This document shows positions 1-64,000 of a stretch of 64,000 bases of DNA, piece after piece. Position 1 is the first letter of the stretch, and each line of letters begins with the position of its first letter. Under the pieces are notes generated by a model. That model had not been told where the DNA came from. It saw nothing but the letters and a program-made list of their open reading frames with translations, and did not search any database. Source of the stretch: an uncultured virus (IMG/VR IMGVR_UViG_3300020197_002285) (Duplodnaviria > Heunggongvirae > Uroviricota > Caudoviricetes); the IMG/VR virus record IMGVR_UViG_3300020197_002285; one strand, written 5' to 3'. Made by a program: the position numbers and the translations under genes.

Positions 1-262
1 TACCAAGGCGAGCGGCATTTTTAGAATAAGTACTTTTTCCAGAAGCTATCATGCCGCACAAAACAAATAATTTGGCTATAGTATCCACTAGTTTGGAAGG
101 CATCTATTCTCTCCGTATCAGATAAAATAAATATATCCCAATTATGCAGACCGATCAATATACGATCTTTCAAGAATTTTAATTTTTTTGAGCAGTAAAC
201 AAAAAACCCCGCAGAGTTTTTCAACTCCACGGAGTCTAAAGAGAGCCGCCTAAATTTCTCAC

Positions 263-1492
263 TTATTGATCGTCGGAAAACTTTCGGCAAACGTCGGCAC
301 AATTCGTGCTGCCCAACATAATGGCCTTAGCGATAGCCAAGCCAAAATCCAAAGTGGTGGTGTCGATCTTGAAAGTATCTTCGGGACACTTTCCATCGTT
401 GTCGATAATCTTCGCCAAATAATCGACGTAATGCTCTTGGATTTTCGGCGCACGCAACGTCTGCTTGTTGGTGGGATCGTTACCGGTGACTTTCTTAGCC
501 GCACTGATAACGTGCTTCTTCTTCGTCACTGGTTTCTTGCTGTCACGCTCAGTAACAGTACGATTCACCTTGGTGTCAGCGTCGGCAAGCCTTGTTTTGG
601 CTTCTGTAATCGCTTCCTTATCGCCCTGATGAGTGGCGTCGGCTACAGAGCCAGCGGCAATTTCTTGCTCTTCAAGAGCCGCCGTGACCTTTTTCTGATA
701 CCGTTCCCGGCGACGGGATGCATCCTTTTGCGATTCTGCATTGGCCGTAAGCCGAACTTCCTTGCGAATGTCAATATCTTCGATTTCCATCAAGGATTTC
801 GCAGAATCCCGATCAATACGGTCTTCTATCAAATCCTTGAGGGATTCTTCGTCCAGCTTTGCAATAAGCTGGTCGGTATCACGGAGCCATTTCACATCCT
901 TGTGCATGATTTCCATGATCTTTTCGTCGGATGCGCCCGCCTTCCGCAATTCTTGACAAATGGCAACATCGTGCCCTTCGGTAAAGTTCATGCGAACAGA
1001 ATTCTCTGAATAAGCCAGAGCCAGCGCATCGGTATCGGATTTCGCAGAGAAAATCTGACACAGGACGAATTCGTAAACCTGATCGGCGGGGCGATGGTCA
1101 TACTCGTATTCGCCCTTGTCGTTCAGCTTTGCCGAACTTGCATCCTTGACAACGGTTTTGTCGTCACGCAGCTTATTCACCGCACGGTGACGGCGTTCGC
1201 CGCCCACAAGCTGTGGACGAATTTCGCCCTTTGCAGTTTCGGCCCAACGACATACGAACGGGTACATCAAGGTCCGGTCACGAATATCATTTCGCAGAAT
1301 TTCAGCATGCCGCTTATCCATCAAGTCGGTTTGTCCCCTCTCGGTAAGAGTTCGGGGATTGCTGAAAATATACCCCTTCTGCTCAGGGGCGGGTTCCCGG
1401 TCGGCAACCGTAATGAAGTCGAAGGGAACCAAATAAAGGGCACCATGCAAGTGCTTGATTCTCTCTGGAACATTCACTCCATGCATATCCAT
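263..1492 (-). CDS. ParB/Srx-like N-terminal domain protein with long helical C-terminus
   Basis: ParB-box-like LVGGERRHRA motif, then ENxxR motif and HTH-like segment. Confidence 0.7.
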   Translation of the reverse strand: MDMHGVNVPERIKHLHGALYLVPFDFITVADREPAPEQKGYIFSNPRTLTERGQTDLMDKRHAEILRNDIRDRTLMYPFVCRWAETAKGEIRPQLVGGERRHRAVNKLRDDKTVVKDASSAKLNDKGEYEYDHRPADQVYEFVLCQIFSAKSDTDALALAYSENSVRMNFTEGHDVAICQELRKAGASDEKIMEIMHKDVKWLRDTDQLIAKLDEESLKDLIEDRIDRDSAKSLMEIEDIDIRKEVRLTANAESQKDASRRRERYQKKVTAALEEQEIAAGSVADATHQGDKEAITEAKTRLADADTKVNRTVTERDSKKPVTKKKHVISAAKKVTGNDPTNKQTLRAPKIQEHYVDYLAKIIDNDGKCPEDTFKIDTTTLDFGLAIAKAIMLGSTNCADVCRKFSDDQ

Positions 1493-1519
1493 AGCAAAAC
1501 TCCGGTTATGATTAAATGG

Positions 1520-2179
1520 TCAGAAATCATATGCAGCAACATACCCCGGTCCTTTTTCTGCTGCAAACGGCTTACGGCAACGGATTACGTTGGTCGTTTC
1601 ATATTCTTTATCTCCAAAATTGTCAAGTGCGGAATCCTTTCGCCTCAGAACCAAACCTTCAAGTTTTGGATTAGCAAGGGATTCCTTGAAACGATCAATA
1701 AAATTATAGGTCCAAGTTTGGGCCATCCACAACCTTGGGGAAATTTGTAAAGCTATTCCACCCGGTTCCAAACTTTGAGGATCACCACAGATTCGTTTGA
1801 GGATTTCGAGACGCTCCATCTGGTTTGGGGAACCAAAGAAATAACGCCCTACTTGAAGTACGTCGTACAAGATGATTTCTTTTCCAGAATCAACCTGCTT
1901 GTTCATCAACTCGGAATCGAGCCAATATTCTTTGCCCTTTTCGAGATTTAGAGATGACATAATCTCGTCACGAAAGCCCTTCTGCAAAACGAACTTGCTG
2001 GGACTGTGGGCCTTCCCGTAACGGCTGTAGACAGATAGCTCGCCTTCGGGGGTAACGTGAATTACGTTTCTCGTGCCATTGAATTTCCGCTGAACAACCC
2101 ATTTGCCCTGAGAATCATAATAGGACAGGTCATTCGGGTGAATTTTACTCTTGGGGCGGGGTGGAAAGATCACTTTCAT
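1520..2179 (-). CDS. Stand-alone ATP-dependent ligase/nucleotidyltransferase domain (DNA or RNA ligase-like), no OB domain
   Basis: Motif I QRKFNGTR, III WLDSEL, IIIa ILYDVL, IV EGLVLR, V IRCRK; start reassigned to MKVIF at 2179, downstream of promoter at 2261-2289. Confidence 0.7.
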   Translation of the reverse strand: MKVIFPPRPKSKIHPNDLSYYDSQGKWVVQRKFNGTRNVIHVTPEGELSVYSRYGKAHSPSKFVLQKGFRDEIMSSLNLEKGKEYWLDSELMNKQVDSGKEIILYDVLQVGRYFFGSPNQMERLEILKRICGDPQSLEPGGIALQISPRLWMAQTWTYNFIDRFKESLANPKLEGLVLRRKDSALDNFGDKEYETTNVIRCRKPFAAEKGPGYVAAYDF

Positions 2180-2260
2180 GGTATCTCGCTCGCCACCGTC
2201 AATGAAAGACGGATTCCTAAAAATCCAAAAATCAGGCCGCAGGGCCACCCCAACTAACCG

Positions 2261-2289
2261 ATTATACCACAGGATTTTGGGCGTGTAAA
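2261..2289 (-). promoter_or_regulatory. Sigma70-type promoter with extended -10 (TTTACA-N17-TATAAT, TGTGG before -10)
   Basis: Same motif recurs at 3647, 3758, 10950, 14328, 16997, 22323, 23229, 41820, 44224, 46957, 49229, 50210 (all minus) and 20516-20544 (plus). Confidence 0.8.
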
Positions 2290-2294
2290 GTGGC

Positions 2295-2564
2295 CTATTC
2301 GGGGTTTCTGGCGGTTTTATACTCGACAGCAATCCGATTGTGTAAAGCCAGATTGACAGCAAACACTTCCTTTGAGACAAGTTCTTGGACGACTTGTTTT
2401 AAATGGTAGCTGCTGGTCTTTCCGCTCAAGATAATGAAATTGCCTTCATGAATAATTGCCAAGTTTGTTATATTCCTTCCGCAATAATGATTTTGTATTT
2501 TTGCGAGCAAAGATTCGGTCAGGTCTTTAGACAGACTGGTCGCACCGTCGTCCATGACACACAT
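2295..2564 (-). CDS. BON-domain-like small protein
   Basis: ILSGKTSSYHLKQVVQE...LHNRIAV resembles the single-BON proteins common in planctomycetes. Confidence 0.6.
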   Translation of the reverse strand: MCVMDDGATSLSKDLTESLLAKIQNHYCGRNITNLAIIHEGNFIILSGKTSSYHLKQVVQELVSKEVFAVNLALHNRIAVEYKTARNPE

Positions 2565-2573
2565 CCTCCTGTT

Positions 2574-3245
2574 TTATTTTTCGGAAACACATATAAATCT
2601 CGACCGGCAATTCATGCACACAATATTGAGTGCGTTAATGCCATCTGGTCTGCGGCCTGAACGGATCGAGTTATGCGGTGGCGGACAATTACAAATATAT
2701 TTCAAAAAGAAAGTCTTAGCTGGCTTAGAGCCATCAGCCCGCTTTTTAATTTCTTCTTGAGTTTTCGCAATCAAGGTTTTGTCGAAAAAAATCTGCCCGA
2801 ATACGTCATCCCTTTTCTGAATTGTTGCATCATCGGGTTTGCGAATAAATTCTTTTTCGACATTTCGGGGCGGAACCTCCGAAGTAATAGACCATCCCTG
2901 AGATTTGTGCTTGATTACGACCAAGCCAACAGATAGTGCCACCGGCAAGAAATATTTGATGGTGTGATACTGATTTGCAGTAACATCCTCAATCCCTTTC
3001 TGATGATTAGAGACGTGAACCATTTCATGCAGAAGTTTCGGAAGAATATCCGCCCGGTCCAACTTCGATAATTCACCACCAATTACAATGGCATTTTCTT
3101 CATGCACAAACTTGATGGTAAATTTTCTTTTCGGCAAAACCGAAATATTTACTGGAACAAGTGTACCCCGAAAAAGACCTTTGTTGATAGTTTGATAAGC
3201 CTCCTGCATTTCTAAACAGAATAAGGCTTCGGGTCTATTTCGCAT
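2574..3245 (-). CDS. SprT-like zinc metalloprotease with C-terminal Zn ribbon
   Basis: LLHEMVH plus downstream YH; KYICNC...CMNC. Confidence 0.65.
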   Translation of the reverse strand: MRNRPEALFCLEMQEAYQTINKGLFRGTLVPVNISVLPKRKFTIKFVHEENAIVIGGELSKLDRADILPKLLHEMVHVSNHQKGIEDVTANQYHTIKYFLPVALSVGLVVIKHKSQGWSITSEVPPRNVEKEFIRKPDDATIQKRDDVFGQIFFDKTLIAKTQEEIKKRADGSKPAKTFFLKYICNCPPPHNSIRSGRRPDGINALNIVCMNCRSRFICVSEK

Positions 3246-3400
3246 TTAGTATCTTCCGGATCGGGGAGGTCTTTCTTAGGAATGTTGCCCTCAAAAGCAA
3301 CCTCCCCGCAGTTTTCACAAATGAGGTTACAGCCGTCGAATTTATATCCCTCGTCAAAAGGGATGGGGGTTCGACACTTACGGCATGTTCTTGGTTCCAT
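3212..3400 (-). CDS. Small zinc-ribbon protein
   Basis: CRKC...CENC; overlaps flanking genes in operon fashion. Confidence 0.5.
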   Translation of the reverse strand: MEPRTCRKCRTPIPFDEGYKFDGCNLICENCGEVAFEGNIPKKDLPDPEDTKCEIDPKPYSV

Positions 3401-3581
3401 CTTTTATTTTTTCTTTTTGAATTTCTTCGTACACTTCTTTCCTGTGAACGGAAATTTTCTGGTCGGCCTGAATGCCAAGGCGAACCTTATCCCATCTGAT
3501 TTCAATTACGGTGAGGATGATTTGATCCTCGCCCTCGCCCAGAACAATAGACTCATCCTTCTTGCGTGAAAGTACCAACAT
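3378..3581 (-). CDS. csrA: Carbon storage regulator CsrA/RsmA
   Basis: MLVLSRKKDESIVLG...VRLGIQA...VHRKEVY; GGAGGAG RBS upstream. Confidence 0.92.
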   Translation of the reverse strand: MLVLSRKKDESIVLGEGEDQIILTVIEIRWDKVRLGIQADQKISVHRKEVYEEIQKEKIKDGTKNMP

Positions 3582-3621
3582 GACAACTCCTCCTCCATGA
3601 GAAACTTTGAGAAACTTTGAG

Positions 3622-3820
3622 AAACTTTTGATCGCACAACTCGTTCATTTTACCACAGGATTTCGAATTTCGCAAGTCGGGATTCTGAACTGTTGGCTAG
3701 AGCGGCCCCTCATCCTTCTTGCGTGAAAGTACAAACTTTTGATCGCACAACTCGTTCATTTTACCACAGGATTTCGAATTTCGCAAGTCGGGATTCTGAA
3801 CTGTTGGCTAGAGCGGCCCC
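3622..3820. repeat. 88-bp direct repeat (3622-3709, 3733-3820) containing the csrA promoter, separated by a copy of part of the csrA 5' coding sequence
   Basis: Direct sequence comparison; 3709-3732 equals 3552-3575. Confidence 0.9.
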
Positions 3821-3902
3821 GCACACCGACATTTAATCCACGATCTACCATAACCACCCTGTCCATTTGCAAGGGCAGTTCCGATGACGTGATTTTCGAT
3901 TG

Positions 3903-3941
3903 AAAAAAAAGAGCAATCGCCACCAGTTATAGCGATTGCTC
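3903..3941 (-). terminator. Rho-independent terminator
   Basis: GAGCAATCGC/GCGATTGCTC hairpin followed by a U-tract on the minus strand. Confidence 0.7.
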
Positions 3942-4199
3942 TCACTTCATTACTCTCACTTCATTGCTCTTATGGAGCGAAGAACTAAGTTTAGTCTAAG
4001 TTTAGTTTAGAAGAGGGATTGAATACAAACAGTTATTGCCGGTACAAATGCCCCACGTCCGGCAAAGCAAAGAGAGTTAATCTTTGGGCACTTAGGATAA
4101 AAAAATTTCCAAGTTACCGTTGTGTATGTTCCATCTGATTTTTTACATCTCATGAGTATATCCTCCATAAAGTTGATTGACCAATCACTGTTATTTATC

Positions 4200-5012
4200 C
4201 TAACCACTGTTATTTTTAGTCAAATTCATCTTTGTTTCAAAATCATGACGTGTTTTTCGCAACAATTCCTGATCCTTCTCGTCGAGACCCCCCAAAGTGC
4301 CACCGCCTTCATGTTGAACCCAACTAGACCCGCATATTGCTTGTAAGAAACCGTGCCTTCTCATTCTAATCGCAAATTCCTGTGCCTCGCACCCAGCCAA
4401 AGGAAATTCCTTAAAGATTCCGATATGCCGGAATAAATCTCTGTGACACAAGGCACAATAAAGGGGCAAATATTGATCTTCGGTCAATATAAAGTCTTCA
4501 CAAGGATTTTCCCGCTTATTGATTTTCTTTTCTTCAAAAAGAGCTTGGAGCGAATCGCCGGGATTATTGGTTCGGGGAGAAATCATTTTGACCCCATTGT
4601 TTTTTAATTTCTGCATACTTGTGCCAAGGGAGGCCAACCAAGCTGAACCTTCGACAATCACATCTGAATGCACAATTAAAACCCAAGGAATCCATTCATT
4701 TTTTGGATTTTGTATCACGCTGTTAAGTGACGATCCAAACCCTTCCGATTTGTCATGTCGCATACATACAACACCCGGCATCTTAGATTTATTTATTTCA
4801 ATAATGAAAGAGTCATTTTCTGACCCGTCATCTATTAGTGTGATTTGATAACGATTTGTAGATACCGTCTTAAAGATCGACTCCATCAATGCAGTGACAG
4901 AGCTATGCTTTCCACGAAAAGGGATGATAATTTCTACACAAGACATTTTCCGTGGATCAAATGTCGCAAAATTGTTCATTTTCATGTCACATTCTTTCCA
5001 AACTTTTGACAT
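4200..5012 (-). CDS. Glycosyltransferase family 2
   Basis: IIIPF, LIDDGS, GFGSSLN, VHSD, F..R....GF, VQHEGGGT motifs. Confidence 0.8.
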   Translation of the reverse strand: MSKVWKECDMKMNNFATFDPRKMSCVEIIIPFRGKHSSVTALMESIFKTVSTNRYQITLIDDGSENDSFIIEINKSKMPGVVCMRHDKSEGFGSSLNSVIQNPKNEWIPWVLIVHSDVIVEGSAWLASLGTSMQKLKNNGVKMISPRTNNPGDSLQALFEEKKINKRENPCEDFILTEDQYLPLYCALCHRDLFRHIGIFKEFPLAGCEAQEFAIRMRRHGFLQAICGSSWVQHEGGGTLGGLDEKDQELLRKTRHDFETKMNLTKNNSG

Positions 5013-5064
5013 TATTCCCCCACCCTAAATAACTATAATAGTAGAGAATAGGAAAGTATAAAAA

Positions 5065-5925
5065 ATGTACCACACAAACACAAATCAAATTAGAGAATAT
5101 CTTGCTGCCTTGGAACATATGAAGGGCTTTTTCAACAAACTTTTAGAAGAGGAAAAAGCTACACTTTCTGGACCGGCCAGCGAACAAGAAAAACTTGCCG
5201 AATTAACCGATTTGCGAATGTTGACAAAATCGGACTTATGGCCCGCTGCTGTGCCAGAAAAATTGATTTCAGATGCAGAAAGTCAAAATGCCAGAGCTAT
5301 GGGTGTACTCCAAACAATAAATCTTCCCCTTGCTGGCAAAAAATTCCTTGACTTTGGTTGTGGTGATGGGCACACAGTTGAAATCGCAAAAGAAATATTC
5401 GGGGCAACAGCTTTTGGATACGATACGAAAACCTTTGAGTGGAACAATGAAAATATCACAAGCAATTTCGATGTAATATCCAAAAATGGCCCATATGATG
5501 TTATTTTGCTGTATGATGTTCTGGATCATGCAGAAGAACCGGAAACCATACTAAAAACATGCAAACAAATATTGAGTCCAGATGGTAAAATTTGTGTTCG
5601 TGTCCATCCTTGGTTCTCTCGTCACGGAACCCACATTTATAAACAACTAAACAAAGCATATTTGCAGCTTGTATTCAACGACGACGAACTCGCCACCCTC
5701 GGCGTAATACAAGAGAAAGTAAACAAAATCAGAAATGTCGAAACCTACAAAGAATGGTTCAAAAAAGCAGGCTTCATGATTGTTTCGGAAAATTTCACCA
5801 AAAAAAATATTGAATTATTTTTCACACATAATCCCGCTATTTTGCGGAGAATAAAAGCCAATTTCAACAACGAATTTCCAAGAACTATGTTAGAAATTCA
5901 ATTTATTGATCTGATTTTAGTCTAA
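5065..5925 (+). CDS. Class I SAM-dependent methyltransferase
   Basis: FLDFGCGDG, YDVILLYDVLDH, LSPDG. Confidence 0.85.
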   Translation: MYHTNTNQIREYLAALEHMKGFFNKLLEEEKATLSGPASEQEKLAELTDLRMLTKSDLWPAAVPEKLISDAESQNARAMGVLQTINLPLAGKKFLDFGCGDGHTVEIAKEIFGATAFGYDTKTFEWNNENITSNFDVISKNGPYDVILLYDVLDHAEEPETILKTCKQILSPDGKICVRVHPWFSRHGTHIYKQLNKAYLQLVFNDDELATLGVIQEKVNKIRNVETYKEWFKKAGFMIVSENFTKKNIELFFTHNPAILRRIKANFNNEFPRTMLEIQFIDLILV

Positions 5926-6472
5926 GATATTCATCCTTCGACAAAGCCTTTAAGTCTTTATCTGAAAGACTATATGACGCTCTAACAAAGGGGTTAGCAA
6001 TTAACGCAGCGGTCCAAAGGTGTGGCCATTGGATACCAAAATCATCGTATCTTAAATTAAATTCATTGTCGGGTTGCCACAAATCAGCCTGACAATAAAC
6101 CACCACAGAAGATTCTAATGCAAGAAACCCGTGGGCACAGCCACCGGGCACAAAGAATTGCTTTGGCTTATTGCCTTCAAGAATTACATAAGTATGCTTA
6201 AGATAAGTAGACGAACCTTCTCGCATATCCACACAAACATCAAATATCCTGCCACTAATACAGGTTATCAATTTTGCATAGGGAGCAAGATGCAAACCCC
6301 TCAGCACATTCTTTTCACTGAAAGATGTGTTGACCTGTTTCCACTTAATTCTTGATTCTGGGAAATATGTGTCGCAATTATACAATTCTTGAAAAAAGCC
6401 CCGTGAATCGAAGTGACGATCACATTCGACCACGAGACTTCCTTCAACTTCATTTGTTGAAAATTTAACCAT
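5903..6472 (-). CDS. rmlC: dTDP-4-dehydrorhamnose 3,5-epimerase
   Basis: DSRGFF, NVLRGLH, FDVCVDMR, VPGGCAHGF, LSDKD. Confidence 0.9.
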   Translation of the reverse strand: MVKFSTNEVEGSLVVECDRHFDSRGFFQELYNCDTYFPESRIKWKQVNTSFSEKNVLRGLHLAPYAKLITCISGRIFDVCVDMREGSSTYLKHTYVILEGNKPKQFFVPGGCAHGFLALESSVVVYCQADLWQPDNEFNLRYDDFGIQWPHLWTAALIANPFVRASYSLSDKDLKALSKDEYLRLKSDQ

Positions 6473-6613
6473 GTAGGCTCACTTTTCCAATGCTATATAA
6501 TAGTATGACAAGGGAAGAATACCAACGCAGGCGTAAATTGGGACTATGAAGCTCTTAGGGAAATCAAGGCTATCTTGTCTCGAAATGATATTTAACATTA
6601 AAAGTCGCCGTAT

Positions 6614-7243
6614 TTAGGAATTTTCATTTTGGTCATTTTCAAGCTCGACTAACCAGTACGAAGCACCTAAAAAACTTTCCCAATCTTTTACTCGGTAGTC
6701 GCCCTTGAACAAGTTGTACTTCGGCTTCTGAGGATTTTTCAACAACTTCATTCTAGCCCGTTCCGGTGTACGGTCGGCCTTCTTGGAGTTGCAGCCAACA
6801 CACGCCAAGACACAGTTTTCCCAAGTGGTTAGACCACCCTGAGAACGTGGCAAAACGTGGTCGATGGTCAACTCTTCCGAACCCGGCTTGCAACCACAGT
6901 ATTGACAGGTGTAGTTGTCACGCTTGTATACTGTCCGACGACAGTAGTGAATCTTCTGGTGTGGTAACTTGTCATACTTAGTCAACTGAATAACAGTCGG
7001 GATACGGAAGATGGCATTTACCGACAACATGCCCTCTTCGCCTTCTTTAGGCTTCATGGCGGACCAATCAGCCCAAGTCATTGTAGCAAAGTCGTTTGCA
7101 CAGTCGATAATGCGAGCCTTGGGTTCTCCGTTGTGATACTCAGAGAATACCTTATTCAAGGCACGTTCCAGCGAGACGATGCCCACTGGACACCACGACT
7201 TGTTCAAAACCAATACTTTCTTCTGTGCTAACGACATAATCAT
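6614..7243 (-). CDS. HNH endonuclease (McrA-like)
   Basis: VLVLNKSW, RDNYTCQYCG, TIDHVLPRSQGG..TWENCVLAC..CN..K. Confidence 0.9.
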   Translation of the reverse strand: MIMSLAQKKVLVLNKSWCPVGIVSLERALNKVFSEYHNGEPKARIIDCANDFATMTWADWSAMKPKEGEEGMLSVNAIFRIPTVIQLTKYDKLPHQKIHYCRRTVYKRDNYTCQYCGCKPGSEELTIDHVLPRSQGGLTTWENCVLACVGCNSKKADRTPERARMKLLKNPQKPKYNLFKGDYRVKDWESFLGASYWLVELENDQNENS

Positions 7244-7487
7244 CCTTCATTTGGGATTCCTCCATTATTTATAATTTGCAGGCGATTTTAGGCTAACCAA
7301 AATTAGCAAGCTAGTAAGCGAATGTGAACACTCCTGCAATCATCATGCAGTACACTAACGGAAAGTAAGACACGGGACCGCCGAAAAGGTCCACCCGTCT
7401 GGGTAATGATAAAGTATCTGTTGGCATCGGCAGCTTTCCCATCAAAGGTCCAACGAAATTTTCTCTTTATATTTTCAAGTCCAAGAT

Positions 7488-7700
7488 TCATTCTTCTTCA
7501 TCAGTAGGAGGAACCAAATTAAATGCTTTAGTAAAAAGAATTTGCTGCATTGACTTGACCAATTCTAACGCTTCTGGGCGTTGAAATCCAGCCTGACATA
7601 GACTGGCATGATAGGTTGCAAGCATAGAAGCGAAGGGCGTAAGATGTGCCCCGGCTTGCTCGAAAGCAGAAAGTGCTTTTAAATACTCATTTTCTTCCAT
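7488..7700 (-). CDS. Hypothetical protein
   Basis: ORF with AAGGAG RBS. Confidence 0.6.
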   Translation of the reverse strand: MEENEYLKALSAFEQAGAHLTPFASMLATYHASLCQAGFQRPEALELVKSMQQILFTKAFNLVPPTDEEE

Positions 7701-7897
7701 ATTATGCTCCTTTAATATATTGGGCAGTATAATAACGTTACTTCCCGTAAGCCCTACGGTAGAGTCGTTTAGTTAAACAGGGTGACTAACCGTAAGTATT
7801 ATAGTGTATGATACCTAATTATGGCAGCTTACATAAAATAAGGCCGGGGGTGGGGAATGGATTCCCGTAAGGCGTCCCCCCGGCCTTTCTTTTTATT

Positions 7898-9481
7898 TCA
7901 ATGCTTCGGAAACAAAGGTGGATATTTGCCATCAACAAGGAAAGCCTTGTTCACAGAAACTCCACGCTCAAACCCTGTAAGATTGTTTTCAGCGAAGCTA
8001 GTCAGAGAACCGTTAGTCGAAATGAATTGGAAAGAATTGTAGATTTTGTCAGCGGTTTCTGGCAAAAAGGGAATAAGAAGGCTGGAAATGATTCTAAGGC
8101 CGGATACCAAATTCCTCAATACAGAGAAACAAGCCTCTGGATCATTGTTGGCCAATTCCCAAGGTTTTTTGACCTCAACGTACTTGTTACAACTTTTGAC
8201 AATATTCCAAATCAATTCAAGACATTCCTTGTAACGATAGCTCTCGATGAAATGCGTGTACTGAGCGAGAGCTTCGGGACCAAACCAAATTCGGGCGTCA
8301 GAATCAATTGGCCTGGTTGGCAATTTGCCATCATAATTTTTGTTGACCAAAGAAACGACTCGCCCAACAAGATTACCCAATTCATTGGCCAAGTCTGCTT
8401 TGTAGACTTCATCAAAATGCTTGAGATTGTATTCTCCATCTTCATGGAAAGAACACTTTGAAAGGAAGTAGTACCGATAAGCATCGGAACCATACTTATC
8501 AATCAAATCTACAGGACTAACATAAGTCCCACTTTTGCTAACCTTATTTAGTGTGTTGTTCTCTCTTTGATAAATAAATCCGTGAGCAAACACACTTTGA
8601 GGGAAACGAATCTTCTTCCTTGCAGAAGGCGATTCATTGTAAGCCTTAATCATCGCTGGGAAAAGAACACAGTGGAAACGAGTAATGTCTTTCCCAATGA
8701 AATGCACCGTAGAAGATTCAGTCGGGAAGTAAAATGCGCCCCACCACTTATCAAACTTGTCCCAATCGGTGCCAAACCCAACGCCGGTCAAATAATTCAA
8801 TAAAGCGTCGAACCAGACATAAATTACTTGATCGTTATCCCAAGGGATAGGAATGCCCCATCCTTGGTTTTTACGACTGATCGAAATATCCTGCAAATCA
8901 TTTTCAACAAAGTTCTTGATTTCATTGTAGCGAGACTCTGGTTGAATATCAAGAAATACCGTTATGAACGGCTTCGGATAAATCAAATCCAAAACAAATT
9001 GCTTGAAGGCTGACAGCTTAAAAAAGTAATTCTCTTCTTCTTTTTGCACAATTTGCTTTGGGTGATTCTGACAAATTCCATCAGTCTTGTACTCTTCACA
9101 GCCTTCACAATAAAACCCCTTGAAAGGCTTCTTGTAAATGAAGCCAGCGTCATTCACAGCCGAGATAAATTGTTGAACGCCAATCCTATGACGTTCCTCA
9201 CTGGTTTGAATAAAGTCATCGTAAGAAATGTTGAGTCGCTTCCACACTTCCTTGAATGACTTGACCAAATCATCAACATATTGTTGGACCGGCACGCCAA
9301 GTTCGTTGGCCTTTTTGACAACCTTGACGGTATTCTCGTCGTTACCACCAAGGAAATAAACTTGCTCGCCCTTGTACCGCCAATAACGTGCGGCTACGTC
9401 CGCACCGATCTTCTCGAATGCAGTACCGATATGAGGAAGAGCGTTAGGATAGTCGATAGCAGTTGTGATGAATTTGGTCAT
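7898..9481 (-). CDS. metG: Methionyl-tRNA synthetase (class I, no C-terminal dimerisation domain)
   Basis: TTAIDYPN..HIGT, YCEGC Zn knuckle, YVWFDALLNY, GKDITRFH, KVSKS, DLANELGNLVGR, P..FPK. Confidence 0.93.
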   Translation of the reverse strand: MTKFITTAIDYPNALPHIGTAFEKIGADVAARYWRYKGEQVYFLGGNDENTVKVVKKANELGVPVQQYVDDLVKSFKEVWKRLNISYDDFIQTSEERHRIGVQQFISAVNDAGFIYKKPFKGFYCEGCEEYKTDGICQNHPKQIVQKEEENYFFKLSAFKQFVLDLIYPKPFITVFLDIQPESRYNEIKNFVENDLQDISISRKNQGWGIPIPWDNDQVIYVWFDALLNYLTGVGFGTDWDKFDKWWGAFYFPTESSTVHFIGKDITRFHCVLFPAMIKAYNESPSARKKIRFPQSVFAHGFIYQRENNTLNKVSKSGTYVSPVDLIDKYGSDAYRYYFLSKCSFHEDGEYNLKHFDEVYKADLANELGNLVGRVVSLVNKNYDGKLPTRPIDSDARIWFGPEALAQYTHFIESYRYKECLELIWNIVKSCNKYVEVKKPWELANNDPEACFSVLRNLVSGLRIISSLLIPFLPETADKIYNSFQFISTNGSLTSFAENNLTGFERGVSVNKAFLVDGKYPPLFPKH

Positions 9482-9489
9482 TATGCTGC

Positions 9490-9852
9490 CTATTCTTTGT
9501 CAATAATGTGGAAAAAGTGTTTCATACTTGGCCTACGTTGATCGTCAGGTCCACGACAGAAATCTAAATCACCAAAAAACTCTTGGATTATATTGCCTGC
9601 CTTGTAGACGATTTCCTCAACCATCTGGGACTCGGTCTTATCTTTGCAATAGGCCATAATCGGGGCAAGCGAAACATGAATTTGTTGTAGAACGCCCAAG
9701 TCCTTCACAGACGCAAGTAAGTGAATACCTTCCTTTTGATTTAAAAAACTGCAACTCTGGTCTTCCAGACCCGGAAAAGCCATATTCAAAAACACCGGCA
9801 ACTTAGCCCAACCTTCCACTTCCTGTTTACAATAAACAGAAATCGGCTTCAT
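9490..9852 (-). CDS. Hypothetical protein
   Basis: ORF in co-oriented run. Confidence 0.55.
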   Translation of the reverse strand: MKPISVYCKQEVEGWAKLPVFLNMAFPGLEDQSCSFLNQKEGIHLLASVKDLGVLQQIHVSLAPIMAYCKDKTESQMVEEIVYKAGNIIQEFFGDLDFCRGPDDQRRPSMKHFFHIIDKE

Positions 9853-9859
9853 GATTAGC

Positions 9860-10210
9860 TCACTTCAAGTGTTGGATTGAGAAGGGTGAATCTTCCCCTG
9901 CTGTATGAAACTTTTTATCGGGATTCGGACCCCATAATTTCTCAATGGGGAATGGTGCTTTCACGCCACTATTCGGATTCTTCGGGGGTAATGGGCCGGG
10001 TATATGCTTTATAGAAAATGGTGCCCCATCGCCATTCTTGTAAAGTCGCTCATCCATTGTAATATAAAGCATGGCGTCCGCAGCTTGTGGAATCCAATCG
10101 GCAGCGGGGTAAAGCCCGATGCCACCGTAACCCAGCGGGTAAAGTCCTGTTTTTGACGCTGTACGTCTTTCTTCGTTGATTAAATAGTCTTTGAACCCGG
10201 TGAATTTCAT
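9860..10210 (-). CDS. Hypothetical late protein with FKDYLINE N-terminal motif
   Basis: Start reassigned to MKFTG; TAAATA at 10216-10221. Confidence 0.6.
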   Translation of the reverse strand: MKFTGFKDYLINEERRTASKTGLYPLGYGGIGLYPAADWIPQAADAMLYITMDERLYKNGDGAPFSIKHIPGPLPPKNPNSGVKAPFPIEKLWGPNPDKKFHTAGEDSPFSIQHLK

Positions 10211-10330
10211 ATCTTTATTTAGTGGATGAATCGCATATTCATAAAGGTTAACATTACAAATACAAATATTGATTGAGCCAAAAATAAAACCATGACCAAT
10301 ATCAACAAAAGAAGCGGAATCCAATCGAAA

Positions 10331-10504
10331 TTAAACTTGTCGTTTCTCACATTTCCTCTTATTTGCTTCTAACTCCAACCGTTCTTTGTAAGGACAATGC
10401 CGACACCTGTTACAGCAATGACCTCTTTTGAGCAAATATTCTCTTGTGAAGACATACTTGCCATTTTCAATAATATAGTAGTCAACATTCAGTTGTAATT
10501 TCAT
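10331..10504 (-). CDS. DUF5522-like small Cys-rich protein (57 aa, below ORF-track cutoff)
   Basis: Manual translation MKLQLNVDYYIIENGKYVFTREYLLKRGHCCNRCRHCPYK... Confidence 0.75.
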   Translation of the reverse strand: MKLQLNVDYYIIENGKYVFTREYLLKRGHCCNRCRHCPYKERLELEANKRKCEKRQV

Positions 10505-10515
10505 GCCCTAAATAG

Positions 10516-10554
10516 AAAAAGGGCATCACAAATTTTCGTTGTGACGCCCTTTTT
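10516..10554. terminator. Bidirectional Rho-independent terminator
   Basis: AAAAAGGGCATCACAA...TTGTGACGCCCTTTTT hairpin with A/T tracts on both sides. Confidence 0.65.
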
Positions 10555-10621
10555 AGGCCCGTAGATACGGTCCACCACCCGTTTTTTTAGATAAACGGGA
10601 AAATCCCGTAGAACGGCGGGA

Positions 10622-10945
10622 TCACTCTGATGCTTCAGCTTGCTGCAATTCGGCTTCGGCTTGAAGCCAAAAATCGACGCCATCACCGGAAGGATAACCG
10701 GCTTGCTCCCACTTGTAGTAGGCTCGTTCCCGAACCTTTTCGCAACAAACTTGAGAGGGGCACTCAGTTGTTGTCTCACCAGCCGCCTCGCAAGTCGCAC
10801 TCAATTGCGACTTATTCTTGGCATCCTGACGTGGGGGTTGATTGCGGCAAACAGTTGCCGTAGCCTCGCAAGTTTCTTGATTTTGGGTCGCAGTTTTAGA
10901 CATTTCGTCCGTACTCCTGTTGAAGATGGAAGTGAGCCAGTTCAT
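10622..10945 (-). CDS. DUF2934-domain protein
   Basis: VRERAYYKWEQAGYPSGDGVDFWLQAEAEL. Confidence 0.85.
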   Translation of the reverse strand: MNWLTSIFNRSTDEMSKTATQNQETCEATATVCRNQPPRQDAKNKSQLSATCEAAGETTTECPSQVCCEKVRERAYYKWEQAGYPSGDGVDFWLQAEAELQQAEASE

Positions 10946-10985
10946 ATTGATTGTACCACAAAAGAATCCGTTCGTAAAGTTGATC

Positions 10986-11525
10986 TTATTTCTTTGGAGG
11001 CAAGTCTTGAAAACCCGGAGCAGGCACAGTAATTACTGGACGCCCCGTAGTCTTGGGCCTTCCCGCTATCAATTCAGTAGTGTAGAATCCAGTCTTGGGA
11101 GCAGGCAAGTCTTGGAAACCCGGCGCTTCCCTCTTAGGAGCGGTTTTAGGCTCGTTTATAGGCACTTTCTTGGTATCAGGCAAGTCTTGGAAACTTGGAC
11201 CTTTCTTCGGAGTCGGGTTCACATAAAACGGCTGCAATTGAGAGGGATAAACATAATACAAGCGACCGTTGCATCCACGAAAGTAGTATCCGCCAGTCGT
11301 ACTGTAAGAATAGGAAGGGATATAGCTGTAAGAATAGGAAGGGATATAGCTGTAAGAATAGGAAGGGATATAGCTGTAAGAATAGGAAGGGATATAGCTG
11401 TAAGAATAGGAAGGATAGCCGCCTCCGCAACGACCACGGAAAAACTGAGCGTTAGCGTCCTGACTAAATGCAAACATCAGGGCAAATGCAGCAGCAGCAG
11501 CAACAACACCAGTCAAATACTTCAT
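10986..11525 (-). CDS. Secreted low-complexity protein with (YSYSYIPS)n and GFQDLP repeats
   Basis: Signal peptide ending ANA; 24-bp in-frame tandem repeat. Confidence 0.7.
   Translation of the reverse strand: MKYLTGVVAAAAAFALMFAFSQDANAQFFRGRCGGGYPSYSYSYIPSYSYSYIPSYSYSYIPSYSYSYIPSYSYSTTGGYYFRGCNGRLYYVYPSQLQPFYVNPTPKKGPSFQDLPDTKKVPINEPKTAPKREAPGFQDLPAPKTGFYTTELIAGRPKTTGRPVITVPAPGFQDLPPKK
11302..11415. repeat. 24-bp coding tandem repeat, 4 full copies plus partial
   Basis: ctgtaagaataggaagggatatag units. Confidence 0.95.
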
Positions 11526-11552
11526 TTTTCACCTCGGTTTTAGGGGTTAGCC

Positions 11553-11966
11553 TTATTGTAAATCAAACTTTTTTCGAGTCAACCCCGGAATCTCGAAAAA
11601 GTTATCCCAATTTTTCATCAAGAAAAAAGAATGTGGGAAAGAACCCTCAATAAGCATCCAGCCGTATTTCAATAAACATGCGGCTAAATCCTGATTATGG
11701 ACGCACTCAACATACGTTGCGTCCCAAGGATTCATTTCGTGGGCTTGTTCCAAAAAATTGGAAAAAATTCCCTCCCCACGTTTGTCTTCATCGACTTCGA
11801 CATAAGCAATATCAAGGCAAACTTGTATTTTGCCTCCCGGCTTCAAAAGATGACGACCCTTACGAACATACACTTTCATGTCGTCGTCGTCAATCCATTT
11901 TGGCGGAACATAGCCAGAATCTTTGGCCCCGTCGATGAATTCTTTGAGTTTTTCGAGGACGGTCAT
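11553..11966 (-). CDS. GNAT-like acetyltransferase
   Basis: IAYVEV...RGEGIF acetyl-CoA motif; N..LA..L.KYGW. Confidence 0.6.
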   Translation of the reverse strand: MTVLEKLKEFIDGAKDSGYVPPKWIDDDDMKVYVRKGRHLLKPGGKIQVCLDIAYVEVDEDKRGEGIFSNFLEQAHEMNPWDATYVECVHNQDLAACLLKYGWMLIEGSFPHSFFLMKNWDNFFEIPGLTRKKFDLQ

Positions 11967-12000
11967 GACTTCCCCATTTCGCCTTTGTGCCGTGGGAGAT

Positions 12001-12468
12001 TCAAGTCACCAAGGGGCACTCCTTCGGAGGCTTATTGTTGTATTCAATTAGCCTCTTGTTATATTCAGACTTAATGTCCGCAGGAGGATTGCTCGAAAAC
12101 TCTTCGAGCATGTCCCTGACGAATAATATGAAATTATCGCCAGAAAGAAGAGAACGGTCGCTTTCACTCATAATGCCATTGCTCTTCAACGAATCTAGGA
12201 AATCCTGCTCTTGCGGAGAAAATAATCGCAGACCGGGTTGAATTACAGTCGTCCCGCCCTTGAAACAAATTGTGTCTCCATATTTATCATCAGAAAAGTC
12301 TAAACAAACCAACTTTCCTTCCCCCTCTAATCCCCAAACTATTTCATATAGATCGGCCAACTTGATGTTCTGCTGGCCGTAGCTTCGGTGGAAAGATCGT
12401 AAAAGCGTAGGGCTAGTGCCCACCACTCTAAGTAAAACAAATCTTGCTTTTTCTTTTTCGTTATTCAC
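12001..12468 (-). CDS. Hypothetical protein
   Basis: ORF in tight co-oriented run. Confidence 0.5.
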   Translation of the reverse strand: MNNEKEKARFVLLRVVGTSPTLLRSFHRSYGQQNIKLADLYEIVWGLEGEGKLVCLDFSDDKYGDTICFKGGTTVIQPGLRLFSPQEQDFLDSLKSNGIMSESDRSLLSGDNFILFVRDMLEEFSSNPPADIKSEYNKRLIEYNNKPPKECPLVT

Positions 12469-12935
12469 CGACTCACCGGATTAAATGAATCGTCATTCTT
12501 GATGGGAGCCATCGGTTCGATTCCATAATGGCGACAAAGAGCCGCCGAGACAACCCCACAATTTTCAAGCCCGTCGATGATCTTATCGCCACCGTCCTGC
12601 TCGAAAAAATATTCGGTACAAATGACCTGCATTCCTTCCAGAATCATATTTCGATAAAAACGCTTGCGTGGCGCTTCGTTGACCCAACGAGACATTTCGT
12701 AAACAAATGTCTGCGTGGCTTCGTCCCAAGCCAAACTGCCATCTTGAAGTCGCTCAAGAAGCACAGGCCAATTGACCTGCACAAGATTGGGTTGGCGGTC
12801 GGTGAGATAAAAGTCAAGATATTCCAACTCTTCGTTGTATTCAAACGGCTTGCCGTCAATTTGAAAAGTTTTCATGCTTGGCTCCGGGTATTTACGACAC
12901 AGGGCTTCATCCAACCGACGCTTAGCGTGACTCAT
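12465..12935 (-). CDS. Hypothetical protein
   Basis: ORF with 4-bp overlaps to neighbours. Confidence 0.55.
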   Translation of the reverse strand: MSHAKRRLDEALCRKYPEPSMKTFQIDGKPFEYNEELEYLDFYLTDRQPNLVQVNWPVLLERLQDGSLAWDEATQTFVYEMSRWVNEAPRKRFYRNMILEGMQVICTEYFFEQDGGDKIIDGLENCGVVSAALCRHYGIEPMAPIKNDDSFNPVSR

Positions 12936-13231
12936 ACTCCACCCAAGTTTTGGACACGGGGCACTACCCCTTGTGCATTATTCAAAACACAATTCATACA
13001 TAACACAGGAATAGTCGGGTCGGAAGCCTTCATCCCCAACTGGCGGGGGCCGATCCAACCTTTATTGCCACAAGCCTCACAAGGATGTTCAACCATGTAA
13101 GGCTGCGGAGTATAAGGAATCCCATGACGATCTGCTTCGTTCACGGGAACCATTGCAATTATGTTGATGGCCATGCAATCACCGTGGGAGCAATAACGCC
13201 AATGACCATGAGCATGGCTAATCTCTTTCAC
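12932..13231 (-). CDS. Hypothetical Zn-binding protein
   Basis: CEAC...CMNC. Confidence 0.5.
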   Translation of the reverse strand: MKEISHAHGHWRYCSHGDCMAINIIAMVPVNEADRHGIPYTPQPYMVEHPCEACGNKGWIGPRQLGMKASDPTIPVLCMNCVLNNAQGVVPRVQNLGGV

Positions 13232-13369
13232 AATTGATGTAGAGTAGACCCGGATATTTGTCGCTGGTATCAGCCATCACCATTCCGGCTTTCTTTAGTC
13301 GCCGTGCAATAACACGAGCAACGTCGTATTTCCCCGGTCCCACCATGATTTATCCCTTTCTTACAAGAC

Positions 13370-13981
13370 TTATCCCTTTCTTACAAGACTTACAATAGAA
13401 CTTGTTTCTCCATCGTAGTCTGAATATGTCGAAACTACAGTACCTTCATGTTTATCGTGCTTGCCGTGAATTTCTCTGTCTAGCCAACTAGCGGGCAACA
13501 AAACAATATCACCAAGAGACAAATCTAAGTTGCCTTTGCGATAAGAAAAAGTTCTTGAATACCCATGCCCACCATCCTCTTGGGGCTTTGGGCAAACGCC
13601 AAAAACAACCTCTACCAAGCCCGGTTTGGCCTTTAGTTTTTTCCCTTCACGTCTTTCAAAATCACGAAGATTCTGAACAACGGAAATACATGGCTTGCAA
13701 AGTCTAACACTGTGACAGCCAAGCCAATAATGATACTCCATATCATCAGGAAGAAATAATCCCTTGCAACCCTTACACTCAATCGGAGTTGCCTTGCGAA
13801 TTTTTTCTTCCTCTTCATATGCTCTCTTTGAGCAATCCCAACACCTTACTTCTGAGTCGGGGGTTCGACTTGGCTTACAGTGAAGGCACAAGTCTTTGTG
13901 GCAAGAAGAACATTCACGCCAAGGTTTAGCGGATTTTCCTCGAACACGCTTGCATTGAGAACAAATTGTTTCAGAGTCCAT
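13370..13981 (-). CDS. Cys-rich zinc-finger protein
   Basis: Multiple CxxC pairs. Confidence 0.55.
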   Translation of the reverse strand: MDSETICSQCKRVRGKSAKPWRECSSCHKDLCLHCKPSRTPDSEVRCWDCSKRAYEEEEKIRKATPIECKGCKGLFLPDDMEYHYWLGCHSVRLCKPCISVVQNLRDFERREGKKLKAKPGLVEVVFGVCPKPQEDGGHGYSRTFSYRKGNLDLSLGDIVLLPASWLDREIHGKHDKHEGTVVSTYSDYDGETSSIVSLVRKG

Positions 13982-14356
13982 TGTGCGATTCCAAATTTAG
14001 TATTTTTGCAACGGAAATTTATTTCCAAAATTCACTTTCATGATAAAAAGTGAAACCACACCGTTCAGCAAATGACTTATCAGTAGTTTGGATGCTTTCT
14101 TGTTCCTACTGCCTGAAATTGGCAACAGCCTCTTCCGGTGATACTCCCGCCAGAATTTGATCGTGAATGCCACAAGGACAATTTTCGTCATGGTCATGGT
14201 TGTGATTCATTTTGTTTCTCTTTTGGAACAATGGGATTATCGGGGATTCACGCCAATGCGTAACGTATCGTTGTTCGGCTTCCTGAAGCGCCCAAGTGAT
14301 CTGTTGATTTAGAGCCATAGTGCTGTGATTGTACCACAGATTTTGTCGGCTGTAAA

Positions 14357-14767
14357 TCAATATAACTTGAGCGGGAACCGACCTTGCGGCCCGGTTAGGG
14401 CATCAATTTTGTCGGAGTAATCTGGACCGATAGCCACGGCAGTATTGGTAGGAACGTGGAATTCGGTAAAACCGCTGTCAGTGATTAGATGGGAAGTCAA
14501 ACCAGCTTCCTGTGCGGCCTTGTAAATATCCAACAGTCCTTGCTCGTCATCGACTTGCAATACGACTTTGGCAAAAGACCCGCTGATCCAGTCTTTCACG
14601 GCTTGGGGAATTTCCAGAATATGCCCATTCATCATGGCTTCTTGCATTGCCCGAAGCAAATGAGACATGAAAGCCATAGAAGCATGGGAACCTTGGGCAA
14701 TTTCCTTGCCACGCCTCATTTTCAAGTCCCGACGAATGACAATGACCTGTTTTGTAGCGTAACTCAT
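14357..14767 (-). CDS. pth2: Peptidyl-tRNA hydrolase type II
   Basis: KQVIVIRRDLKMRRGKEIAQGSHAS, KVVLQV, ITDSGFTE, TAVAIGP. Confidence 0.93.
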   Translation of the reverse strand: MSYATKQVIVIRRDLKMRRGKEIAQGSHASMAFMSHLLRAMQEAMMNGHILEIPQAVKDWISGSFAKVVLQVDDEQGLLDIYKAAQEAGLTSHLITDSGFTEFHVPTNTAVAIGPDYSDKIDALTGPQGRFPLKLY

Positions 14768-14796
14768 GTAGCGTAACTCATGGATAATCGTATATT

Positions 14797-15171
14797 CTAC
14801 GAGCCATTTTGAGTCTCCGTGTCAATAATTTCAAGACATTTACGGGATACTTCGTCGCCAGTTTCCGCAGCAGCTTTAAGAATTGCGTAACACAAACTCT
14901 TGGCATCTGCCCAATTCAAAAGCAATTTTTCTTGAACGTTTTTGCCGCCCATCGCCTTGGATTGAAGAGAGCGCTCTAAATCGCAAATTTCAATCACAAT
15001 AGCATCGGCATCTTTGGGTGTTTCGGGAGGGAAAGCCAAAGTAAGATACTCAGGCTCTTGTGGCGGTTGAACGTGACAGCCAAAGGATTTAATGAATACT
15101 GCTGGTTTTACTACGGTAGCCATTGTAATCCTTATTTTTATTGAGGAATGATTGAACACCCTCATGCGCAA
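14797..15171 (-). CDS. Hypothetical protein
   Basis: ORF; true start probably MATVV. Confidence 0.5.
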   Translation of the reverse strand: MRMRVFNHSSIKIRITMATVVKPAVFIKSFGCHVQPPQEPEYLTLAFPPETPKDADAIVIEICDLERSLQSKAMGGKNVQEKLLLNWADAKSLCYAILKAAAETGDEVSRKCLEIIDTETQNGS

Positions 15172-15203
15172 TTATAGCCACCCTGTACACTTTTTACAAG
15201 CAC

Positions 15204-15232
15204 AAAAAAAGGCCGGGGATCGCTCCCCGGCC
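15204..15232 (-). terminator. Rho-independent terminator after Ro60 gene
   Basis: GGCCGGGGA/TCCCCGGCC hairpin followed by U7. Confidence 0.8.
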
Positions 15233-15244
15233 CCCCCCCATGAC

Positions 15245-16948
15245 TTAGCCAAGAGGAACATTCTGGATCGTTTCGACCCAGAAATTCTTATTCCAGCCGC
15301 CCCTTACGAACCGGGCAACTACGTCGAACACGGCATCACTGAATCCGCCAACTTGAAGAATATCTTCGTGTTCCTTGACCTGAGCGTTCGTTCTCGGTGT
15401 CAAGTCAATGCAGACCAGCTTCGCCCCCGGATTGTGGTCCTTGAAGCAAGTCCACTCATGCATCAGGCCGGTGCCACGGGTGTAGCCGCTGTCTACCCAC
15501 GACTCGTAGTCGGAAATGTAAACAACAACGTCGGCCTTCTGGCGGCGAATGTTGAGCAACTGCATAGGTGCAGAACAGTTAGTTCCACCACCACTAACAG
15601 AAGCCAACTTCTCAGCATTCGTCATAATGCTGTCGAAGCCATTAAGACGAACACGCTCTACAACGCTCTCCTCGAACGGAATTACTTCCGCTTCCTTGTT
15701 GGTACGAAGGATGGTTGCGGCGACCAAAGCCGCTACGTCAACACAACGTACCTTTGTCGTTGCCGATCCACGATCACCAGTTACCGGGCTTCTCATGGAA
15801 CCAGAAACGTCAGGGCATACAACGACCTTGCCAAGCGAAGGAACATTGTGTGTGGCAAGTTCCATAGCCTGCTGCAAAGCATTGCGAACCCGTGCAGGAA
15901 CACGAGTATCGGTTGCCAAGTAAGCCATCATAATCTGGTACGGGAAGGCCCGTGCCTGAGTAACAAGCTCACTATTTTCGACACGCTCAGCGATTACATC
16001 CGTCATGCCCTGAACATCGAATACGCCGTGGTTAGCGTATGTGCCAAGGCTCTTCACAGTGGTCAACCAATTTGCCTTGCGAGCAATATCGGTCCACTGC
16101 TCCGTGGACAACTTTTCATTATCCAAGAAACGGAAATTAACTGCTGGAATCGGCAGGCTCTTATCAGCCTTCCAGTTTTCAAATTCACGAACAATTTGCG
16201 GGAGATTGTCCCACGGCTCAGAGTAAGCTACCTTCACCTGACCATCCTTGCGGTCGAGATACTTACGCTGTAGAACCTTGCGGCCCTCAACGTCCGTAGC
16301 CTCAGCACCGAGCAAGTACGCCAGAAGTGCGGCCTTCTCGTCCGAACGGTTTCCTTCGCCATCAACCGGCTTCGGGTGGACAATCTTTACCACGTCAGCA
16401 ATCGACGGGTTGTTACCAATCGACTGATGAAAGATCGAAGCAGGAGAACGCTTCTGGAACCATTCACGAACCAAACGGCGAGGAACATCACCGAAGGAAC
16501 GACGGCCAAAAGTCCCGCTACGAACAATTTGTACAAAATTACGGACCATGTTACCGGAGTCAATAACACGGTGGAAAGTCTTCTTGAGAACTTCCAACTT
16601 TTCCTTGTTGGCCGGATCAGACGCCAAATATGCCATGCACAGGGCAGGCAAATCCTTCATGTACGAGTCTTCGTGACCATACACGGCGACCTTACCAACA
16701 AATTCTGGATCACATTCCGTGAGCAACTTCTTCACGGAATCCAACTGCGACTTGGCAGAAGTGTAGAAAGTGCCATTCAAACAGCTTGTGCAGACGTACT
16801 GCGCCAAAGCGTGCTTGCTGGACATATTGTAGGCGTTGCCACCGGCCTCATTCTTCGTTTCGACTGCCGATACACAAGCCGCCTGAGTATTAAACAAATT
16901 CTTATTTACCACGCCACACCAACCTTTCTGTGCTAAGCACAAAAGCAT
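15245..16948 (-). CDS. TROVE-domain Ro60/Rsr RNA-binding protein with vWA domain
   Basis: NEAGG.AY, GTFY, MKD.PA, FPYQ, DVSGSM MIDAS, GGGTNCSAP, SDYESW, VGGFSD; real start probably a few codons downstream. Confidence 0.92.
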   Translation of the reverse strand: MLLCLAQKGWCGVVNKNLFNTQAACVSAVETKNEAGGNAYNMSSKHALAQYVCTSCLNGTFYTSAKSQLDSVKKLLTECDPEFVGKVAVYGHEDSYMKDLPALCMAYLASDPANKEKLEVLKKTFHRVIDSGNMVRNFVQIVRSGTFGRRSFGDVPRRLVREWFQKRSPASIFHQSIGNNPSIADVVKIVHPKPVDGEGNRSDEKAALLAYLLGAEATDVEGRKVLQRKYLDRKDGQVKVAYSEPWDNLPQIVREFENWKADKSLPIPAVNFRFLDNEKLSTEQWTDIARKANWLTTVKSLGTYANHGVFDVQGMTDVIAERVENSELVTQARAFPYQIMMAYLATDTRVPARVRNALQQAMELATHNVPSLGKVVVCPDVSGSMRSPVTGDRGSATTKVRCVDVAALVAATILRTNKEAEVIPFEESVVERVRLNGFDSIMTNAEKLASVSGGGTNCSAPMQLLNIRRQKADVVVYISDYESWVDSGYTRGTGLMHEWTCFKDHNPGAKLVCIDLTPRTNAQVKEHEDILQVGGFSDAVFDVVARFVRGGWNKNFWVETIQNVPLG

Positions 16949-17662
16949 TTGTGGGACTAATTTCCCACAACGAATAGAGTGGTTCAGCTTAGAACGATTA
17001 TACCACAGAAACCGGAGCTTGTAAAGACGGAGACGATAATTTGCCCGGTTTTAAATCTATGACTTTTTTCTTTATAAACCTCGTTTGGCATGTGGAATAC
17101 GAGCCTCAATCAAATCAATACGTTGTTTCCATTGCTTTACTATCAGTCTAAAGGGAAAATCAGGTAATTCTTCTGTCCTGTGTTCTCGGTTAATCGCTCA
17201 CCGAGACACATTTGTTTCGCCACAAGTAATACTCCCGACCCGCTGAACCTTCCAAGAATTTTTGAGAATTGAGGATATTACCTCTTGCGCCAGTCGCCGT
17301 CGTGCAAACCGACCTCCGGCCTTTTTGAGTTCCGTGCCGATGATCGGGTCGGTGCGGTTGGTCAGGTTGACAACCCGATATACGCTGTAGTTCACCAGAT
17401 CGTGTTGCTCGAACATTTTGGTTTTTCTCACGGCCATCGTTGTTTCCTTTGGCGGTTCAACGTTAATTCATACCCAACATTCTCTATTAAATGAATAAGA
17501 GTGATAGCAGATAGTGATGGTAATTCGGTGTACAAATCGTCTACAATTTTCATCAATTCTAAATCAGTTTTACGACACTTGCTTTCCATCTTACTGCCCC
17601 TGTTGTTGCATCAACTTCGTTACATTTGGCACAGTCAATGAAAAACGGATTTCTAAAAATAT

Positions 17663-17899
17663 TCACTCTTTTTTGCAATTGCAGGAAGAAGAACCAAAAA
17701 GTATACGACAAAGAAAAGCTAACCACAAAGCCTGCCAGAAGCTAAGTGGAGTCAACCCCCCATTCGTAATGTCTGGAACTGTCCAATTCCATAACAACAT
17801 AACAGGGAATGCCACGATCAGGCAGACAAAGCAAGCTACCAAAACAACTGCAAAAAATGCGGTAAGTATATCTCCCGCATTCATATTTTTTTTGAACAT
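17663..17899 (-). CDS. Small membrane protein
   Basis: Two hydrophobic segments, LWNW..P and SFWQA motifs; GGAGG RBS. Confidence 0.65.
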   Translation of the reverse strand: MFKKNMNAGDILTAFFAVVLVACFVCLIVAFPVMLLWNWTVPDITNGGLTPLSFWQALWLAFLCRILFGSSSCNCKKE

Positions 17900-17998
17900 A
17901 AATCACCTCCGTCCGTCTTTCAATGAAAGACGGATTTCTTATCTGTATTTCTGTATTATTGTAGCGGGTTGTTTTCTAAAGTCAACTGTAATTTGACC

Positions 17999-18337
17999 TC
18001 AAGGATTGTCGGGCGAATCGAGCCTCTTTTTGACTTTCTCACGTTCTTTCTTGAACCATTTCAAAACATTCTTTTTGGTTTCGGTTTCTTCCCACAACTC
18101 ATATCTCTGAATCTGAGCGTCCAATTCCTTTAGATATAATCCATCAGACTCACGCTCTGTAGGTGCCCGCAAAACATAACTTCCATACCAGACCGGAAGT
18201 TTTGAGGCGTATACCGTACCGCCAAACATATCATTATTGACCACTGGGATACAATACCATTTCCACGGACCAAACGCAGTAAGACCAACGAAAAAAAGAA
18301 TTACCGCAATTACGAAAACTAAAATGTATTTCTTCAT
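17999..18337 (-). CDS. Membrane-anchored hypothetical protein
   Basis: N-terminal hydrophobic stretch. Confidence 0.55.
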   Translation of the reverse strand: MKKYILVFVIAVILFFVGLTAFGPWKWYCIPVVNNDMFGGTVYASKLPVWYGSYVLRAPTERESDGLYLKELDAQIQRYELWEETETKKNVLKWFKKEREKVKKRLDSPDNP

Positions 18338-18672
18338 ATTCCCCCCTCTAAAAAAGTTGCTCAGCCCGGATCATCGGATGCACCGGCCCGAAACGCCGGG
18401 ATCTTTAAGTATTTTAATGAAATTCGGAGCGGGGTCAATATTTGGATTATTTTTCGCCAAGAAATTCAAAGTTTTATGATGGTCACGCCATCCATTCTTT
18501 TTCATTACGACTAAGTGGGGAGAGCGGGAATCGTTGTCCTTTGCAATATTCCATTTTTATAACTTCGAGAAAACCAAAGGTTTGCCCTTTTATGTTCCTC
18601 CTATTTGCATAAACTGGTTTTACCGTACCATATTATATGCAAATGGGAGGAATTATCTGCAAATGGGAGGAA

Positions 18673-19155
18673 TTATTTTAAGTCTGGCGGTAAAAATGTT
18701 CCCGGCAAAAAGTAAATGTTGATATTTTTAATGCCTGATCGTATCCATGCGTCCTCGATCAAAGGAAGTATGACGTTCCAACTTCCACCGGCCAAATTTG
18801 TGCCGAAAGCAGGAGCATGAATTTCGTATAATTCATCATTATTTTTAATTGTGTTTGCAACACTTGTTAGACAAGCCGCCAAATGATTATAAAAAAGAGG
18901 CCGTATTCCTCCTAATTCTTGTGCAATCATATTGCATATAAGAACATTGCCAGTTTTAACATAAATAACCTCACCCAACTCAAGTTGGGATTTAGACATA
19001 TACGACTGCTTTGCCATCGGAAAGTGTTTGGCGAGGGGAACAACAAAGCCCGCACCAAATTTTTTTTGATTGTTACACACATGCGGAATAACAACCAATT
19101 TATCCTTTACTTCCTTAATCTCAGCAAACAGATCGCCTTCAATGTATTTTATCAT
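18673..19155 (-). CDS. Macro domain protein (ADP-ribose processing, Poa1p-like)
   Basis: IKYIEGDLF, HVCN....GAGF, NMIAQ, P.FGT.LAGGSW. Confidence 0.85.
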   Translation of the reverse strand: MIKYIEGDLFAEIKEVKDKLVVIPHVCNNQKKFGAGFVVPLAKHFPMAKQSYMSKSQLELGEVIYVKTGNVLICNMIAQELGGIRPLFYNHLAACLTSVANTIKNNDELYEIHAPAFGTNLAGGSWNVILPLIEDAWIRSGIKNINIYFLPGTFLPPDLK

Positions 19156-19576
19156 TCAACTCTTCTCCCGGCCTTGCCTTGATAGCAGCGAACAAATCGC
19201 CTTCGATGTAGTTAATCTTCATGGTTTCCATGTTTCCTCTTGGTACGACTGCCGCCGCCAACATCGAAGACCGGCTGATTCCCGCACGGCAATGAATATA
19301 GACTGGATACTTTTTCATCATAGATTCGACAACTGCTACCGCCATCTTTAGCCAATCCATGCCGGGATATTGGCCATCTAAAATAGGCAAATGAACATAG
19401 GCTGCAAGGTTTTCAGGCATCAAAGCAAAATTGTCAGCTTGGCATTTCTTGTTATTGCCGTAGCTCGGCGGGTCTTGAGCGTGGAGGTACATTAAATTCA
19501 CAACAGCCCTGATCTGCTCCGGTCGTCGCTCCTTCGACATCGGACCCTGATATAGATTGTCGAGAATTTGAAACAT
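19139..19576 (-). CDS. Dual-specificity protein phosphatase, apparently C-terminally truncated
   Basis: VYIHCRAGISRS P-loop; tail runs into a duplicate Macro N-terminus (MKINYIEGDLF). Confidence 0.75.
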   Translation of the reverse strand: MFQILDNLYQGPMSKERRPEQIRAVVNLMYLHAQDPPSYGNNKKCQADNFALMPENLAAYVHLPILDGQYPGMDWLKMAVAVVESMMKKYPVYIHCRAGISRSSMLAAAVVPRGNMETMKINYIEGDLFAAIKARPGEELNDKIH

Positions 19577-19955
19577 TATTTTTCTCTGGTAACTTGGACA
19601 ATAAATTCATTTGCAGGTCTTTAACTTCATTCAGGGCTTTGAGCAAGCCATTTGTTAAATCAGTTTGGATGGCATAGAAATGCTTAATTCCGTCCAAAAA
19701 AATAGTCTCCACTGTCCAACTCATCAAGAGTTCACTGCCATCTTTGCGATAATTTATCGTGGTTCCTACCGCACCTTGAAAGATTCTCGGAGTCTTGCCG
19801 ATCAATTCCTCTAAAGTATACCCGGTCATTCGCAAACAATTTGGATTTGCATAAACTATTTTTGGGCCGGGTGGATCAATATGGGAATCTGTCAGCAATA
19901 TCGACAATTCCGAAACATCAGCAGAACTCTGAAATCTTTCCATGTCAGTGGCCAT
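19452..19955 (-). CDS. PAS-domain protein (possible internal deletion)
   Basis: IVYAN....MTGY..EE..GKTPR.FQG then directly INYRKDGS; TAAATA at 19961-19966. Confidence 0.7.
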   Translation of the reverse strand: MATDMERFQSSADVSELSILLTDSHIDPPGPKIVYANPNCLRMTGYTLEELIGKTPRIFQGAVGTTINYRKDGSELLMSWTVETIFLDGIKHFYAIQTDLTNGLLKALNEVKDLQMNLLSKLPEKNNVSNSRQSISGSDVEGATTGADQGCCEFNVPPRSRPAELRQ

Positions 19956-20058
19956 AAAACTATTTATGTGACATGGAAAGATTTTAATTATTCTTTTTTT
20001 GCCAATTATATTGGTTATCCATTAAAGCAAACATAGAATCCCGAAACTTTTCTTCCCC

Positions 20059-20208
20059 TTGGAATTCCATCACACCGATCCGAAAGCAAAAGATTTCTCT
20101 ATATCAAGAGCAAGGCTATTAAAACTCGACAACAAAACCAAAAAGGAATTGGATAAATGTCGATTAGCCTGTGCTAACTGCCACAGAGAAATCCATTGGA
20201 ATCAGAAG
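20059..20208 (+). pseudogene. C-terminal fragment of HNH endonuclease
   Basis: EFHH...KELDKC..ACANCHREIH; same family as 20570-20941; N-terminus absent. Confidence 0.65.
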
Positions 20209-20235
20209 TACCCCCGGCAGGACTCGAACCTGCGA
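20209..20235 (-). tRNA. 3' part (T arm and acceptor strand) of split tRNA-Arg(UCU)
   Basis: GCAGG TTCGAGT CCTGC CGGGGGT A; acceptor strand complements GCCCCCG at 21049-21055. Confidence 0.7.
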
Positions 20236-20516
20236 GGCAGGCAAGGTCTCTGCTATTGTTGGATGATAGACTATTCCCGACTCCATTTAACAATTGCGAA
20301 GACCAGTCTTGGTCGGAGAATTGCCCGAACACTTTTCATAAATGCGGGAAGTTAGATAACTGTCTCATCTAACGATATCCAATTAAACAGAGGGAAAGAT
20401 GCTTAACAGTAGTCACAATAGTAGCCACTTAATTTCCCCCCTCTGAATATGGGGTGTGGATAAAGAGCAACCCGGCAATGGGAAGGTTGTAGGGTTCGAG
20501 TCCCTATCAGTCCGCT
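20236..20516 (+). ncRNA. Candidate structured RNA ending in a tRNA-like T arm
   Basis: Several inverted repeats; TAGGG TTCGAGT CCCTA T arm near the 3' end; no convincing ORF. Confidence 0.35.
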
Positions 20517-20569
20517 TTATTCTTTCCACTTTCTGTGGTATAATCTAAGGGTTCGCACTCTCTTAGAGT

Positions 20570-20941
20570 ATGAGAAATGATGAAAACCAAAAAAGACTCA
20601 AGCGTGAATGGTATCATAGAAATCGTGAGGCTGTTCTTGCTCAACAAGCAGAAAAAAGAATAGAACTAAGAGAATGGTTCCAACAATACAAATCCACACT
20701 TTCTTGTGCAAAGTGTGGATTTAGTCATCCGGCAGCGATAGACTTTCACCATGAAGATGGTAGCGAAAAAGAGTTTCTTGTGTCGGCATTGATTGGAAGA
20801 AATCATAGTAAAAATCAGATATTGAAAGAAATTGCAAAATGCACTCCATTTTGCTCTAACTGTCATAGGATATTTCATTATGATGAACGAAACCAAAAAC
20901 GGGCCATTAGCTTAATGGATAAAGCAGTAGCAGCACCCTGA
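20570..20941 (+). CDS. HNH homing-type endonuclease whose 3' end runs into tRNA-Arg
   Basis: CAKCG, IDFHH, EIAKC..FCSNCHRIFH; own promoter TGTGGTATAAT at 20534-20544. Confidence 0.8.
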   Translation: MRNDENQKRLKREWYHRNREAVLAQQAEKRIELREWFQQYKSTLSCAKCGFSHPAAIDFHHEDGSEKEFLVSALIGRNHSKNQILKEIAKCTPFCSNCHRIFHYDERNQKRAISLMDKAVAAP

Positions 20942-20994
20942 AAGGTGAATAGTCTTCTAAGCTACCGATGGGGGTTCGATTCCCTCATGGCCTA
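20901..20994 (+). tRNA. tRNA-Arg(UCU) with 22-nt hairpin insertion at the anticodon stem/loop boundary
   Basis: Cloverleaf GGGCCAT/ATGGCCT, GTAGC [AGCACCCTGAAAGGTGAATAGT] CTTCTAA GCTAC, T arm GGGGG TTCGATT CCCTC. Confidence 0.85.
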
Positions 20995-21055
20995 CTTAGC
21001 TTGTTGCCATTCTAGGCCGTAAGGCAATTGCTCTAATCCACTGAGCTACGGGGGC
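20995..21055 (-). tRNA. 5' part of split tRNA-Arg(UCU) with 21-nt insertion at 34/35
   Basis: GCCCCCG TA GCTC AGTGGATTA GAGC A ATTGC CTT [ACGGCCTAGAATGGCAACAAG] CTAA G; A20 Arg determinant. Confidence 0.75.
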
Positions 21056-21219
21056 GTCACTCCAAAAAGGACTGCTAATTCATCGCTGACATACCAACCG
21101 GCTTGCTTGCCCTTTTCGGCACACTCTTCGTAAGATTCGCTGTCATTTTGTAACAAATCGGCAGAACAGGTTTCGCAATAGAAGCTGGAAAAACAATAAC
21201 GAAATTTGTCGTTCATAAG

Positions 21220-21287
21220 TAACCCCGACAGGACTCAAACCTGCATCTGTTTAGAAAACAGAGGCACTTCCTTTATGCCACGAGGTT
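21220..21287 (-). tRNA. Degenerate tRNA-Arg(UCU)-like gene
   Basis: AACCTCG/CGGGGTT acceptor, TCTGT TTTCTAA ACAGA; 1-nt variable loop, T loop TTTGAGT. Confidence 0.55.
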
Positions 21288-21290
21288 ATA

Positions 21291-21485
21291 TTGGTAGGTT
21301 ATCTGTGGTCCCGCTTCGCTCGTATTAGACTTATTCGTGCTAGACCGACTGTTATATCTAGCCTTATTTCGTCCGTTATGAGCAAAATCCCCACTCACGA
21401 CCGGCCTACCGGCGACGGAACGACTCCTGTCATTTCCCCCGAACCCTTTCGGTAGCCGGGGACAATCTTGTTCACCCACCCCAAC
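21291..21485 (-). ncRNA. Candidate about 190-nt structured ncRNA directly upstream of the tRNA-like gene
   Basis: Ends pair (GGTGGGT/ACCTACC); internal hairpins TCCCCGG/CGGGGGA, CCGG/CCGG, GTGAGT/GCTCAT, TCCGT/ACGGA, GCTAGA/TCTAGC. Confidence 0.5.
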
Positions 21486-21678
21486 CCTCTTTAATAAGTA
21501 CATAAAGAAAGTTGCGCATTGGGAAATGAGCGTCAAGCATTAGACAATTAACGTCGCTCGAACTCGACGTAATAATTGATTCTAAAATCCGTCGCTCCTG
21601 TCGGTCCAATATAATACTGCATTTTTGTCCCAGAATCAAACATCTTCGGCTTCGCTGCCATTACACCACCGGATAAAA

Positions 21679-22179
21679 TTAGCCAACCATATCACACACG
21701 ATATTGTTGGCATCATTCAGTTTTACCCAGAATCGTGTGCCACCGAACTTGGCAAGTTCAGGAGGAAGTTTTTTGTTTTTTGGAATTCTGAAAGTAATCG
21801 AATCAAATGCTTCACCGCCACGGCGAATATAAATTCGGTCAACAACGAGTGTTGTATTCTTTGGCAAAGTAACTCTCAACCAACTCTTGTCTCTGGCATT
21901 GGTAGCACGGAACGAAGAATAGGCTCGATTCAACTGTTCATCAGTCATCGCCCGATCCGTTCCTAGTTCAACACCGGAAACTCCATCAAAGTCTTCGGGG
22001 TCAAAACCCCACCAACAACGATGATAAGACTGACGACTATCGGGGTCATCGTCAATTTTTTTGGGTCCGAGAGCCTGCATCAAAGTTTTATTTCGACGCT
22101 CGAACTCCAACTTAAAGGTCCAATCCTCTGACAAAAGCAGGATAGTGCCGAGCCGTGGAATGAAGAGTTTACTTGGCAT
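21679..22179 (-). CDS. Hypothetical phage protein
   Basis: Start reassigned to MPSKLFIP. Confidence 0.55.
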   Translation of the reverse strand: MPSKLFIPRLGTILLLSEDWTFKLEFERRNKTLMQALGPKKIDDDPDSRQSYHRCWWGFDPEDFDGVSGVELGTDRAMTDEQLNRAYSSFRATNARDKSWLRVTLPKNTTLVVDRIYIRRGGEAFDSITFRIPKNKKLPPELAKFGGTRFWVKLNDANNIVCDMVG

Positions 22180-22519
22180 TTTTTTCCTGCATTTTCTTTT
22201 GGCATTCTTCGTTATAGCAAACGTATTTGCCGTCTTTTTGACGCCAGCCACACCATTCGTAATTGAAAACACACCCGCAATAGGCGCACATTTTGAAGAT
22301 TTCCTCTGGCATTTTTACTCCTATTATACCACGGATTACAAACGCTGTAAATCTTCGATACCCAAATCTTCGATACCCAAATCTTCTGCGGCAAAGACTT
22401 CTCCACGATCAACCACGGCAAGGACGGCTCTTACCTTAGCCCCAAAGGATTCCAACACCCTAAGTTGGCATGTACCAGAAATGTTAACTTATTCTTATCA
22501 GAGGGAACTCTCGGAGGCA

Positions 22520-22738
22520 TCATACCCAAGTCTCCACAATAACAGGATCGTCATTAGGGTGTCTGTCAATCTTCACTTTGCCTTCCGGCACAAATGCTCG
22601 AATTTCTTCAAGAGTTTTTGCAGTGTGATGTTTTTCAGTTGGGTGAGTATATCCGGGGCCAACTTCGTGTACCCTAACAACATAAAGATCAGGAATATTG
22701 TTTGTAATTACCCACATTTCAAGAATGTTAGAATCCAT
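22520..22738 (-). CDS. Hypothetical protein
   Basis: R.P.DDPVIVETWV C-terminus. Confidence 0.6.
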   Translation of the reverse strand: MDSNILEMWVITNNIPDLYVVRVHEVGPGYTHPTEKHHTAKTLEEIRAFVPEGKVKIDRHPNDDPVIVETWV

Positions 22739-22891
22739 TAGAAAGCCCCATCTGAAAGGTATGAATAATCTTGGCCGTCTTCGCCAAGAAATGAAATCAA
22801 CTTAGAAGAAAAACCACCCGACTCATCGAATCGAAGTGGCTTTTTAGAATCATCCACTACAATGCCGTCTCCCTGTCCTTCATTTGCAAAG

Positions 22892-22985
22892 AGCCAGCGG
22901 TCGGACTCGAACCGACAACCTGTTGATTACAATTTATAGGCTTCTTGGCCTGAATCAACTGCTCTGCCAATTGAGCTACACTGGC
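22892..22985 (-). tRNA. tRNA-Thr(UGU) with 21-nt hairpin insertion in the anticodon loop
   Basis: GCCAGTG/CGCTGGC, GTTGA T [TCAGGCCAAGAAGCCTATAAA] TTGTAA TCAAC, T arm GTCGG TTCGAGT CCGAC. Confidence 0.88.
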
Positions 22986-22986
22986 G

Positions 22987-23062
22987 GAACCAATTGCTGT
23001 TTTTCTCCTGTGACAATTAGCACAACGAATTTCGCACTTCAACAACTCTTTTTCTAAATTCT
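22987..23062 (-). pseudogene. HNH endonuclease C-terminal remnant abutting tRNA-Thr
   Basis: LEKELLKCEIRCANCHRRKT. Confidence 0.6.
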
Positions 23063-23141
23063 TTCTTGCTCTACCCGGAACATGAAAACGCCAACAAAAA
23101 TGGCAAGCGGAAATATTATTTTCAGAAAAATTGAGCTAGAG

Positions 23142-23221
23142 AGCGACATATGGGAATCATATGGGAATCGAACCCATTTTTCCAGCGTGGAAGGCTGGCC
23201 CGACCGTTAGGCCAATGTCGC
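23142..23221 (-). tRNA. tRNA-Gly(UCC), degenerate, with 11-nt tandem duplication after the T arm
   Basis: GCGACAT/ATGTCGC, CAGC CTTCCAC GCTG, duplicated ATGATTCCCAT. Confidence 0.6.
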
Positions 23222-23263
23222 ATAGTCTATTCTACCACAGGAAACTCAACCTGTAAACCGGAG

Positions 23264-23334
23264 AGCGGGATACGGAAATCGAACCCGTGCCCAAACCTTG
23301 GGAATGTTTTATTCTACCACTAAACTAATCCTGC
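23264..23334 (-). tRNA. tRNA-Gly(CCC)
   Basis: GCAGGAT/ATCCCGC T, loop TTCCCAA, T arm ACGGG TTCGATT TCCGT. Confidence 0.75.
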
Positions 23335-23340
23335 GTATAG

Positions 23341-24210
23341 TTAATTCGGCACCAACAAATTTTGCTTAATAAATGAATCAAAGAAAAATGGCCATGCCGG
23401 ACTGGTCGTATGGAAAATCTTCACAGGAGAAGATTTTAACTTATAAGTCTGAACATCTGACTTATCGAAATAATTACACATCAGGTTGTTTTCTAAAACA
23501 AACAAAGTACAAGCACACTCTTCACGATTGAGAGCATCTTCACGATGAGCGTACATTATTTCTGCCATCGGATGCTTTTTCAAAAGTAAACGATTGCAAT
23601 AACCCAATATCTGCTCGCCATATTTCGCCGCCGTACCATTGTTGAAAACTACAACTCCCGAATTAAAAGGCGACATTCTCACTTTTACAGGATTTGCTGG
23701 GTTCTTGTCTTTTTCATAATTAAAAACCCAAAAGGTTTGCTCGGTATAAGCCTGCTTGCTTTCTGCTGCCGAATAACTTTGCATGTAATCAGCAACAAAA
23801 TCTACTTTATTGTGATCTAACAATGAATCTAAATTGTCAAAAATAAAGGTGTCTACATCCAACAAAAGAACAGTTTCATCTTGAATTTCTTTTAGATAAA
23901 TTCTGTGTGTGGAGTTATAGCCGGTAAGCTGTTTGATGGGTGCTGGAACACGACGCAAATTTACATTCAATTCTTTACAAAGATCAAAGATTTCTGGCTC
24001 TTCAATCTTTAGATATTTCTTAGCATTATCGGCACTGATATATTGAGCCAAATTAGTTGATGAAACATAATTATCCGCACCGCCATCCTCGACGTAAAAC
24101 AAAGTAATTGGCAAATTTGGGTTATATTTTCTTAACAAACGGACACTAACAGAAAACATCCCACGATAAATGGGATTTTGATTCAATAAGTAAACACAGG
24201 ATTTTGACAT
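23341..24210 (-). CDS. Glycosyltransferase (GT8-like)
   Basis: LLLDVDT DxD motif, FNSGVVVF, KIFH. Confidence 0.7.
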   Translation of the reverse strand: MSKSCVYLLNQNPIYRGMFSVSVRLLRKYNPNLPITLFYVEDGGADNYVSSTNLAQYISADNAKKYLKIEEPEIFDLCKELNVNLRRVPAPIKQLTGYNSTHRIYLKEIQDETVLLLDVDTFIFDNLDSLLDHNKVDFVADYMQSYSAAESKQAYTEQTFWVFNYEKDKNPANPVKVRMSPFNSGVVVFNNGTAAKYGEQILGYCNRLLLKKHPMAEIMYAHREDALNREECACTLFVLENNLMCNYFDKSDVQTYKLKSSPVKIFHTTSPAWPFFFDSFIKQNLLVPN

Positions 24211-24220
24211 ATTTTTTCTC

Positions 24221-24934
24221 CTACCCGATAAAAGAGTTAACCTTATAAGTTTCTCTCGCCCATTGTTCAACAAGCATATCCTGATGCATTCTCTCGCCAA
24301 AGGGAGTAAATTGCCCCCGATGGACAACACCCGTAATAGGATACCAAAAATAATGATAAAAGTAAATGCCAGCTTGCGTAAATTGTTTAATTTTATAATC
24401 GCAAGCTATTTCTGCACTAAGACTTGAAGAAACAACTACTTCGGATATTTCCGGCTCAACAAGACATTTTACCAAGAAGTCCTTTTTCCAAAATCGAGCT
24501 TGTTGAGAAAACCTCCAATCACTTTTCACGTCAAATTGAAGAACGGGATTATTTAAAATTGAATATTCAGTTTGATTTAACTGATAATAAGGAAGACAAG
24601 GACTTACTTGCAAAGCGTCCCAGCCATTGCTTTCAAATGCCGAAAACAACTCATTGAACAACCGGGCCGACATAGGTGCTGTAGGCCAATATTCCTCTAA
24701 CATGTAAAACACATATTCACAATCCAAAGAATCAAGTATCTTTTCAAGACGGTAAATATAACTTCCCTTGCCAGTCTTGATCGAATGAAAAGGGGATTCA
24801 ATTTCCCCATCTTCTGTGCAGAAATAAATCGGCCAAGAAATAGAAAAATCCCAGAACTTTTTCATATAATGAACAAGTCCGGGCCAATATTGTTGATATT
24901 TATCACAAGTTTGAATTACGACAGCACCCTTCAT
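24221..24934 (-). CDS. Glycosyltransferase-like protein
   Basis: TCDKY..YW, YVFYMLEEYW, Q...WKK..L pattern. Confidence 0.5.
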   Translation of the reverse strand: MKGAVVIQTCDKYQQYWPGLVHYMKKFWDFSISWPIYFCTEDGEIESPFHSIKTGKGSYIYRLEKILDSLDCEYVFYMLEEYWPTAPMSARLFNELFSAFESNGWDALQVSPCLPYYQLNQTEYSILNNPVLQFDVKSDWRFSQQARFWKKDFLVKCLVEPEISEVVVSSSLSAEIACDYKIKQFTQAGIYFYHYFWYPITGVVHRGQFTPFGERMHQDMLVEQWARETYKVNSFIG

Positions 24935-25001
24935 ACTCTAAAAGAGTTTAAAGTGGAAGAGATTAGCAACAGCAAATACGGCCTTTGAAATAATCTGAGA
25001 A

Positions 25002-25409
25002 CTAGCCTTCGCCACCAATTTCGTGTTTGTAAACTTCATGGCGGTCATCACAATCGTCCTCATCCCGATAATAATTATTTTCAACCAAACGTTTTTGCGT
25101 TTCTTGAAAATGGGCCTCATTCATTAACGTCCATACCGAATTTTGGCCAAATATCACGCAAAGGTAAAAATTCTCGTCATCCCGTTTAAAAGGGATGTTG
25201 TAGGCTTCAAAATAAGAATTCTTATCTTGAAATTTGTATACATTATCCCAACCGCCACCCTCTTTATGGAAAACTTCTTCAGTAAATTCCCTAAACTCAT
25301 CAATTGTAAATTCCGAGTATTGTTCAGGAAGATAAGCAACACATTCACCATCAAGTGCTTGATGCTTTCTCAAGGCGTTAAGTATCCGTGGTTCGCATGG
25401 TAAGCTCAT
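25002..25409 (-). CDS. Hypothetical protein
   Basis: ORF with AGGAG RBS. Confidence 0.55.
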   Translation of the reverse strand: MSLPCEPRILNALRKHQALDGECVAYLPEQYSEFTIDEFREFTEEVFHKEGGGWDNVYKFQDKNSYFEAYNIPFKRDDENFYLCVIFGQNSVWTLMNEAHFQETQKRLVENNYYRDEDDCDDRHEVYKHEIGGEG

Positions 25410-25447
25410 TCGTTGTCTCCTTAGCCGCTTTAAAAATCAACGAAAAA

Positions 25448-25840
25448 TCAGTATCGCCAAGGTGTATAAAATTGCAAATCAATTTCTTTGGACCTGTCAA
25501 GCATCATACAATTCATTGAAGTTGGTTGCATTTCTGCTACATAAGTAAACACGACTTGTGGATCAAATTCCGCACAAGAATATACGTCCAATTGAGCTAA
25601 TGACGGTTGTTGTTTGTCCCAACAATGAATCGAAATGTGCGAGGTTTCGATCATCACAATTCCGGCAATGCCATTATTTCCTTCCGACTCCACATAATCA
25701 ACATGCGGACCACCACTCTTACAGATTTTCATATTAATGGCATTAACAAGTCTACGAAGCCAATCTTTTGTTTTTTCTACATCCGTGAAAGGATTATTGA
25801 CATTACAACGAATAATTAAATGCTTATGTTTTACTTCCAT
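25448..25840 (-). CDS. speD: S-adenosylmethionine decarboxylase-like proenzyme (pyruvoyl type)
   Basis: HLII, IETSHISIHCW, LDVYSC. Confidence 0.85.
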   Translation of the reverse strand: MEVKHKHLIIRCNVNNPFTDVEKTKDWLRRLVNAINMKICKSGGPHVDYVESEGNNGIAGIVMIETSHISIHCWDKQQPSLAQLDVYSCAEFDPQVVFTYVAEMQPTSMNCMMLDRSKEIDLQFYTPWRY

Positions 25841-25953
25841 ATTTTTTACCGTTTGATGACTTCTACGAAGTCATTTCTATTTTACAAATCACAAAACCTA
25901 TAAGCGTTAATTCCAGTCAAACTGACAGTATATGAAATTTCTTGTTGTTTTAG

Positions 25954-26247
25954 CTAAACAATAATTTGAGAACTATTAGACGCAATTACAATTCCACTGC
26001 CAAATTTTTCATTATATGAATTGACAACTTCTTCTTCTGGCTCCATTACATAGATGATATGCTTGTCATCTATCGAAAAAGTATCTGACTTACTCAATGG
26101 GGAAAATGGCATCATACCAATTCCAGCTTGGGTCATAAGTAGTTTAACAGGGTTTTTTAACACATGTTTTATGTGATTGTCCGTTGAATTTAATTCATGT
26201 TCAGAAATTAATTCTTCCCCACTCACCATCTTAATTAGCTTGACCAT
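25954..26247 (-). CDS. Conserved T4-like phage small protein (probable Sm-like fold)
   Basis: KLIKMVSGEELI, LKNP, Y..KFGSGIV. Confidence 0.55.
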   Translation of the reverse strand: MVKLIKMVSGEELISEHELNSTDNHIKHVLKNPVKLLMTQAGIGMMPFSPLSKSDTFSIDDKHIIYVMEPEEEVVNSYNEKFGSGIVIASNSSQIIV

Positions 26248-26292
26248 AAAGTTCTCCTTTAACCAATTATTATAAAGAGGAAAATTCTAAAG

Positions 26293-26499
26293 TCAAAGTA
26301 TTTTTTGTTTGAAATTTTTTCTAATTTTGAATTCTTTAGAAATAGAGTTTACAATGTCTGACCCTGTATATTCAAACCAACAAGGGACAATTCCGTGTAT
26401 TGTCAAGACAATAACAGCAATAAGCAGTTGAAAAACGAATGCAAAGGCGACACACATGTGTTGGAAGTAGCCAACGTTTTGTTCTTTAAGATGTTTCAT
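26293..26499 (-). CDS. DUF6356-like small membrane protein
   Basis: HLKEQNVGYFQHM...IHGIVP.WF..TGS; exact TATAAATA at 26504-26511. Confidence 0.7.
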   Translation of the reverse strand: MKHLKEQNVGYFQHMCVAFAFVFQLLIAVIVLTIHGIVPCWFEYTGSDIVNSISKEFKIRKNFKQKIL

Positions 26500-26640
26500 A
26501 AATTATTTATACATCGACGGCGTAAAAATACCTACTTTGCCTTGTATCGGGCAGGGCGAACCTCTTTACATAGGGGTACTTTTACCGTTCTCAGAAATCT
26601 AGGGAAATCTGGGTTTGACGAATCAACCAGTTTTCAGCCG

Positions 26641-27170
26641 TTATACGCTGAAAACCTTTAATGGATTGATCCGTACTGGCATTGCGGCAATGCTCCTATC
26701 AGGGAAAGTCTCGTAGACTTTATCCCCGATTACTTTTCGCCCTATGTTGAGCGAACCATTTACATCAGCATGAATAGGTCGGAACGTATGATATATCCCC
26801 TTACTCCTCGTCCCACTCAAGATAGGTGGCTCTGCATCCCAAACAGGTAGTTTGTCATGGTCAAGGAAACTTGCCTTGCTGGTGTATGCCTCTTCCGTGA
26901 ACTCCACTGAGATGCCAACCAGTGTTGCCTTGTACTTGACCTTCTCCAAGAATCGCCAGAACGGAATATACTGGAAGTTTTGTTTTTGTGGTTTCCGCAT
27001 CTTGACTTCTTGCTTCCAGCCATCATTCTTGCCGATGATGATGCGACCAATGTCATGCTTGACGCACAAGTCAACGATTAACTTGGACGCATGATGAAAG
27101 TAGTTTTCAATCTGGAAGTAACGCTTCCTGCTCGTTCTTTTGTTCGGACGCTTGTTGTATAACCTTTTGA
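26641..27170 (-). pseudogene. tnpB: C-terminal half of IS200/IS605 TnpB
   Basis: YFHHASK, IIIGKN..WKQ, EEAYTSKASFLD, IHADVNGSLNIGRK. Confidence 0.8.
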
Positions 27171-27177
27171 TGGATTA

Positions 27178-27447
27178 GTGAAGCACACAGGAGTTGCCGA
27201 GCATCCCCTTTATGGATTTGACATTGTTTATCCAACTCTTAATTTCACTGGAAAAAGTCTTTTGGTCATAGGTTCTCATGCCGACCGAAGGTTAGTGAGA
27301 GAACAGGCGAGAAACGCTGGTATGCAAATTATTTTTGTAGACCCAGAACTTTACGAAGGACAGCCTTATGCGGTAGAAGACGCTCAGGACAACGATTTGA
27401 TAATTAGACTTAAAGCGTCTGAGTTTGCCGAGCAAATTTTAGCATAA
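27178..27447 (+). CDS. Fragment resembling a SIR2-like C-terminal Rossmann segment
   Basis: LLVIGS...IIFVDP; appears 5'-truncated. Confidence 0.3.
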   Translation: MKHTGVAEHPLYGFDIVYPTLNFTGKSLLVIGSHADRRLVREQARNAGMQIIFVDPELYEGQPYAVEDAQDNDLIIRLKASEFAEQILA

Positions 27448-28107
27448 AATGATTGCTTGTTTCGTTGGAAGATACACAAGATTGTCTTGGTAGAATTCAT
27501 CCACTGCTTTCTTGGCTCCTTTGCTTACAAAATCGCCGTAATCATCATATACAATAATTCCGCCTTTGTTCATTCTAGGATATATGAACTCAGAGACTTG
27601 CATGATTGATTTATAAGTATCGCAATCTACATGCACAAAAGAAAACTTTTCATTTTCAATTTTTTTGAGAGTATCATCAAATTTTCCTTTGTGTATTTTC
27701 ACAAAGTTCATGGCTCCGAATTCCTCTTGAATTCTTTCAAATGATATTCCTGATCGTTTGCCAAAAGCTCCTACTTCCCAAAAATTGTCTTTTTCAGAAG
27801 TCTCAGGAATTCCTGTGAATGTATCCAGCAAATGAAGTGTTTTTGATCTTCCGGTTAGATGCTTGGCTATAATTCGAGCCGTGCCGCCTTTCCAGACGCC
27901 AAATTCTGCGACAGCCCCATCGCATTTAAATGTTTGTTTTAGGAATTCAATTAGTGTGAAAACTACAACTGGCGGGGACGCCGATTGGGATGCCAGATTG
28001 AAAAACTTCTCTTCTCTCCACGGCTGAAACAGCGATTGAAAGTCAGGCCAGGGTTGCCAAAACTCTGCTAATGGCCGATACAAATCTTGTTTATTGACAC
28101 GAAGCAT
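27439..28107 (-). CDS. TylF/MycF-family O-methyltransferase
   Basis: AEFGVWKGG, DTFTGIP, GKFDDTL, FVHVDCD.Y, GGIIVYDDY. Confidence 0.88.
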   Translation of the reverse strand: MLRVNKQDLYRPLAEFWQPWPDFQSLFQPWREEKFFNLASQSASPPVVVFTLIEFLKQTFKCDGAVAEFGVWKGGTARIIAKHLTGRSKTLHLLDTFTGIPETSEKDNFWEVGAFGKRSGISFERIQEEFGAMNFVKIHKGKFDDTLKKIENEKFSFVHVDCDTYKSIMQVSEFIYPRMNKGGIIVYDDYGDFVSKGAKKAVDEFYQDNLVYLPTKQAIILC

Positions 28108-28131
28108 TGATTTGTCTCACCACTTCTTCTG

Positions 28132-28800
28132 CTATTGGACAGTCGGGATAATTTCCCAATTATTGATGCTCTTGAGGATACGACCATTAACCAATATGGG
28201 TTTAGCCAGTTGGTTTGAAGTTATCGTAGCTAAATTGTTTACACCAATGTCTATACACGCAACATTGTTTTTACTGATTTTTTCTTTCTTGCTTTCTTGT
28301 TCGTACTGTACGTCCACCACGAAACCAAAAGTCTTGGGCGTTAGGATGACTTGTTTGTACTGCCTCTGGCTTTGGATGCCGAAGCAATCATTAGTGGGCG
28401 TGATGGTGTTCGGTTTCTGCTTGACCTTGTTCTGCCCTCCCTTGATGGTTTCGTTGTAGAAGATGACTTGTGCTAGTTTGTCCTTGTAGTACGGAGGTTT
28501 GGGCATTCTCCTGAACTTGCTTGGGTCTTTTTTGTGGGCATTGAGTGTTTTCTTGAAGTTGGTCCAGTCTGTGAGGCACTTGCGTATGGTTTGCTTCGCC
28601 GTCTTGGTATTATGCAGGTTCCTGAAGCAATCCTCACCCCTGACGGCAGCGATGAGCATGTTGATGTCGGGCAATATCGTATTGCCGAACCACGCACGTC
28701 GCATGAGGAAATTGCACTTGTTGTACAGTTCCTTGCTTTCGGTGCAGAGTCGGACGATTTCAGGCGTCCCTCGTATTTGGTGTCGCTCAACCAGTAGCAT
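28132..28800 (-). pseudogene. tnpB: N-terminal half of IS200/IS605 TnpB
   Basis: MLLVERHQI, SKELYN, PKPPYYK, IDIGVNNLAT, NGRILKSIN. Confidence 0.8.
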
Positions 28801-28842
28801 ACCTTTATATAGAGGGTTAGTCCTGAATTTTTGAGGCTGAAA

Positions 28843-29100
28843 TCACGGATTTGACAAGATTTTTCTTGAGGTATCCTTAGATTTCTCCAGATTTCGGTTC
28901 AACTGTTCCAAACCCTTTTCAACGTACAAGTTTTCCATATCGCAATCCTCTTCGTCCCCTATAACGAATTGATGATTGCAGCTATGGCACTCCACTGCTT
29001 CTACATCAGAAACTGTTTGATCGCTCACGTCGCCGTTACAAACCCAATTAGGTTTATCACACTTAGGACATGCGATCTTATACCACGTTTCGATGTACAT
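28843..29100 (-). CDS. Small Zn-ribbon protein
   Basis: CPKC...CHSC. Confidence 0.55.
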   Translation of the reverse strand: MYIETWYKIACPKCDKPNWVCNGDVSDQTVSDVEAVECHSCNHQFVIGDEEDCDMENLYVEKGLEQLNRNLEKSKDTSRKILSNP

Positions 29101-29149
29101 AAAAACAACCTACGGTTTGGGCTGCTTCTTCCGACCTGACCCTGAGAAA

Positions 29150-29560
29150 TTAGACTTCCCTTGAGAACTGGTCACAAAACGAGTTCTTCTCACGACCAAT
29201 CCACTTGGCATCCCAATTCATGTTTTCAAGAATCTGTTGGGCCTCTTTGTAATAAGGCACGAGAGTGTCTTTTTTACATTGATAGAACTTCAACAACTGA
29301 TTGATAACCAATTCGGAATCACCGTAAATGGTTAGTTGTCCATTCCATCCTGCATCTTTCAAATATCGCAATCCAACGACGACGCCCGCCCACTCTGCAA
29401 TATTGTTTGTGGCACCTTCACCCTTCAAAGCAATACCATTGCCTTTGCCGACTTCTTGCCCATTCTCATCGAGCAATCGAAAGGCATAAGAAGCTGTACC
29501 ACCGGGATTTCCACCCTTGATACTGCCATCAAAATATAAATCTAACTTTTCTGGTAGCAT
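29150..29560 (-). CDS. Ribonuclease HI family protein
   Basis: YFDGS..GNPG, TNNIAEW, GDSELVINQ, WIGREKN..CD. Confidence 0.9.
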   Translation of the reverse strand: MLPEKLDLYFDGSIKGGNPGGTASYAFRLLDENGQEVGKGNGIALKGEGATNNIAEWAGVVVGLRYLKDAGWNGQLTIYGDSELVINQLLKFYQCKKDTLVPYYKEAQQILENMNWDAKWIGREKNSFCDQFSREV

Positions 29561-29694
29561 GTTGGTTCCCATTCTTCGTAACATGAGCAATCGTATAGAT
29601 TTGCCCATTTAGTTTGTCTTCGGGGTCTGGATGCAAATAAGTAAGCCCTTCTATTGCTAGAAGGGCATGTTCCAAACGCTCAAGTCGGTCTGTA

Positions 29695-29931
29695 TCACGA
29701 ATCGGGATCATAAAATTCCACCCTGACGGATTTGGAGCGGTTTGTTTTAGCAAAGGCTTTGAATTTTTTGAGGTTAGACTCGAAAGCGGATTGTGTCTTA
29801 AAAGAAAAAGATAAATCCCTTCGGCCATCCAAAAAAGAATAACCACTTCCACCATTATTTTGAGGGGCGATTTTTCTAATCAATTCATCAAATGCCCCGT
29901 CATGACCCTTGTAGCTCACAACAATATTCAT
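29695..29931 (-). CDS. Hypothetical protein
   Basis: Start reassigned to MNIVV. Confidence 0.5.
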   Translation of the reverse strand: MNIVVSYKGHDGAFDELIRKIAPQNNGGSGYSFLDGRRDLSFSFKTQSAFESNLKKFKAFAKTNRSKSVRVEFYDPDS

Positions 29932-30599
29932 GATTTCACTCGTAAGGTTCATACCAATCCTCAGAAGAATCAGGATGGAGTCTAACACATTTCTGCGAGC
30001 AAGAACAACCCCCGTTTGGGAAGCTAACCCAATTACCTTTTTGAAAAGATTCTTGAACGTCCTTGTAAACTCCACCTGACATATCTGCGGCACCACCGGG
30101 AGGAATCCAGAAGAAACACTTTTCTTTAGGACACTCTAGTAGGACGATTTCGAGATTTTTTTGGCCTAAAAGTACGAGTAGGTTTGGTGATCCTTAATCC
30201 TTCCCCGTAAACTTCTATTTCGCCCGGTTCTCGGTAAAGACTGATTAAGAAGCGAATAACTGGCGATGTTTGATCCAGATTGTCTCGCATCTTGTTTAAC
30301 TTCTCAGAAGCCTCAATCCACAGATGCTTCTCTTTTTCATTAGTACATACAACTTTATACATTTCACACCTTCTTAGTAGTTGCGGCTCTGACGATGCCA
30401 ATCTTTACCCATTTAGGCTCTTTGTACCGCTTGCTGTGGTACTCTCCACCAAGGAGTTAAGCCACTCATTAAAACAAATTGGCTTGCCAAAGGCAAGTCA
30501 ATTTGTAGCGGTCAGTTCTCGTAATACGGGAATAGAAATGCCTAAGAAATCCATCTTGCATCATCAATAGCACAATGCCTTTTTTTGGATGATAACCAA

Positions 30600-30670
30600 T
30601 GGAGCTATCGAGAATCGAACTCGAACTTCTTGGTTGCAAACCAAGCGTCATCCCTTTAGACCATAGCCCC
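30600..30670 (-). tRNA. tRNA-Ala(UGC)
   Basis: GGGGCTA/TAGCTCC A with G3.U70, CTTGG TTTGCAA CCAAG, T arm TTCGATT. Confidence 0.88.
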
Positions 30671-30824
30671 AGTGGTGGAGGCTGAATCCACACTTCTCAC
30701 ACTTCATCGTGCATTTTAGGTCTGTCAGCCATTCTCGACTCTTGCAATATAGTAACTTGCAACAATTTTCTCTTTAAATAAATCCAGAAACTTCTATAAT
30801 AGGTAAGTTGAAGTTGTCTAGAAC

Positions 30825-30918
30825 GGGCGATTAACTCAGCGGCTAGAGTACCTGCTTTTTTGCCTAGACCGGCATCAAAACACGCAGGGAGTCGGGGGTT
30901 CAAATCCCTCATCGCCCA
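30825..30918 (+). tRNA. tRNA-Val(UAC) with 21-nt hairpin insertion at 34/35
   Basis: GGGCGAT/ATCGCCC A, CCTGC TTT [TTTGCCTAGACCGGCATCAAA] ACAC GCAGG, T arm GGGGG TTCAAAT CCCTC. Confidence 0.85.
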
Positions 30919-31004
30919 CTGTTAGTTAAACGAAGAGGTAGGTGGGACTCCTAATTCCTTGAAGGATATAAAATGCCCGTAGGTTTGGTGTAAATAAAAA
31001 ATAT

Positions 31005-31038
31005 GCGGGTGTAACTCAGCGATAGAGTTCATCATTGC
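31005..31038 (+). pseudogene. 5' half of tRNA-Gly-like gene, truncated in the anticodon loop
   Basis: GCGGGTG TA ACTC AGCGATA GAGT T CATCA TTGC, then RBS of next gene. Confidence 0.5.
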
Positions 31039-31049
31039 TTGGAGGAAAA

Positions 31050-31379
31050 ATGGAAATAGAAGGTTATGGCTGTGAATGGGATGCTGAACTTTGTGGTGGT
31101 CCGGCTGACGGTTGCGTTGATCGAGTTATTCAAGAGAATGGCGAACATCCACCAATATATTTCAAAAAGTTATTGAATGAATATCCTCAAAGAAAAACTT
31201 TAGGCGAGAAATTACTTGAACATTGGGGTACTCGTCATCTTGATGATTCCGAAAAAGTCGCAATTTATCGGCTTCGGGGAGAACCAGAAGAAATTGATGA
31301 AGACGCCGATGCTTGTCTTTATGATTATTTAGAGACGACCAACATGGGTGATGCGAGAGAGAAATATGGATTCAAATGA
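31050..31379 (+). CDS. Hypothetical protein
   Basis: GGAGG RBS; GGPADG motif. Confidence 0.6.
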   Translation: MEIEGYGCEWDAELCGGPADGCVDRVIQENGEHPPIYFKKLLNEYPQRKTLGEKLLEHWGTRHLDDSEKVAIYRLRGEPEEIDEDADACLYDYLETTNMGDAREKYGFK

Positions 31380-31962
31380 AATAGCTGCGTATTACGATCA
31401 ATCTTGCCGGGATTCTCAATATGGTTGGCAAGCCTCTTTTCTTTTCTCAGAGGACGATCAATACGTCAGGTTTGCAACCGTCAACAGCATAATTGCTCCC
31501 AATTCATCAGTATTAGACGTGGGCTGCGGCCAAGGCGATTTTTGTCCCTTCGCCAAGACTAAAAATCTGCTTTACACCGGTTTAGATATAAGCGGTGAAA
31601 TGATTCAAAAAGCAAAGCAGAAATTCCCAATGGCCAATTTTGTGCAGTGGGATTTTGTGTCTAATCCTATCGAAGAAAAATTTGATTATGTCATGGCTCT
31701 TGGCACTTTCAGCTTGAAGGTTGAAAACCAGTATGAGTATATCGAGAAGGCTTTGATACAGTGTTTTGTAAATTGCAAAAAAGCGGTAGCTGCCACTATC
31801 CTTACAACAGTTTCTGACGTAAAATACGAGAGCGATGAGTCCAAGTTGTTTTACTATGATCCTGCGAAATTGTTTGCGATTGCATCAAATATTACGCCGT
31901 ATTTGATATTTAATACAGCTACTTTGCCTTGTGAAGTCACTTTATATATGTACAGGTTCTAA
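31366..31962 (+). CDS. Class I SAM-dependent methyltransferase
   Basis: VLDVGCGQG, GLDIS..MI, FDYVMALGTF. Confidence 0.85.
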   Translation: MDSNEIAAYYDQSCRDSQYGWQASFLFSEDDQYVRFATVNSIIAPNSSVLDVGCGQGDFCPFAKTKNLLYTGLDISGEMIQKAKQKFPMANFVQWDFVSNPIEEKFDYVMALGTFSLKVENQYEYIEKALIQCFVNCKKAVAATILTTVSDVKYESDESKLFYYDPAKLFAIASNITPYLIFNTATLPCEVTLYMYRF

Positions 31963-32034
31963 TGCACAAGATTAAATATGATACTGCGGTGTATTATATC
32001 TACTGTGGGGGGCAAGGGACAAAATAGGAAAAGA

Positions 32035-32328
32035 TCACTTTTTCTTCTTTTTTCTCAATTTAGTTATCTTGTGTGGCCTCAAAACTGTTCCAGTCATTTC
32101 TGAAATATATTCAGGGCCAATATAAACATATCGAGAAACCCCACCCCGTTCAAATTGAACGTATATTCCTTTTCCTTGGGGATCGACGCCGGTAAAAACT
32201 CCAACGCCTCTTTCACCCATTCCAATTTTTGTGCCGGGATAATCTTTAGATGGATAATAAGGACCACCGGAAACTCTTATTTTGTCTCCGATTTCAAGTG
32301 TCACTTTTTCGGATAGTCGAAAACCCAT
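32035..32328 (-). CDS. Hypothetical protein
   Basis: ORF, basic C-terminus. Confidence 0.55.
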   Translation of the reverse strand: MGFRLSEKVTLEIGDKIRVSGGPYYPSKDYPGTKIGMGERGVGVFTGVDPQGKGIYVQFERGGVSRYVYIGPEYISEMTGTVLRPHKITKLRKKKKK

Positions 32329-32418
32329 CCATCTTCAACCAATGTTAAACGAGGAGTTTTGGAGTTGAATCCCAAAATGCATTGTGACACTATAACAAAT
32401 CCATTAAAAAGAAAAAAG

Positions 32419-32547
32419 GGCAGATGTGCGGGCTTGAAATCCGCATTTCTCGACTTGAGAGGTATCTTCTACTGACCGCCGACGCCTTGGCGGGCGAGTG
32501 TCTTTAGATATACTGCCGAAACAGTACATTTTAGACGAACATCTGCC
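32419..32547 (-). ncRNA. tRNA-Glu(CUC)-like RNA with extra hairpins in D loop and anticodon arm
   Basis: GGCAGATGT/ACATCTGCC, D stem GTCT/AGAC, CTCG/CGAG, CTCTCAA loop remnant, degenerate T arm GCGG..TTCAAG.CCGC, followed by U-tract. Confidence 0.6.
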
Positions 32548-32859
32548 GGTGAGATGGTGCTGAAACACCACCAGTATTATATATGATTCTGTTGCGACTT
32601 GCAACGAAAAAAATAAAACGGTAACAGTCCCTATCACGGATTTTGCAGACCCGCCCGGCTCCACGCCGAATTAGGTTCCACCCGGAGCGAAAACTGATGA
32701 TGACACCGCTTGTCATCGGTGGCACGAAAGATGCAGGGGGGGAGTGGTGGCCACTATGAAATTAGACATAAAATATCCTTTAAATAGAAACACCTATTTA
32801 AATATTATACAAATGAATTTATTTAATATATATAAAATAAATAAATAAAAAGGATTAAA

Positions 32860-33795
32860 ATGAATTTTAAAAACTGGATATTTTATCAAGAATCAATTGA
32901 ATCAAGAGTGCCGCAAATAAGTTACCAAGAAGTTATGAATCGCAAACTTTTTGGTCCAGTTTATCATGGAACATCCGAAGAAAAAAGGCAATCTATTGCT
33001 GATACTGGATTTAAAGTATTTGTTGGTGGTGCAAGACAAGGCGAAATTTCTCATGGATATGAATCAGGTTCATATGGTTCTACTGGAATTTCTGCGCCTA
33101 TACACCACTTAGGATATGGTGTTTATTTCACCACGGTTAAGAGCATTCTTCGCTCTTATAATTATGGATCAACAAAAGGCTTGAAAGAATATTATCTTGA
33201 TGTTCCTAGATTAGAAACCATAAATTTTGGAAGTCCAAACACAATGATGAAATGGTGGAGATCAAATGGCTACAATATGGATGAAAGTGGCTGGGCGGAT
33301 CACGATCATGAACAAAAAAGAGTTGAAGCAACAAAGAATCTAACGGATGTGTTGAGATCCAAATATGATGCCGTCTATTTCAAAGGTAAAGGACTTACAA
33401 GATTATTAGACGGAAATCAAATATGTGTGTTTGATCCTCATAGAATCTACGAATTAAACACAGAATTGGCTGGAGAAGGTGAGGTGTCGCCAAACGATAG
33501 ATTCGTTGTTAAAAACACAAATGTAGTTGTAAGAATTAAAGCCGTGACGCAGTCTTATTTCTCAGTATCATTCAAAGATCCTGAAAATCAAATTAAAAAG
33601 ATATACGGCAAAGAAATCATAGATGATGCAATAAGAAAGCATCCGGGATTAGAAGAAAGAATAATGCAAAATTACAATACAGATAGAGAGTCTGCATTGG
33701 AAATTTATTTAAACTACTACATCGACAAAGGACTTAAATATAATTTTCCAAAAAAATGGCTTGGTAGAAAATTGAAAAAAGGCGAAAGACCGTGA
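32860..33795 (+). CDS. ADP-ribosyltransferase-like protein (polyvalent ART type)
   Basis: VYHGT, GYGVYFT, YDAVYF, QICVFDP motifs; FKNWI N-terminus. Confidence 0.6.
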   Translation: MNFKNWIFYQESIESRVPQISYQEVMNRKLFGPVYHGTSEEKRQSIADTGFKVFVGGARQGEISHGYESGSYGSTGISAPIHHLGYGVYFTTVKSILRSYNYGSTKGLKEYYLDVPRLETINFGSPNTMMKWWRSNGYNMDESGWADHDHEQKRVEATKNLTDVLRSKYDAVYFKGKGLTRLLDGNQICVFDPHRIYELNTELAGEGEVSPNDRFVVKNTNVVVRIKAVTQSYFSVSFKDPENQIKKIYGKEIIDDAIRKHPGLEERIMQNYNTDRESALEIYLNYYIDKGLKYNFPKKWLGRKLKKGERP

Positions 33796-33893
33796 ATTAA
33801 CAGCGAAGATTACAAGTTTGTCCAAGCGCCCACAAGGCCAAGTCCAAGGACTGCCACGATGCCTATACCGGACTTCAAGTAGTCGTCGCAAAC

Positions 33894-34298
33894 CTAGACG
33901 ACGGGGCCGAATTCTACATTTCCTCCATAAATGCTTCGTGGGGTAACTTCCTGTTCCCTCAAATATTCAAGATTCACAAACACAAACATTAAAACCGTCC
34001 GAATCTCATGAGGACTGATTTGTTTACTTAATTCCAAGACCAATTCAGAAAAATAACTCTCTCCGTTTCGATCAAGGAACTTTTTGAATTCCTTCACCTG
34101 TTCCACCGACACATTATCGTTAATTACGGCCATATATTCAAATAAAGCGGCAATCAACTGCTCGTGATGAATCTTCTGATGAATTACATCCCAAGAATAT
34201 AAACCCTTGAAATGTTCATCAATCATTCCTAACCATTCATATATCGGGTCCGCTTCTGACAGACCCGATATTTTTTGAAGATTAAGTGGATTTTTCAT
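33894..34298 (-). CDS. Hypothetical protein
   Basis: ORF. Confidence 0.55.
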   Translation of the reverse strand: MKNPLNLQKISGLSEADPIYEWLGMIDEHFKGLYSWDVIHQKIHHEQLIAALFEYMAVINDNVSVEQVKEFKKFLDRNGESYFSELVLELSKQISPHEIRTVLMFVFVNLEYLREQEVTPRSIYGGNVEFGPVV

Positions 34299-34301
34299 AA
34301 A

Positions 34302-34335
34302 CTAGGGTGTTAGGAATCGAACCTAAACTTTTGCC
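34302..34335 (-). pseudogene. 3' half of a tRNA
   Basis: GGCAA AAGT TTAGG TTCGATT CCTAA CACCCTA G; no matching 5' half adjacent. Confidence 0.5.
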
Positions 34336-34531
34336 CCTCATCCCGCCTCACTTGCTCCCTTCCAAATGTTGTGTTGCCACATCCAACAATGAACGCAGTG
34401 CCTTTGCTGACAACAAATCAAGCAAAACGCCACCATCGTCACTCTCAGTCCCTAAACTTAAAATGATTGACTTATCTTTCTCGTTGACATTTACCCCAAG
34501 TTCATTCCATTCAAAGTAACCTTCTTCACCC

Positions 34532-35299
34532 TCAACGCCCCAACTTGTAATGTCCGCATATTTCCTTGAGAAATTCTCTAGTCTCTCGATTGAACATATT
34601 AAAATCTAACTTATATGGTTTACTACCACCAGCGTGATGAAGAACTTTTACAACTTTATCTTTAAGCATAAGTTTACCACGAACGACTTCGATATCTTTC
34701 CAAGAATCCCAATGAGTTTCTAGTCCCCAACAGTTTGATATGCCATAATAAACATTAGAGTGAATTGGGTCTACAATTTTCCATTTCCAATCTTCATTAT
34801 GCACCATCATATTTAAAATAGATTGCTCTTGAAATGGCCTACTATTCCCCATAGATAAATTATAATCAATCCAAGTTTCTAAAAATTTTTTACTAGTAGT
34901 TGCAACAAGTCCACAATTTAAATAAGTTTTAACGGGATACCCTTCGGATATTGCAGGGTCTTTTCCCGCTAACCCAAAATCATTATTATTACGAACACCT
35001 ATCACATCATACTGTAAATTTTTTTCATTTATCAATTCGTCTAATCTACCCGTAATCATAGAGTCGGCATCCATATGGATTACCATGTCATACTTGTCTA
35101 TTAATTGTATTGATATTGCAGGATGTATTGTTGTCCAATTAAAGTTCGGGTGAGAATTAAAAATTGTATTTATATCGTCTGTACCGAAAACGTAAAAATC
35201 TACCTCTGGATGAAAGTGTTTAATTGATTTTAACAGTTTATGAGTGCCAATTGAATGATACCAATCGTCCGATACGTGTGTACAAATTGCTACGTTCAT
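34532..35299 (-). CDS. Glycosyltransferase (GT8-like)
   Basis: IHMDADS, YLNCGLV, EQSILN, VLHHAGG. Confidence 0.75.
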   Translation of the reverse strand: MNVAICTHVSDDWYHSIGTHKLLKSIKHFHPEVDFYVFGTDDINTIFNSHPNFNWTTIHPAISIQLIDKYDMVIHMDADSMITGRLDELINEKNLQYDVIGVRNNNDFGLAGKDPAISEGYPVKTYLNCGLVATTSKKFLETWIDYNLSMGNSRPFQEQSILNMMVHNEDWKWKIVDPIHSNVYYGISNCWGLETHWDSWKDIEVVRGKLMLKDKVVKVLHHAGGSKPYKLDFNMFNRETREFLKEICGHYKLGR

Positions 35300-35775
35300 A
35301 CATACCTCTTAGAAAGATTTAAATATACGGGGCCATTATGTGTAAATGTTTTTTCTAATGAACTCATGAGTTCAGATGTACTTGGTTTTAAAAACATTAT
35401 ATTTTCGAAGTGTTTAATAATATGGTCATCGTGCCCCCAATGGGTGAACCCATCGTGTTCATAATCCATATCTCTACCCGACGATATTAATTTTACATTC
35501 AACTTCTCTCTGTTTACATAATTTCTAATTAATTCTATTGGTCTAAAAACTATGAATGGGGTGATACTATATGCAACAGGAATTTTTCCAGAATAAGAAA
35601 GTCCAGTACAGATACCAACCATGAGTTGCTCGGATGAACCACAATCAATAAAATTCTTTGGGTACTTTTCTTTAAAGGAATCAAATAACCCATAACCCAA
35701 ATCCGCAGTCACCAAAATTACGTTTGGATTTTGTTCTACTTGTTTTTCAAGATACTCAACAAATTCTTTTCTCAT
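35296..35775 (-). CDS. Transketolase-like pyrimidine-binding subunit
   Basis: TADLG, G.SEQ.MVG, YSITPF..RP.E, G.TH. Confidence 0.85.
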   Translation of the reverse strand: MRKEFVEYLEKQVEQNPNVILVTADLGYGLFDSFKEKYPKNFIDCGSSEQLMVGICTGLSYSGKIPVAYSITPFIVFRPIELIRNYVNREKLNVKLISSGRDMDYEHDGFTHWGHDDHIIKHFENIMFLKPSTSELMSSLEKTFTHNGPVYLNLSKRYV

Positions 35776-35806
35776 ATATCATTTCAGTATTGTTTGATAA
35801 ATTAAA

Positions 35807-36445
35807 TCACAAACTTTCCTTTATCATATTTAATATTTCATTTGTTGCCGTAGTGTAGTGTGCAGATAGTGGAGTTTTCCATTCGATAAACTCATTCAAG
35901 TCTGTTTTGTGAATTATAATTCTATCTAAAAATGATTTCAATCTATTCTCAATTTTTTGTATGTCAACAGATTGATATGCAGACCACCCATTTACATTAC
36001 AATGTACATGGATATTTTGGACTGGGAAATCACTAATGAATCTCAGTGATTCCCATATTGAGCCTTCCGCACATTCTCCATCTGAAATTATACAATAAAC
36101 ATCTCGTGTATTATCACCAAGAGCCAAGCCAGTAGCAACAGTCAACCCAAGACCAAGACTACCAGTTGCAACATCTATAAAATTATCTAAGTCTCGGTCT
36201 GGGTGTATGCCGTGATTTTCTAAAAGATGTTCGGCATCAACTCCATAGAAATGTTCAAGTACAACATACAAAGCCAAACCAGCATGGCCATTAGACAAAA
36301 CGAATTTATCTTGTTGTCTTTTTTTAGAATATATTTCATAAATTATTGGAAGCGTTGTCAGACAACTACCAAGATGTCCCAACTTATGTTTAACACTTAT
36401 CTCAACCAGACGATGTGCCAATTTATAGATTACCGAATCTCTCAT
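35807..36445 (-). CDS. Transketolase-like TPP-binding N-terminal subunit
   Basis: GHLGS, LSNGHA, TGSLGLG, SDGECAEGS.WE. Confidence 0.88.
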   Translation of the reverse strand: MRDSVIYKLAHRLVEISVKHKLGHLGSCLTTLPIIYEIYSKKRQQDKFVLSNGHAGLALYVVLEHFYGVDAEHLLENHGIHPDRDLDNFIDVATGSLGLGLTVATGLALGDNTRDVYCIISDGECAEGSIWESLRFISDFPVQNIHVHCNVNGWSAYQSVDIQKIENRLKSFLDRIIIHKTDLNEFIEWKTPLSAHYTTATNEILNMIKESL

Positions 36446-37268
36446 TACAATACTCTTTCAGTCCTTCTAGAAAATTATATTTAGGTGAATATCCATATTT
36501 CTTTTTCGCATAAGATATATCGGCTACCCATGTTTGACTATCATACGTTCTAAGTTTACTTGTAAGTTTAGTAACATTTATATCGTACCCAAATAATATA
36601 CGAAAATTATCATAAACTTCAAAATTAGAATATTGAATTCCTGAACCTAGATTTATTATGTCTCCTTTTATTTTTTCTTTATCTGATGTTGATACTTGCA
36701 ATACACCGTCAATAAAATCATCTATGTATACAAAATCATGAACACCCTCAGATATAAAGACACATCCTTTTGTGTGAAACTTTTCTGCGATGGTGGGTAT
36801 AAATCTTCGAGAAGGTTCGTGCCTACCATAAACAGAGAAAGGTCTAACTGTTGCAATAGGTTTATCATAGATTGTTGCATACGATTGGCATATCAGGGTT
36901 GAAGATGCTTTAGTTGATTCATACATTGTACGAGGAACAAGTATATCAGTCTCTTTCATCGGACTAGTCTTCAATCCATATTCGGAAGATGAACCAACAT
37001 TTATAAAAGATTTGAAGTCTATATCTTTTGTTGCCTCTAAAAGATTATAAGTAAGAAGTATATTTGATTCTATCATTTTAGAATCATCATATATCTCCGC
37101 TGCAAAATGATAAATGTAATCTGGACTAAACTTTTCTATTTCTTCTTTAACTATTTTATCACCTCTACCAATAGTCCAAATATTATTATCACCAGATAAT
37201 CTCTCAAATAAATTTTTACCCAAGAATCCCGTTGCACCTGTTATGATAATATTAGACATTTCTCTCAC
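36423..37268 (-). CDS. NAD-dependent epimerase/dehydratase
   Basis: ITGATGFLG, GSSSEYG, YESTK, RPFSVYG, DFVYIDD. Confidence 0.9.
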   Translation of the reverse strand: MREMSNIIITGATGFLGKNLFERLSGDNNIWTIGRGDKIVKEEIEKFSPDYIYHFAAEIYDDSKMIESNILLTYNLLEATKDIDFKSFINVGSSSEYGLKTSPMKETDILVPRTMYESTKASSTLICQSYATIYDKPIATVRPFSVYGRHEPSRRFIPTIAEKFHTKGCVFISEGVHDFVYIDDFIDGVLQVSTSDKEKIKGDIINLGSGIQYSNFEVYDNFRILFGYDINVTKLTSKLRTYDSQTWVADISYAKKKYGYSPKYNFLEGLKEYCNERFGNL

Positions 37269-37536
37269 CGCAAATCATTCCAGAATCAAGGGAGCAAAGT
37301 ATGGTTTGGTTAAGATGGCTAGAGGCACCACAAGAACTACCAGAAATGAAAAAGGAGGTGTATACGGCATAAAAAACAAGATAAACGGGAAGATGTATAT
37401 TTTACTTTTATCAATTTACATTCTATGCCAAAAGATGGCATTACTAATTCCAAAAGTAGGCAATTCCCGTCATTCTGCTCAGAAGCTCAGAAGCTCAGAT
37501 AGTGCGTATTGGCTGAAAAACATCAACCAATTTGAG

Positions 37537-37611
37537 TCGGGGTACTCGGATTTGAACCGAGATTTTCTTGCTCCCAAAGCAAGCGGAATAGCCAAGTTAT
37601 CCTATACCCCG
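37537..37611 (-). tRNA. tRNA-Pro(UGG)
   Basis: CGGGGTA/TACCCCG A, CTTGC TTTGGGA GCAAG, T arm CTCGG TTCAAAT CCGAG. Confidence 0.88.
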
Positions 37612-37667
37612 TTCCTGCGTTGGCGAATTCATCCCTAACAGAGTAATGAAGAATATTTTTGAACCAG

Positions 37668-38972
37668 CTATTCAAAACTTGTAAAAACTTGTAAAGGTGG
37701 ATGATAAACATCGACCAAAGACTTTTCAGATTTTGACCTTAAAGAAAACGATCTTGGATCGAAAAGATGTCGGTAACTGTATCCCAACTTCTTTATTTCA
37801 AGATAAAGAGATTTGTAGGTCGTAAGTTTCTTCACATCTAGTTTCTTCTTCCAACGATCAACCAAATGCTTAGGCAACTTACGTTGAATACCTACAATGC
37901 TTCCCTTTACTTCTTGTACGTCTTTATCTCGGTAATATGATACAAACAACCATGCTCTACGTGATAATTCAATAGCTGCCGCAATCGAGTCATAATCTTT
38001 TTCATTTCTAATTTGTCCTATGAATGAACTATATTCAGGGATAACTTTCTGAATTTTTATGCCAATGATATTACACCATTTGGAAATTCCTGCGGTTATT
38101 CTTTTTCGTCTCCAGTCATTATTGCAAAACTTGTTAAATCGTTTGCCTTTGCCTTTGTCGCTACTTTCAATGTTTAGTTCTTCATAAGCAAAATACTCAC
38201 ATTTGTGATGTTTTGCTGTCTCGATTAACCGCTTGACGATCTGGTAATCTTCATGTCTTTTTTTGTTTGTATTTGCTTTGTTGAGACGATGCAATCCAAT
38301 AATTTCTTTATGAATAATGCTTTCTCCATGTCTCACTACGACAGCAATGTATTTAGGATTGAGATCAATTGCACAAATGCGTTTCTTAATTGGTTTGTAT
38401 TCATTTTTTCGTAGAATACTTTCATCAAAAGTAATGAAAACACAATCTGGCTTCAATCTGACCGTAAAATATGTTACACCAAGTTCGCAAAGTTGCTGTA
38501 ATTTAACAAGCATCCAATCACGTTTGGTCTTTTTATATTGACAGCGAATCTTAGTGCTTTTATTTGGTTTGAAAATGATTTGGTGATTATTTGCATCTAA
38601 TTTGAATTTACGGTTGCCTTTATGTTTATTGGATGTTTCCCCTCTTACAATAATACTTGAGAGTTTTCTTTGTTGGTATTCTTTTTTAGTAATCAAGCCT
38701 TTGTTATAATTACGCCAATTTTTTTTCCCGCCAAATACAACCGTTTTCTGGTCGTCTCGAATAAAAGTTCTTGCCTCATTAACTGCTTCCTTTTGAAGGC
38801 TTACATCCATCAAATCAATATTTTTGAGTTTAGTTTTAACAAGATGTTCTACTTGATTTGGGTTTTTACCTTCGATCAACCTATTGAATGCGAAATTACG
38901 AACAGCAGTGAATTGCTTTTGGTAATTTTCAATATAAATTGATTCAGTTAATTCCAGCTTAATCGTAATCAT
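37668..38972 (-). CDS. TnpB-like RuvC protein lacking the Zn ribbon
   Basis: AIDLNP (RuvC-I), YEELNI (RuvC-II), YSSFIG...DSIAAAIELSRR (RuvC-III); no CxxC pairs. Confidence 0.75.
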   Translation of the reverse strand: MITIKLELTESIYIENYQKQFTAVRNFAFNRLIEGKNPNQVEHLVKTKLKNIDLMDVSLQKEAVNEARTFIRDDQKTVVFGGKKNWRNYNKGLITKKEYQQRKLSSIIVRGETSNKHKGNRKFKLDANNHQIIFKPNKSTKIRCQYKKTKRDWMLVKLQQLCELGVTYFTVRLKPDCVFITFDESILRKNEYKPIKKRICAIDLNPKYIAVVVRHGESIIHKEIIGLHRLNKANTNKKRHEDYQIVKRLIETAKHHKCEYFAYEELNIESSDKGKGKRFNKFCNNDWRRKRITAGISKWCNIIGIKIQKVIPEYSSFIGQIRNEKDYDSIAAAIELSRRAWLFVSYYRDKDVQEVKGSIVGIQRKLPKHLVDRWKKKLDVKKLTTYKSLYLEIKKLGYSYRHLFDPRSFSLRSKSEKSLVDVYHPPLQVFTSFE

Positions 38973-39145
38973 GCAATTATATAGTGGTGGTAGCACTAAT
39001 TTTTGCACAATTTATCAAAAATTATTTTGGTGAGTTTTTCTAAGATTTTATAAGTTTAGTGTAAGCTGTGACATTCCACCATGTTGGCCCAATTCAGCGT
39101 CGTCCATTTCATAGAAATTAAGCCACTGGAAGTTCTAGTTACAGC

Positions 39146-39568
39146 CTAAGCTAGAACAGGTAACATCCCACTAGCGGAAAAACCTCCAGTAGGCGGACCT
39201 TTATCGCCCTGATTTTGAACTCCCTGGTGAATTTTGAAGTAATTCAAAACAACCGTCCCAGCAAGCCTCTCTGATCCTTTTAGTTTTTCACGAAGTTTTT
39301 CTAGGTTTCTAATCAACACACGATCTGCCGTGCGTGAGCATTGAGTCCCTTTATTACCAAGTATGCCGGTTCTCCAATCGACCCCGCAGCGACAATACAT
39401 GAGATCGTGATCCCTACAAGTGGCATCAACACTGTTAATTGGCTTTGGAAGTGGTTCGCCATTTGCTAATTTTATGCAGGCTTTATCCAGTTTGGGGCCG
39501 GGGCCGCAATAGTTACCGTAATAGGTTTCGTTTAGCGTCAACCATTCCTTAAAATCTAGGTTTTCCAT
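39146..39568 (-). CDS. Phospholipase A2-like protein
   Basis: YGNYCGPG Ca-loop, DATCRDHDLMY catalytic HD..Y, AD..L; TAAATA at 39575-39580. Confidence 0.8.
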   Translation of the reverse strand: MENLDFKEWLTLNETYYGNYCGPGPKLDKACIKLANGEPLPKPINSVDATCRDHDLMYCRCGVDWRTGILGNKGTQCSRTADRVLIRNLEKLREKLKGSERLAGTVVLNYFKIHQGVQNQGDKGPPTGGFSASGMLPVLA

Positions 39569-39730
39569 AAAATCTATTTATGGACAAACTTTATTGATTT
39601 TAAGACTTCTAATTCCCACCTGTAAAGTGGAGTTGCGAAGCCCTATCCTTTCGGACAGAGAGCGTCAAATTTTTCTGACGCCTTCGCATGGTATTAAGCA
39701 TTCACCCATCAGACGTGAACTACCCCTACC

Positions 39731-40900
39731 CTAAAGGGTAGGGGCTTCCTGTTTCATTCTCAACCGCCCTTGAATGCTCTTAGGTCTTACATTGAGTCCA
39801 CAGGCTAACTCCGTAGTTCCTACGGTTCTTTTTCCTTCATTCAAAATGTTAATGGCAGCATTCTTGTCCCGATGATGCTTCGCTCTACACTTAGGACAAG
39901 TCCACTCACGCACGTCCAAAGGTAGTTTATTCATGACAAATCCGCATTCCGAACAGGTTTTGCTGGATGGAAACCACCTGTCTACCTTGATGACCGTCCT
40001 GCCATACCACTGTGCCTTGTATTCAATCTGTCTGACCAGTTCAGCCAGCGATACATCGGCGATACTTTTGGCAAGACAGTGATTCCGCATCATGCCACTT
40101 ACATTCAACGTCTCCAGACAAATGACTTGGTTCTCGTTAATTATCTGATGACTTACTTTATGTAAATGGTCATTGCGTATGTTGGCAATCTTAACATGCA
40201 AACGAGCAAGTAACTTCCTGGCTCGTTCACGGTTACTACTGCCAAGGTTCTTTCTGTGCAGGCTCTTGTTTAATGCTCGCAATCGTCTTTGCAGACTGCG
40301 ATACGGTCGGATGTTCCTATATTCTTTGCCAGAGGAAGTTGTCGCTAATGCACAGATGCCAAGGTCTATACCAACTTCCTTCTTGACCTTGCGAAGAGGT
40401 TTAATGCTACGCTCAACGAGGATAGCGACATAATACTGACCAGCATGATTGAGGCTTACGGTCGCATGACGTATTTCGCCTTCAATCTGACGATGTAACC
40501 TGACAGGAATGCCGTCCTTGAACTTAGGAAAGTAAAGTTTGTTGTCTTCAACAGCAACAAATTGAGGAATTGTGAAACTTTGCTTATCTTTACGACTGTG
40601 AAATCTCGGTAACTTTGCTCGTTTCTCGAAGAAGTTGTTATATGCTGCTTGCAAACACTTTAACTCAAACTGGAGAACCTGAGCATTAGCATCATACAAC
40701 CATTCCTTCTCGTTCTTTAACTTGGTCAGGTCGGCTGCTTGGTCGTAGTAATTAGGCGACTTCTGGTTAGCGAGGTACGAGTTCTTCCTTTGTTCAAGGA
40801 AATGATTATACACGAAACGGCAACAGCCGAAATGAGCAGACAGGCGAACCTGCTGGTCTTTCGTTGGGTAAATCCTGAATTTGTAGGTGTACAGTGCCAC
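39731..40900 (-). CDS. tnpB: RNA-guided endonuclease TnpB
   Basis: YKFRIYPT, GCCRFVYN, GIDLG, ETLNV, PSSKTCS.CG, W.CP.C..HHRD.NAA.NI. Confidence 0.95.
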   Translation of the reverse strand: MALYTYKFRIYPTKDQQVRLSAHFGCCRFVYNHFLEQRKNSYLANQKSPNYYDQAADLTKLKNEKEWLYDANAQVLQFELKCLQAAYNNFFEKRAKLPRFHSRKDKQSFTIPQFVAVEDNKLYFPKFKDGIPVRLHRQIEGEIRHATVSLNHAGQYYVAILVERSIKPLRKVKKEVGIDLGICALATTSSGKEYRNIRPYRSLQRRLRALNKSLHRKNLGSSNRERARKLLARLHVKIANIRNDHLHKVSHQIINENQVICLETLNVSGMMRNHCLAKSIADVSLAELVRQIEYKAQWYGRTVIKVDRWFPSSKTCSECGFVMNKLPLDVREWTCPKCRAKHHRDKNAAINILNEGKRTVGTTELACGLNVRPKSIQGRLRMKQEAPTL

Positions 40901-40984
40901 TTGCCGTTCCTCTGCCCTATGCTACAATGATTGCTGGGCATAATTATGTAGTAACCTGGCTCAAAAATTCTGGAGAAAAATTCC

Positions 40985-41040
40985 ATGAAAAAGGAATATC
41001 ATCATGCGAGCCACAGCAAGTATCTTCTGCACTACCAAGA
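40985..41040 (+). pseudogene. tnpA: 5' remnant of IS200 TnpA
   Basis: MKKEYHHASHSKYLLHY matches TnpA N-terminus, then similarity is lost. Confidence 0.55.
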
Positions 41041-41367
41041 CCTTAATCCTGATGGTAACTATCAGAACACGTTGTTCAAGTTGTATGAAAGGGAAGAGGG
41101 AAAAGAGGGAGAGGCATCTTTGAGCGGTGCAAGTGTTACTCAGGTCGAACCAGATGTAACCATTAGTCATTCACACTAAAGGCGGCTCTCATCCTCTACC
41201 CTAAAGGGCTGGCTTGCTCTGGTCGTTCGCTTCGCTCACTTCCGACGCAAGCCAGCATCTTCGATGTAGAGGTTTTCCCGCCGCCTATGGATAAATAATT
41301 GAGTCAACGAATAAATGCAGAGACGTTTAACAAGGATTAATGTAGTCCCTACGGCATTTGACTCAAA

Positions 41368-41440
41368 TTACAGGAGAGGGAATCGAACCGCTCTTAATCG
41401 GCTCATGAGCCGTGCTGGTGCCAATCCAGTCCATCCTGCG
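41368..41440 (-). tRNA. Initiator-type tRNA-Met(CAU), somewhat degenerate
   Basis: CGCAGGA/TCCTGTA with C1:A72 mismatch, D stem CTGG/CCAG, loop CTCATGA, T loop TTCGATT. Confidence 0.7.
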
Positions 41441-41907
41441 ATAAATAGGCCGTGACAAACTTCAAACAAAAAGAATCGAGGGAATCCCCATCGATGCCCG
41501 CTAATTCCCTTCATTCTCCATTGGCACGGCTTTTTTTGGTTGGGCAAGTTGCCTAGAACACCTACCGCCTATATATGGCGGCAACAGCAAATCCGCTAGT
41601 AAAGATTTGCCTTAAGTGTACTTACTTGCTATTTTTGGAACTGACAGCAGCATCCTTTTTGGCGGACTTGGCCTTGGATTGCTTTTTCTTTTTGCCGTCG
41701 TTACCCTTGCTTTGACCTTTAGCCATGATAATTCCCCTTTAAACAAGAAAACCCTTTGAACAAGAATAAGAAAACCCGCCCAAAGTGTTTTGTGCGACTT
41801 TTCTTATTTTACTTTTCTTATTATACCATAACTTTTCGTTCCTGTAAAGTCGTCTTTCGATTTTATTTTCTTTTCTTTCGGTTCTGCGAGTGCGTCTCGT
41901 GCATCAT

Positions 41908-42438
41908 TTATCGGTCGTCGTTGCGAACATAAGCATTGACGCCGACCGTGACCTTCTTCCCGTTCACTTCCGCTTCGGTGGTCTTGTTGCCGAAACTGGA
42001 AGCCACGGTGAAGTTCTTGCCGCTGGCTGACAACTTCGGCGGCTTCTGCAACGGCAGGCGAATCACAAGGTAATCGCCATCAATCGTGGCGGTAACTTCA
42101 CCACCGCCCTTGACACCGGCCTGCTTGATGAATTCGAGCGTATCGTTCGCCTGCAAGGCGTAATCGCTGTTGACGGCTTCACCGTTGACGAAGGCTTGGG
42201 ATTCGCCGGGGATATTGTAAGCGTGAACGAGGGACAACTTCACCGTGCTGACCTTCACGCCAACTAGATTATCGAAGTCGCCGTCAGCCGAACCATGAAC
42301 AACTCTGACTTTACCGATAGCTTCGGCCTTGGCTAAGGCTTCCTGCGCCGAAGGAATTTGAGTCGCCTGCTTCGGTGCCTCATAACTACCCTCTTGCTTG
42401 TTTGCGAAACCCCGACCCTTTTTGCGTTCTTGAGTCAT
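41908..42438 (-). CDS. Ubiquitin-like (beta-grasp) protein fused to a C-terminal ~65-aa domain
   Basis: VNGEAV..DY.L..NDTLEFIKQAGVKG Ubl C-terminus, followed in frame by GGEVT...SASGK...VASS.GN...GVNAY. Confidence 0.75.
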   Translation of the reverse strand: MTQERKKGRGFANKQEGSYEAPKQATQIPSAQEALAKAEAIGKVRVVHGSADGDFDNLVGVKVSTVKLSLVHAYNIPGESQAFVNGEAVNSDYALQANDTLEFIKQAGVKGGGEVTATIDGDYLVIRLPLQKPPKLSASGKNFTVASSFGNKTTEAEVNGKKVTVGVNAYVRNDDR

Positions 42439-42496
42439 TTCAAATCCTCTGAAAAGTGGTGGTGACAGTTAATATACGGCCAGATGATTTCTACTC

Positions 42497-43237
42497 TCAC
42501 TTCTTCGGCAAAAATCTTGTCCGAGGGACAACTTTGCCAGAAGGAATATCGAGATAAAATTCCGAATATTCCTTCGGGTCTTTTTCGTGATAACCCTTCT
42601 GAACGGCATAGAATGCCTTGAGCATGTGTGCGGCGATCAAGTTGTTCATAATGAGCAACTGTGGCGATACTGCTGCCTGTTCTTGGCATCCTTCCCGATC
42701 TTCATCAATATCGCCGGGGTTCCGGTCCTGCGGATTCTGGATTTCCGGGTGGTAGCGGGAAGCCACCGGCACCGTGATATTTTGGCCGTCACGACGAATA
42801 TGGATTTGAACATTTCCATCTTCGTAACCGTTACCGCCCGAAATAATTGTCACGTTGTCTAACTCTTCGGCTCGTTCGGAAACCAGCTTACGAGTTTTGT
42901 GGTTATCCACACAGCTAAACACAAAGTCATTCTCTCGGATAAGAGAAATAATATTGTGATCGGCCAAGTAAACCGGGTGATCCCAAAAGATCAGCCGAGG
43001 GAATTCATCACGAAGCCGTTCGGCAGTCACAGACGCCTTCGGGCCAAATTGCTTGAAAACCTGTCGTTCCCGGTTTCGCTCCTCATAAGTATCGCCGTCA
43101 ATCAGCGACACTTCGATATTTGGATGGTCACTGAATTGCAGATACCGGCAGAGAGTATCCGTAAGACAGGTTCCAATCCCACCACAGCCAATAATCTTGA
43201 TTTTCAGGCCGATATTCTTGGATTTATTCTTGGTCAT
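42497..43237 (-). CDS. ThiF/E1-like activating enzyme
   Basis: IIGCGGIG, IDGD.YE..N..RQ, SCVDN.KTR, GGN...GNV, candidate catalytic Cys in EGCQE. Confidence 0.9.
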   Translation of the reverse strand: MTKNKSKNIGLKIKIIGCGGIGTCLTDTLCRYLQFSDHPNIEVSLIDGDTYEERNRERQVFKQFGPKASVTAERLRDEFPRLIFWDHPVYLADHNIISLIRENDFVFSCVDNHKTRKLVSERAEELDNVTIISGGNGYEDGNVQIHIRRDGQNITVPVASRYHPEIQNPQDRNPGDIDEDREGCQEQAAVSPQLLIMNNLIAAHMLKAFYAVQKGYHEKDPKEYSEFYLDIPSGKVVPRTRFLPKK

Positions 43238-43268
43238 TTAACCAAACCTCTTTTTATTTCGACGTTTT

Positions 43269-44171
43269 TTAAAAGCTCAACCAGCCTTCATCATCGTCCC
43301 AGCATTCATCGCCGTCGTCGCTCCGGCGCAGGTATTCGACGGTCGCCTCGCTCTTGCCTTCCCACACAGGCCAAACCTGCTTTTCAACCTTGGGCATCCA
43401 GTCGTTTTCGATCATTTCGGTATCGTTGACAAGACCCTGTGCGTCTTCTTTCGTCAACTCGAAATCGAAATAATTGCTGTCGCCCCAAGTCATATATTGA
43501 TTCTGGGCGACTTGCTTGTTGCTCTTGCGAACCACGCCGCTGGTACAGTTTTCCGGGTCAAGTTGAACACGGTTGGCATTGACGGCAACGCTGGCTACCA
43601 TCGAAAATTCCTTGCTGTCAACGTGCCCCAAGGTGATGTGGATACCGTCGAAAGTTTCTTCGTCGTGAGTATCCGTGCCGCTGTGGAAAGCCGAAAAATT
43701 GCAGTGGGAGTGAATTGTACCCACCATCTGCCACTTCCACTGCTTCGTCACATCGATCTTGCTGTCGCCTACCCGCTCTTCATACGAGAACTGGTCGTCA
43801 CGGCGATAACTGACGCCGCTACCGCTGACTCGCTGCTGCGGGCACCAAAGTCGATACTGATTGAGTTCTTTAGAGTAGTAAAGCTGGACGTAAGCCTCTG
43901 CTTGATACTTATTCCAAACCTTACGAAAAAAGGTCAGGGCTTGGCCGATGATGCGGCCCGGAATCTTCGGCAACTTGAGCGAAATGGATGGCTTCGCATC
44001 CTCAAGCCAAGGAATACCATCGGCCTTCACAAGAGCAGAACCAACTTGTCGCTCGACGTGAATATACACGCCGTTCTTGGCCACAACGTAGTATATCCCG
44101 CTCTTGGGAAGTTCAACGCCGTCTTCGTACAAATAGATAGGGCAAAGGGGCAGAGCCTTTTCTTCCGACAT
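43269..44171 (-). CDS. JAB/JAMM-domain isopeptidase
   Basis: AEA, P.Q.VS, GTIHSHCNFSAFHSGTDTHDE (HxH...S..D). Confidence 0.9.
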   Translation of the reverse strand: MSEEKALPLCPIYLYEDGVELPKSGIYYVVAKNGVYIHVERQVGSALVKADGIPWLEDAKPSISLKLPKIPGRIIGQALTFFRKVWNKYQAEAYVQLYYSKELNQYRLWCPQQRVSGSGVSYRRDDQFSYEERVGDSKIDVTKQWKWQMVGTIHSHCNFSAFHSGTDTHDEETFDGIHITLGHVDSKEFSMVASVAVNANRVQLDPENCTSGVVRKSNKQVAQNQYMTWGDSNYFDFELTKEDAQGLVNDTEMIENDWMPKVEKQVWPVWEGKSEATVEYLRRSDDGDECWDDDEGWLSF

Positions 44172-44265
44172 TGTATTCCCCAATCAGTAAGAGAAGTTAA
44201 AAAGTCACTGTGTCAGTGAGAGGATTATACCACAGAATTCAGTCCTGTAAACCACTCTACAAAAA

Positions 44266-45117
44266 TTACAAGTCCAAAGCGGCCACGGCATCCTTGATAG
44301 CATTCTGAACGGCAAACTCAGATCGACCGACCGCACTTTGTAGCTTGGCGCTGTGAGTGGTTTCCTCGTAACGCCGGAGCAAACTCTTGACTTGGGATGC
44401 ATTTTGAAGTTTGGCTTGTAGCATTTCCATTACATCAAGTTTTTCCCAATCAGCGTAAGACTTAATTATTTTTCTCCCAACGCTGAATTGCTCAAATTTA
44501 TAAACAAATCGACTTTGCCAAAAAGTCTCAACAAATTCGTCAACCATATTTTGGGGAGAATTGAAGAAGAAATTCGGCATAGGCAAACAAACGTAGGTGT
44601 TTCCCATCGTATGACACAAAGGCAAACAGCCAAGTTCGTCGTCGATTGAAGTCAAAGGCGAAGTTCTTGCGCCAACACCCCGACCCACTATCGTATACTT
44701 TCCCACCTTATACTTTCTCACCTTGGGATGCATTGCGCCATACCTACGCCAAGCAATGTAAAAGTAAAAATAAGGGAAAGGGACATTTACAATATCATCA
44801 TCTTCTTTACCTTCTTCACTGCCAATGAATATCGTTCGACGCATCGGTTGATATTCGATGATAAACGAACCCGTGCTTTCTCCCATTTGGAAAAAACGAC
44901 AATTCATTGGCAGAACATCGGAAACAAATTGTTTGGCATGGTTCAGTCTAACCACAGTACGCTTTAACGAATCAAAAGATTTTGCGACGGATGTTGCAAT
45001 CTTGGCGTGAAATTTCCGCTTCGCCTTTGCCAAGGCTTCGGCGGATACCTTCGACTCAACAGAAATGGGGGCAGCACCCCGAACCTTGAGACGTGCCGCT
45101 TCCTTATTATTTGGCAT
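44266..45117 (-). CDS. Prokaryotic E2-like protein
   Basis: EYQP.RRTI, VPFPYFYF, LPL.H....VCL, FWQSRF; paralogous to 45179-46324. Confidence 0.6.
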   Translation of the reverse strand: MPNNKEAARLKVRGAAPISVESKVSAEALAKAKRKFHAKIATSVAKSFDSLKRTVVRLNHAKQFVSDVLPMNCRFFQMGESTGSFIIEYQPMRRTIFIGSEEGKEDDDIVNVPFPYFYFYIAWRRYGAMHPKVRKYKVGKYTIVGRGVGARTSPLTSIDDELGCLPLCHTMGNTYVCLPMPNFFFNSPQNMVDEFVETFWQSRFVYKFEQFSVGRKIIKSYADWEKLDVMEMLQAKLQNASQVKSLLRRYEETTHSAKLQSAVGRSEFAVQNAIKDAVAALDL

Positions 45118-45178
45118 TTCTCACCAGTTTTTGCAATTAAGTAAGGGGAAACTGTGTAAGGGGAAACTGTCATGAGGC

Positions 45179-46324
45179 TTAACCTTCCATTGCTTCAAGT
45201 GCAAAAGGTAGGTGACTACGAACCCACTCCGTGAATTCGGCTTTCATGCGATCCTTTGTAATCCGATTCCTTTCGGCATCGGCGGCTCGCTCTTTTTCCA
45301 ATTTAATCGAAAGCTGTTCCCACAATTCGGCATAAGCAAGAACAACGATTTCCTTGACGATTTCGCCCATCGTCTCAACGTGTACTTTTTCACGATTTTC
45401 GCCCGTCACATCAAGATCAATAAGCAACTTTTGGACTTCGCCGCCGATCTGCCCGACCGCTGTGAGAATGTGCTGCTTGAGCAGAGCAACCAAATTGTTC
45501 TGCCCATCGATACGAAAAGTTTGTTGCAACTTCACGTTTGCTGGCGACAACTTGAAGTCCATTGCACAAAGCGAATTTTGTTTGCTTTTGGCAACCCACT
45601 GATGCATGGTCATGTGATGATTGATTTCCAAAAATCTACAAACCCGGTCAACGTGGTCAATTCCAAAAATTGTCTGCCAGAAACCAGAAATAATGTCATT
45701 GCATTGGTCGTCAATTTTTCCATCGTTTTGGGATTTCATACGAAATTCGCCAAGACAGACTTTCGCCCCACTAATGTTGGGAAGAGGTGCCACAGCCAAT
45801 TCGTCGTTAGTAGAAGTCAGAGGACGAGAACGCCAATAGACTTTCAATTCGCCGTTATATTGCCCATTAACGAATTGCATAACGAAAATCGTATATGGCA
45901 GAGCCAAATAATACGATTGCGTACCCGCCGCTCTGTTCGACGGATCAAAGACTCTTACAGCATCTTCGATGAAAAACAGGGTGCGAACCTGCGGTGGCTG
46001 TTCAATGACAACATTTAAGACATTGCCATCCTGCTTGATATATCGTGTCCCAATTGGGAATACCGGCAAATCAACAGTGGCATCACGGCTCTTTTCCAAG
46101 AAATTAACCGTGGCATCCATCAAGCTGCGAGAAAGATTGATGACGAAATTGTGAATGATCGGAGCAGTATCTTCCTTGAGTTGGGCACTGACGCCCTGCT
46201 GAACTCGTTCGAGAACAGCATCGGAAGACTTCTTCATAACCTTAACGGCCTGCTTGCTCCAATCCTTGTGTTCGATTGTCTGCTGAACTTGCTTAACAAT
46301 TTGTTCCTTCGTAGGCATCGTCAT
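45179..46324 (-). CDS. Prokaryotic E2-like protein (family D type)
   Basis: EQPPQVRTL, LALPYTIF, APLPNI...VCLG, FWQTIF. Confidence 0.7.
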   Translation of the reverse strand: MTMPTKEQIVKQVQQTIEHKDWSKQAVKVMKKSSDAVLERVQQGVSAQLKEDTAPIIHNFVINLSRSLMDATVNFLEKSRDATVDLPVFPIGTRYIKQDGNVLNVVIEQPPQVRTLFFIEDAVRVFDPSNRAAGTQSYYLALPYTIFVMQFVNGQYNGELKVYWRSRPLTSTNDELAVAPLPNISGAKVCLGEFRMKSQNDGKIDDQCNDIISGFWQTIFGIDHVDRVCRFLEINHHMTMHQWVAKSKQNSLCAMDFKLSPANVKLQQTFRIDGQNNLVALLKQHILTAVGQIGGEVQKLLIDLDVTGENREKVHVETMGEIVKEIVVLAYAELWEQLSIKLEKERAADAERNRITKDRMKAEFTEWVRSHLPFALEAMEG

Positions 46325-46391
46325 TTTATTTCTCTATTTCGGGCACTACGGCAGATACCACCCTGATTTTATTCGTGATCCCTTACAGTTG

Positions 46392-46928
46392 TCATGCGGC
46401 ATCCCGATATTTTTCCCTGATTTTATTCGTGATCCGTTGGAGTTTGTGATACACAGTAACTCGGCTCACACCACGCTTGTCTGCAACTTCTGTAATTGGC
46501 TCGGCCTTTACCTTGACAGCGATCAGCACTTCCAGATCATCTTTCTCTTCGTCGCTCCAAGTGACTTTGCTGAGCCATCCCATAAAGTCGGGAATATCTT
46601 CAAGTTGTTTTTCCCATTGAAGTTCATCTATCTGGTTCGACCACTGTTTATCGTCAAGATATTCAAGCTCGGCCTTTCTTTTCTTTCGGCTTTCGGCTCG
46701 CTTGTAGTCAATCAATTTGTTGACCATCGCAATGTATGCAACCGAGGAAAATGCCCCCTGTTCAGGAATGTAACTCTGGCTTGCGAGAACCAAAGCCTCG
46801 CAAGCCAGAGAAAATTCCATAGTGTCCTGTACTCGCTCGTTTCGATGAACGAATCGTGCGGCTACAGTGTGAGCCAATCCTAAATGTTCTTCGGGTCGAA
46901 TTTTCACAAAAGTTTCATCAACACTCAT
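46392..46928 (-). CDS. Sigma70-family (ECF-like) sigma factor
   Basis: Region 2 (HLGLA..VA.RF, FSSVAY....N.LIDY.R) and region 4 HTH (EVA..RGVSR.TV). Confidence 0.75.
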   Translation of the reverse strand: MSVDETFVKIRPEEHLGLAHTVAARFVHRNERVQDTMEFSLACEALVLASQSYIPEQGAFSSVAYIAMVNKLIDYKRAESRKKRKAELEYLDDKQWSNQIDELQWEKQLEDIPDFMGWLSKVTWSDEEKDDLEVLIAVKVKAEPITEVADKRGVSRVTVYHKLQRITNKIREKYRDAA

Positions 46929-47050
46929 AAGGAATTGGGACTCTAGTTACTCCCAGATTATACCACCGATCAAGTAGGTTGTAAAGCCTAAATATCCGCA
47001 AGAACTTGCCGGACCTTCTGCAACTGAGCAATACGTCCCTCACGGGTCAT

Positions 47051-49162
47051 TCACAGCATCTTCTCCAAGTCATTGAGCGAAATCCGTTTAATGCCCAATT
47101 GCTTAGCTTTTTCTTCCTTGGAACCAGCATCGGTGCCGACAACCACATAATTAGTGGTTTTGCTGACGCTGCCGTTGCACTTGCCGCCCTCTTCCATGAC
47201 GGCCTTTTCCCACTTGGCCTTGCCACCGGGGAACCCGCCAGTGAACACAAAGGACGTGCCGGTGAACTTGCCTTGCTTCGGACCTTCCGGCTTAACATAT
47301 TTCAACAATTTCTCTAAATATTTCTTGTATTTCTTGAAGTGTGCATGAATCGAAGCCGCCGTGACACCGCCAACATCACCCACTGATCCCAAATCGGAAA
47401 GCGAAGCATTCACAACAGCATCCAAGCTACCAAAATGTGAAAGCAAAGCCTGTGATGCGGTCTTTCCAGCATTAGGAATACCTTGAGCAGCAAGCAACTG
47501 CCACGCCGGAATTGTAACCAAATTGGCCTGAGCCTGCTTGACCAGCTTATGAAGATCGTCGTCATCTTTATGGGCCGGATCATCGACCATCCAAATACGA
47601 GCAAGAGCCAAAATCGCCTGTCGGTCGGACAGTCCCGAATCCCTCAAATCCTTCATAGTGAGGGCGTAAAAATCACAAGGATATTTGACGAGTTGCTTTT
47701 CGAACAGCTTTCCAACCGTACTGTCTGCAACGCCCTTGGCACCAACGGTAGTCAAGTAATAGCACAAATTGGAAACTGCTCGGTCGCCACAGAACTCATT
47801 TTCACAAACAAGGTCTTTGCCGTCAGTCCCTTGGCGAATTTCCAACTTGCTATTACACGACGGGCACTGATAAGGAGCCTTAAATTTCTGGCCACATTGA
47901 ACAATTTCAATAATCTTGGGAATAATCTTTCCCGACTTGATTACCCGAATACGGGCACCGAGGCCGATTTCTCCCAAACTGGCTGTGCTGCTACCGTCCA
48001 TAAATCCGAGGCTATGGCCGGTAACTTGTGATACCTGTGTGCCATCGAGCGGTACGGCATCGAAGGAAATAACCGGCGTCAACTTGCCACTACGACCGGG
48101 AGTAAATTCGTAATTTTTGACGGTCACAACCGCCGACTCTTCGGCAAATTTCCAAGCAAGTTTACCCTTGGGATTTCCAGTAATCGAATTACCGTGCGTA
48201 CCCATCTGCTCGGAATCTTCCAAGTTATTCACCGACAGAACAATTCCGTCAACTTCGTAATCAAGCGACGGCGACAGGTCTTCAAGAGCCTGCAAAAAGG
48301 ATTGGCGGAATGGCATCACACGAACGAACGGCACCCGAAGCACTTGGTTTGAATATTTCGCCCGTTCAACTTCGGTCTTATATGGAGCGTTGGCGTGCTG
48401 CGGGTCGGCAGAAGTCCAACCCCAAATGCTGTACGCCGTGAAAGAGATTTCCCGTTCCTTGGTAATTTTCGGATCGGAAAATTGGCGAATACTTCCCGCT
48501 GCGTAATTACGGGGATTGGCCGGTTCATTGCTCAAATGATATGTTTGCCAATTTGCGGCAATCTTGCGGAAAGTGGACTTTTTGCATTCAATTTCGCCAC
48601 GAATGCAGCAAGTCACCGGAAGGAAGCGAATACGCTTACCATCACGATCATGTTCCCACAATTCGGTGGGAATACCTTCGACGTAACGGACGTTGGCCGT
48701 AACATCTTCGCCATTTTCGCCGTCACGGGGTCGGAGACCAGCCGACTTCAACCTGCCCTTTTCGTAATACAAGGCGAGGGCAACGCCATCACGCTTATAT
48801 GCCTGAACAACTTCGGCGGCGGGGTCCGGGTAATTCAATTCTGCTTTGATTTTGACAAGCCAATCCTTGAGGGTGGCTTCACGCTCATCGAGCGTACCGA
48901 TGGCCTTCGAGATAGAAGTCATCGGGGGATAATGCTTCACCTTTTTGATGCCAGCATTATTCAGAGTGGAAGCGGTAACGTCCGCTAGGACCGGAGAATT
49001 GGGAGCAAGCTGTTGAAGACGCTTGCGAAGAAGATCGTATTCGGGGTCGGACACCAGCTTGTTTGTTATGGGGTGAATACAGTCGTCACCGGCCTCATAA
49101 CAGGTGTCAAGATGGGTAATGACTTGTTCGAGTTCTAGGACTTCTTGATCTACAGACGACAT
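47051..49162 (-). CDS. ligA: NAD-dependent DNA ligase
   Basis: SD.EYD, H..PM.S, KRDG, RGE, NPRN.AAGS.RQ, DGIV, AWKF, Zn finger, HhH, BRCT. Confidence 0.95.
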   Translation of the reverse strand: MSSVDQEVLELEQVITHLDTCYEAGDDCIHPITNKLVSDPEYDLLRKRLQQLAPNSPVLADVTASTLNNAGIKKVKHYPPMTSISKAIGTLDEREATLKDWLVKIKAELNYPDPAAEVVQAYKRDGVALALYYEKGRLKSAGLRPRDGENGEDVTANVRYVEGIPTELWEHDRDGKRIRFLPVTCCIRGEIECKKSTFRKIAANWQTYHLSNEPANPRNYAAGSIRQFSDPKITKEREISFTAYSIWGWTSADPQHANAPYKTEVERAKYSNQVLRVPFVRVMPFRQSFLQALEDLSPSLDYEVDGIVLSVNNLEDSEQMGTHGNSITGNPKGKLAWKFAEESAVVTVKNYEFTPGRSGKLTPVISFDAVPLDGTQVSQVTGHSLGFMDGSSTASLGEIGLGARIRVIKSGKIIPKIIEIVQCGQKFKAPYQCPSCNSKLEIRQGTDGKDLVCENEFCGDRAVSNLCYYLTTVGAKGVADSTVGKLFEKQLVKYPCDFYALTMKDLRDSGLSDRQAILALARIWMVDDPAHKDDDDLHKLVKQAQANLVTIPAWQLLAAQGIPNAGKTASQALLSHFGSLDAVVNASLSDLGSVGDVGGVTAASIHAHFKKYKKYLEKLLKYVKPEGPKQGKFTGTSFVFTGGFPGGKAKWEKAVMEEGGKCNGSVSKTTNYVVVGTDAGSKEEKAKQLGIKRISLNDLEKML

Positions 49163-49298
49163 TTTTTGATTCCCGTGGAAAAACTGGTTACACAGTTGAT
49201 ACGGTAACTGAGATTATATCGCAACCAGATTATACCACGGAAAAATATGGTTGTAAACCCTACTTGGCAGTAATTTACAAACTTAAATGCTCACCAAG

Positions 49299-50171
49299 TT
49301 AATTTCGCTCGGCACCTTTGCATTGAGAAAGCGGACGAAACGCCCGAATACGGGCCTGCCGTGCGTCCCTTTTAGCTTTCTTTTGCTTCATATGGGTCCG
49401 AAGGTCGTCCATCGACCACGGCGTACCAAAAGGCACACCCGGACGTACATTATCGACTCCAATATCCACGGTCAGGTCGCCGCCATATTGGTCGGCAACT
49501 GCCGCTAGAAGATCATCAAGAATCGACTGATCCTCAATGTTGTGGTTTTTCAACACTTGGGCAAAATCCGTCCCCAAGATATTTTTGGTGCTTGGGGAAA
49601 GCTGTCCGTTATCCTCGTACCAGAACAGATTGTGAACGTGGCCGTACAGCATCCACGAGTCGTATGGCTTACCATCCCACGAACGGCACGGATAATGAGA
49701 CATAAAAATATGCTCACCATCCACCTTGAACATATACTGATCGTAACAACCCTTGAACAGTTTTTTATTGTCATAAACTGTAGTTACGGTACGGTCAGGG
49801 AATGTTTGCACATCCTTTTCATCCAAAGCCCGCCGATCATCGTGGTTGCCCCAAATCAAATATACGTTCTCACAATTGATCCGATTGCGGAGTTCCTTCG
49901 CCCGACGATCCCGATTCTCACGAGTCGTAAAACAGAAATCGCCGCCGATTACGAGCGTGTCGCTTCTTTGAACGGTAGCGTTGACGCTATCCAGAATTGT
50001 GTCAGTCATGTTGTTGATCGACTGCTGACTGATGCGAAGTTCCCGCTGAGGAACTAGCCCCTTGTCAATCATATTCATCAAGCCTTGCTCGGTGTCGCTA
50101 AGAAAGGGCCGATGGCAATACTTGATGATGTTGCCGTGGTCCAAATGCATGTCGGCTATAAAATGCCACAT
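49299..50171 (-). CDS. Calcineurin-like metallophosphoesterase
   Basis: ADMHLDH, GGDF, GNHD, SHYP, YGHVH, DIGVD. Confidence 0.88.
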   Translation of the reverse strand: MWHFIADMHLDHGNIIKYCHRPFLSDTEQGLMNMIDKGLVPQRELRISQQSINNMTDTILDSVNATVQRSDTLVIGGDFCFTTRENRDRRAKELRNRINCENVYLIWGNHDDRRALDEKDVQTFPDRTVTTVYDNKKLFKGCYDQYMFKVDGEHIFMSHYPCRSWDGKPYDSWMLYGHVHNLFWYEDNGQLSPSTKNILGTDFAQVLKNHNIEDQSILDDLLAAVADQYGGDLTVDIGVDNVRPGVPFGTPWSMDDLRTHMKQKKAKRDARQARIRAFRPLSQCKGAERN

Positions 50172-50339
50172 TCCAACTCCTCCTGTGTTTTCTGATTTTA
50201 TCTGCAATCATTGTACCACAGGGAGAGGAGGTTGTAAACCAGCGATGTCAAAAGTAAAAAGATAACTGCGGATATTATTGATCCACCAAATATCTTAATC
50301 CAAACCGGAACATGATTTCTAGAGTCCGGCTAAATAATA

Positions 50340-51389
50340 TCAGACCAACCACCAAGGGTGATCCAAAGTCCATTTCACAATTTTTTCTAATCCCTCTTTG
50401 AAGCCAACTGGTGGTTGCCAACCGATTTCTCTTAACTTGCTACCATCTAAAGCATAACGTCGATCATATCCTCTGCGTGCAGATTCAGATGCCACCAACT
50501 TGTAATTCAACGGCTTGTTCATTATCTCGGCAATAAGTTGAGCCATCTCCAAATTATTCAACTCAACTTCTCCAACTATATTGTACCGATCAGGTCGGGA
50601 AGCACCATCTTTATACATGGCGAATGGCTTACTTAATATAAATTTAATTCCATCAGCATGATTTTCTACATGCGTATAATACCTCGATCCTATTTTGTAT
50701 TCACCATTTGGAAGAGGATCAGCATAGATTTCCATTTGTTGATTTGTTGCAATTTTCCAAATCAACTTCGGCAAAAACTTTTCCTTATCTTGCCCTGTGC
50801 CTATATTATTCATCACGTTTGTAATTATCACAGGCACGTCGAATGTACGCCAATATGAAATGGCAAGGGCTTCCTGTGCAGCCTTTGAAGCAGAATAAGG
50901 ATTTGAAGGCATAATTACATCCCATTCTGGATGCGCATATCCTTCTGGACAGTCTCCGTACACCTCATCAGTCGAGGTACTCAAGAACACCTTGGGTTTC
51001 ACTCGTCTAGCGAATTCTAAAATATTGTAAATCAACTCGCAATTATTTCGCCAACACCAGCCAGGATCAGAAACCGACCGTTCTACTGCCGAGTCAGATG
51101 CCAAGTTAATGACATAATCTAATTTGGATTCTACTAGATTTCCCCGCTCGTCAATACGACGATTCATAATTCGATTTTCGAGGGCAAGATCAATGGGGAC
51201 AGACAGATCGTGTTTGAGAATCAAAACTCTGTCATCGGGTAAGTTAGAAATATCGCTTAGTCTGGAAAATGTCCCTTTGTGTCGAAAGGAGTCGAGAGCG
51301 ATAATAAACCAATCTGTATTTTCAAGATAATATCTTACACAGTGGGCACCTATAAAGCCGCCCGCACCAGTCAATAAAACTCTTTTCAT
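50340..51389 (-). CDS. rmlB: dTDP-glucose 4,6-dehydratase-like
   Basis: TGAGGFIG, STDEVYG, PSNPYSASKA, Q..EKFLP, R.GYDRRY. Confidence 0.85.
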   Translation of the reverse strand: MKRVLLTGAGGFIGAHCVRYYLENTDWFIIALDSFRHKGTFSRLSDISNLPDDRVLILKHDLSVPIDLALENRIMNRRIDERGNLVESKLDYVINLASDSAVERSVSDPGWCWRNNCELIYNILEFARRVKPKVFLSTSTDEVYGDCPEGYAHPEWDVIMPSNPYSASKAAQEALAISYWRTFDVPVIITNVMNNIGTGQDKEKFLPKLIWKIATNQQMEIYADPLPNGEYKIGSRYYTHVENHADGIKFILSKPFAMYKDGASRPDRYNIVGEVELNNLEMAQLIAEIMNKPLNYKLVASESARRGYDRRYALDGSKLREIGWQPPVGFKEGLEKIVKWTLDHPWWLV

Positions 51390-51685
51390 AATTCTTTCAA
51401 AACTCTATTCAAATCATGCTTTAATTGTGTGCCGATCAATGTCTTGACCGACTTTCCCTTCTTGAAGACCATTAAAGTAGGAATCACAATAATAGAGTAT
51501 TTGCAAGCCAATTCTTGGTTCTCTTCGACGTTAACTTTATACACTGGAAACTCTGGATTTTTCTTATCAAATTCGTCTAATCCAAAACAATTAAAGCATG
51601 GGCCAGACCATGCGGCCCAAAAATAAACTAAACAAACAGAGTCTTTTTTGATTGAATCGAAGGTTTCTTCCGTCAAACTAATCAT
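51386..51685 (-). CDS. Thioredoxin-like protein with WSGPC active-site variant
   Basis: FWAAWSGPC, KVNVEEN, IPTLMVFK.G. Confidence 0.8.
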   Translation of the reverse strand: MISLTEETFDSIKKDSVCLVYFWAAWSGPCFNCFGLDEFDKKNPEFPVYKVNVEENQELACKYSIIVIPTLMVFKKGKSVKTLIGTQLKHDLNRVLKEL

Positions 51686-51688
51686 GAT

Positions 51689-52363
51689 TTATCCCCAGAG
51701 CGATTCAGACCCTACCAATAAAACTTCGTTGGATTCATCCGAGGGGCGGATCAACTTTCTTCTTACATCGTATATGGTGTTTTTTTCAAATTCGGCGTGC
51801 CATCCGTGTCGTATCAAAGTCGAAGTCGTTCCCATCGCTTGAACAGGAACGCTCTGACTCAGATTGCCAGAGAATTTGGTAAAACCAAAAAGAAAACGCA
51901 TGATGGCATTTTTTGTCTCTCTAACGTATTTGTTTTCGCTATATTCGGGAGAAAAAAGAGCATCATCAAAATTATCTCTGGTATTGTCGTAGTTTGAACC
52001 ACAACGTAAGAGCAATGTCAAAAGGGATTTTTTCAAAAGACAACTACGCCAAAAATCACTCGGCTCAACCCAAAGCACAGTTTCTCGACACGTCTCGCTA
52101 AAATGTGATAAAGACAAACTTTTAAGTTCTGCGCCGACAATTTCCTCAAACTTCAAAACAAATCCGGCGACATTAACGCCTTGCTCTGCTTTGTGAGAGA
52201 AATAGAAACCGGCGATACCTTCTTTGAACTTACCCAAAAATTGTTCTCGGCAATGGTCCCAATACAGCGATTTTTCGCCTTCCGCTTCTAATGCGAATTG
52301 TCCTTCTGCGGGAGCCGAATAACACTGACTAAAAGGCTTCTTATCGCCAAAGGTAACTTTCAT
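51689..52363 (-). CDS. Hypothetical protein
   Basis: ORF in operon-like run. Confidence 0.6.
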   Translation of the reverse strand: MKVTFGDKKPFSQCYSAPAEGQFALEAEGEKSLYWDHCREQFLGKFKEGIAGFYFSHKAEQGVNVAGFVLKFEEIVGAELKSLSLSHFSETCRETVLWVEPSDFWRSCLLKKSLLTLLLRCGSNYDNTRDNFDDALFSPEYSENKYVRETKNAIMRFLFGFTKFSGNLSQSVPVQAMGTTSTLIRHGWHAEFEKNTIYDVRRKLIRPSDESNEVLLVGSESLWG

Positions 52364-53132
52364 AATTTAAATCACCTATTAAGACAACCCTACATCCTGC
52401 ATCAATATCACCATCCAATTTTTTGAAAGAAATGTTGCTGCACGACAAAGATTTCTTCCTTTTAATATTTATAGTTGGAGGTTGAATACTTCTAGGAACA
52501 ACCTTTTTTTCTTTCCAGTTTAACATCAAATTTAGTTTATACTCGGTATTATCTTTACTTTTGAAAATAATGTTTCCAGAATCATACCGTCCACGAGGTA
52601 ATTCATGGAGATGCTTTATTGTATCTGCGTCTAACGTAAATAAAAAACTTTGGGAACTAAAAGTGTTATGAGAAGCCCGTTCGCAGAGTTTGATATAGTT
52701 GCCGTGAGATATGACGTAACTTTCGATATTTTTGTGAAAAAACATTACGTTAATATTCTGAAAGTGTTCAAACCTACAAGTGTGCCCATTCGGGTTAACA
52801 ACTGACAAAAGACTGTTATTCTCGGCGTATTCCGACTCTCTCAGAATGCAAAGCGATGCATCGAGCGGGCCAGATGCAATATACAATTCACCCAAAAACA
52901 AATCGAGATGGGCCAGAACTTCTGGAATGTGCGTGCGATAAGCCAAAGAAATGGCTTTGGAAGATTCTTCTCTTTTTTCCAAGACAAGAAAATCACTCAG
53001 CACATTTATTTCAGCTTCATCGTATTCTGGCAGAGATAGCGATATATTTAACTTCTGATTGCCAGAAAGTCTAACTAAATTGTTCTTGGTTATGGGATTA
53101 ACAATTTTGATTGCAGCGTATTCTCTAAGCAT
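52341..53132 (-). CDS. Hypothetical protein
   Basis: ORF in operon-like run. Confidence 0.55.
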   Translation of the reverse strand: MLREYAAIKIVNPITKNNLVRLSGNQKLNISLSLPEYDEAEINVLSDFLVLEKREESSKAISLAYRTHIPEVLAHLDLFLGELYIASGPLDASLCILRESEYAENNSLLSVVNPNGHTCRFEHFQNINVMFFHKNIESYVISHGNYIKLCERASHNTFSSQSFLFTLDADTIKHLHELPRGRYDSGNIIFKSKDNTEYKLNLMLNWKEKKVVPRSIQPPTINIKRKKSLSCSNISFKKLDGDIDAGCRVVLIGDLNYESYLWR

Positions 53133-53707
53133 TTTTCCTCAATCAATTTGGACAACCACCCTGAGTAGCAGCCGACCCAAATTAAAATTTCCTCTCTCCA
53201 AATTTTCAATATTGCTGGTGTATTAACAGACATATAATTACAGATTTCTTTGTAGTTCTGCATTCTAAAACTATGAGAGTTGTCTTCGTCTAAAGTATCA
53301 AAAAGAACAGCCTTTATTGATTGAGGTTGGTTTTTGAACCAAGAGTCAAAAATATAAACAAACATCTCCCATGCAGCAAACAGGCACCTTTCTGATGGCA
53401 CTGGTCGCTGGTCAGAAGTAGCTATCCAATCAAGAAGATAATCTTCGTACTGATCCCAATAAACGCTAACGGACGAAATTCGGCCAAATATGTGGCCTTG
53501 TTCGTAAAATCCGTCACGAATTGGGGAAAGATGTGTTATGACATAATTGCCCGGCCCACGGGGGTTTTCAACCCAAAATATTTTCAGAAAACTATAATGG
53601 TAAACCATTGCACCGTAAGTCTGCAAAAATACAGAACCGTTGGTGCAATGGTTTATTATAGGGATTTTCAGCCCGTGACGAGCAAGATATTCTTCATACA
53701 GCTTCAT
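53090..53707 (-). CDS. Hypothetical protein
   Basis: ORF in operon-like run. Confidence 0.55.
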   Translation of the reverse strand: MKLYEEYLARHGLKIPIINHCTNGSVFLQTYGAMVYHYSFLKIFWVENPRGPGNYVITHLSPIRDGFYEQGHIFGRISSVSVYWDQYEDYLLDWIATSDQRPVPSERCLFAAWEMFVYIFDSWFKNQPQSIKAVLFDTLDEDNSHSFRMQNYKEICNYMSVNTPAILKIWREEILIWVGCYSGWLSKLIEEKCLENTLQSKLLIP

Positions 53708-54312
53708 TAAGAACCTTTGGGAGTAATCTCCGAAGGCTTTTTCATCCCCGGCGAAGTTCGCATTGGTGCTTCCTCAAGTTTTGGCGGGGCAACCGCAGGT
53801 GGAGTCTTCTCCATCTTTTGGATCATTTCTTTAGTTCCCGTTACTCTTGGAGGCTGTTTCTTTTCGGAAGTATAACTGATAGGATTTTTGCCATTCCATC
53901 TCTCACCGAAATCATAGTCCAAACCATAAGTCACAAAACCGCCAGAATAAGATTGGTCAATCAGTGGGGCAATTCCATTGATGATAGGGATCGTCGTTCT
54001 TTTGCCGTCCGGCAAACAAGCAACAACATATTCTTTTGTTCGCACCGTGCCCCTATAATGAATATTTTGATATTCAGATTTTACCAGAACAGTACAAGGG
54101 GCAGGAGCGGTGTAAATCGAAGCATAAATCGGATCAGAATAGTACGGATCAGAATAGTACGGATCAGAATAGTACGGAGCAGAATAGTACGGAGCAGAAT
54201 AGTACGGAGCAGAATAGTACGGAGACACATAACACTGGCCATGAGCGAACGTGGCTACTGAAAAAAAGAAAATTGCGGCAATAATGACTTTTGTCGGGGA
54301 AAAAAGTTTCAT
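53707..54312 (-). CDS. Secreted protein with (PYYS[A/D])6 repeat
   Basis: Signal peptide ending AHG; 15-bp in-frame repeat at 54130-54224. Confidence 0.7.
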   Translation of the reverse strand: MKLFSPTKVIIAAIFFFSVATFAHGQCYVSPYYSAPYYSAPYYSAPYYSDPYYSDPYYSDPIYASIYTAPAPCTVLVKSEYQNIHYRGTVRTKEYVVACLPDGKRTTIPIINGIAPLIDQSYSGGFVTYGLDYDFGERWNGKNPISYTSEKKQPPRVTGTKEMIQKMEKTPPAVAPPKLEEAPMRTSPGMKKPSEITPKGS

Positions 54313-54539
54313 TTTTTCAATTCCTCAAAAAATTCTCGTGATTGATATATGTCGGTACAAATCGACCAACACCCACCGTTGGCGTCAGACCAAACCAATG
54401 GGAAACCTTCTGGAACGGTTTCCAGAATATCAAACAAGTGACCCAGACTTTTAGCTCGCTCTACCGAGCGATGAAAGATCATCGGGTGCAGGCTTGGATA
54501 CCGTTCTTTTAATTTCGTCACAACATTGGTGTCTAACAT
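54309..54539 (-). CDS. Hypothetical protein
   Basis: ORF. Confidence 0.55.
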   Translation of the reverse strand: MLDTNVVTKLKERYPSLHPMIFHRSVERAKSLGHLFDILETVPEGFPLVWSDANGGCWSICTDIYQSREFFEELKK

Positions 54540-54601
54540 TGTCCAACCAAGGTTAGAATAATATCAAATCAACGCTTGAATTTCAAGAGAAAGAAACTTA
54601 A

Positions 54602-54901
54602 TTATCTAAGTTTCTTTCCGCTAAAGAAACTTCTTGGGCCTTGGGATGAGTTCTTGAGATTCCACCATCTCCAAGCAGCACAAGCGATTACGCCGCCAAT
54701 GATACCCATTAAAAGGCCGGAAGGCTCAAATGAGGAGGCTCCCATGTCGAGCAACCAGTTGATGCCGCCCCCAATGTAGGAACCAGCAACGCCGATTCCA
54801 ATGGTTGGGAAAAGCCCCACAGGGTCTTCACCCGGATGAATAGCCTTAGCTATAAGGCCAACTATAAGGCCAAAAATTCCCCAAATCATTAAAGTAAGCA
54901 T
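54602..54901 (-). CDS. GlsB/YeaQ/YmgE (transglycosylase-associated) membrane protein
   Basis: GLIVGLIAKAIHPG...TI.IGVAGSYIGG. Confidence 0.85.
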   Translation of the reverse strand: MLTLMIWGIFGLIVGLIAKAIHPGEDPVGLFPTIGIGVAGSYIGGGINWLLDMGASSFEPSGLLMGIIGGVIACAAWRWWNLKNSSQGPRSFFSGKKLR

Positions 54902-54931
54902 ATTAGACTCCTTTTGTATGTCTTGCCCTAT

Positions 54932-55831
54932 TTATCGTTTTACAGGTCTAATTTCCAAATAAGTATCAGGCGTTTTGGAAGCAAAAACTTCACGATACAA
55001 ATCCTTCATATATCTCAAATATGATTGATCGAACTGCGAATAACTGTTAAAGCCATAAATTATGAGCAAAACATCCTTGGGGCTATTTCTGGCCGACATA
55101 CGCAAAAAGCCTTGCATTTTTGCTTCCCCGAATTCTTTACGCAAAAATAAGCATAAAGCCGCAGACTGACAGTCAAATATTCGTTTATTTTCAGCAGAGG
55201 AATTTTCATATTCATCCTCTGTCATAGAGAACATCTTTTCCGAAATAAAAATAGGCTGATCCTTCTGAATGTGTCCGCCCAAATAAACAATATCTGTGCG
55301 AATATCTGAAATTGTGCCATTCAATAAGGTCATACCATTCTTTGCAAAAAATGGCAAAGCTACATTGTATTTTTGTTCAAATTCAGCAAAACATATTTTG
55401 CTTAATTGCTTGGGAACCACACGGGCAGGCTTGTCATCCAATACAAGCCACATGGCCGTAACTTCAATTGTACCGTCCTTACGGCGAACTTCAACCTTAG
55501 ATTCATCAAGGTTGAATAGCTTCTTAAATAAAGCCTTATTGGGTACGCAAAAGACACGACATTCCTTGGTGAATTGAAAGTCGGGAAAACCCCATCTTTC
55601 GATACACCAAGTCTTGATGTTATCAAGATTCTCGCTCATCCATTTGCCCTGAGCATTGTCAATACTCATAATAACAAAATTCTTCGACGTATATCTGTTC
55701 CACACCAAATCTTTAAGTGCAGGATCAGTTGGGTTTTCTTGGGCAACTGCCTTTGACACAGCAAAATTGCTGATTGACACAACCAGTGCTACCAAAACAA
55801 GCCAAGAAATAAATCGACGTGCAAATTTCAT
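54932..55831 (-). CDS. Secreted hypothetical protein
   Basis: Signal peptide ending AVA. Confidence 0.6.
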   Translation of the reverse strand: MKFARRFISWLVLVALVVSISNFAVSKAVAQENPTDPALKDLVWNRYTSKNFVIMSIDNAQGKWMSENLDNIKTWCIERWGFPDFQFTKECRVFCVPNKALFKKLFNLDESKVEVRRKDGTIEVTAMWLVLDDKPARVVPKQLSKICFAEFEQKYNVALPFFAKNGMTLLNGTISDIRTDIVYLGGHIQKDQPIFISEKMFSMTEDEYENSSAENKRIFDCQSAALCLFLRKEFGEAKMQGFLRMSARNSPKDVLLIIYGFNSYSQFDQSYLRYMKDLYREVFASKTPDTYLEIRPVKR

Positions 55832-55846
55832 AAAATCTCCTTGCGT

Positions 55847-56389
55847 TTACGCAACTTCGGCCCACAATTCTGATTTTGCTTCCTCCCAATATTGACGAAG
55901 ATTGTTGCGGGAGGCAGACAATATTTGAGACACCCTAGATTCATGGACGCCCATGCCATCAGCTATGTCTTTAATTTTGACTTCTTCAACGTAATGAAGT
56001 CGCAAAATCTTCTTGTTAATAGAGGGAAGCGGATCAGTAATTTTCTCAAAAACATCGACCTTTTCTTCTACCTTATCATTATAAGTAAGTTCTTCCTGAG
56101 ACTCAAAAGATTCTGCTTTTACGGGGTTATTTCTCGAACCCCAAGAAAGCTCACGCATATAATCTTTGATAGCACCAAAAACACGATAAGAAGCGAATAT
56201 TTCAAAAGAAATGCCTAAATTACAATCAAATTTCAAAGCAGCTTCAGAAAGGCCCAAATAAGCAGCAGATTTCAACTCGTCATAATTTAAGAAAGAAGCC
56301 TTTTTTTTGGCGAAACGAGCGAGTTTGTGGGCAAGAGACAGATGAGAAACAACGAGATTCTGTTGTTCAATAGATAATTTACCAGTCAT
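55847..56389 (-). CDS. Sigma factor, FliA/WhiG-like regions 2 and 4
   Basis: DEL.SAA.LGL.EAA.KFD, F..FA.YR..GAI.D.MR, LHY.EE....IA..MGVHESRVSQI. Confidence 0.85.
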   Translation of the reverse strand: MTGKLSIEQQNLVVSHLSLAHKLARFAKKKASFLNYDELKSAAYLGLSEAALKFDCNLGISFEIFASYRVFGAIKDYMRELSWGSRNNPVKAESFESQEELTYNDKVEEKVDVFEKITDPLPSINKKILRLHYVEEVKIKDIADGMGVHESRVSQILSASRNNLRQYWEEAKSELWAEVA

Positions 56390-56488
56390 TTTATAGTCCT
56401 TCAGTCAAAAAGTTAAAGTTAAAAAGTTGAAGTTAAGCTATACAGTAAACTTAAAGTCAAAAGTATTATAGTTAATTTATCTATTCGT

Positions 56489-57550
56489 TCAAGAGTATTT
56501 TTTGACTGGATCGGAGATAAAATTTAGGTGTTCAGCAAAGTCTTTTTTGGTGGGAATAAAAATGACAGGCGCTGCTCCCCGGAGAAGGGCGGAAACGAAA
56601 GGTAGCTTAACAGGGTGACCTGCGTATCTCCAGCTTTTTAGATGGCACATAGAATATTCAAAATCTGGATTGTTTACAATTCGTTCAAGTAGCCAAATTT
56701 TGGTCTTCAAAAGACCTTCACTCAATATCGTAAATTTATTTGAATGCCCCAATCCCAAAAAATTCATGGCCTCAGAAACTGTAGGGCAAACGCTACAATC
56801 TGGTACAGGAGCGTCTTTGGCGTATTCGATAAAATTCAAAAATAAACGAACCCAATTTTTAATTTCATCGGAATCGAGAGTGCCTTCCGGCCAACGAAGT
56901 TCGATTGTTCTTCGATTAAAAGTTTTTTGTTTTACAGCACGACAATAATTTACCAAATTCAAAGTCACTCGTCTATCATTGTTCTCGTAGTATGACATAT
57001 TCGTGGGCTTTAAAGCATCATAAATCATCAAAGGTTCCAATTTAAGATCGAGGGGCGAATAACCAAAAACCAATGTTTTGGGGCAGAGCATTTCGCAATA
57101 AGGATTGTCAATTCTTCTTTTCGGCAATGCCAAAGCAAGGAAAGGTTCGAGTTTTAACCAAAACAACAAAATGCGACCAACCTGTTCTTCGCACAAATCA
57201 GAAGCATCTGCGTGAATGTGTAAGCCACAATTATTGTTGACCTTGACGCCTTTTTCCATCAAATGGTCGGCAATATCACAAATGTGATTAAGGTCTTGAA
57301 TGCCGCTGGCAATAAAACTGGCAACTTCGATCCCTTTTGGACCACCTCTGCCTTCGACACCACAAGTGGAATCGTCCTTGACATGCCAATAAGTGTTGTT
57401 TGTGCTGAGATTATATCTCGACGTGTACACGCTTTTGTGTGACACACCAAGTATGTGGCGGCGAATCGTTGGCTTTTTTATTTCGTTACCGACTTCAAGT
57501 TCGACACCGAACCGCCGCTCTGTATCGAACTTGCGAAAAAGACACTCCAT
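56489..57550 (-). CDS. Putative amidoligase (COOH-NH2 ligase type 2)
   Basis: FGVELEV, W.VK.D.T, IEVAS, CGLHIH, RTIELR..EGTLD. Confidence 0.8.
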   Translation of the reverse strand: MECLFRKFDTERRFGVELEVGNEIKKPTIRRHILGVSHKSVYTSRYNLSTNNTYWHVKDDSTCGVEGRGGPKGIEVASFIASGIQDLNHICDIADHLMEKGVKVNNNCGLHIHADASDLCEEQVGRILLFWLKLEPFLALALPKRRIDNPYCEMLCPKTLVFGYSPLDLKLEPLMIYDALKPTNMSYYENNDRRVTLNLVNYCRAVKQKTFNRRTIELRWPEGTLDSDEIKNWVRLFLNFIEYAKDAPVPDCSVCPTVSEAMNFLGLGHSNKFTILSEGLLKTKIWLLERIVNNPDFEYSMCHLKSWRYAGHPVKLPFVSALLRGAAPVIFIPTKKDFAEHLNFISDPVKKYS

Positions 57551-57598
57551 AAAACTTCCTCTTCAATAAACACAAGCATTATCCGAAGAGAATGAATG

Positions 57599-57904
57599 TC
57601 ATTCAAGGTCCGTTAGCCCAGGCTGACCTCTTTCTTTTCTAATTTGCCGCTGGATTAAATCTAGTTCTTCTTCGTATTTTTGATCCCACGTTTTCGGCTT
57701 TACAGGCAATACTTCTCCCTCTTCTCCCTCTTCTCCCTCTTCTTCCTCTTCTTCCTCTTCTTCCTCTTCCATTATAACCGACAACACATCGTCAACAAAA
57801 CCACGAAGACGAACGAGAAATGCGGCCAAATAAATCAAAATAAACAAGTTCAAAAGGCTGAGTGCGGACAAAACACAAATTGCGATCAATAACATAAGTT
57901 CCAT
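57599..57904 (-). CDS. Membrane-anchored protein with poly-Glu tract
   Basis: N-terminal TM helix; Glu run encoded by purine-rich repeat. Confidence 0.6.
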   Translation of the reverse strand: MELMLLIAICVLSALSLLNLFILIYLAAFLVRLRGFVDDVLSVIMEEEEEEEEEEEGEEGEEGEVLPVKPKTWDQKYEEELDLIQRQIRKERGQPGLTDLE

Positions 57905-57911
57905 AATTACC

Positions 57912-59972
57912 TCAAATTGAAAATTGTGGTTGCTTCTCAGGTATTATGAAAGTAATGTCTGTTTTATTCAAGTTGTCTTTGACATAATCTTCGCTTATTC
58001 TGATATTCAATTTATTTGAAAACCAGTAATTATTTTTGAATAAACCAATATTGTCATAGAGATTAACCACATTAACAAAGATATTTTCTCTTGTAGAAAC
58101 AGTTTGCCGCCTCGTATCAAATTGGAACGAGAAATCGAGGCCATCTCGGTCTGCGGTCAAGCAAATTTCTTCGGATGGGAAAAGAATCAACAAACGTGTG
58201 TCAAAATCCAAATTTGTAGTTGTATTTCTTCTCGTAAACAACAAAGAGAATTTCCACACGGAAGAAAAGAAATCATCATTTGCATATTTCGACGTACACG
58301 ACCAATCCACATTGATTCGCCAAGATTCCAAATTATTCAAGTTGTCGGCAGCAATTCCACTATAATGGAGAGTTCCCTGCCAAGAATTTAATCTTTTATT
58401 GTAAAACAACGGGAACGATTGCGGAACTGTGTAACCGTTTCTTTTCAAAAACTCTCTGAATTTGGCTCCGAATTCCAAATTGTGTTTGAAATTTAGTTTC
58501 AAATCAACCTGATTGCACTCGCCACAAGATGTATTTACTGTCTGAGTTAGGGGAGCAATAGGTGGCGCTTTTAAACCATCAATGGAATAATTAACTTCTA
58601 ATGTCTCAATATGAGCGCCTATACCCATATTTATATCATCAGTTGGGCGATAACTAGAAATAATGCCCGCTCCACCACCCAAAACAATATTTGGATTATA
58701 ATAAGGCTTGTACTTCAACTGAGCTAATCTATAATCAGCGATTCCACCCAAAGTAATTGGTGTGTCAGTCAAAGCTGTATACCAGAAATCCCCACTTATT
58801 GAATTTCTATTTGGAGCAACACCACCTAAAGTAATAGGAACAGAATCGTCAACAACATAAAAAATATTCAAATTGTGGGCTACGGCTGACCCGCCCATGA
58901 TAATTCCGCCAGAGCCATCGTAGTGCCAATCTGGGGATGCAACACTTGATTCTCCACCGATAGAAATACCACCGGAGCTACGATAAAGATAATCAATTAT
59001 GTTCGCACGAGCAGTTCCAGAGATTGTAATTCCGCCCGAAACTTTGGCCAAAATTGGGTAGCCAGCAAAACCACTCATCCTAATGCCAGCGTATGTGGGA
59101 TATACGTCACTCTTTCCATTAGAAACATAAACTGGACGAGGATAAGTTTTTGCGACATCAGACATTGTGATGCCACCCGTAGCCTTGTAGTGCCACTTTG
59201 AAGATTTAACATTGGCGTTGCCGCTCAAAACTATGCCGCCCGCCGCCGTTGTATTCCAATTAGAAGAGGTAACACCTATTTCACCAGAAACTTGTATTAT
59301 GCCATTTCCGGTGTGAGAGCAAACAGAAAGTTTTGGATAACAAAACGCTTCGCCTGATATTTCAATTTCACCGGAGCCTGTAACGTGTCTAACCGGATCA
59401 TGTCCACCGGATATTTTTATACCACCTGTGCCAGCATACGATGACCTCAGAGTCAACATTTTTCCCGCAGACATGCCCATGTGGGTGGTTGCATTTGTAT
59501 GCAGGCAAAATTCAAAACATTCCGGTATCTGGCAATATTCAACCTCATCCAAAGTATTACACTCTGGTGGTTTAGAATCACCTGTGACAACTAAATCAAG
59601 AGCTTCTGTTGAGAATTTCTTAATGCTACATATTGGCCACTTCCAGTTGGTTTTGGCAAGAAAATCACAGACTTCACCCAGATTGCGAGCAAATATAGTT
59701 TGCAAAAATCTTTGCCCGCAATTAACTGGATCATTGGTATCGAGAGGCAAGATTTCGCAACCGCTATAAAGCCCGTCATTCGGCTTGCAGCATCCTTCAA
59801 CTTGATAAACTTTTAGCGGTGGTTCTCCAACATCCCATACAAAATCTTGGACCATATCGAAATAACTGTGAATATCCCATTCAACATCCATAGAATAGGC
59901 GGCTATAAATGAGGATTTTGCCTCACCACCAATTACAATTTCTCCAGAGCCATCGTAGTAGTAATCTGCCAT
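57912..59972 (-). CDS. Probable virion structural protein with GxGGIxxxGxA repeats
   Basis: About a dozen repeats of Y..SGGI.I[SG]G.A; Cys-rich N-terminal part. Confidence 0.5.
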   Translation of the reverse strand: MADYYYDGSGEIVIGGEAKSSFIAAYSMDVEWDIHSYFDMVQDFVWDVGEPPLKVYQVEGCCKPNDGLYSGCEILPLDTNDPVNCGQRFLQTIFARNLGEVCDFLAKTNWKWPICSIKKFSTEALDLVVTGDSKPPECNTLDEVEYCQIPECFEFCLHTNATTHMGMSAGKMLTLRSSYAGTGGIKISGGHDPVRHVTGSGEIEISGEAFCYPKLSVCSHTGNGIIQVSGEIGVTSSNWNTTAAGGIVLSGNANVKSSKWHYKATGGITMSDVAKTYPRPVYVSNGKSDVYPTYAGIRMSGFAGYPILAKVSGGITISGTARANIIDYLYRSSGGISIGGESSVASPDWHYDGSGGIIMGGSAVAHNLNIFYVVDDSVPITLGGVAPNRNSISGDFWYTALTDTPITLGGIADYRLAQLKYKPYYNPNIVLGGGAGIISSYRPTDDINMGIGAHIETLEVNYSIDGLKAPPIAPLTQTVNTSCGECNQVDLKLNFKHNLEFGAKFREFLKRNGYTVPQSFPLFYNKRLNSWQGTLHYSGIAADNLNNLESWRINVDWSCTSKYANDDFFSSVWKFSLLFTRRNTTTNLDFDTRLLILFPSEEICLTADRDGLDFSFQFDTRRQTVSTRENIFVNVVNLYDNIGLFKNNYWFSNKLNIRISEDYVKDNLNKTDITFIIPEKQPQFSI

Positions 59973-59979
59973 TTAACCT

Positions 59980-61668
59980 TTATTCTTCTTCAAACTTCTC
60001 AATAATTGATGCAATCAGAGGGTGTCTAACAATAGAACTTGCTTTGAAGTGAATAACTCCAATGCCACTAACATCCTCTAATTTCTTGACGATATTGACC
60101 AAAGCTGTGTGACCGCCACCAATATCGCTTTGCATTGGATCGCCAGTTACAATAATCTTACTATTTTCACCAAAACGAGTCATAAACAACTTGAGTTGCG
60201 ACTTTGTTGCATTCTGAGCTTCGTCAAAAATACACACAGCATCGTCAAAGGTGCGGCCTCTCATATACGCTATGGGAGCTACTTCAATTGAGCGATTGAT
60301 TATATCTCTTTGTGGGCCTTCTAAACCCACACATTTATTGATACAATCATACATAGGAAGCATGTACGGATTCACCTTTTCATCAAAGGTGCCGGGCAAG
60401 TAACCCAAACTTTCTCCCGCCTCAACAATCGGTCTTGTGAGGATAATTCTCTTCTTCTTTTTGGCTAGAATTTCACTAATAGCGAAGGCGCAAGCCAAGT
60501 GGGTATTATGAGTAACTGTATAATTGTCTGTCAAATACAACGAATCTTTATGGTCAACAGATATGCACTGCATATCTTGTTGTTTATCAAGTTTTTCAAC
60601 TCTATCAATATATCTTTTAGGGGTATATTTACTGCGTGCCTTTCTCAAACGATTTTTTCTTGTGAGCAAGAAAACGCTTACATCATTAGATAAATTAAGA
60701 TAACAACGGTAAGAAACCCTATGTTGTTTGCCATTTTTATCAACAGAACCCTCTTTCCTTTTTATTCTAGTTGAACCTCCTAAAGAATAAATTAAATGGC
60801 AGAAATTTTTAGCCATCTCCCAAGAAGTAGTACAATATGAAATAGAACCTGTTTTTTCAACAGTACCATCACCATCCATCATTCCTTGCAAAAGAGAGAT
60901 TCTTTGGTCTACTGAACCGTATAAATAACACTCTGGGATGAACTTTTCGTAAGATAACAGCCCCCAAAGGCCCAACTCTTTCAACAATTCTTTGTAAATA
61001 TTTGATTTATTTGATCGTTTTGTTTTAACAATACGATGATCTATGCCTTTAGATTTGCAAACATATCCTGTCAGCAGCAATTCATTGACATTTTGAATGA
61101 TTTCTTGTTCACAAGAAGTAAAAACAACATTTGAATTTGTTATATTACCTTCAGACAACAAAATACCCATTAAATATGGAGGAATTACATAATCTTTTCT
61201 ATCAAACCCCACTGGCTTTGTTGTTTTTATAGATAATACCCTTTTACCATCAAATCGGCGGCAATTTTCCTGTAAATAAGAAGTGTCAACAACACGATTT
61301 TTCCAGCCATTATCAGCATGAGAGACTGACCAAAGATGTTCTGAGCAACAATCCACATAAGTTTCATCACTAAAATGCACTCTGAATACATCTTTCTTTC
61401 CTTGAGGGAAAACGCCAGTGACTTTTGAAAAACCTCCATCTGGATTTGCTATTTCATCTCCAATTTCAACATCTTTCATCAAAATATACCCATTACGAGT
61501 ATAAAGTTTTGAATTCATAGTTAACGCTTTGCCGGTACCGGCTGGCCCCAGCAAAAATAGAACGTCGTGTTGGTCGAACGCTCCCCAAGCCATTTTTTGA
61601 GCTTGATTTTTGAATTCTAGGTGAAAGGGTGAACCTGATCTTCTACCGGACGATTTTTCTTTTGCCAT
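59980..61668 (-). CDS. phoH: PhoH-like ATPase containing an intein
   Basis: GPAGTGK|T Walker A split by intein; RPIVEAGE.LGYLPG, AYMRGRT, DEAQN, GD..QSD, VRHPLI. Confidence 0.93.
   Translation of the reverse strand: MAKEKSSGRRSGSPFHLEFKNQAQKMAWGAFDQHDVLFLLGPAGTGKALTMNSKLYTRNGYILMKDVEIGDEIANPDGGFSKVTGVFPQGKKDVFRVHFSDETYVDCCSEHLWSVSHADNGWKNRVVDTSYLQENCRRFDGKRVLSIKTTKPVGFDRKDYVIPPYLMGILLSEGNITNSNVVFTSCEQEIIQNVNELLLTGYVCKSKGIDHRIVKTKRSNKSNIYKELLKELGLWGLLSYEKFIPECYLYGSVDQRISLLQGMMDGDGTVEKTGSISYCTTSWEMAKNFCHLIYSLGGSTRIKRKEGSVDKNGKQHRVSYRCYLNLSNDVSVFLLTRKNRLRKARSKYTPKRYIDRVEKLDKQQDMQCISVDHKDSLYLTDNYTVTHNTHLACAFAISEILAKKKKRIILTRPIVEAGESLGYLPGTFDEKVNPYMLPMYDCINKCVGLEGPQRDIINRSIEVAPIAYMRGRTFDDAVCIFDEAQNATKSQLKLFMTRFGENSKIIVTGDPMQSDIGGGHTALVNIVKKLEDVSGIGVIHFKASSIVRHPLIASIIEKFEEE
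60505..61527 (-). mobile_element. Class-3 intein (341 aa) with LAGLIDADG homing endonuclease
   Basis: Starts with Ala, block B HLW, block F MQC, block G VTHN, +1 Thr; MGILLSEG and LQGMMDGDG motifs. Confidence 0.88.
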
Positions 61669-61706
61669 TTACATAATTCCTTTGTTGTATTTAGATTTTG
61701 CCAAAC

Positions 61707-62123
61707 AAAAAAGGGGATGCTTTCCAGTGATAGAAAGTCCCCTTTTCTGCTTTAGACATTCGCACATTACTCATATGGCTCATTTTCCTAGAATGAACTT
61801 ATTCATCAGTTAGGTGGTCCAATGCAGGTGATTGACTTCCAATCAGTCTGACTTGTGTTTCTGTAGACCATAAGAAACAACTTGGCTTACAATATTTATC
61901 CTACATTCCCATCTTCTGAATAACGAATAATCCAAATGGTTGTCATAGACAAAAGATTGCTGCTCTTTGTGGGCTTTCCGTCATTTAAGGCTGACTCGTC
62001 ACCTTGTTGGCAGCTTGAGGATCGCCAACTACCCCCTTTAGGAAAGGGTCAGAACCACTTTTAACGATAAGCGACCGCCGTGTTGAGGCAAACGGCTCCT
62101 CCTTCGCAAGAAGACTATGACAA
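61707..62123 (-). ncRNA. Candidate about 410-nt structured ncRNA with own -10 box and terminator
   Basis: No ORF of 60 aa or more; TATAAT at 62127-62132; 9-bp long-range inverted repeat 61940-61948/62115-62123; many hairpins; terminator 61707-61742. Confidence 0.55.
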
Positions 62124-62176
62124 AGTATTATATACTTCGCCAAATAAAAACGAGAACATAAAACCTAAATATTGAC

Positions 62177-62617
62177 ATGATGGAAGGCTTTAAGTTATTT
62201 CTAGAACAATCCGAAGAAGAGAAAAACGTCAAACAACTTCTCAAAAAGTTGCCAGCGGGACACCGCAAACTCCTTGACGGATATAAGTTTAAATATCAAG
62301 GTGGAAATACGCTCAAGGGCGATGATGGACACATAGGAGTAATTTACAAAGATAAGATAACTGTAGCCGCTCCTTGGAATTACGGACGTGAATTCACAAC
62401 TCTACACGAAATTGCTCATCTTGTTTGGGAATACAAAATGACTCCCGAACTCAAAAAGGAATGGGGCAAAATCGCAAAAAAGAATCCAAAACAAAACCAA
62501 GATAATAGTGAAGAGAATTTTGCTATGGCTTACGCATGTCATTATGCTAAACACAAAATCAAAGTTCACGACTGTCCAGAATGGCATGACTTTATCAAAA
62601 ACAAGGTGCCCAAATGA
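62177..62617 (+). CDS. Zinc metallopeptidase-like protein
   Basis: TLHEIAH, EENFAMAY; FKLFLE N-terminus; TAAATA at 62166-62171. Confidence 0.65.
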   Translation: MMEGFKLFLEQSEEEKNVKQLLKKLPAGHRKLLDGYKFKYQGGNTLKGDDGHIGVIYKDKITVAAPWNYGREFTTLHEIAHLVWEYKMTPELKKEWGKIAKKNPKQNQDNSEENFAMAYACHYAKHKIKVHDCPEWHDFIKNKVPK

Positions 62618-62788
62618 CATTTAATGAATGGATGGGGCAATGGGCGGAGCTTTCTTAGGCGGTATAACGGCTGGACCAGTTGGCGTGTTACCCGGCTGGT
62701 TGGGTGGCAAAGCATCTGAGAAACTATTTCCAAAAGAAGTACTTAACATGAGCAAAAAGAAAATGAAAGCTCATTAAGTGCCGAAAGT

Positions 62789-62983
62789 ATGGCTATGGAA
62801 GAGGAAAAAATTGAAAAAGAGGATGAACAAGTTCAAGCACAATTTGTTGATCCTGTTTCAACAACTTTTAGCATCTGGTTAATCAAAGTCATTGTTGGCG
62901 GTATTATTGGGTCTATCGCCGGATTTTTCACCAAATTAGGTTTAAACAGGATATTCAATAAGAAAAATTCTCAACAAGATTAG
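62789..62983 (+). CDS. Small membrane protein
   Basis: Hydrophobic GxxxG segment. Confidence 0.45.
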   Translation: MAMEEEKIEKEDEQVQAQFVDPVSTTFSIWLIKVIVGGIIGSIAGFFTKLGLNRIFNKKNSQQD

Positions 62984-63695
62984 CTTGCCCCCAATCTTTC
63001 CCTACGTTGGCAACATATCTTTTTTGTTCATCGATCAACTTTAAGTTGGCAACACTCATGTCTTCAGTTTCTATAATGTTTTTATTTCTATAATTGGCCA
63101 CTCGCTCATCATTTGAATGAGATATGACCTTATTGAAACAAATCGAGCATGGCACTATACGCAAATTGTTATGCATTCTGGCACGAAACTGAAAATTTGT
63201 ATCATCCCAACCCCAGCCCTGATCTTGACTCTCATCATAGCCATTAACGCTATAAAAACTTTCCTTGGTCACAGCTATTTTCCCGCAAGTGCCATTATTC
63301 CCATCTGGGTCTTTTGGTGATGAGGGAACAATGATTTTTCGATCTTCGGAGAATGAATTATAAAGAAACTCTGGATAACCGGGAACAAGATAATTATCTG
63401 CATCTAGGTTACACAAAATATCCCCTGTAGCGGCCCGATGAGTCACATTCTTGGCATGAGCCGCCCAGAAATATTTTGGTTCATCTGTGCGAATAAATCT
63501 AAATCTACCCGACTGAACAAAACTTTGGAGTTGCCCCCAACTATTCCAAACCCATTCAGCAAGCCCGTCTGTGCTGCCGTAATCTAAAAGAACAATTTCT
63601 GAGTTTATTGAGGAAGCAACTTGCAGATTAGAAGGCAAAGTGTTCACAAGATGATGAAGACGGTTCATGCATGTTGTACAAAATGATATTTTCAT
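62955..63695 (-). CDS. Glycosyltransferase family 2
   Basis: ISFCTTCMNR, LLDYGSTDG, NLDADN, VNGYDE..GWGWDD; start reassigned to MKISF. Confidence 0.85.
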   Translation of the reverse strand: MKISFCTTCMNRLHHLVNTLPSNLQVASSINSEIVLLDYGSTDGLAEWVWNSWGQLQSFVQSGRFRFIRTDEPKYFWAAHAKNVTHRAATGDILCNLDADNYLVPGYPEFLYNSFSEDRKIIVPSSPKDPDGNNGTCGKIAVTKESFYSVNGYDESQDQGWGWDDTNFQFRARMHNNLRIVPCSICFNKVISHSNDERVANYRNKNIIETEDMSVANLKLIDEQKRYVANVGKDWGQANLVENFSY

Positions 63696-64000
63696 ACTGA
63701 CCCTGCAATTTTTTCCATCCGGGGGAATTTGGATTAAACCCTTGAACTTTGTGGACATAATCAAAGGTTGCTGGCTCGTCCCAAAACACTTCACAAGCAG
63801 TGCAACCCGCCCTTTTCCCGTACAACCTAGTTGTGGCACAGGAAAGGCATTTGGGACAAACAATAATCATAACATATCTCTTTTTATAAAAAAGCCAACC
63901 ACCGAACACCTGACATGATCGCCCGCAGTAATATCCACTCTATTGATGCAATGCCAACAGCTACCTTTTGTAAAAACCAAACGATTGGGCTTAGGAACAA

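Follow-up and report, generated by a model that had tools for sequence, protein, structure and literature searches.

Insert-Bearing tRNA Genes of the Phage

The window, i.e., the whole analysed stretch of 64,000 nucleotides (IMG/VR IMGVR_UViG_3300020197_002285), comes from a large lake phage. Three intact tRNA genes (t1, t3, and t4) carry a 21–22-nt hairpin exactly within the anticodon loop, and the fourth carrier, t2, is a wreck (Table 1). ARAGORN and Rfam RF00005, the gathering score of which is 29 bits, recognized t1, t3, and t4 as full-length tRNAs of 94–95 nt, and the Rfam alignments place 24–29 extra letters in these genes, all in the anticodon loop. The loop measures 28–29 nt because the 21–22-nt unit is inserted. 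A preliminary description of this DNA had counted four tRNA genes with such loops. The count holds for t1, t3, and t4, whereas the minus-strand Arg(UCU) is a dead 5′ fragment for which neither ARAGORN nor Rfam calls a tRNA; its 21-nt insert at 34/35 is present as described.

Table 1. Positions of tRNA genes, mini-inserts, and HNH endonuclease genes in the window.
Feature	Position	Strand	Remarks
ORF with C-terminal half of second HNH endonuclease	20059..20355	+	Overlaps t2 remnant; phrog_2255, E 1.6e-16, profile positions 125–179 of 211
t2 3′ remnant	20209..20235	-	End of variable loop, T arm, acceptor 3′ strand, discriminator
Free-standing HNH endonuclease gene, 123 aa	20570..20941	+	Reads into t1; PHROG phrog_2255, E 4.4e-25
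t1 tRNA-Arg(UCU)	20901..20994	+	Intact cloverleaf, 29-nt anticodon loop; Rfam RF00005, 51.6 bits
t1 mini-insert, 22 nt	20932..20953	+	Between anticodon stem and loop position 32 (31/32)
t2 5′ fragment, resident tRNA-Arg(UCU)	20995..21055	-	Acceptor 5′ strand, D arm, anticodon stem 5′ strand, loop
t2 mini-insert, 21 nt	21000..21020	-	Between CTT and CTAA (34/35), in dead fragment
t5, third Arg(UCU)-type tRNA	21220..21287	-	Uninterrupted, short variable loop; Rfam 44.6 bits
t3 tRNA-Thr(UGU)	22892..22985	-	Intact cloverleaf, 28-nt anticodon loop; Rfam 57.8 bits
t3 mini-insert, 21 nt	22933..22953	-	At 32/33, ambiguous by 1–2 nt (31/32 to 33/34)
HNH gene remnant	22986..23135	-	Reads into t3; CxxC, CxxC-x-NCH in stop-to-stop frame, by eye
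Promoter-like site	30773..30800	+	24 nt upstream of t4; TTTAAA, 16 nt, TATAAT; 10/12, consensus match only
t4 tRNA-Val(UAC)	30825..30918	+	Intact cloverleaf, 28-nt anticodon loop; Rfam 56.3 bits
t4 mini-insert, 21 nt	30859..30879	+	Exactly between anticodon positions 34 and 35

The exons of t4 are almost identical to the annotated 72-nt tRNA-Val of cyanophage S-RIM50; the alignment has one gap, of 21 columns, which separates TTT from ACAC and bears out the 34/35 position first given for this insert. Other tRNA-Val genes in the sequencing runs also read TTT and then ACAC without the insert (loose ends at 30858 and 30880). When introns were allowed, ARAGORN assigned t1 to Arg(tct) and placed a 22-nt intron at position 32, and for t3 it offered other placements leading to Met-CAU or Lys-UUU. 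However, the 3′ half of t3 agrees with annotated phage tRNA-Thr genes, with 91% identity to the gene of Cellulophaga phages. The earlier placement of the Thr insert at 32/33, with 33/34 as an alternative, falls within the ambiguity of the alignment. As had been claimed, removal of the insert leaves a canonical 7-nt loop fitting the tRNA body, judged for Val from the S-RIM50 alignment and for Thr from the annotated phage tRNA-Thr. In 43 ORFs, the cognate codons AGA, ACA, and GTA account for 26% of Arg, 28% of Thr, and 19% of Val codons, respectively.

The Split tRNA-Arg Locus and the HNH Endonuclease Genes

The 5′ fragment of t2 lies head to head with t1, whose 3′ end it adjoins. The 3′ remnant of t2, the acceptor strand of which pairs with that of the 5′ fragment, lies 785 bp away, and the intervening ~785-bp HNH-endonuclease cassette carries t1. 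A contig of a relative (run X20) contains an uninterrupted t2 in which 20235 is joined to 21021, contigs of other runs join the 3′ remnant (20209–20235) to 21021–21036, and the 5′ part of t2 is also present in a diverged relative, L481. The t2 alleles of both run X20 and L481 are free of the mini-insert. Two different HNH-bearing DNA arrangements break the gene at this locus, where an intact allele exists too and HNH cassettes split and replace tRNA genes. The cassette junction in t2, at ~47/48, is 13 nt from the mini-insert. The neighboring t5, together with 21056–21285, is absent from relatives (21055 is joined directly to 21286 in both X14 and X20).

In the HNH endonuclease whose gene reads into t1, the CxxC, HH, and NCH motifs are invariant across 53 aligned homologues, and the stop codon of this ORF (20939–20941) lies inside the hairpin loop of the t1 mini-insert. 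Six-frame translation of the remnant that reads into t3 gave no family match. Another HNH remnant lies upstream of the insert-bearing tRNA-Arg gene of a 436-kb phage, G002. HNH genes or remnants stand directly upstream of three of the six insert-bearing tRNAs examined (t1, t3, and G002), while the remaining three (t4 and those of the phages G003 and G001) have no adjoining HNH gene.

Architecture and Covariation of the Mini-Inserts

In each mini-insert, 2 nt precede a stem of 4 bp that closes a 6-nt loop, and an A-rich tail of 5–6 nt follows. The same architecture is found in the tRNA-Arg(UCU) of G002 (57.6 bits) and in a tRNA-Phe(GAA) of G003 (56.8 bits). Seven inserts from four tRNA types were aligned in register, two of these inserts having been chosen for their hairpin shape; 27 of 28 stem cells are paired, and all four pairs have changed on both sides. 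None of 500 shuffles reached the observed stem pairing, and slid controls paired in at most 39%. The common hairpin with an A-rich tail, first noticed by inspection, is therefore confirmed. The Val (t4) and split-Arg (t2) inserts, previously thought to be homologous, are indeed identical at 14 of 21 positions. These data support the view that the mini-inserts form one homologous family.

The insertion sites are all in the anticodon loop, at 31/32, 32/33, or 34/35, in agreement with the flexible placement that had been proposed; they differ in position within its 5′ half, and their flanking sequences have no element in common. Only one of the seven inserts ends in G. By eye, loop nucleotides 32–34 can pair with the last three insert nucleotides in the 34/35 cases, with three of three pairs in t4, three of three in t2 (where C32 meets G in place of A), and two of three in G002. 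No close copy of the Val insert (three or fewer mismatches) occurs elsewhere in the window. There, a relaxed core motif recovered only the two known inserts and three one-mismatch sites outside tRNA genes, and a structural motif gave 6 matches, t3 included, against 1.5 expected, i.e., it is barely enriched.

Orthologs and Assembly Checks

In L481, a neighboring gene of which shows 71% amino acid identity, the t3 ortholog bears the insert as well (58.2 bits). The two Thr genes differ at 5 of 73 exon positions, and all five differences keep or improve pairing: two compensatory T-stem pairs and a change from U6·G67 to C6–G67. Their inserts are identical at 19 of 21 positions with an unchanged stem, and that of L481 has one extra T. 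Since the L481 gene keeps the insert while its stems change in a pair-preserving manner, the insert-bearing gene is argued to be functional; alternatively, the T-stem differences could have been brought in by recombination with an allele lacking the insert instead of having evolved in situ. By eye, a promoter-like site such as that upstream of t4 also precedes the L481 Thr gene.

The inserts did not arise through misassembly. The metagenome contig L480, stored separately and possibly from the same sample as the window assembly, has 95-nt tRNA genes at the matching places and encodes a protein 100% identical to the query. At least half of the sampled words of the stretch were present in 13 of the 24 runs listed, all of which are DNA runs and none RNA; 7 of them carry a mark as a possible source of this DNA, so that the 24 are not all independent.

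A second gene with the same anticodon was found in all three checkable genomes: Arg-UCU in the window (t5), Phe-GAA in G003, and Arg-UCU in G002, the last scoring only 28.3 bits, under the cut-off. Duplicate genes are common in the tRNA sets of these phages.

Comparison with Known tRNA Introns and Homing Systems

Protein-spliced tRNA introns of archaea and eukaryotes are recognized at a bulge-helix-bulge motif, cut by the EndA/Sen endonuclease, and joined by the RtcB or Trl1 ligase. Like the mini-inserts, they are short, lack catalytic RNA, and occupy the anticodon loop or its vicinity, with non-canonical positions in some cases; the mini-inserts would likewise be removed by cut-and-rejoin enzymes. 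However, no bulge-helix-bulge motif could be drawn around the junctions by folding or by hand: three of six members lack even a relaxed version, and the rest show only a 3-bp look-alike. Moreover, the inserts lie 5′ of or inside the anticodon rather than at 37/38, and their setting is a bacteriophage. Neither the tRNA-splicing endonuclease (EndA, PF01974) nor RtcB (PF01139) was detected in three related phage records (G001, G002, and G003); the control search found EndA in 4 archaea and in 0 of 10 bacteria. Both families are absent among the Pfam matches of 76 window ORFs.

The group I intron of cyanobacterial tRNA-Leu(UAA) sits at 34/35. Bacterial group I introns also interrupt tRNA anticodon loops and can be mobile via homing endonucleases; unlike the mini-inserts, they are self-splicing ribozymes of some hundreds of nucleotides (reviewed in PMC3984707). 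At 21–22 nt, the inserts are far too small for such a ribozyme and have no Rfam intron match, so that the initial judgment that neither a ribozyme intron nor a bulge-helix-bulge intron fits is upheld. According to the same review, the phage introns known to its date are all in protein-coding genes, despite the many phage tRNA genes. It also describes collaborative homing, in which a free-standing homing endonuclease acts together with an intron that has no ORF of its own, for psbA/F-CphI of cyanophage S-PM2 and for Aeromonas phage Aeh1 (PMC3984707). Here, too, a free-standing HNH gene adjoins an interrupted gene, and uninterrupted alleles occur in relatives. The SegB endonuclease of T4 is reportedly located in the tRNA cluster, and the present cassettes similarly reshape a phage tRNA cluster. 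In contrast to collaborative homing, the partner here is not a self-splicing intron, and the sole mapped cassette junction (~47/48 of t2) lies away from the mini-insert site.

The closest case in print is the ‘possible introns’ in tRNA genes of the Lak megaphages (Devoto et al. 2019, PMC6784885). According to that paper, huge-phage tRNA anticodon loops are interrupted there as well, by sequences that match no Rfam family or known mechanism, are conserved, and are present or absent among relatives. However, 13 of the 14 listed introns with coordinates are 52–141 nt long, several hold tRNA-like pieces, and they were placed at 37–41 by the eukaryotic mode of tRNAscan; no hairpin family, covariation, or nuclease link is defined there (PMC6784885). 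In one 23-nt entry (Table S6, row 165–167, Leu-like; PMC6784885), a stem of 4 bp, a loop of 8 nt, and an A-rich tail of 6 nt can be made out by eye; a Leu-UAA loop would remain if the 23 nt following U33 were taken out, and the apparent architecture and side are those of the present inserts.

Possible Fate of the Mini-Inserts

The inserts fit no known intron type, and they represent either an undescribed form of phage tRNA splicing or a tiny insertion tied to selfish DNA-cutting genes. Our preference, a tentative one to which we give somewhat less than an even chance, is a protein-removed mini-intron that is possibly maintained together with the free-standing HNH genes. The unit would be transcribed within the pre-tRNA and would fold as its own hairpin with the A-rich 3′ tail in the 5′ half of the anticodon loop. 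We infer that a structure-specific endoribonuclease would then excise it, reading hairpin and tail rather than tRNA position, and that re-ligation of the halves would yield normal Arg-UCU, Thr-UGU, and Val-UAC decoders for heavily used phage codons. We know of no enzyme that performs such a removal. Of the partners suggested in the preliminary description, the NTase-only ligase and the phosphoesterase have no specific link to the inserts: the family of the former has at least 330 members, distributed over huge-phage contigs, and its model matches DNA ligase adenylation domains, while the latter is common to relatives. As for the DNA itself, persistence and spread of the units probably go along with the free-standing HNH homing-endonuclease genes of the tRNA cluster. 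As in collaborative homing, an endonuclease that cleaves uninterrupted alleles would spare those whose anticodon region is interrupted. The idea that the inserts block HNH cleavage is circumstantially supported by the HNH genes or remnants directly upstream of half of the carriers examined; the other half, without an adjoining HNH gene, and the distance of the t2 cassette junction from the insert speak against it. Counting against a mini-intron are the variable distance from splice site to hairpin (a tail of 5 or 6 nt; the extra T in L481), the copy in the dead gene t2, the second gene with the same anticodon in every checkable case, and the lack of EndA and RtcB in G001–G003.

Several of these observations would be expected if the inserts were DNA-level insertions that are never removed from RNA and formed a tiny element, selfish or conferring ‘immunity’, with a tie to HNH homing. 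The interrupted tRNAs would then be inactive passengers, with other copies or the host supplying decoding. The upstream HNH genes and remnants, the insert in the split gene, the second isoacceptor genes, and the presence or absence of the t2 insert among close relatives all point that way. We nonetheless consider it rather unlikely, because the interrupted genes keep perfect cloverleaves, the t3/L481 pair differs only in a pair-preserving manner, and a DNA-only role gives no reason for a hairpin and A-rich tail conserved with covariation. Furthermore, there is no common target, terminal repeat, target duplication, or spread beyond anticodon loops, and the ‘spare’ Arg copies are less canonical than the interrupted ones (28.3 and 44.6 versus 57.6 and 51.6 bits).

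It appears highly improbable that the units are relaxed bulge-helix-bulge introns whose splicing endonuclease resembles the archaeal or eukaryal one and is provided either by the host or by phage DNA beyond the sampled portion. The 3-bp helix formed in the 34/35 class by loop nucleotides 32–34 and the insert end does leave the junctions staggered on opposite strands, flanked by a 4-nt bulge at one end and by an internal loop at the opposite end (by folding for t4, by eye for t2 and G002). Yet the helix has 3 rather than 4 bp, the junctions lie at its ends rather than within 3-nt bulges, and the second ‘bulge’ takes the form of a two-sided internal loop. No such helix exists in t1, t3, and G003, where the insert is at 31/32 or 32/33, and the controlled EndA search of the three related records was negative. 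There is a small chance that the tRNA-like RNAs stay unspliced and act as regulators or as decoys for host anticodon nucleases or further defences directed at tRNAs, with the hairpin in place of the loop that can be cleaved. Such a role would require as many different targets as there are tRNA identities carrying the insert, namely four, it has no need of the perfect canonical loops that removal restores to fit each body, and no defence or counter-defence gene is linked. On the other hand, both body and insert are conserved. Known anticodon nucleases cut at 33/34 and 34/35, and these sites would be destroyed in the 34/35 class, where the insert interrupts the anticodon itself. In addition, the gene for Ro60, which binds structured or tRNA-like RNAs, is located at a distance of 4 kb.

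Interrupted tRNA Genes in the Window

The window belongs to a large phage from lake water. Nine tRNA-type genes are present in it, and its gene content also includes methionyl-tRNA synthetase, PTH2, Ro60, NAD-dependent DNA ligase, sigma factors, and TnpB elements. Three full-length tRNAs of 94–95 nt, for Arg(UCU) (t1), Thr(UGU) (t3), and Val(UAC) (t4), were detected by both ARAGORN and Rfam (Rfam tRNA cut-off, 29 bits), and in their Rfam alignments all of the 24–29 surplus letters are confined to the anticodon loop. Each mini-insert consists of 2 nt, a 4-bp stem with a 6-nt loop, and an A-rich tail of 5–6 nt. The preliminary description had counted four interrupted tRNA genes; t1, t3, and t4 stand, but the minus-strand Arg(UCU) (t2), which neither ARAGORN nor Rfam detects, is a mere fragment. 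The mini-inserts are real for three genes and one fragment. GenBank phages gave no DNA match to window positions 20500–23500 or to t1, and none of the 24 sequencing runs listed for this DNA is an RNA run.

The t4 exons match a 72-nt gene annotated as tRNA-Val in the cultured cyanophage S-RIM50 almost letter for letter, a likeness that suggests freshwater picocyanobacteria as one candidate host. A single 21-column gap, between TTT and ACAC, interrupts the alignment and places the split of the UAC anticodon at position 34/35; the earlier statement that removal of the insert leaves a 7-nt loop is borne out. Other tRNA-Val genes, on contigs of four lake metagenome runs, depart from the window sequence precisely at positions 30858 and 30880; in them, TTT is followed directly by ACAC, without an insert. 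The 3′ half of t3 is 91% identical to the annotated tRNA-Thr of Cellulophaga phages, and the border of its insert is ambiguous between 31/32 and 33/34, with the product unchanged. The Arg identity of t1 is based on the loop-terminal CTTCTAA and on the ARAGORN call with introns allowed. The Met-CAU and Lys-UUU anticodons that ARAGORN gives with other insert placements were rejected because they do not fit the tRNA bodies.

Coordinates of the tRNA genes, mini-inserts, and associated features (window positions unless another record is named)
Feature	Location	Strand	Details
t1, full-length tRNA-Arg(UCU)	20901–20994	+	ARAGORN and Rfam, 51.6 bits
Mini-insert of t1	20932–20953	+	22 nt, read on the sequence
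t3, full-length tRNA-Thr(UGU)	22892–22985	−	ARAGORN and Rfam, 57.8 bits
Mini-insert of t3	22933–22953	−	21 nt, read on the sequence
t4, full-length tRNA-Val(UAC)	30825–30918	+	ARAGORN and Rfam, 56.3 bits
Mini-insert of t4	30859–30879	+	21 nt, read on the sequence
t2, 5′ fragment of tRNA-Arg(UCU)	21055 down to ~20995	−	ends five nt past its own insert
Mini-insert of t2	21000–21020	−	21 nt between CTT and CTAA
t2, 3′ remnant (T arm and acceptor 3′ strand)	20209–20235	−	from the sequence
t5, uninterrupted but unusual Arg(UCU)	21220–21287	−	Rfam, 44.6 bits
HNH endonuclease gene	20570–20941	+	PHROG HNH, E 4.4e-25
Second HNH, C-terminal half	ORF 20059–20355	+	PHROG HNH
Complete TnpB gene	39731–40900		
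tRNA-Arg(UCU) of related phage record G002	436-kb contig		21-nt insert at 34/35; 57.6 bits
tRNA-Phe(GAA) of related phage record G003	90-kb fragment		22-nt insert at 32/33

Insert Family and Covariation

The t4 and t2 inserts, both located at 34/35, share 14 of 21 positions, in agreement with the homology previously claimed for them. Two IMG/VR scans for class I tRNAs longer than usual by about 21 nt returned at least 119 and at least 116 loci, and among the matches listed only those of G002 and G003 have the same architecture. Most of the other long loops listed are unrelated sequences or belong to tRNA-Tyr genes of giant-virus bins, with eukaryote-like introns at 37/38. A further record, G001, was reached through Ro60; the ligase-like and phosphoesterase genes common to the window, G001, and G002 (34–44% identity) indicate one related huge-phage group.

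When the seven inserts are placed in register, 27 of the 28 stem cells are paired and changes on both sides occur in all four pairs, as anticipated by the proposal of a shared hairpin with compensatory stem sequences. None of 500 shuffles reached the observed pairing, which fell to at most 39% when the partner was slid, although the test is partly circular because two of the seven inserts were chosen for their shape.

The mini-insert family is rare. In the window, there is no close copy of an insert elsewhere (up to three mismatches), the core motif occurs only in two known inserts and at chance-level sites, and the structural motif gives six matches versus 1.5 expected. The 17-base insert core motif was found at 120 IMG/VR loci, none of them in a tRNA gene. 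Exon-anchored searches of IMG/VR yielded 33 loci for Thr and 26 for Val, all chance matches outside tRNA genes, and G002 as the sole match to the Arg 34/35 pattern. In bacterial and archaeal species genomes (at least 120 loci), no bacterial mini-insert was present among the matches listed, which comprised class II tRNA-Ser genes, random DNA, and a small number of archaeal introns; this is a weak negative.

A 95-nt tRNA of G001 (56258–56352; contig L361, 159–253; 52.7 bits) has a 29-nt anticodon loop that includes both a hairpin and an A-rich tail. A phosphoesterase homologue lies 2.4 kb upstream. No removal leaves a 7-nt loop with U33, and this tRNA was excluded from the family and from the covariation count. 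An 88-nt tRNA of G002 (contig L358) with a 13-nt extra hairpin was likewise excluded, as no removal leaves a U33 loop. Another tRNA-like gene of G002 (171306–171421; contig L669, 807–922) carries a D-loop insert of ~42 nt with a long hairpin, an interruption different in kind from the anticodon-loop units. Just downstream of t4, at 31007–31042 (+), lies the Val-like 5′ half of another tRNA, comprising the acceptor strand, the D arm, and the start of the anticodon stem, which runs into an ORF at 31035–31379; a relative in metagenome run X14 lacks 30921–31042.

Comparison with Known Introns and Mobile Elements

Group I introns possess a conserved ribozyme core (P1–P9), are some hundreds of nt long, and are caught by Rfam intron models. 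Rfam scans of 20500–23500 and 30400–32400, run at the gathering score and at E values up to 1, gave no intron match, only tRNAs and one weak Tymo_tRNA-like match. A further hallmark of group I introns is a 5′ exon ending in U and an intron ending in G (omega-G). The last letter of the 5′ exon is T in t4, t2, G002, t3, and the Thr gene of L481, a relative’s metagenome contig, and C in t1 and G003. In register, two of the seven inserts (t2 and t1) close with G, but the 21-nt register of t1 is one letter short and its full 22-nt insert ends in T, leaving t2 alone with a final G. With a length of 21–22 nt, no Rfam intron match, and one G-ending insert in seven, a group I intron is ruled out.

Bulge-helix-bulge (BHB) introns have two opposite-strand 3-nt bulges on either side of a 4-bp helix, and each bulge contains a splice site. 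In the MFE folds of six pre-tRNAs, the insert hairpin stands within the anticodon loop. For the 34/35 inserts of t4, t2, and G002, loop nucleotides 32–34 and the three nucleotides at the 3′ end of the insert can form base pairs, with one C–G for U–A exchange, and the junctions are staggered across this 3-bp helix; the arrangement looks BHB-like, but with the junctions at the ends of the helix. No such helix appears in t1, t3, or G003, either in the MFE folds or in hand drawing. A BHB intron was rejected, since the helix has 3 bp at best and the junctions fall outside 3-nt bulges. EndA (PF01974) and RtcB (PF01139) are absent from the Pfam matches of the 76 window ORFs and from all three of G001, G002, and G003, records estimated to be 37%, 85%, and 18% complete. 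As the preliminary description had argued, the inserts thus fit neither ribozyme introns, judged by group I features, nor BHB introns.

REP, MITE, and RPE-like elements occur as many dispersed intergenic copies and have terminal repeats or target duplications. A miniature palindromic mobile element was rejected because the window holds no dispersed copies and the IMG/VR motif loci never lie in tRNA genes.

The literature search found no description of such mini-inserts, and the accessible portions of PMC12619734 and PMC7886860 have no bearing on them. As far as the available part of PMC6784885 goes, the nearest published case is that of the ‘enigmatic’ introns of Lak megaphages, whose Table S6 gives coordinates for 14 possible introns, thirteen of 52–141 nt and one of 23 nt. 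The mini-inserts resemble these in lying in an anticodon loop of a huge phage, in belonging to no RNA family, and in being conserved yet present or absent among relatives; a Lak-type class is defined in that part of the paper by these descriptive features alone. By eye, the 23-nt entry can be drawn as a 4-bp stem closing an 8-nt loop, with an A-rich tail; it might follow U33 in a Leu-UAA loop.

The Split Arg Gene and the HNH Link

The t2 fragment and the 3′ end of t1 abut head to head, and the HNH gene, tRNA-like debris, and t1 lie on the opposite strand between the two t2 halves. The debris, at 20440–20520 (+) within the HNH cassette, comprises a D-arm-like piece, a 3-bp/6-nt hairpin at the place of the anticodon arm, and a good T arm; it has no ARAGORN call and no gathering-level Rfam match, the E-value scan having started at 20500. 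In a contig of metagenome run X20, 20235 is joined to 21021 with 12 letters between; the resulting tRNA-Arg(UCU) is uninterrupted, lacking both the cassette and the mini-insert. In L481, whose neighboring glycosyltransferase shares 71% protein identity with that of the window, the t2 allele has an intact CTTCTAA loop without a mini-insert and is broken past variable-loop position 47 by HNH-bearing DNA in an orientation other than that of the window. HNH cassettes have thus struck this locus more than once, and the t2 mini-insert is itself a present/absent polymorphism among close relatives. The stretch 21056–21285, which holds t5, is also missing from runs X14 and X20.

The intact HNH gene runs into t1, with its stop codon within the insert hairpin loop, a decayed HNH frame runs into t3, and in G002 a remnant resembling HNH sits immediately upstream of the Arg gene, flanked by two tRNAs. 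HNH adjacency is thus seen in three of the six insert-bearing tRNAs examined; t4 and the tRNAs of G003 and G001 have no neighboring HNH. Of 575 confirmed IMG/VR relatives of the t1 HNH, 80 loci were kept; four of these adjoin tRNA genes, none with a mini-insert. In collaborative homing, as described in the accessible part of PMC3984707, the insertion site of an ORF-less intron is the target of an endonuclease whose free-standing gene lies nearby. The present case recalls that account, with HNH genes or remnants beside some interrupted genes and insert-free t2 alleles in X20 and L481, but the sole mapped cassette junction (~47/48 in t2) is 13 nt away from the mini-insert.

Candidate Enzyme Partners

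The NTase-only ‘ligase’ (1520–2380), previously put forward as a splicing partner, has no specific link to the inserts. Its family counts at least 330 proteins of ~215 aa on contigs of up to 673 kb, a far wider spread than that of the inserts. Its predicted structure (mean pLDDT of 80, core above 90) matches the adenylation domains of ATP-dependent DNA ligases, with no RNA ligase among the top 50 structural matches. Given the spread of its family and the DNA-ligase fold of the model, it was rejected as a likely partner. None of the partners proposed in the preliminary description shows a specific link to the inserts.

The ‘phosphatase’ at 18673–19155 is a macrodomain protein, likewise with no specific link to the inserts. 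It is one of three overlapping genes at 18673–19955 (−), encoding macrodomain, dual-specificity-phosphatase-like, and PAS-domain proteins. An ADP-ribosyltransferase-like gene is located at 32860–33795, and together these genes may form an ADP-ribose-related module.

Function and Significance of the Inserts

The best evidence that an interrupted gene is live comes from the L481 ortholog of t3 (58.2 bits), which retains the insert at the same place. The two inserts are identical at 19 of 21 positions, with one change in the loop, one in the tail, and none in the stem, and the L481 insert has one extra T at its 3′ border. Their exons differ at five of 73 positions, and all five differences keep or improve pairing: two fully compensatory T-stem pairs and a change from U6·G67 to C6–G67. 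Such pair-preserving differences are the pattern expected of a working RNA. Three further points fit the working-gene reading. Promoter-like sites lie upstream of t4 and, by eye, of the L481 Thr gene. The phage makes substantial use of the cognate codons, with AGA accounting for 26% of Arg codons, ACA for 28% of Thr codons, and GTA for 19% of Val codons in 43 ORFs. Among the Arg(UCU) genes, those with an insert look canonical, and the copies without one have lower scores: 44.6 bits for t5 in the window and 28.3 bits, under the cut-off, for the G002 copy.

Against a working gene, a second gene of the same anticodon exists in all three checkable cases, duplicates are common in the tRNA sets of these phages, one insert is located in a dead gene (t2), and the T-stem differences between L481 and t3 could stem from recombination. 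Alongside these points stands a selfish insertion acting at the DNA level only, an explanation that we consider unlikely; the conserved Thr stem and the compensatory exon changes lie on the other side. An RNA that functions with the insert unspliced is very unlikely. The most likely reading, held tentatively and at somewhat less than even confidence, is that the mini-insert is an intervening sequence enzymatically removed from the pre-tRNA and retained next to HNH homing genes in the tRNA clusters of phages. In this enzymatic removal, an endonuclease would recognize the 4-bp/6-nt hairpin and A-rich tail anywhere in the 5′ half of the loop and cut out the unit, and a ligase would reseal the anticodon loop. 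The mini-intron would provide immunity against free-standing HNH homing endonucleases and would be able to pass from one tRNA to an unrelated one with its structural position unchanged. The likeness of the Val and Arg inserts, at one and the same position, would point to an RNA-level, reverse-splicing-like mobility. That non-ribozyme, non-BHB splicing in bacteriophages or bacterial hosts, HNH immunity, and RNA-level mobility jointly hold is possible but doubtful.

Protein-dependent tRNA splicing is regarded as an archaeal and eukaryotic trait, and self-splicing introns are, to our knowledge, the only type in bacteria and their phages. A 21-nt insert cannot be a ribozyme; its removal would thus need an endonuclease and ligase pair new to bacterial anticodon loops. 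In the accessible part of a 2014 review, no intron is reported from any phage tRNA gene (PMC3984707). If the inserts are spliced, the account of the origin of tRNA splicing would change, and they would serve as an RNA excision signal that is very small, portable, and defined by its structure. If they are never spliced, they would be the smallest known structure-conserved insertions aimed at a single loop in a single class of RNA genes and would offer a view of how homing nucleases and the tRNA clusters of phages contend with each other.

Other Features of the Window

A noncoding stretch of ~210 nt between tRNA genes (21288–21530 (−); L481, 2078–2290) is ~88% identical between the window and this relative, versus only 71% for the relative’s neighboring protein. 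It lies 4.3 kb from the Ro60 gene, matches no Rfam family, and has a long predicted fold with two compensatory pairs. The stretch may encode a structured RNA that might partner Ro60 in the manner of a Y RNA. A strain-specific insertion of 2.6 kb (26570–29142), missing from the X14 and X20 relatives, contains a TylF-type methyltransferase gene flanked by two TnpB (OrfB_IS605) fragments. An intergenic direct repeat of ~111 bp is present in two copies at 3590–3830 (+), with a short tandem AGAAACTTTG repeat ahead of it. Finally, a PhoH-like gene (59980–61668 (−)) contains LAGLIDADG/Hom_end domains in mid-gene, which suggests an intein.
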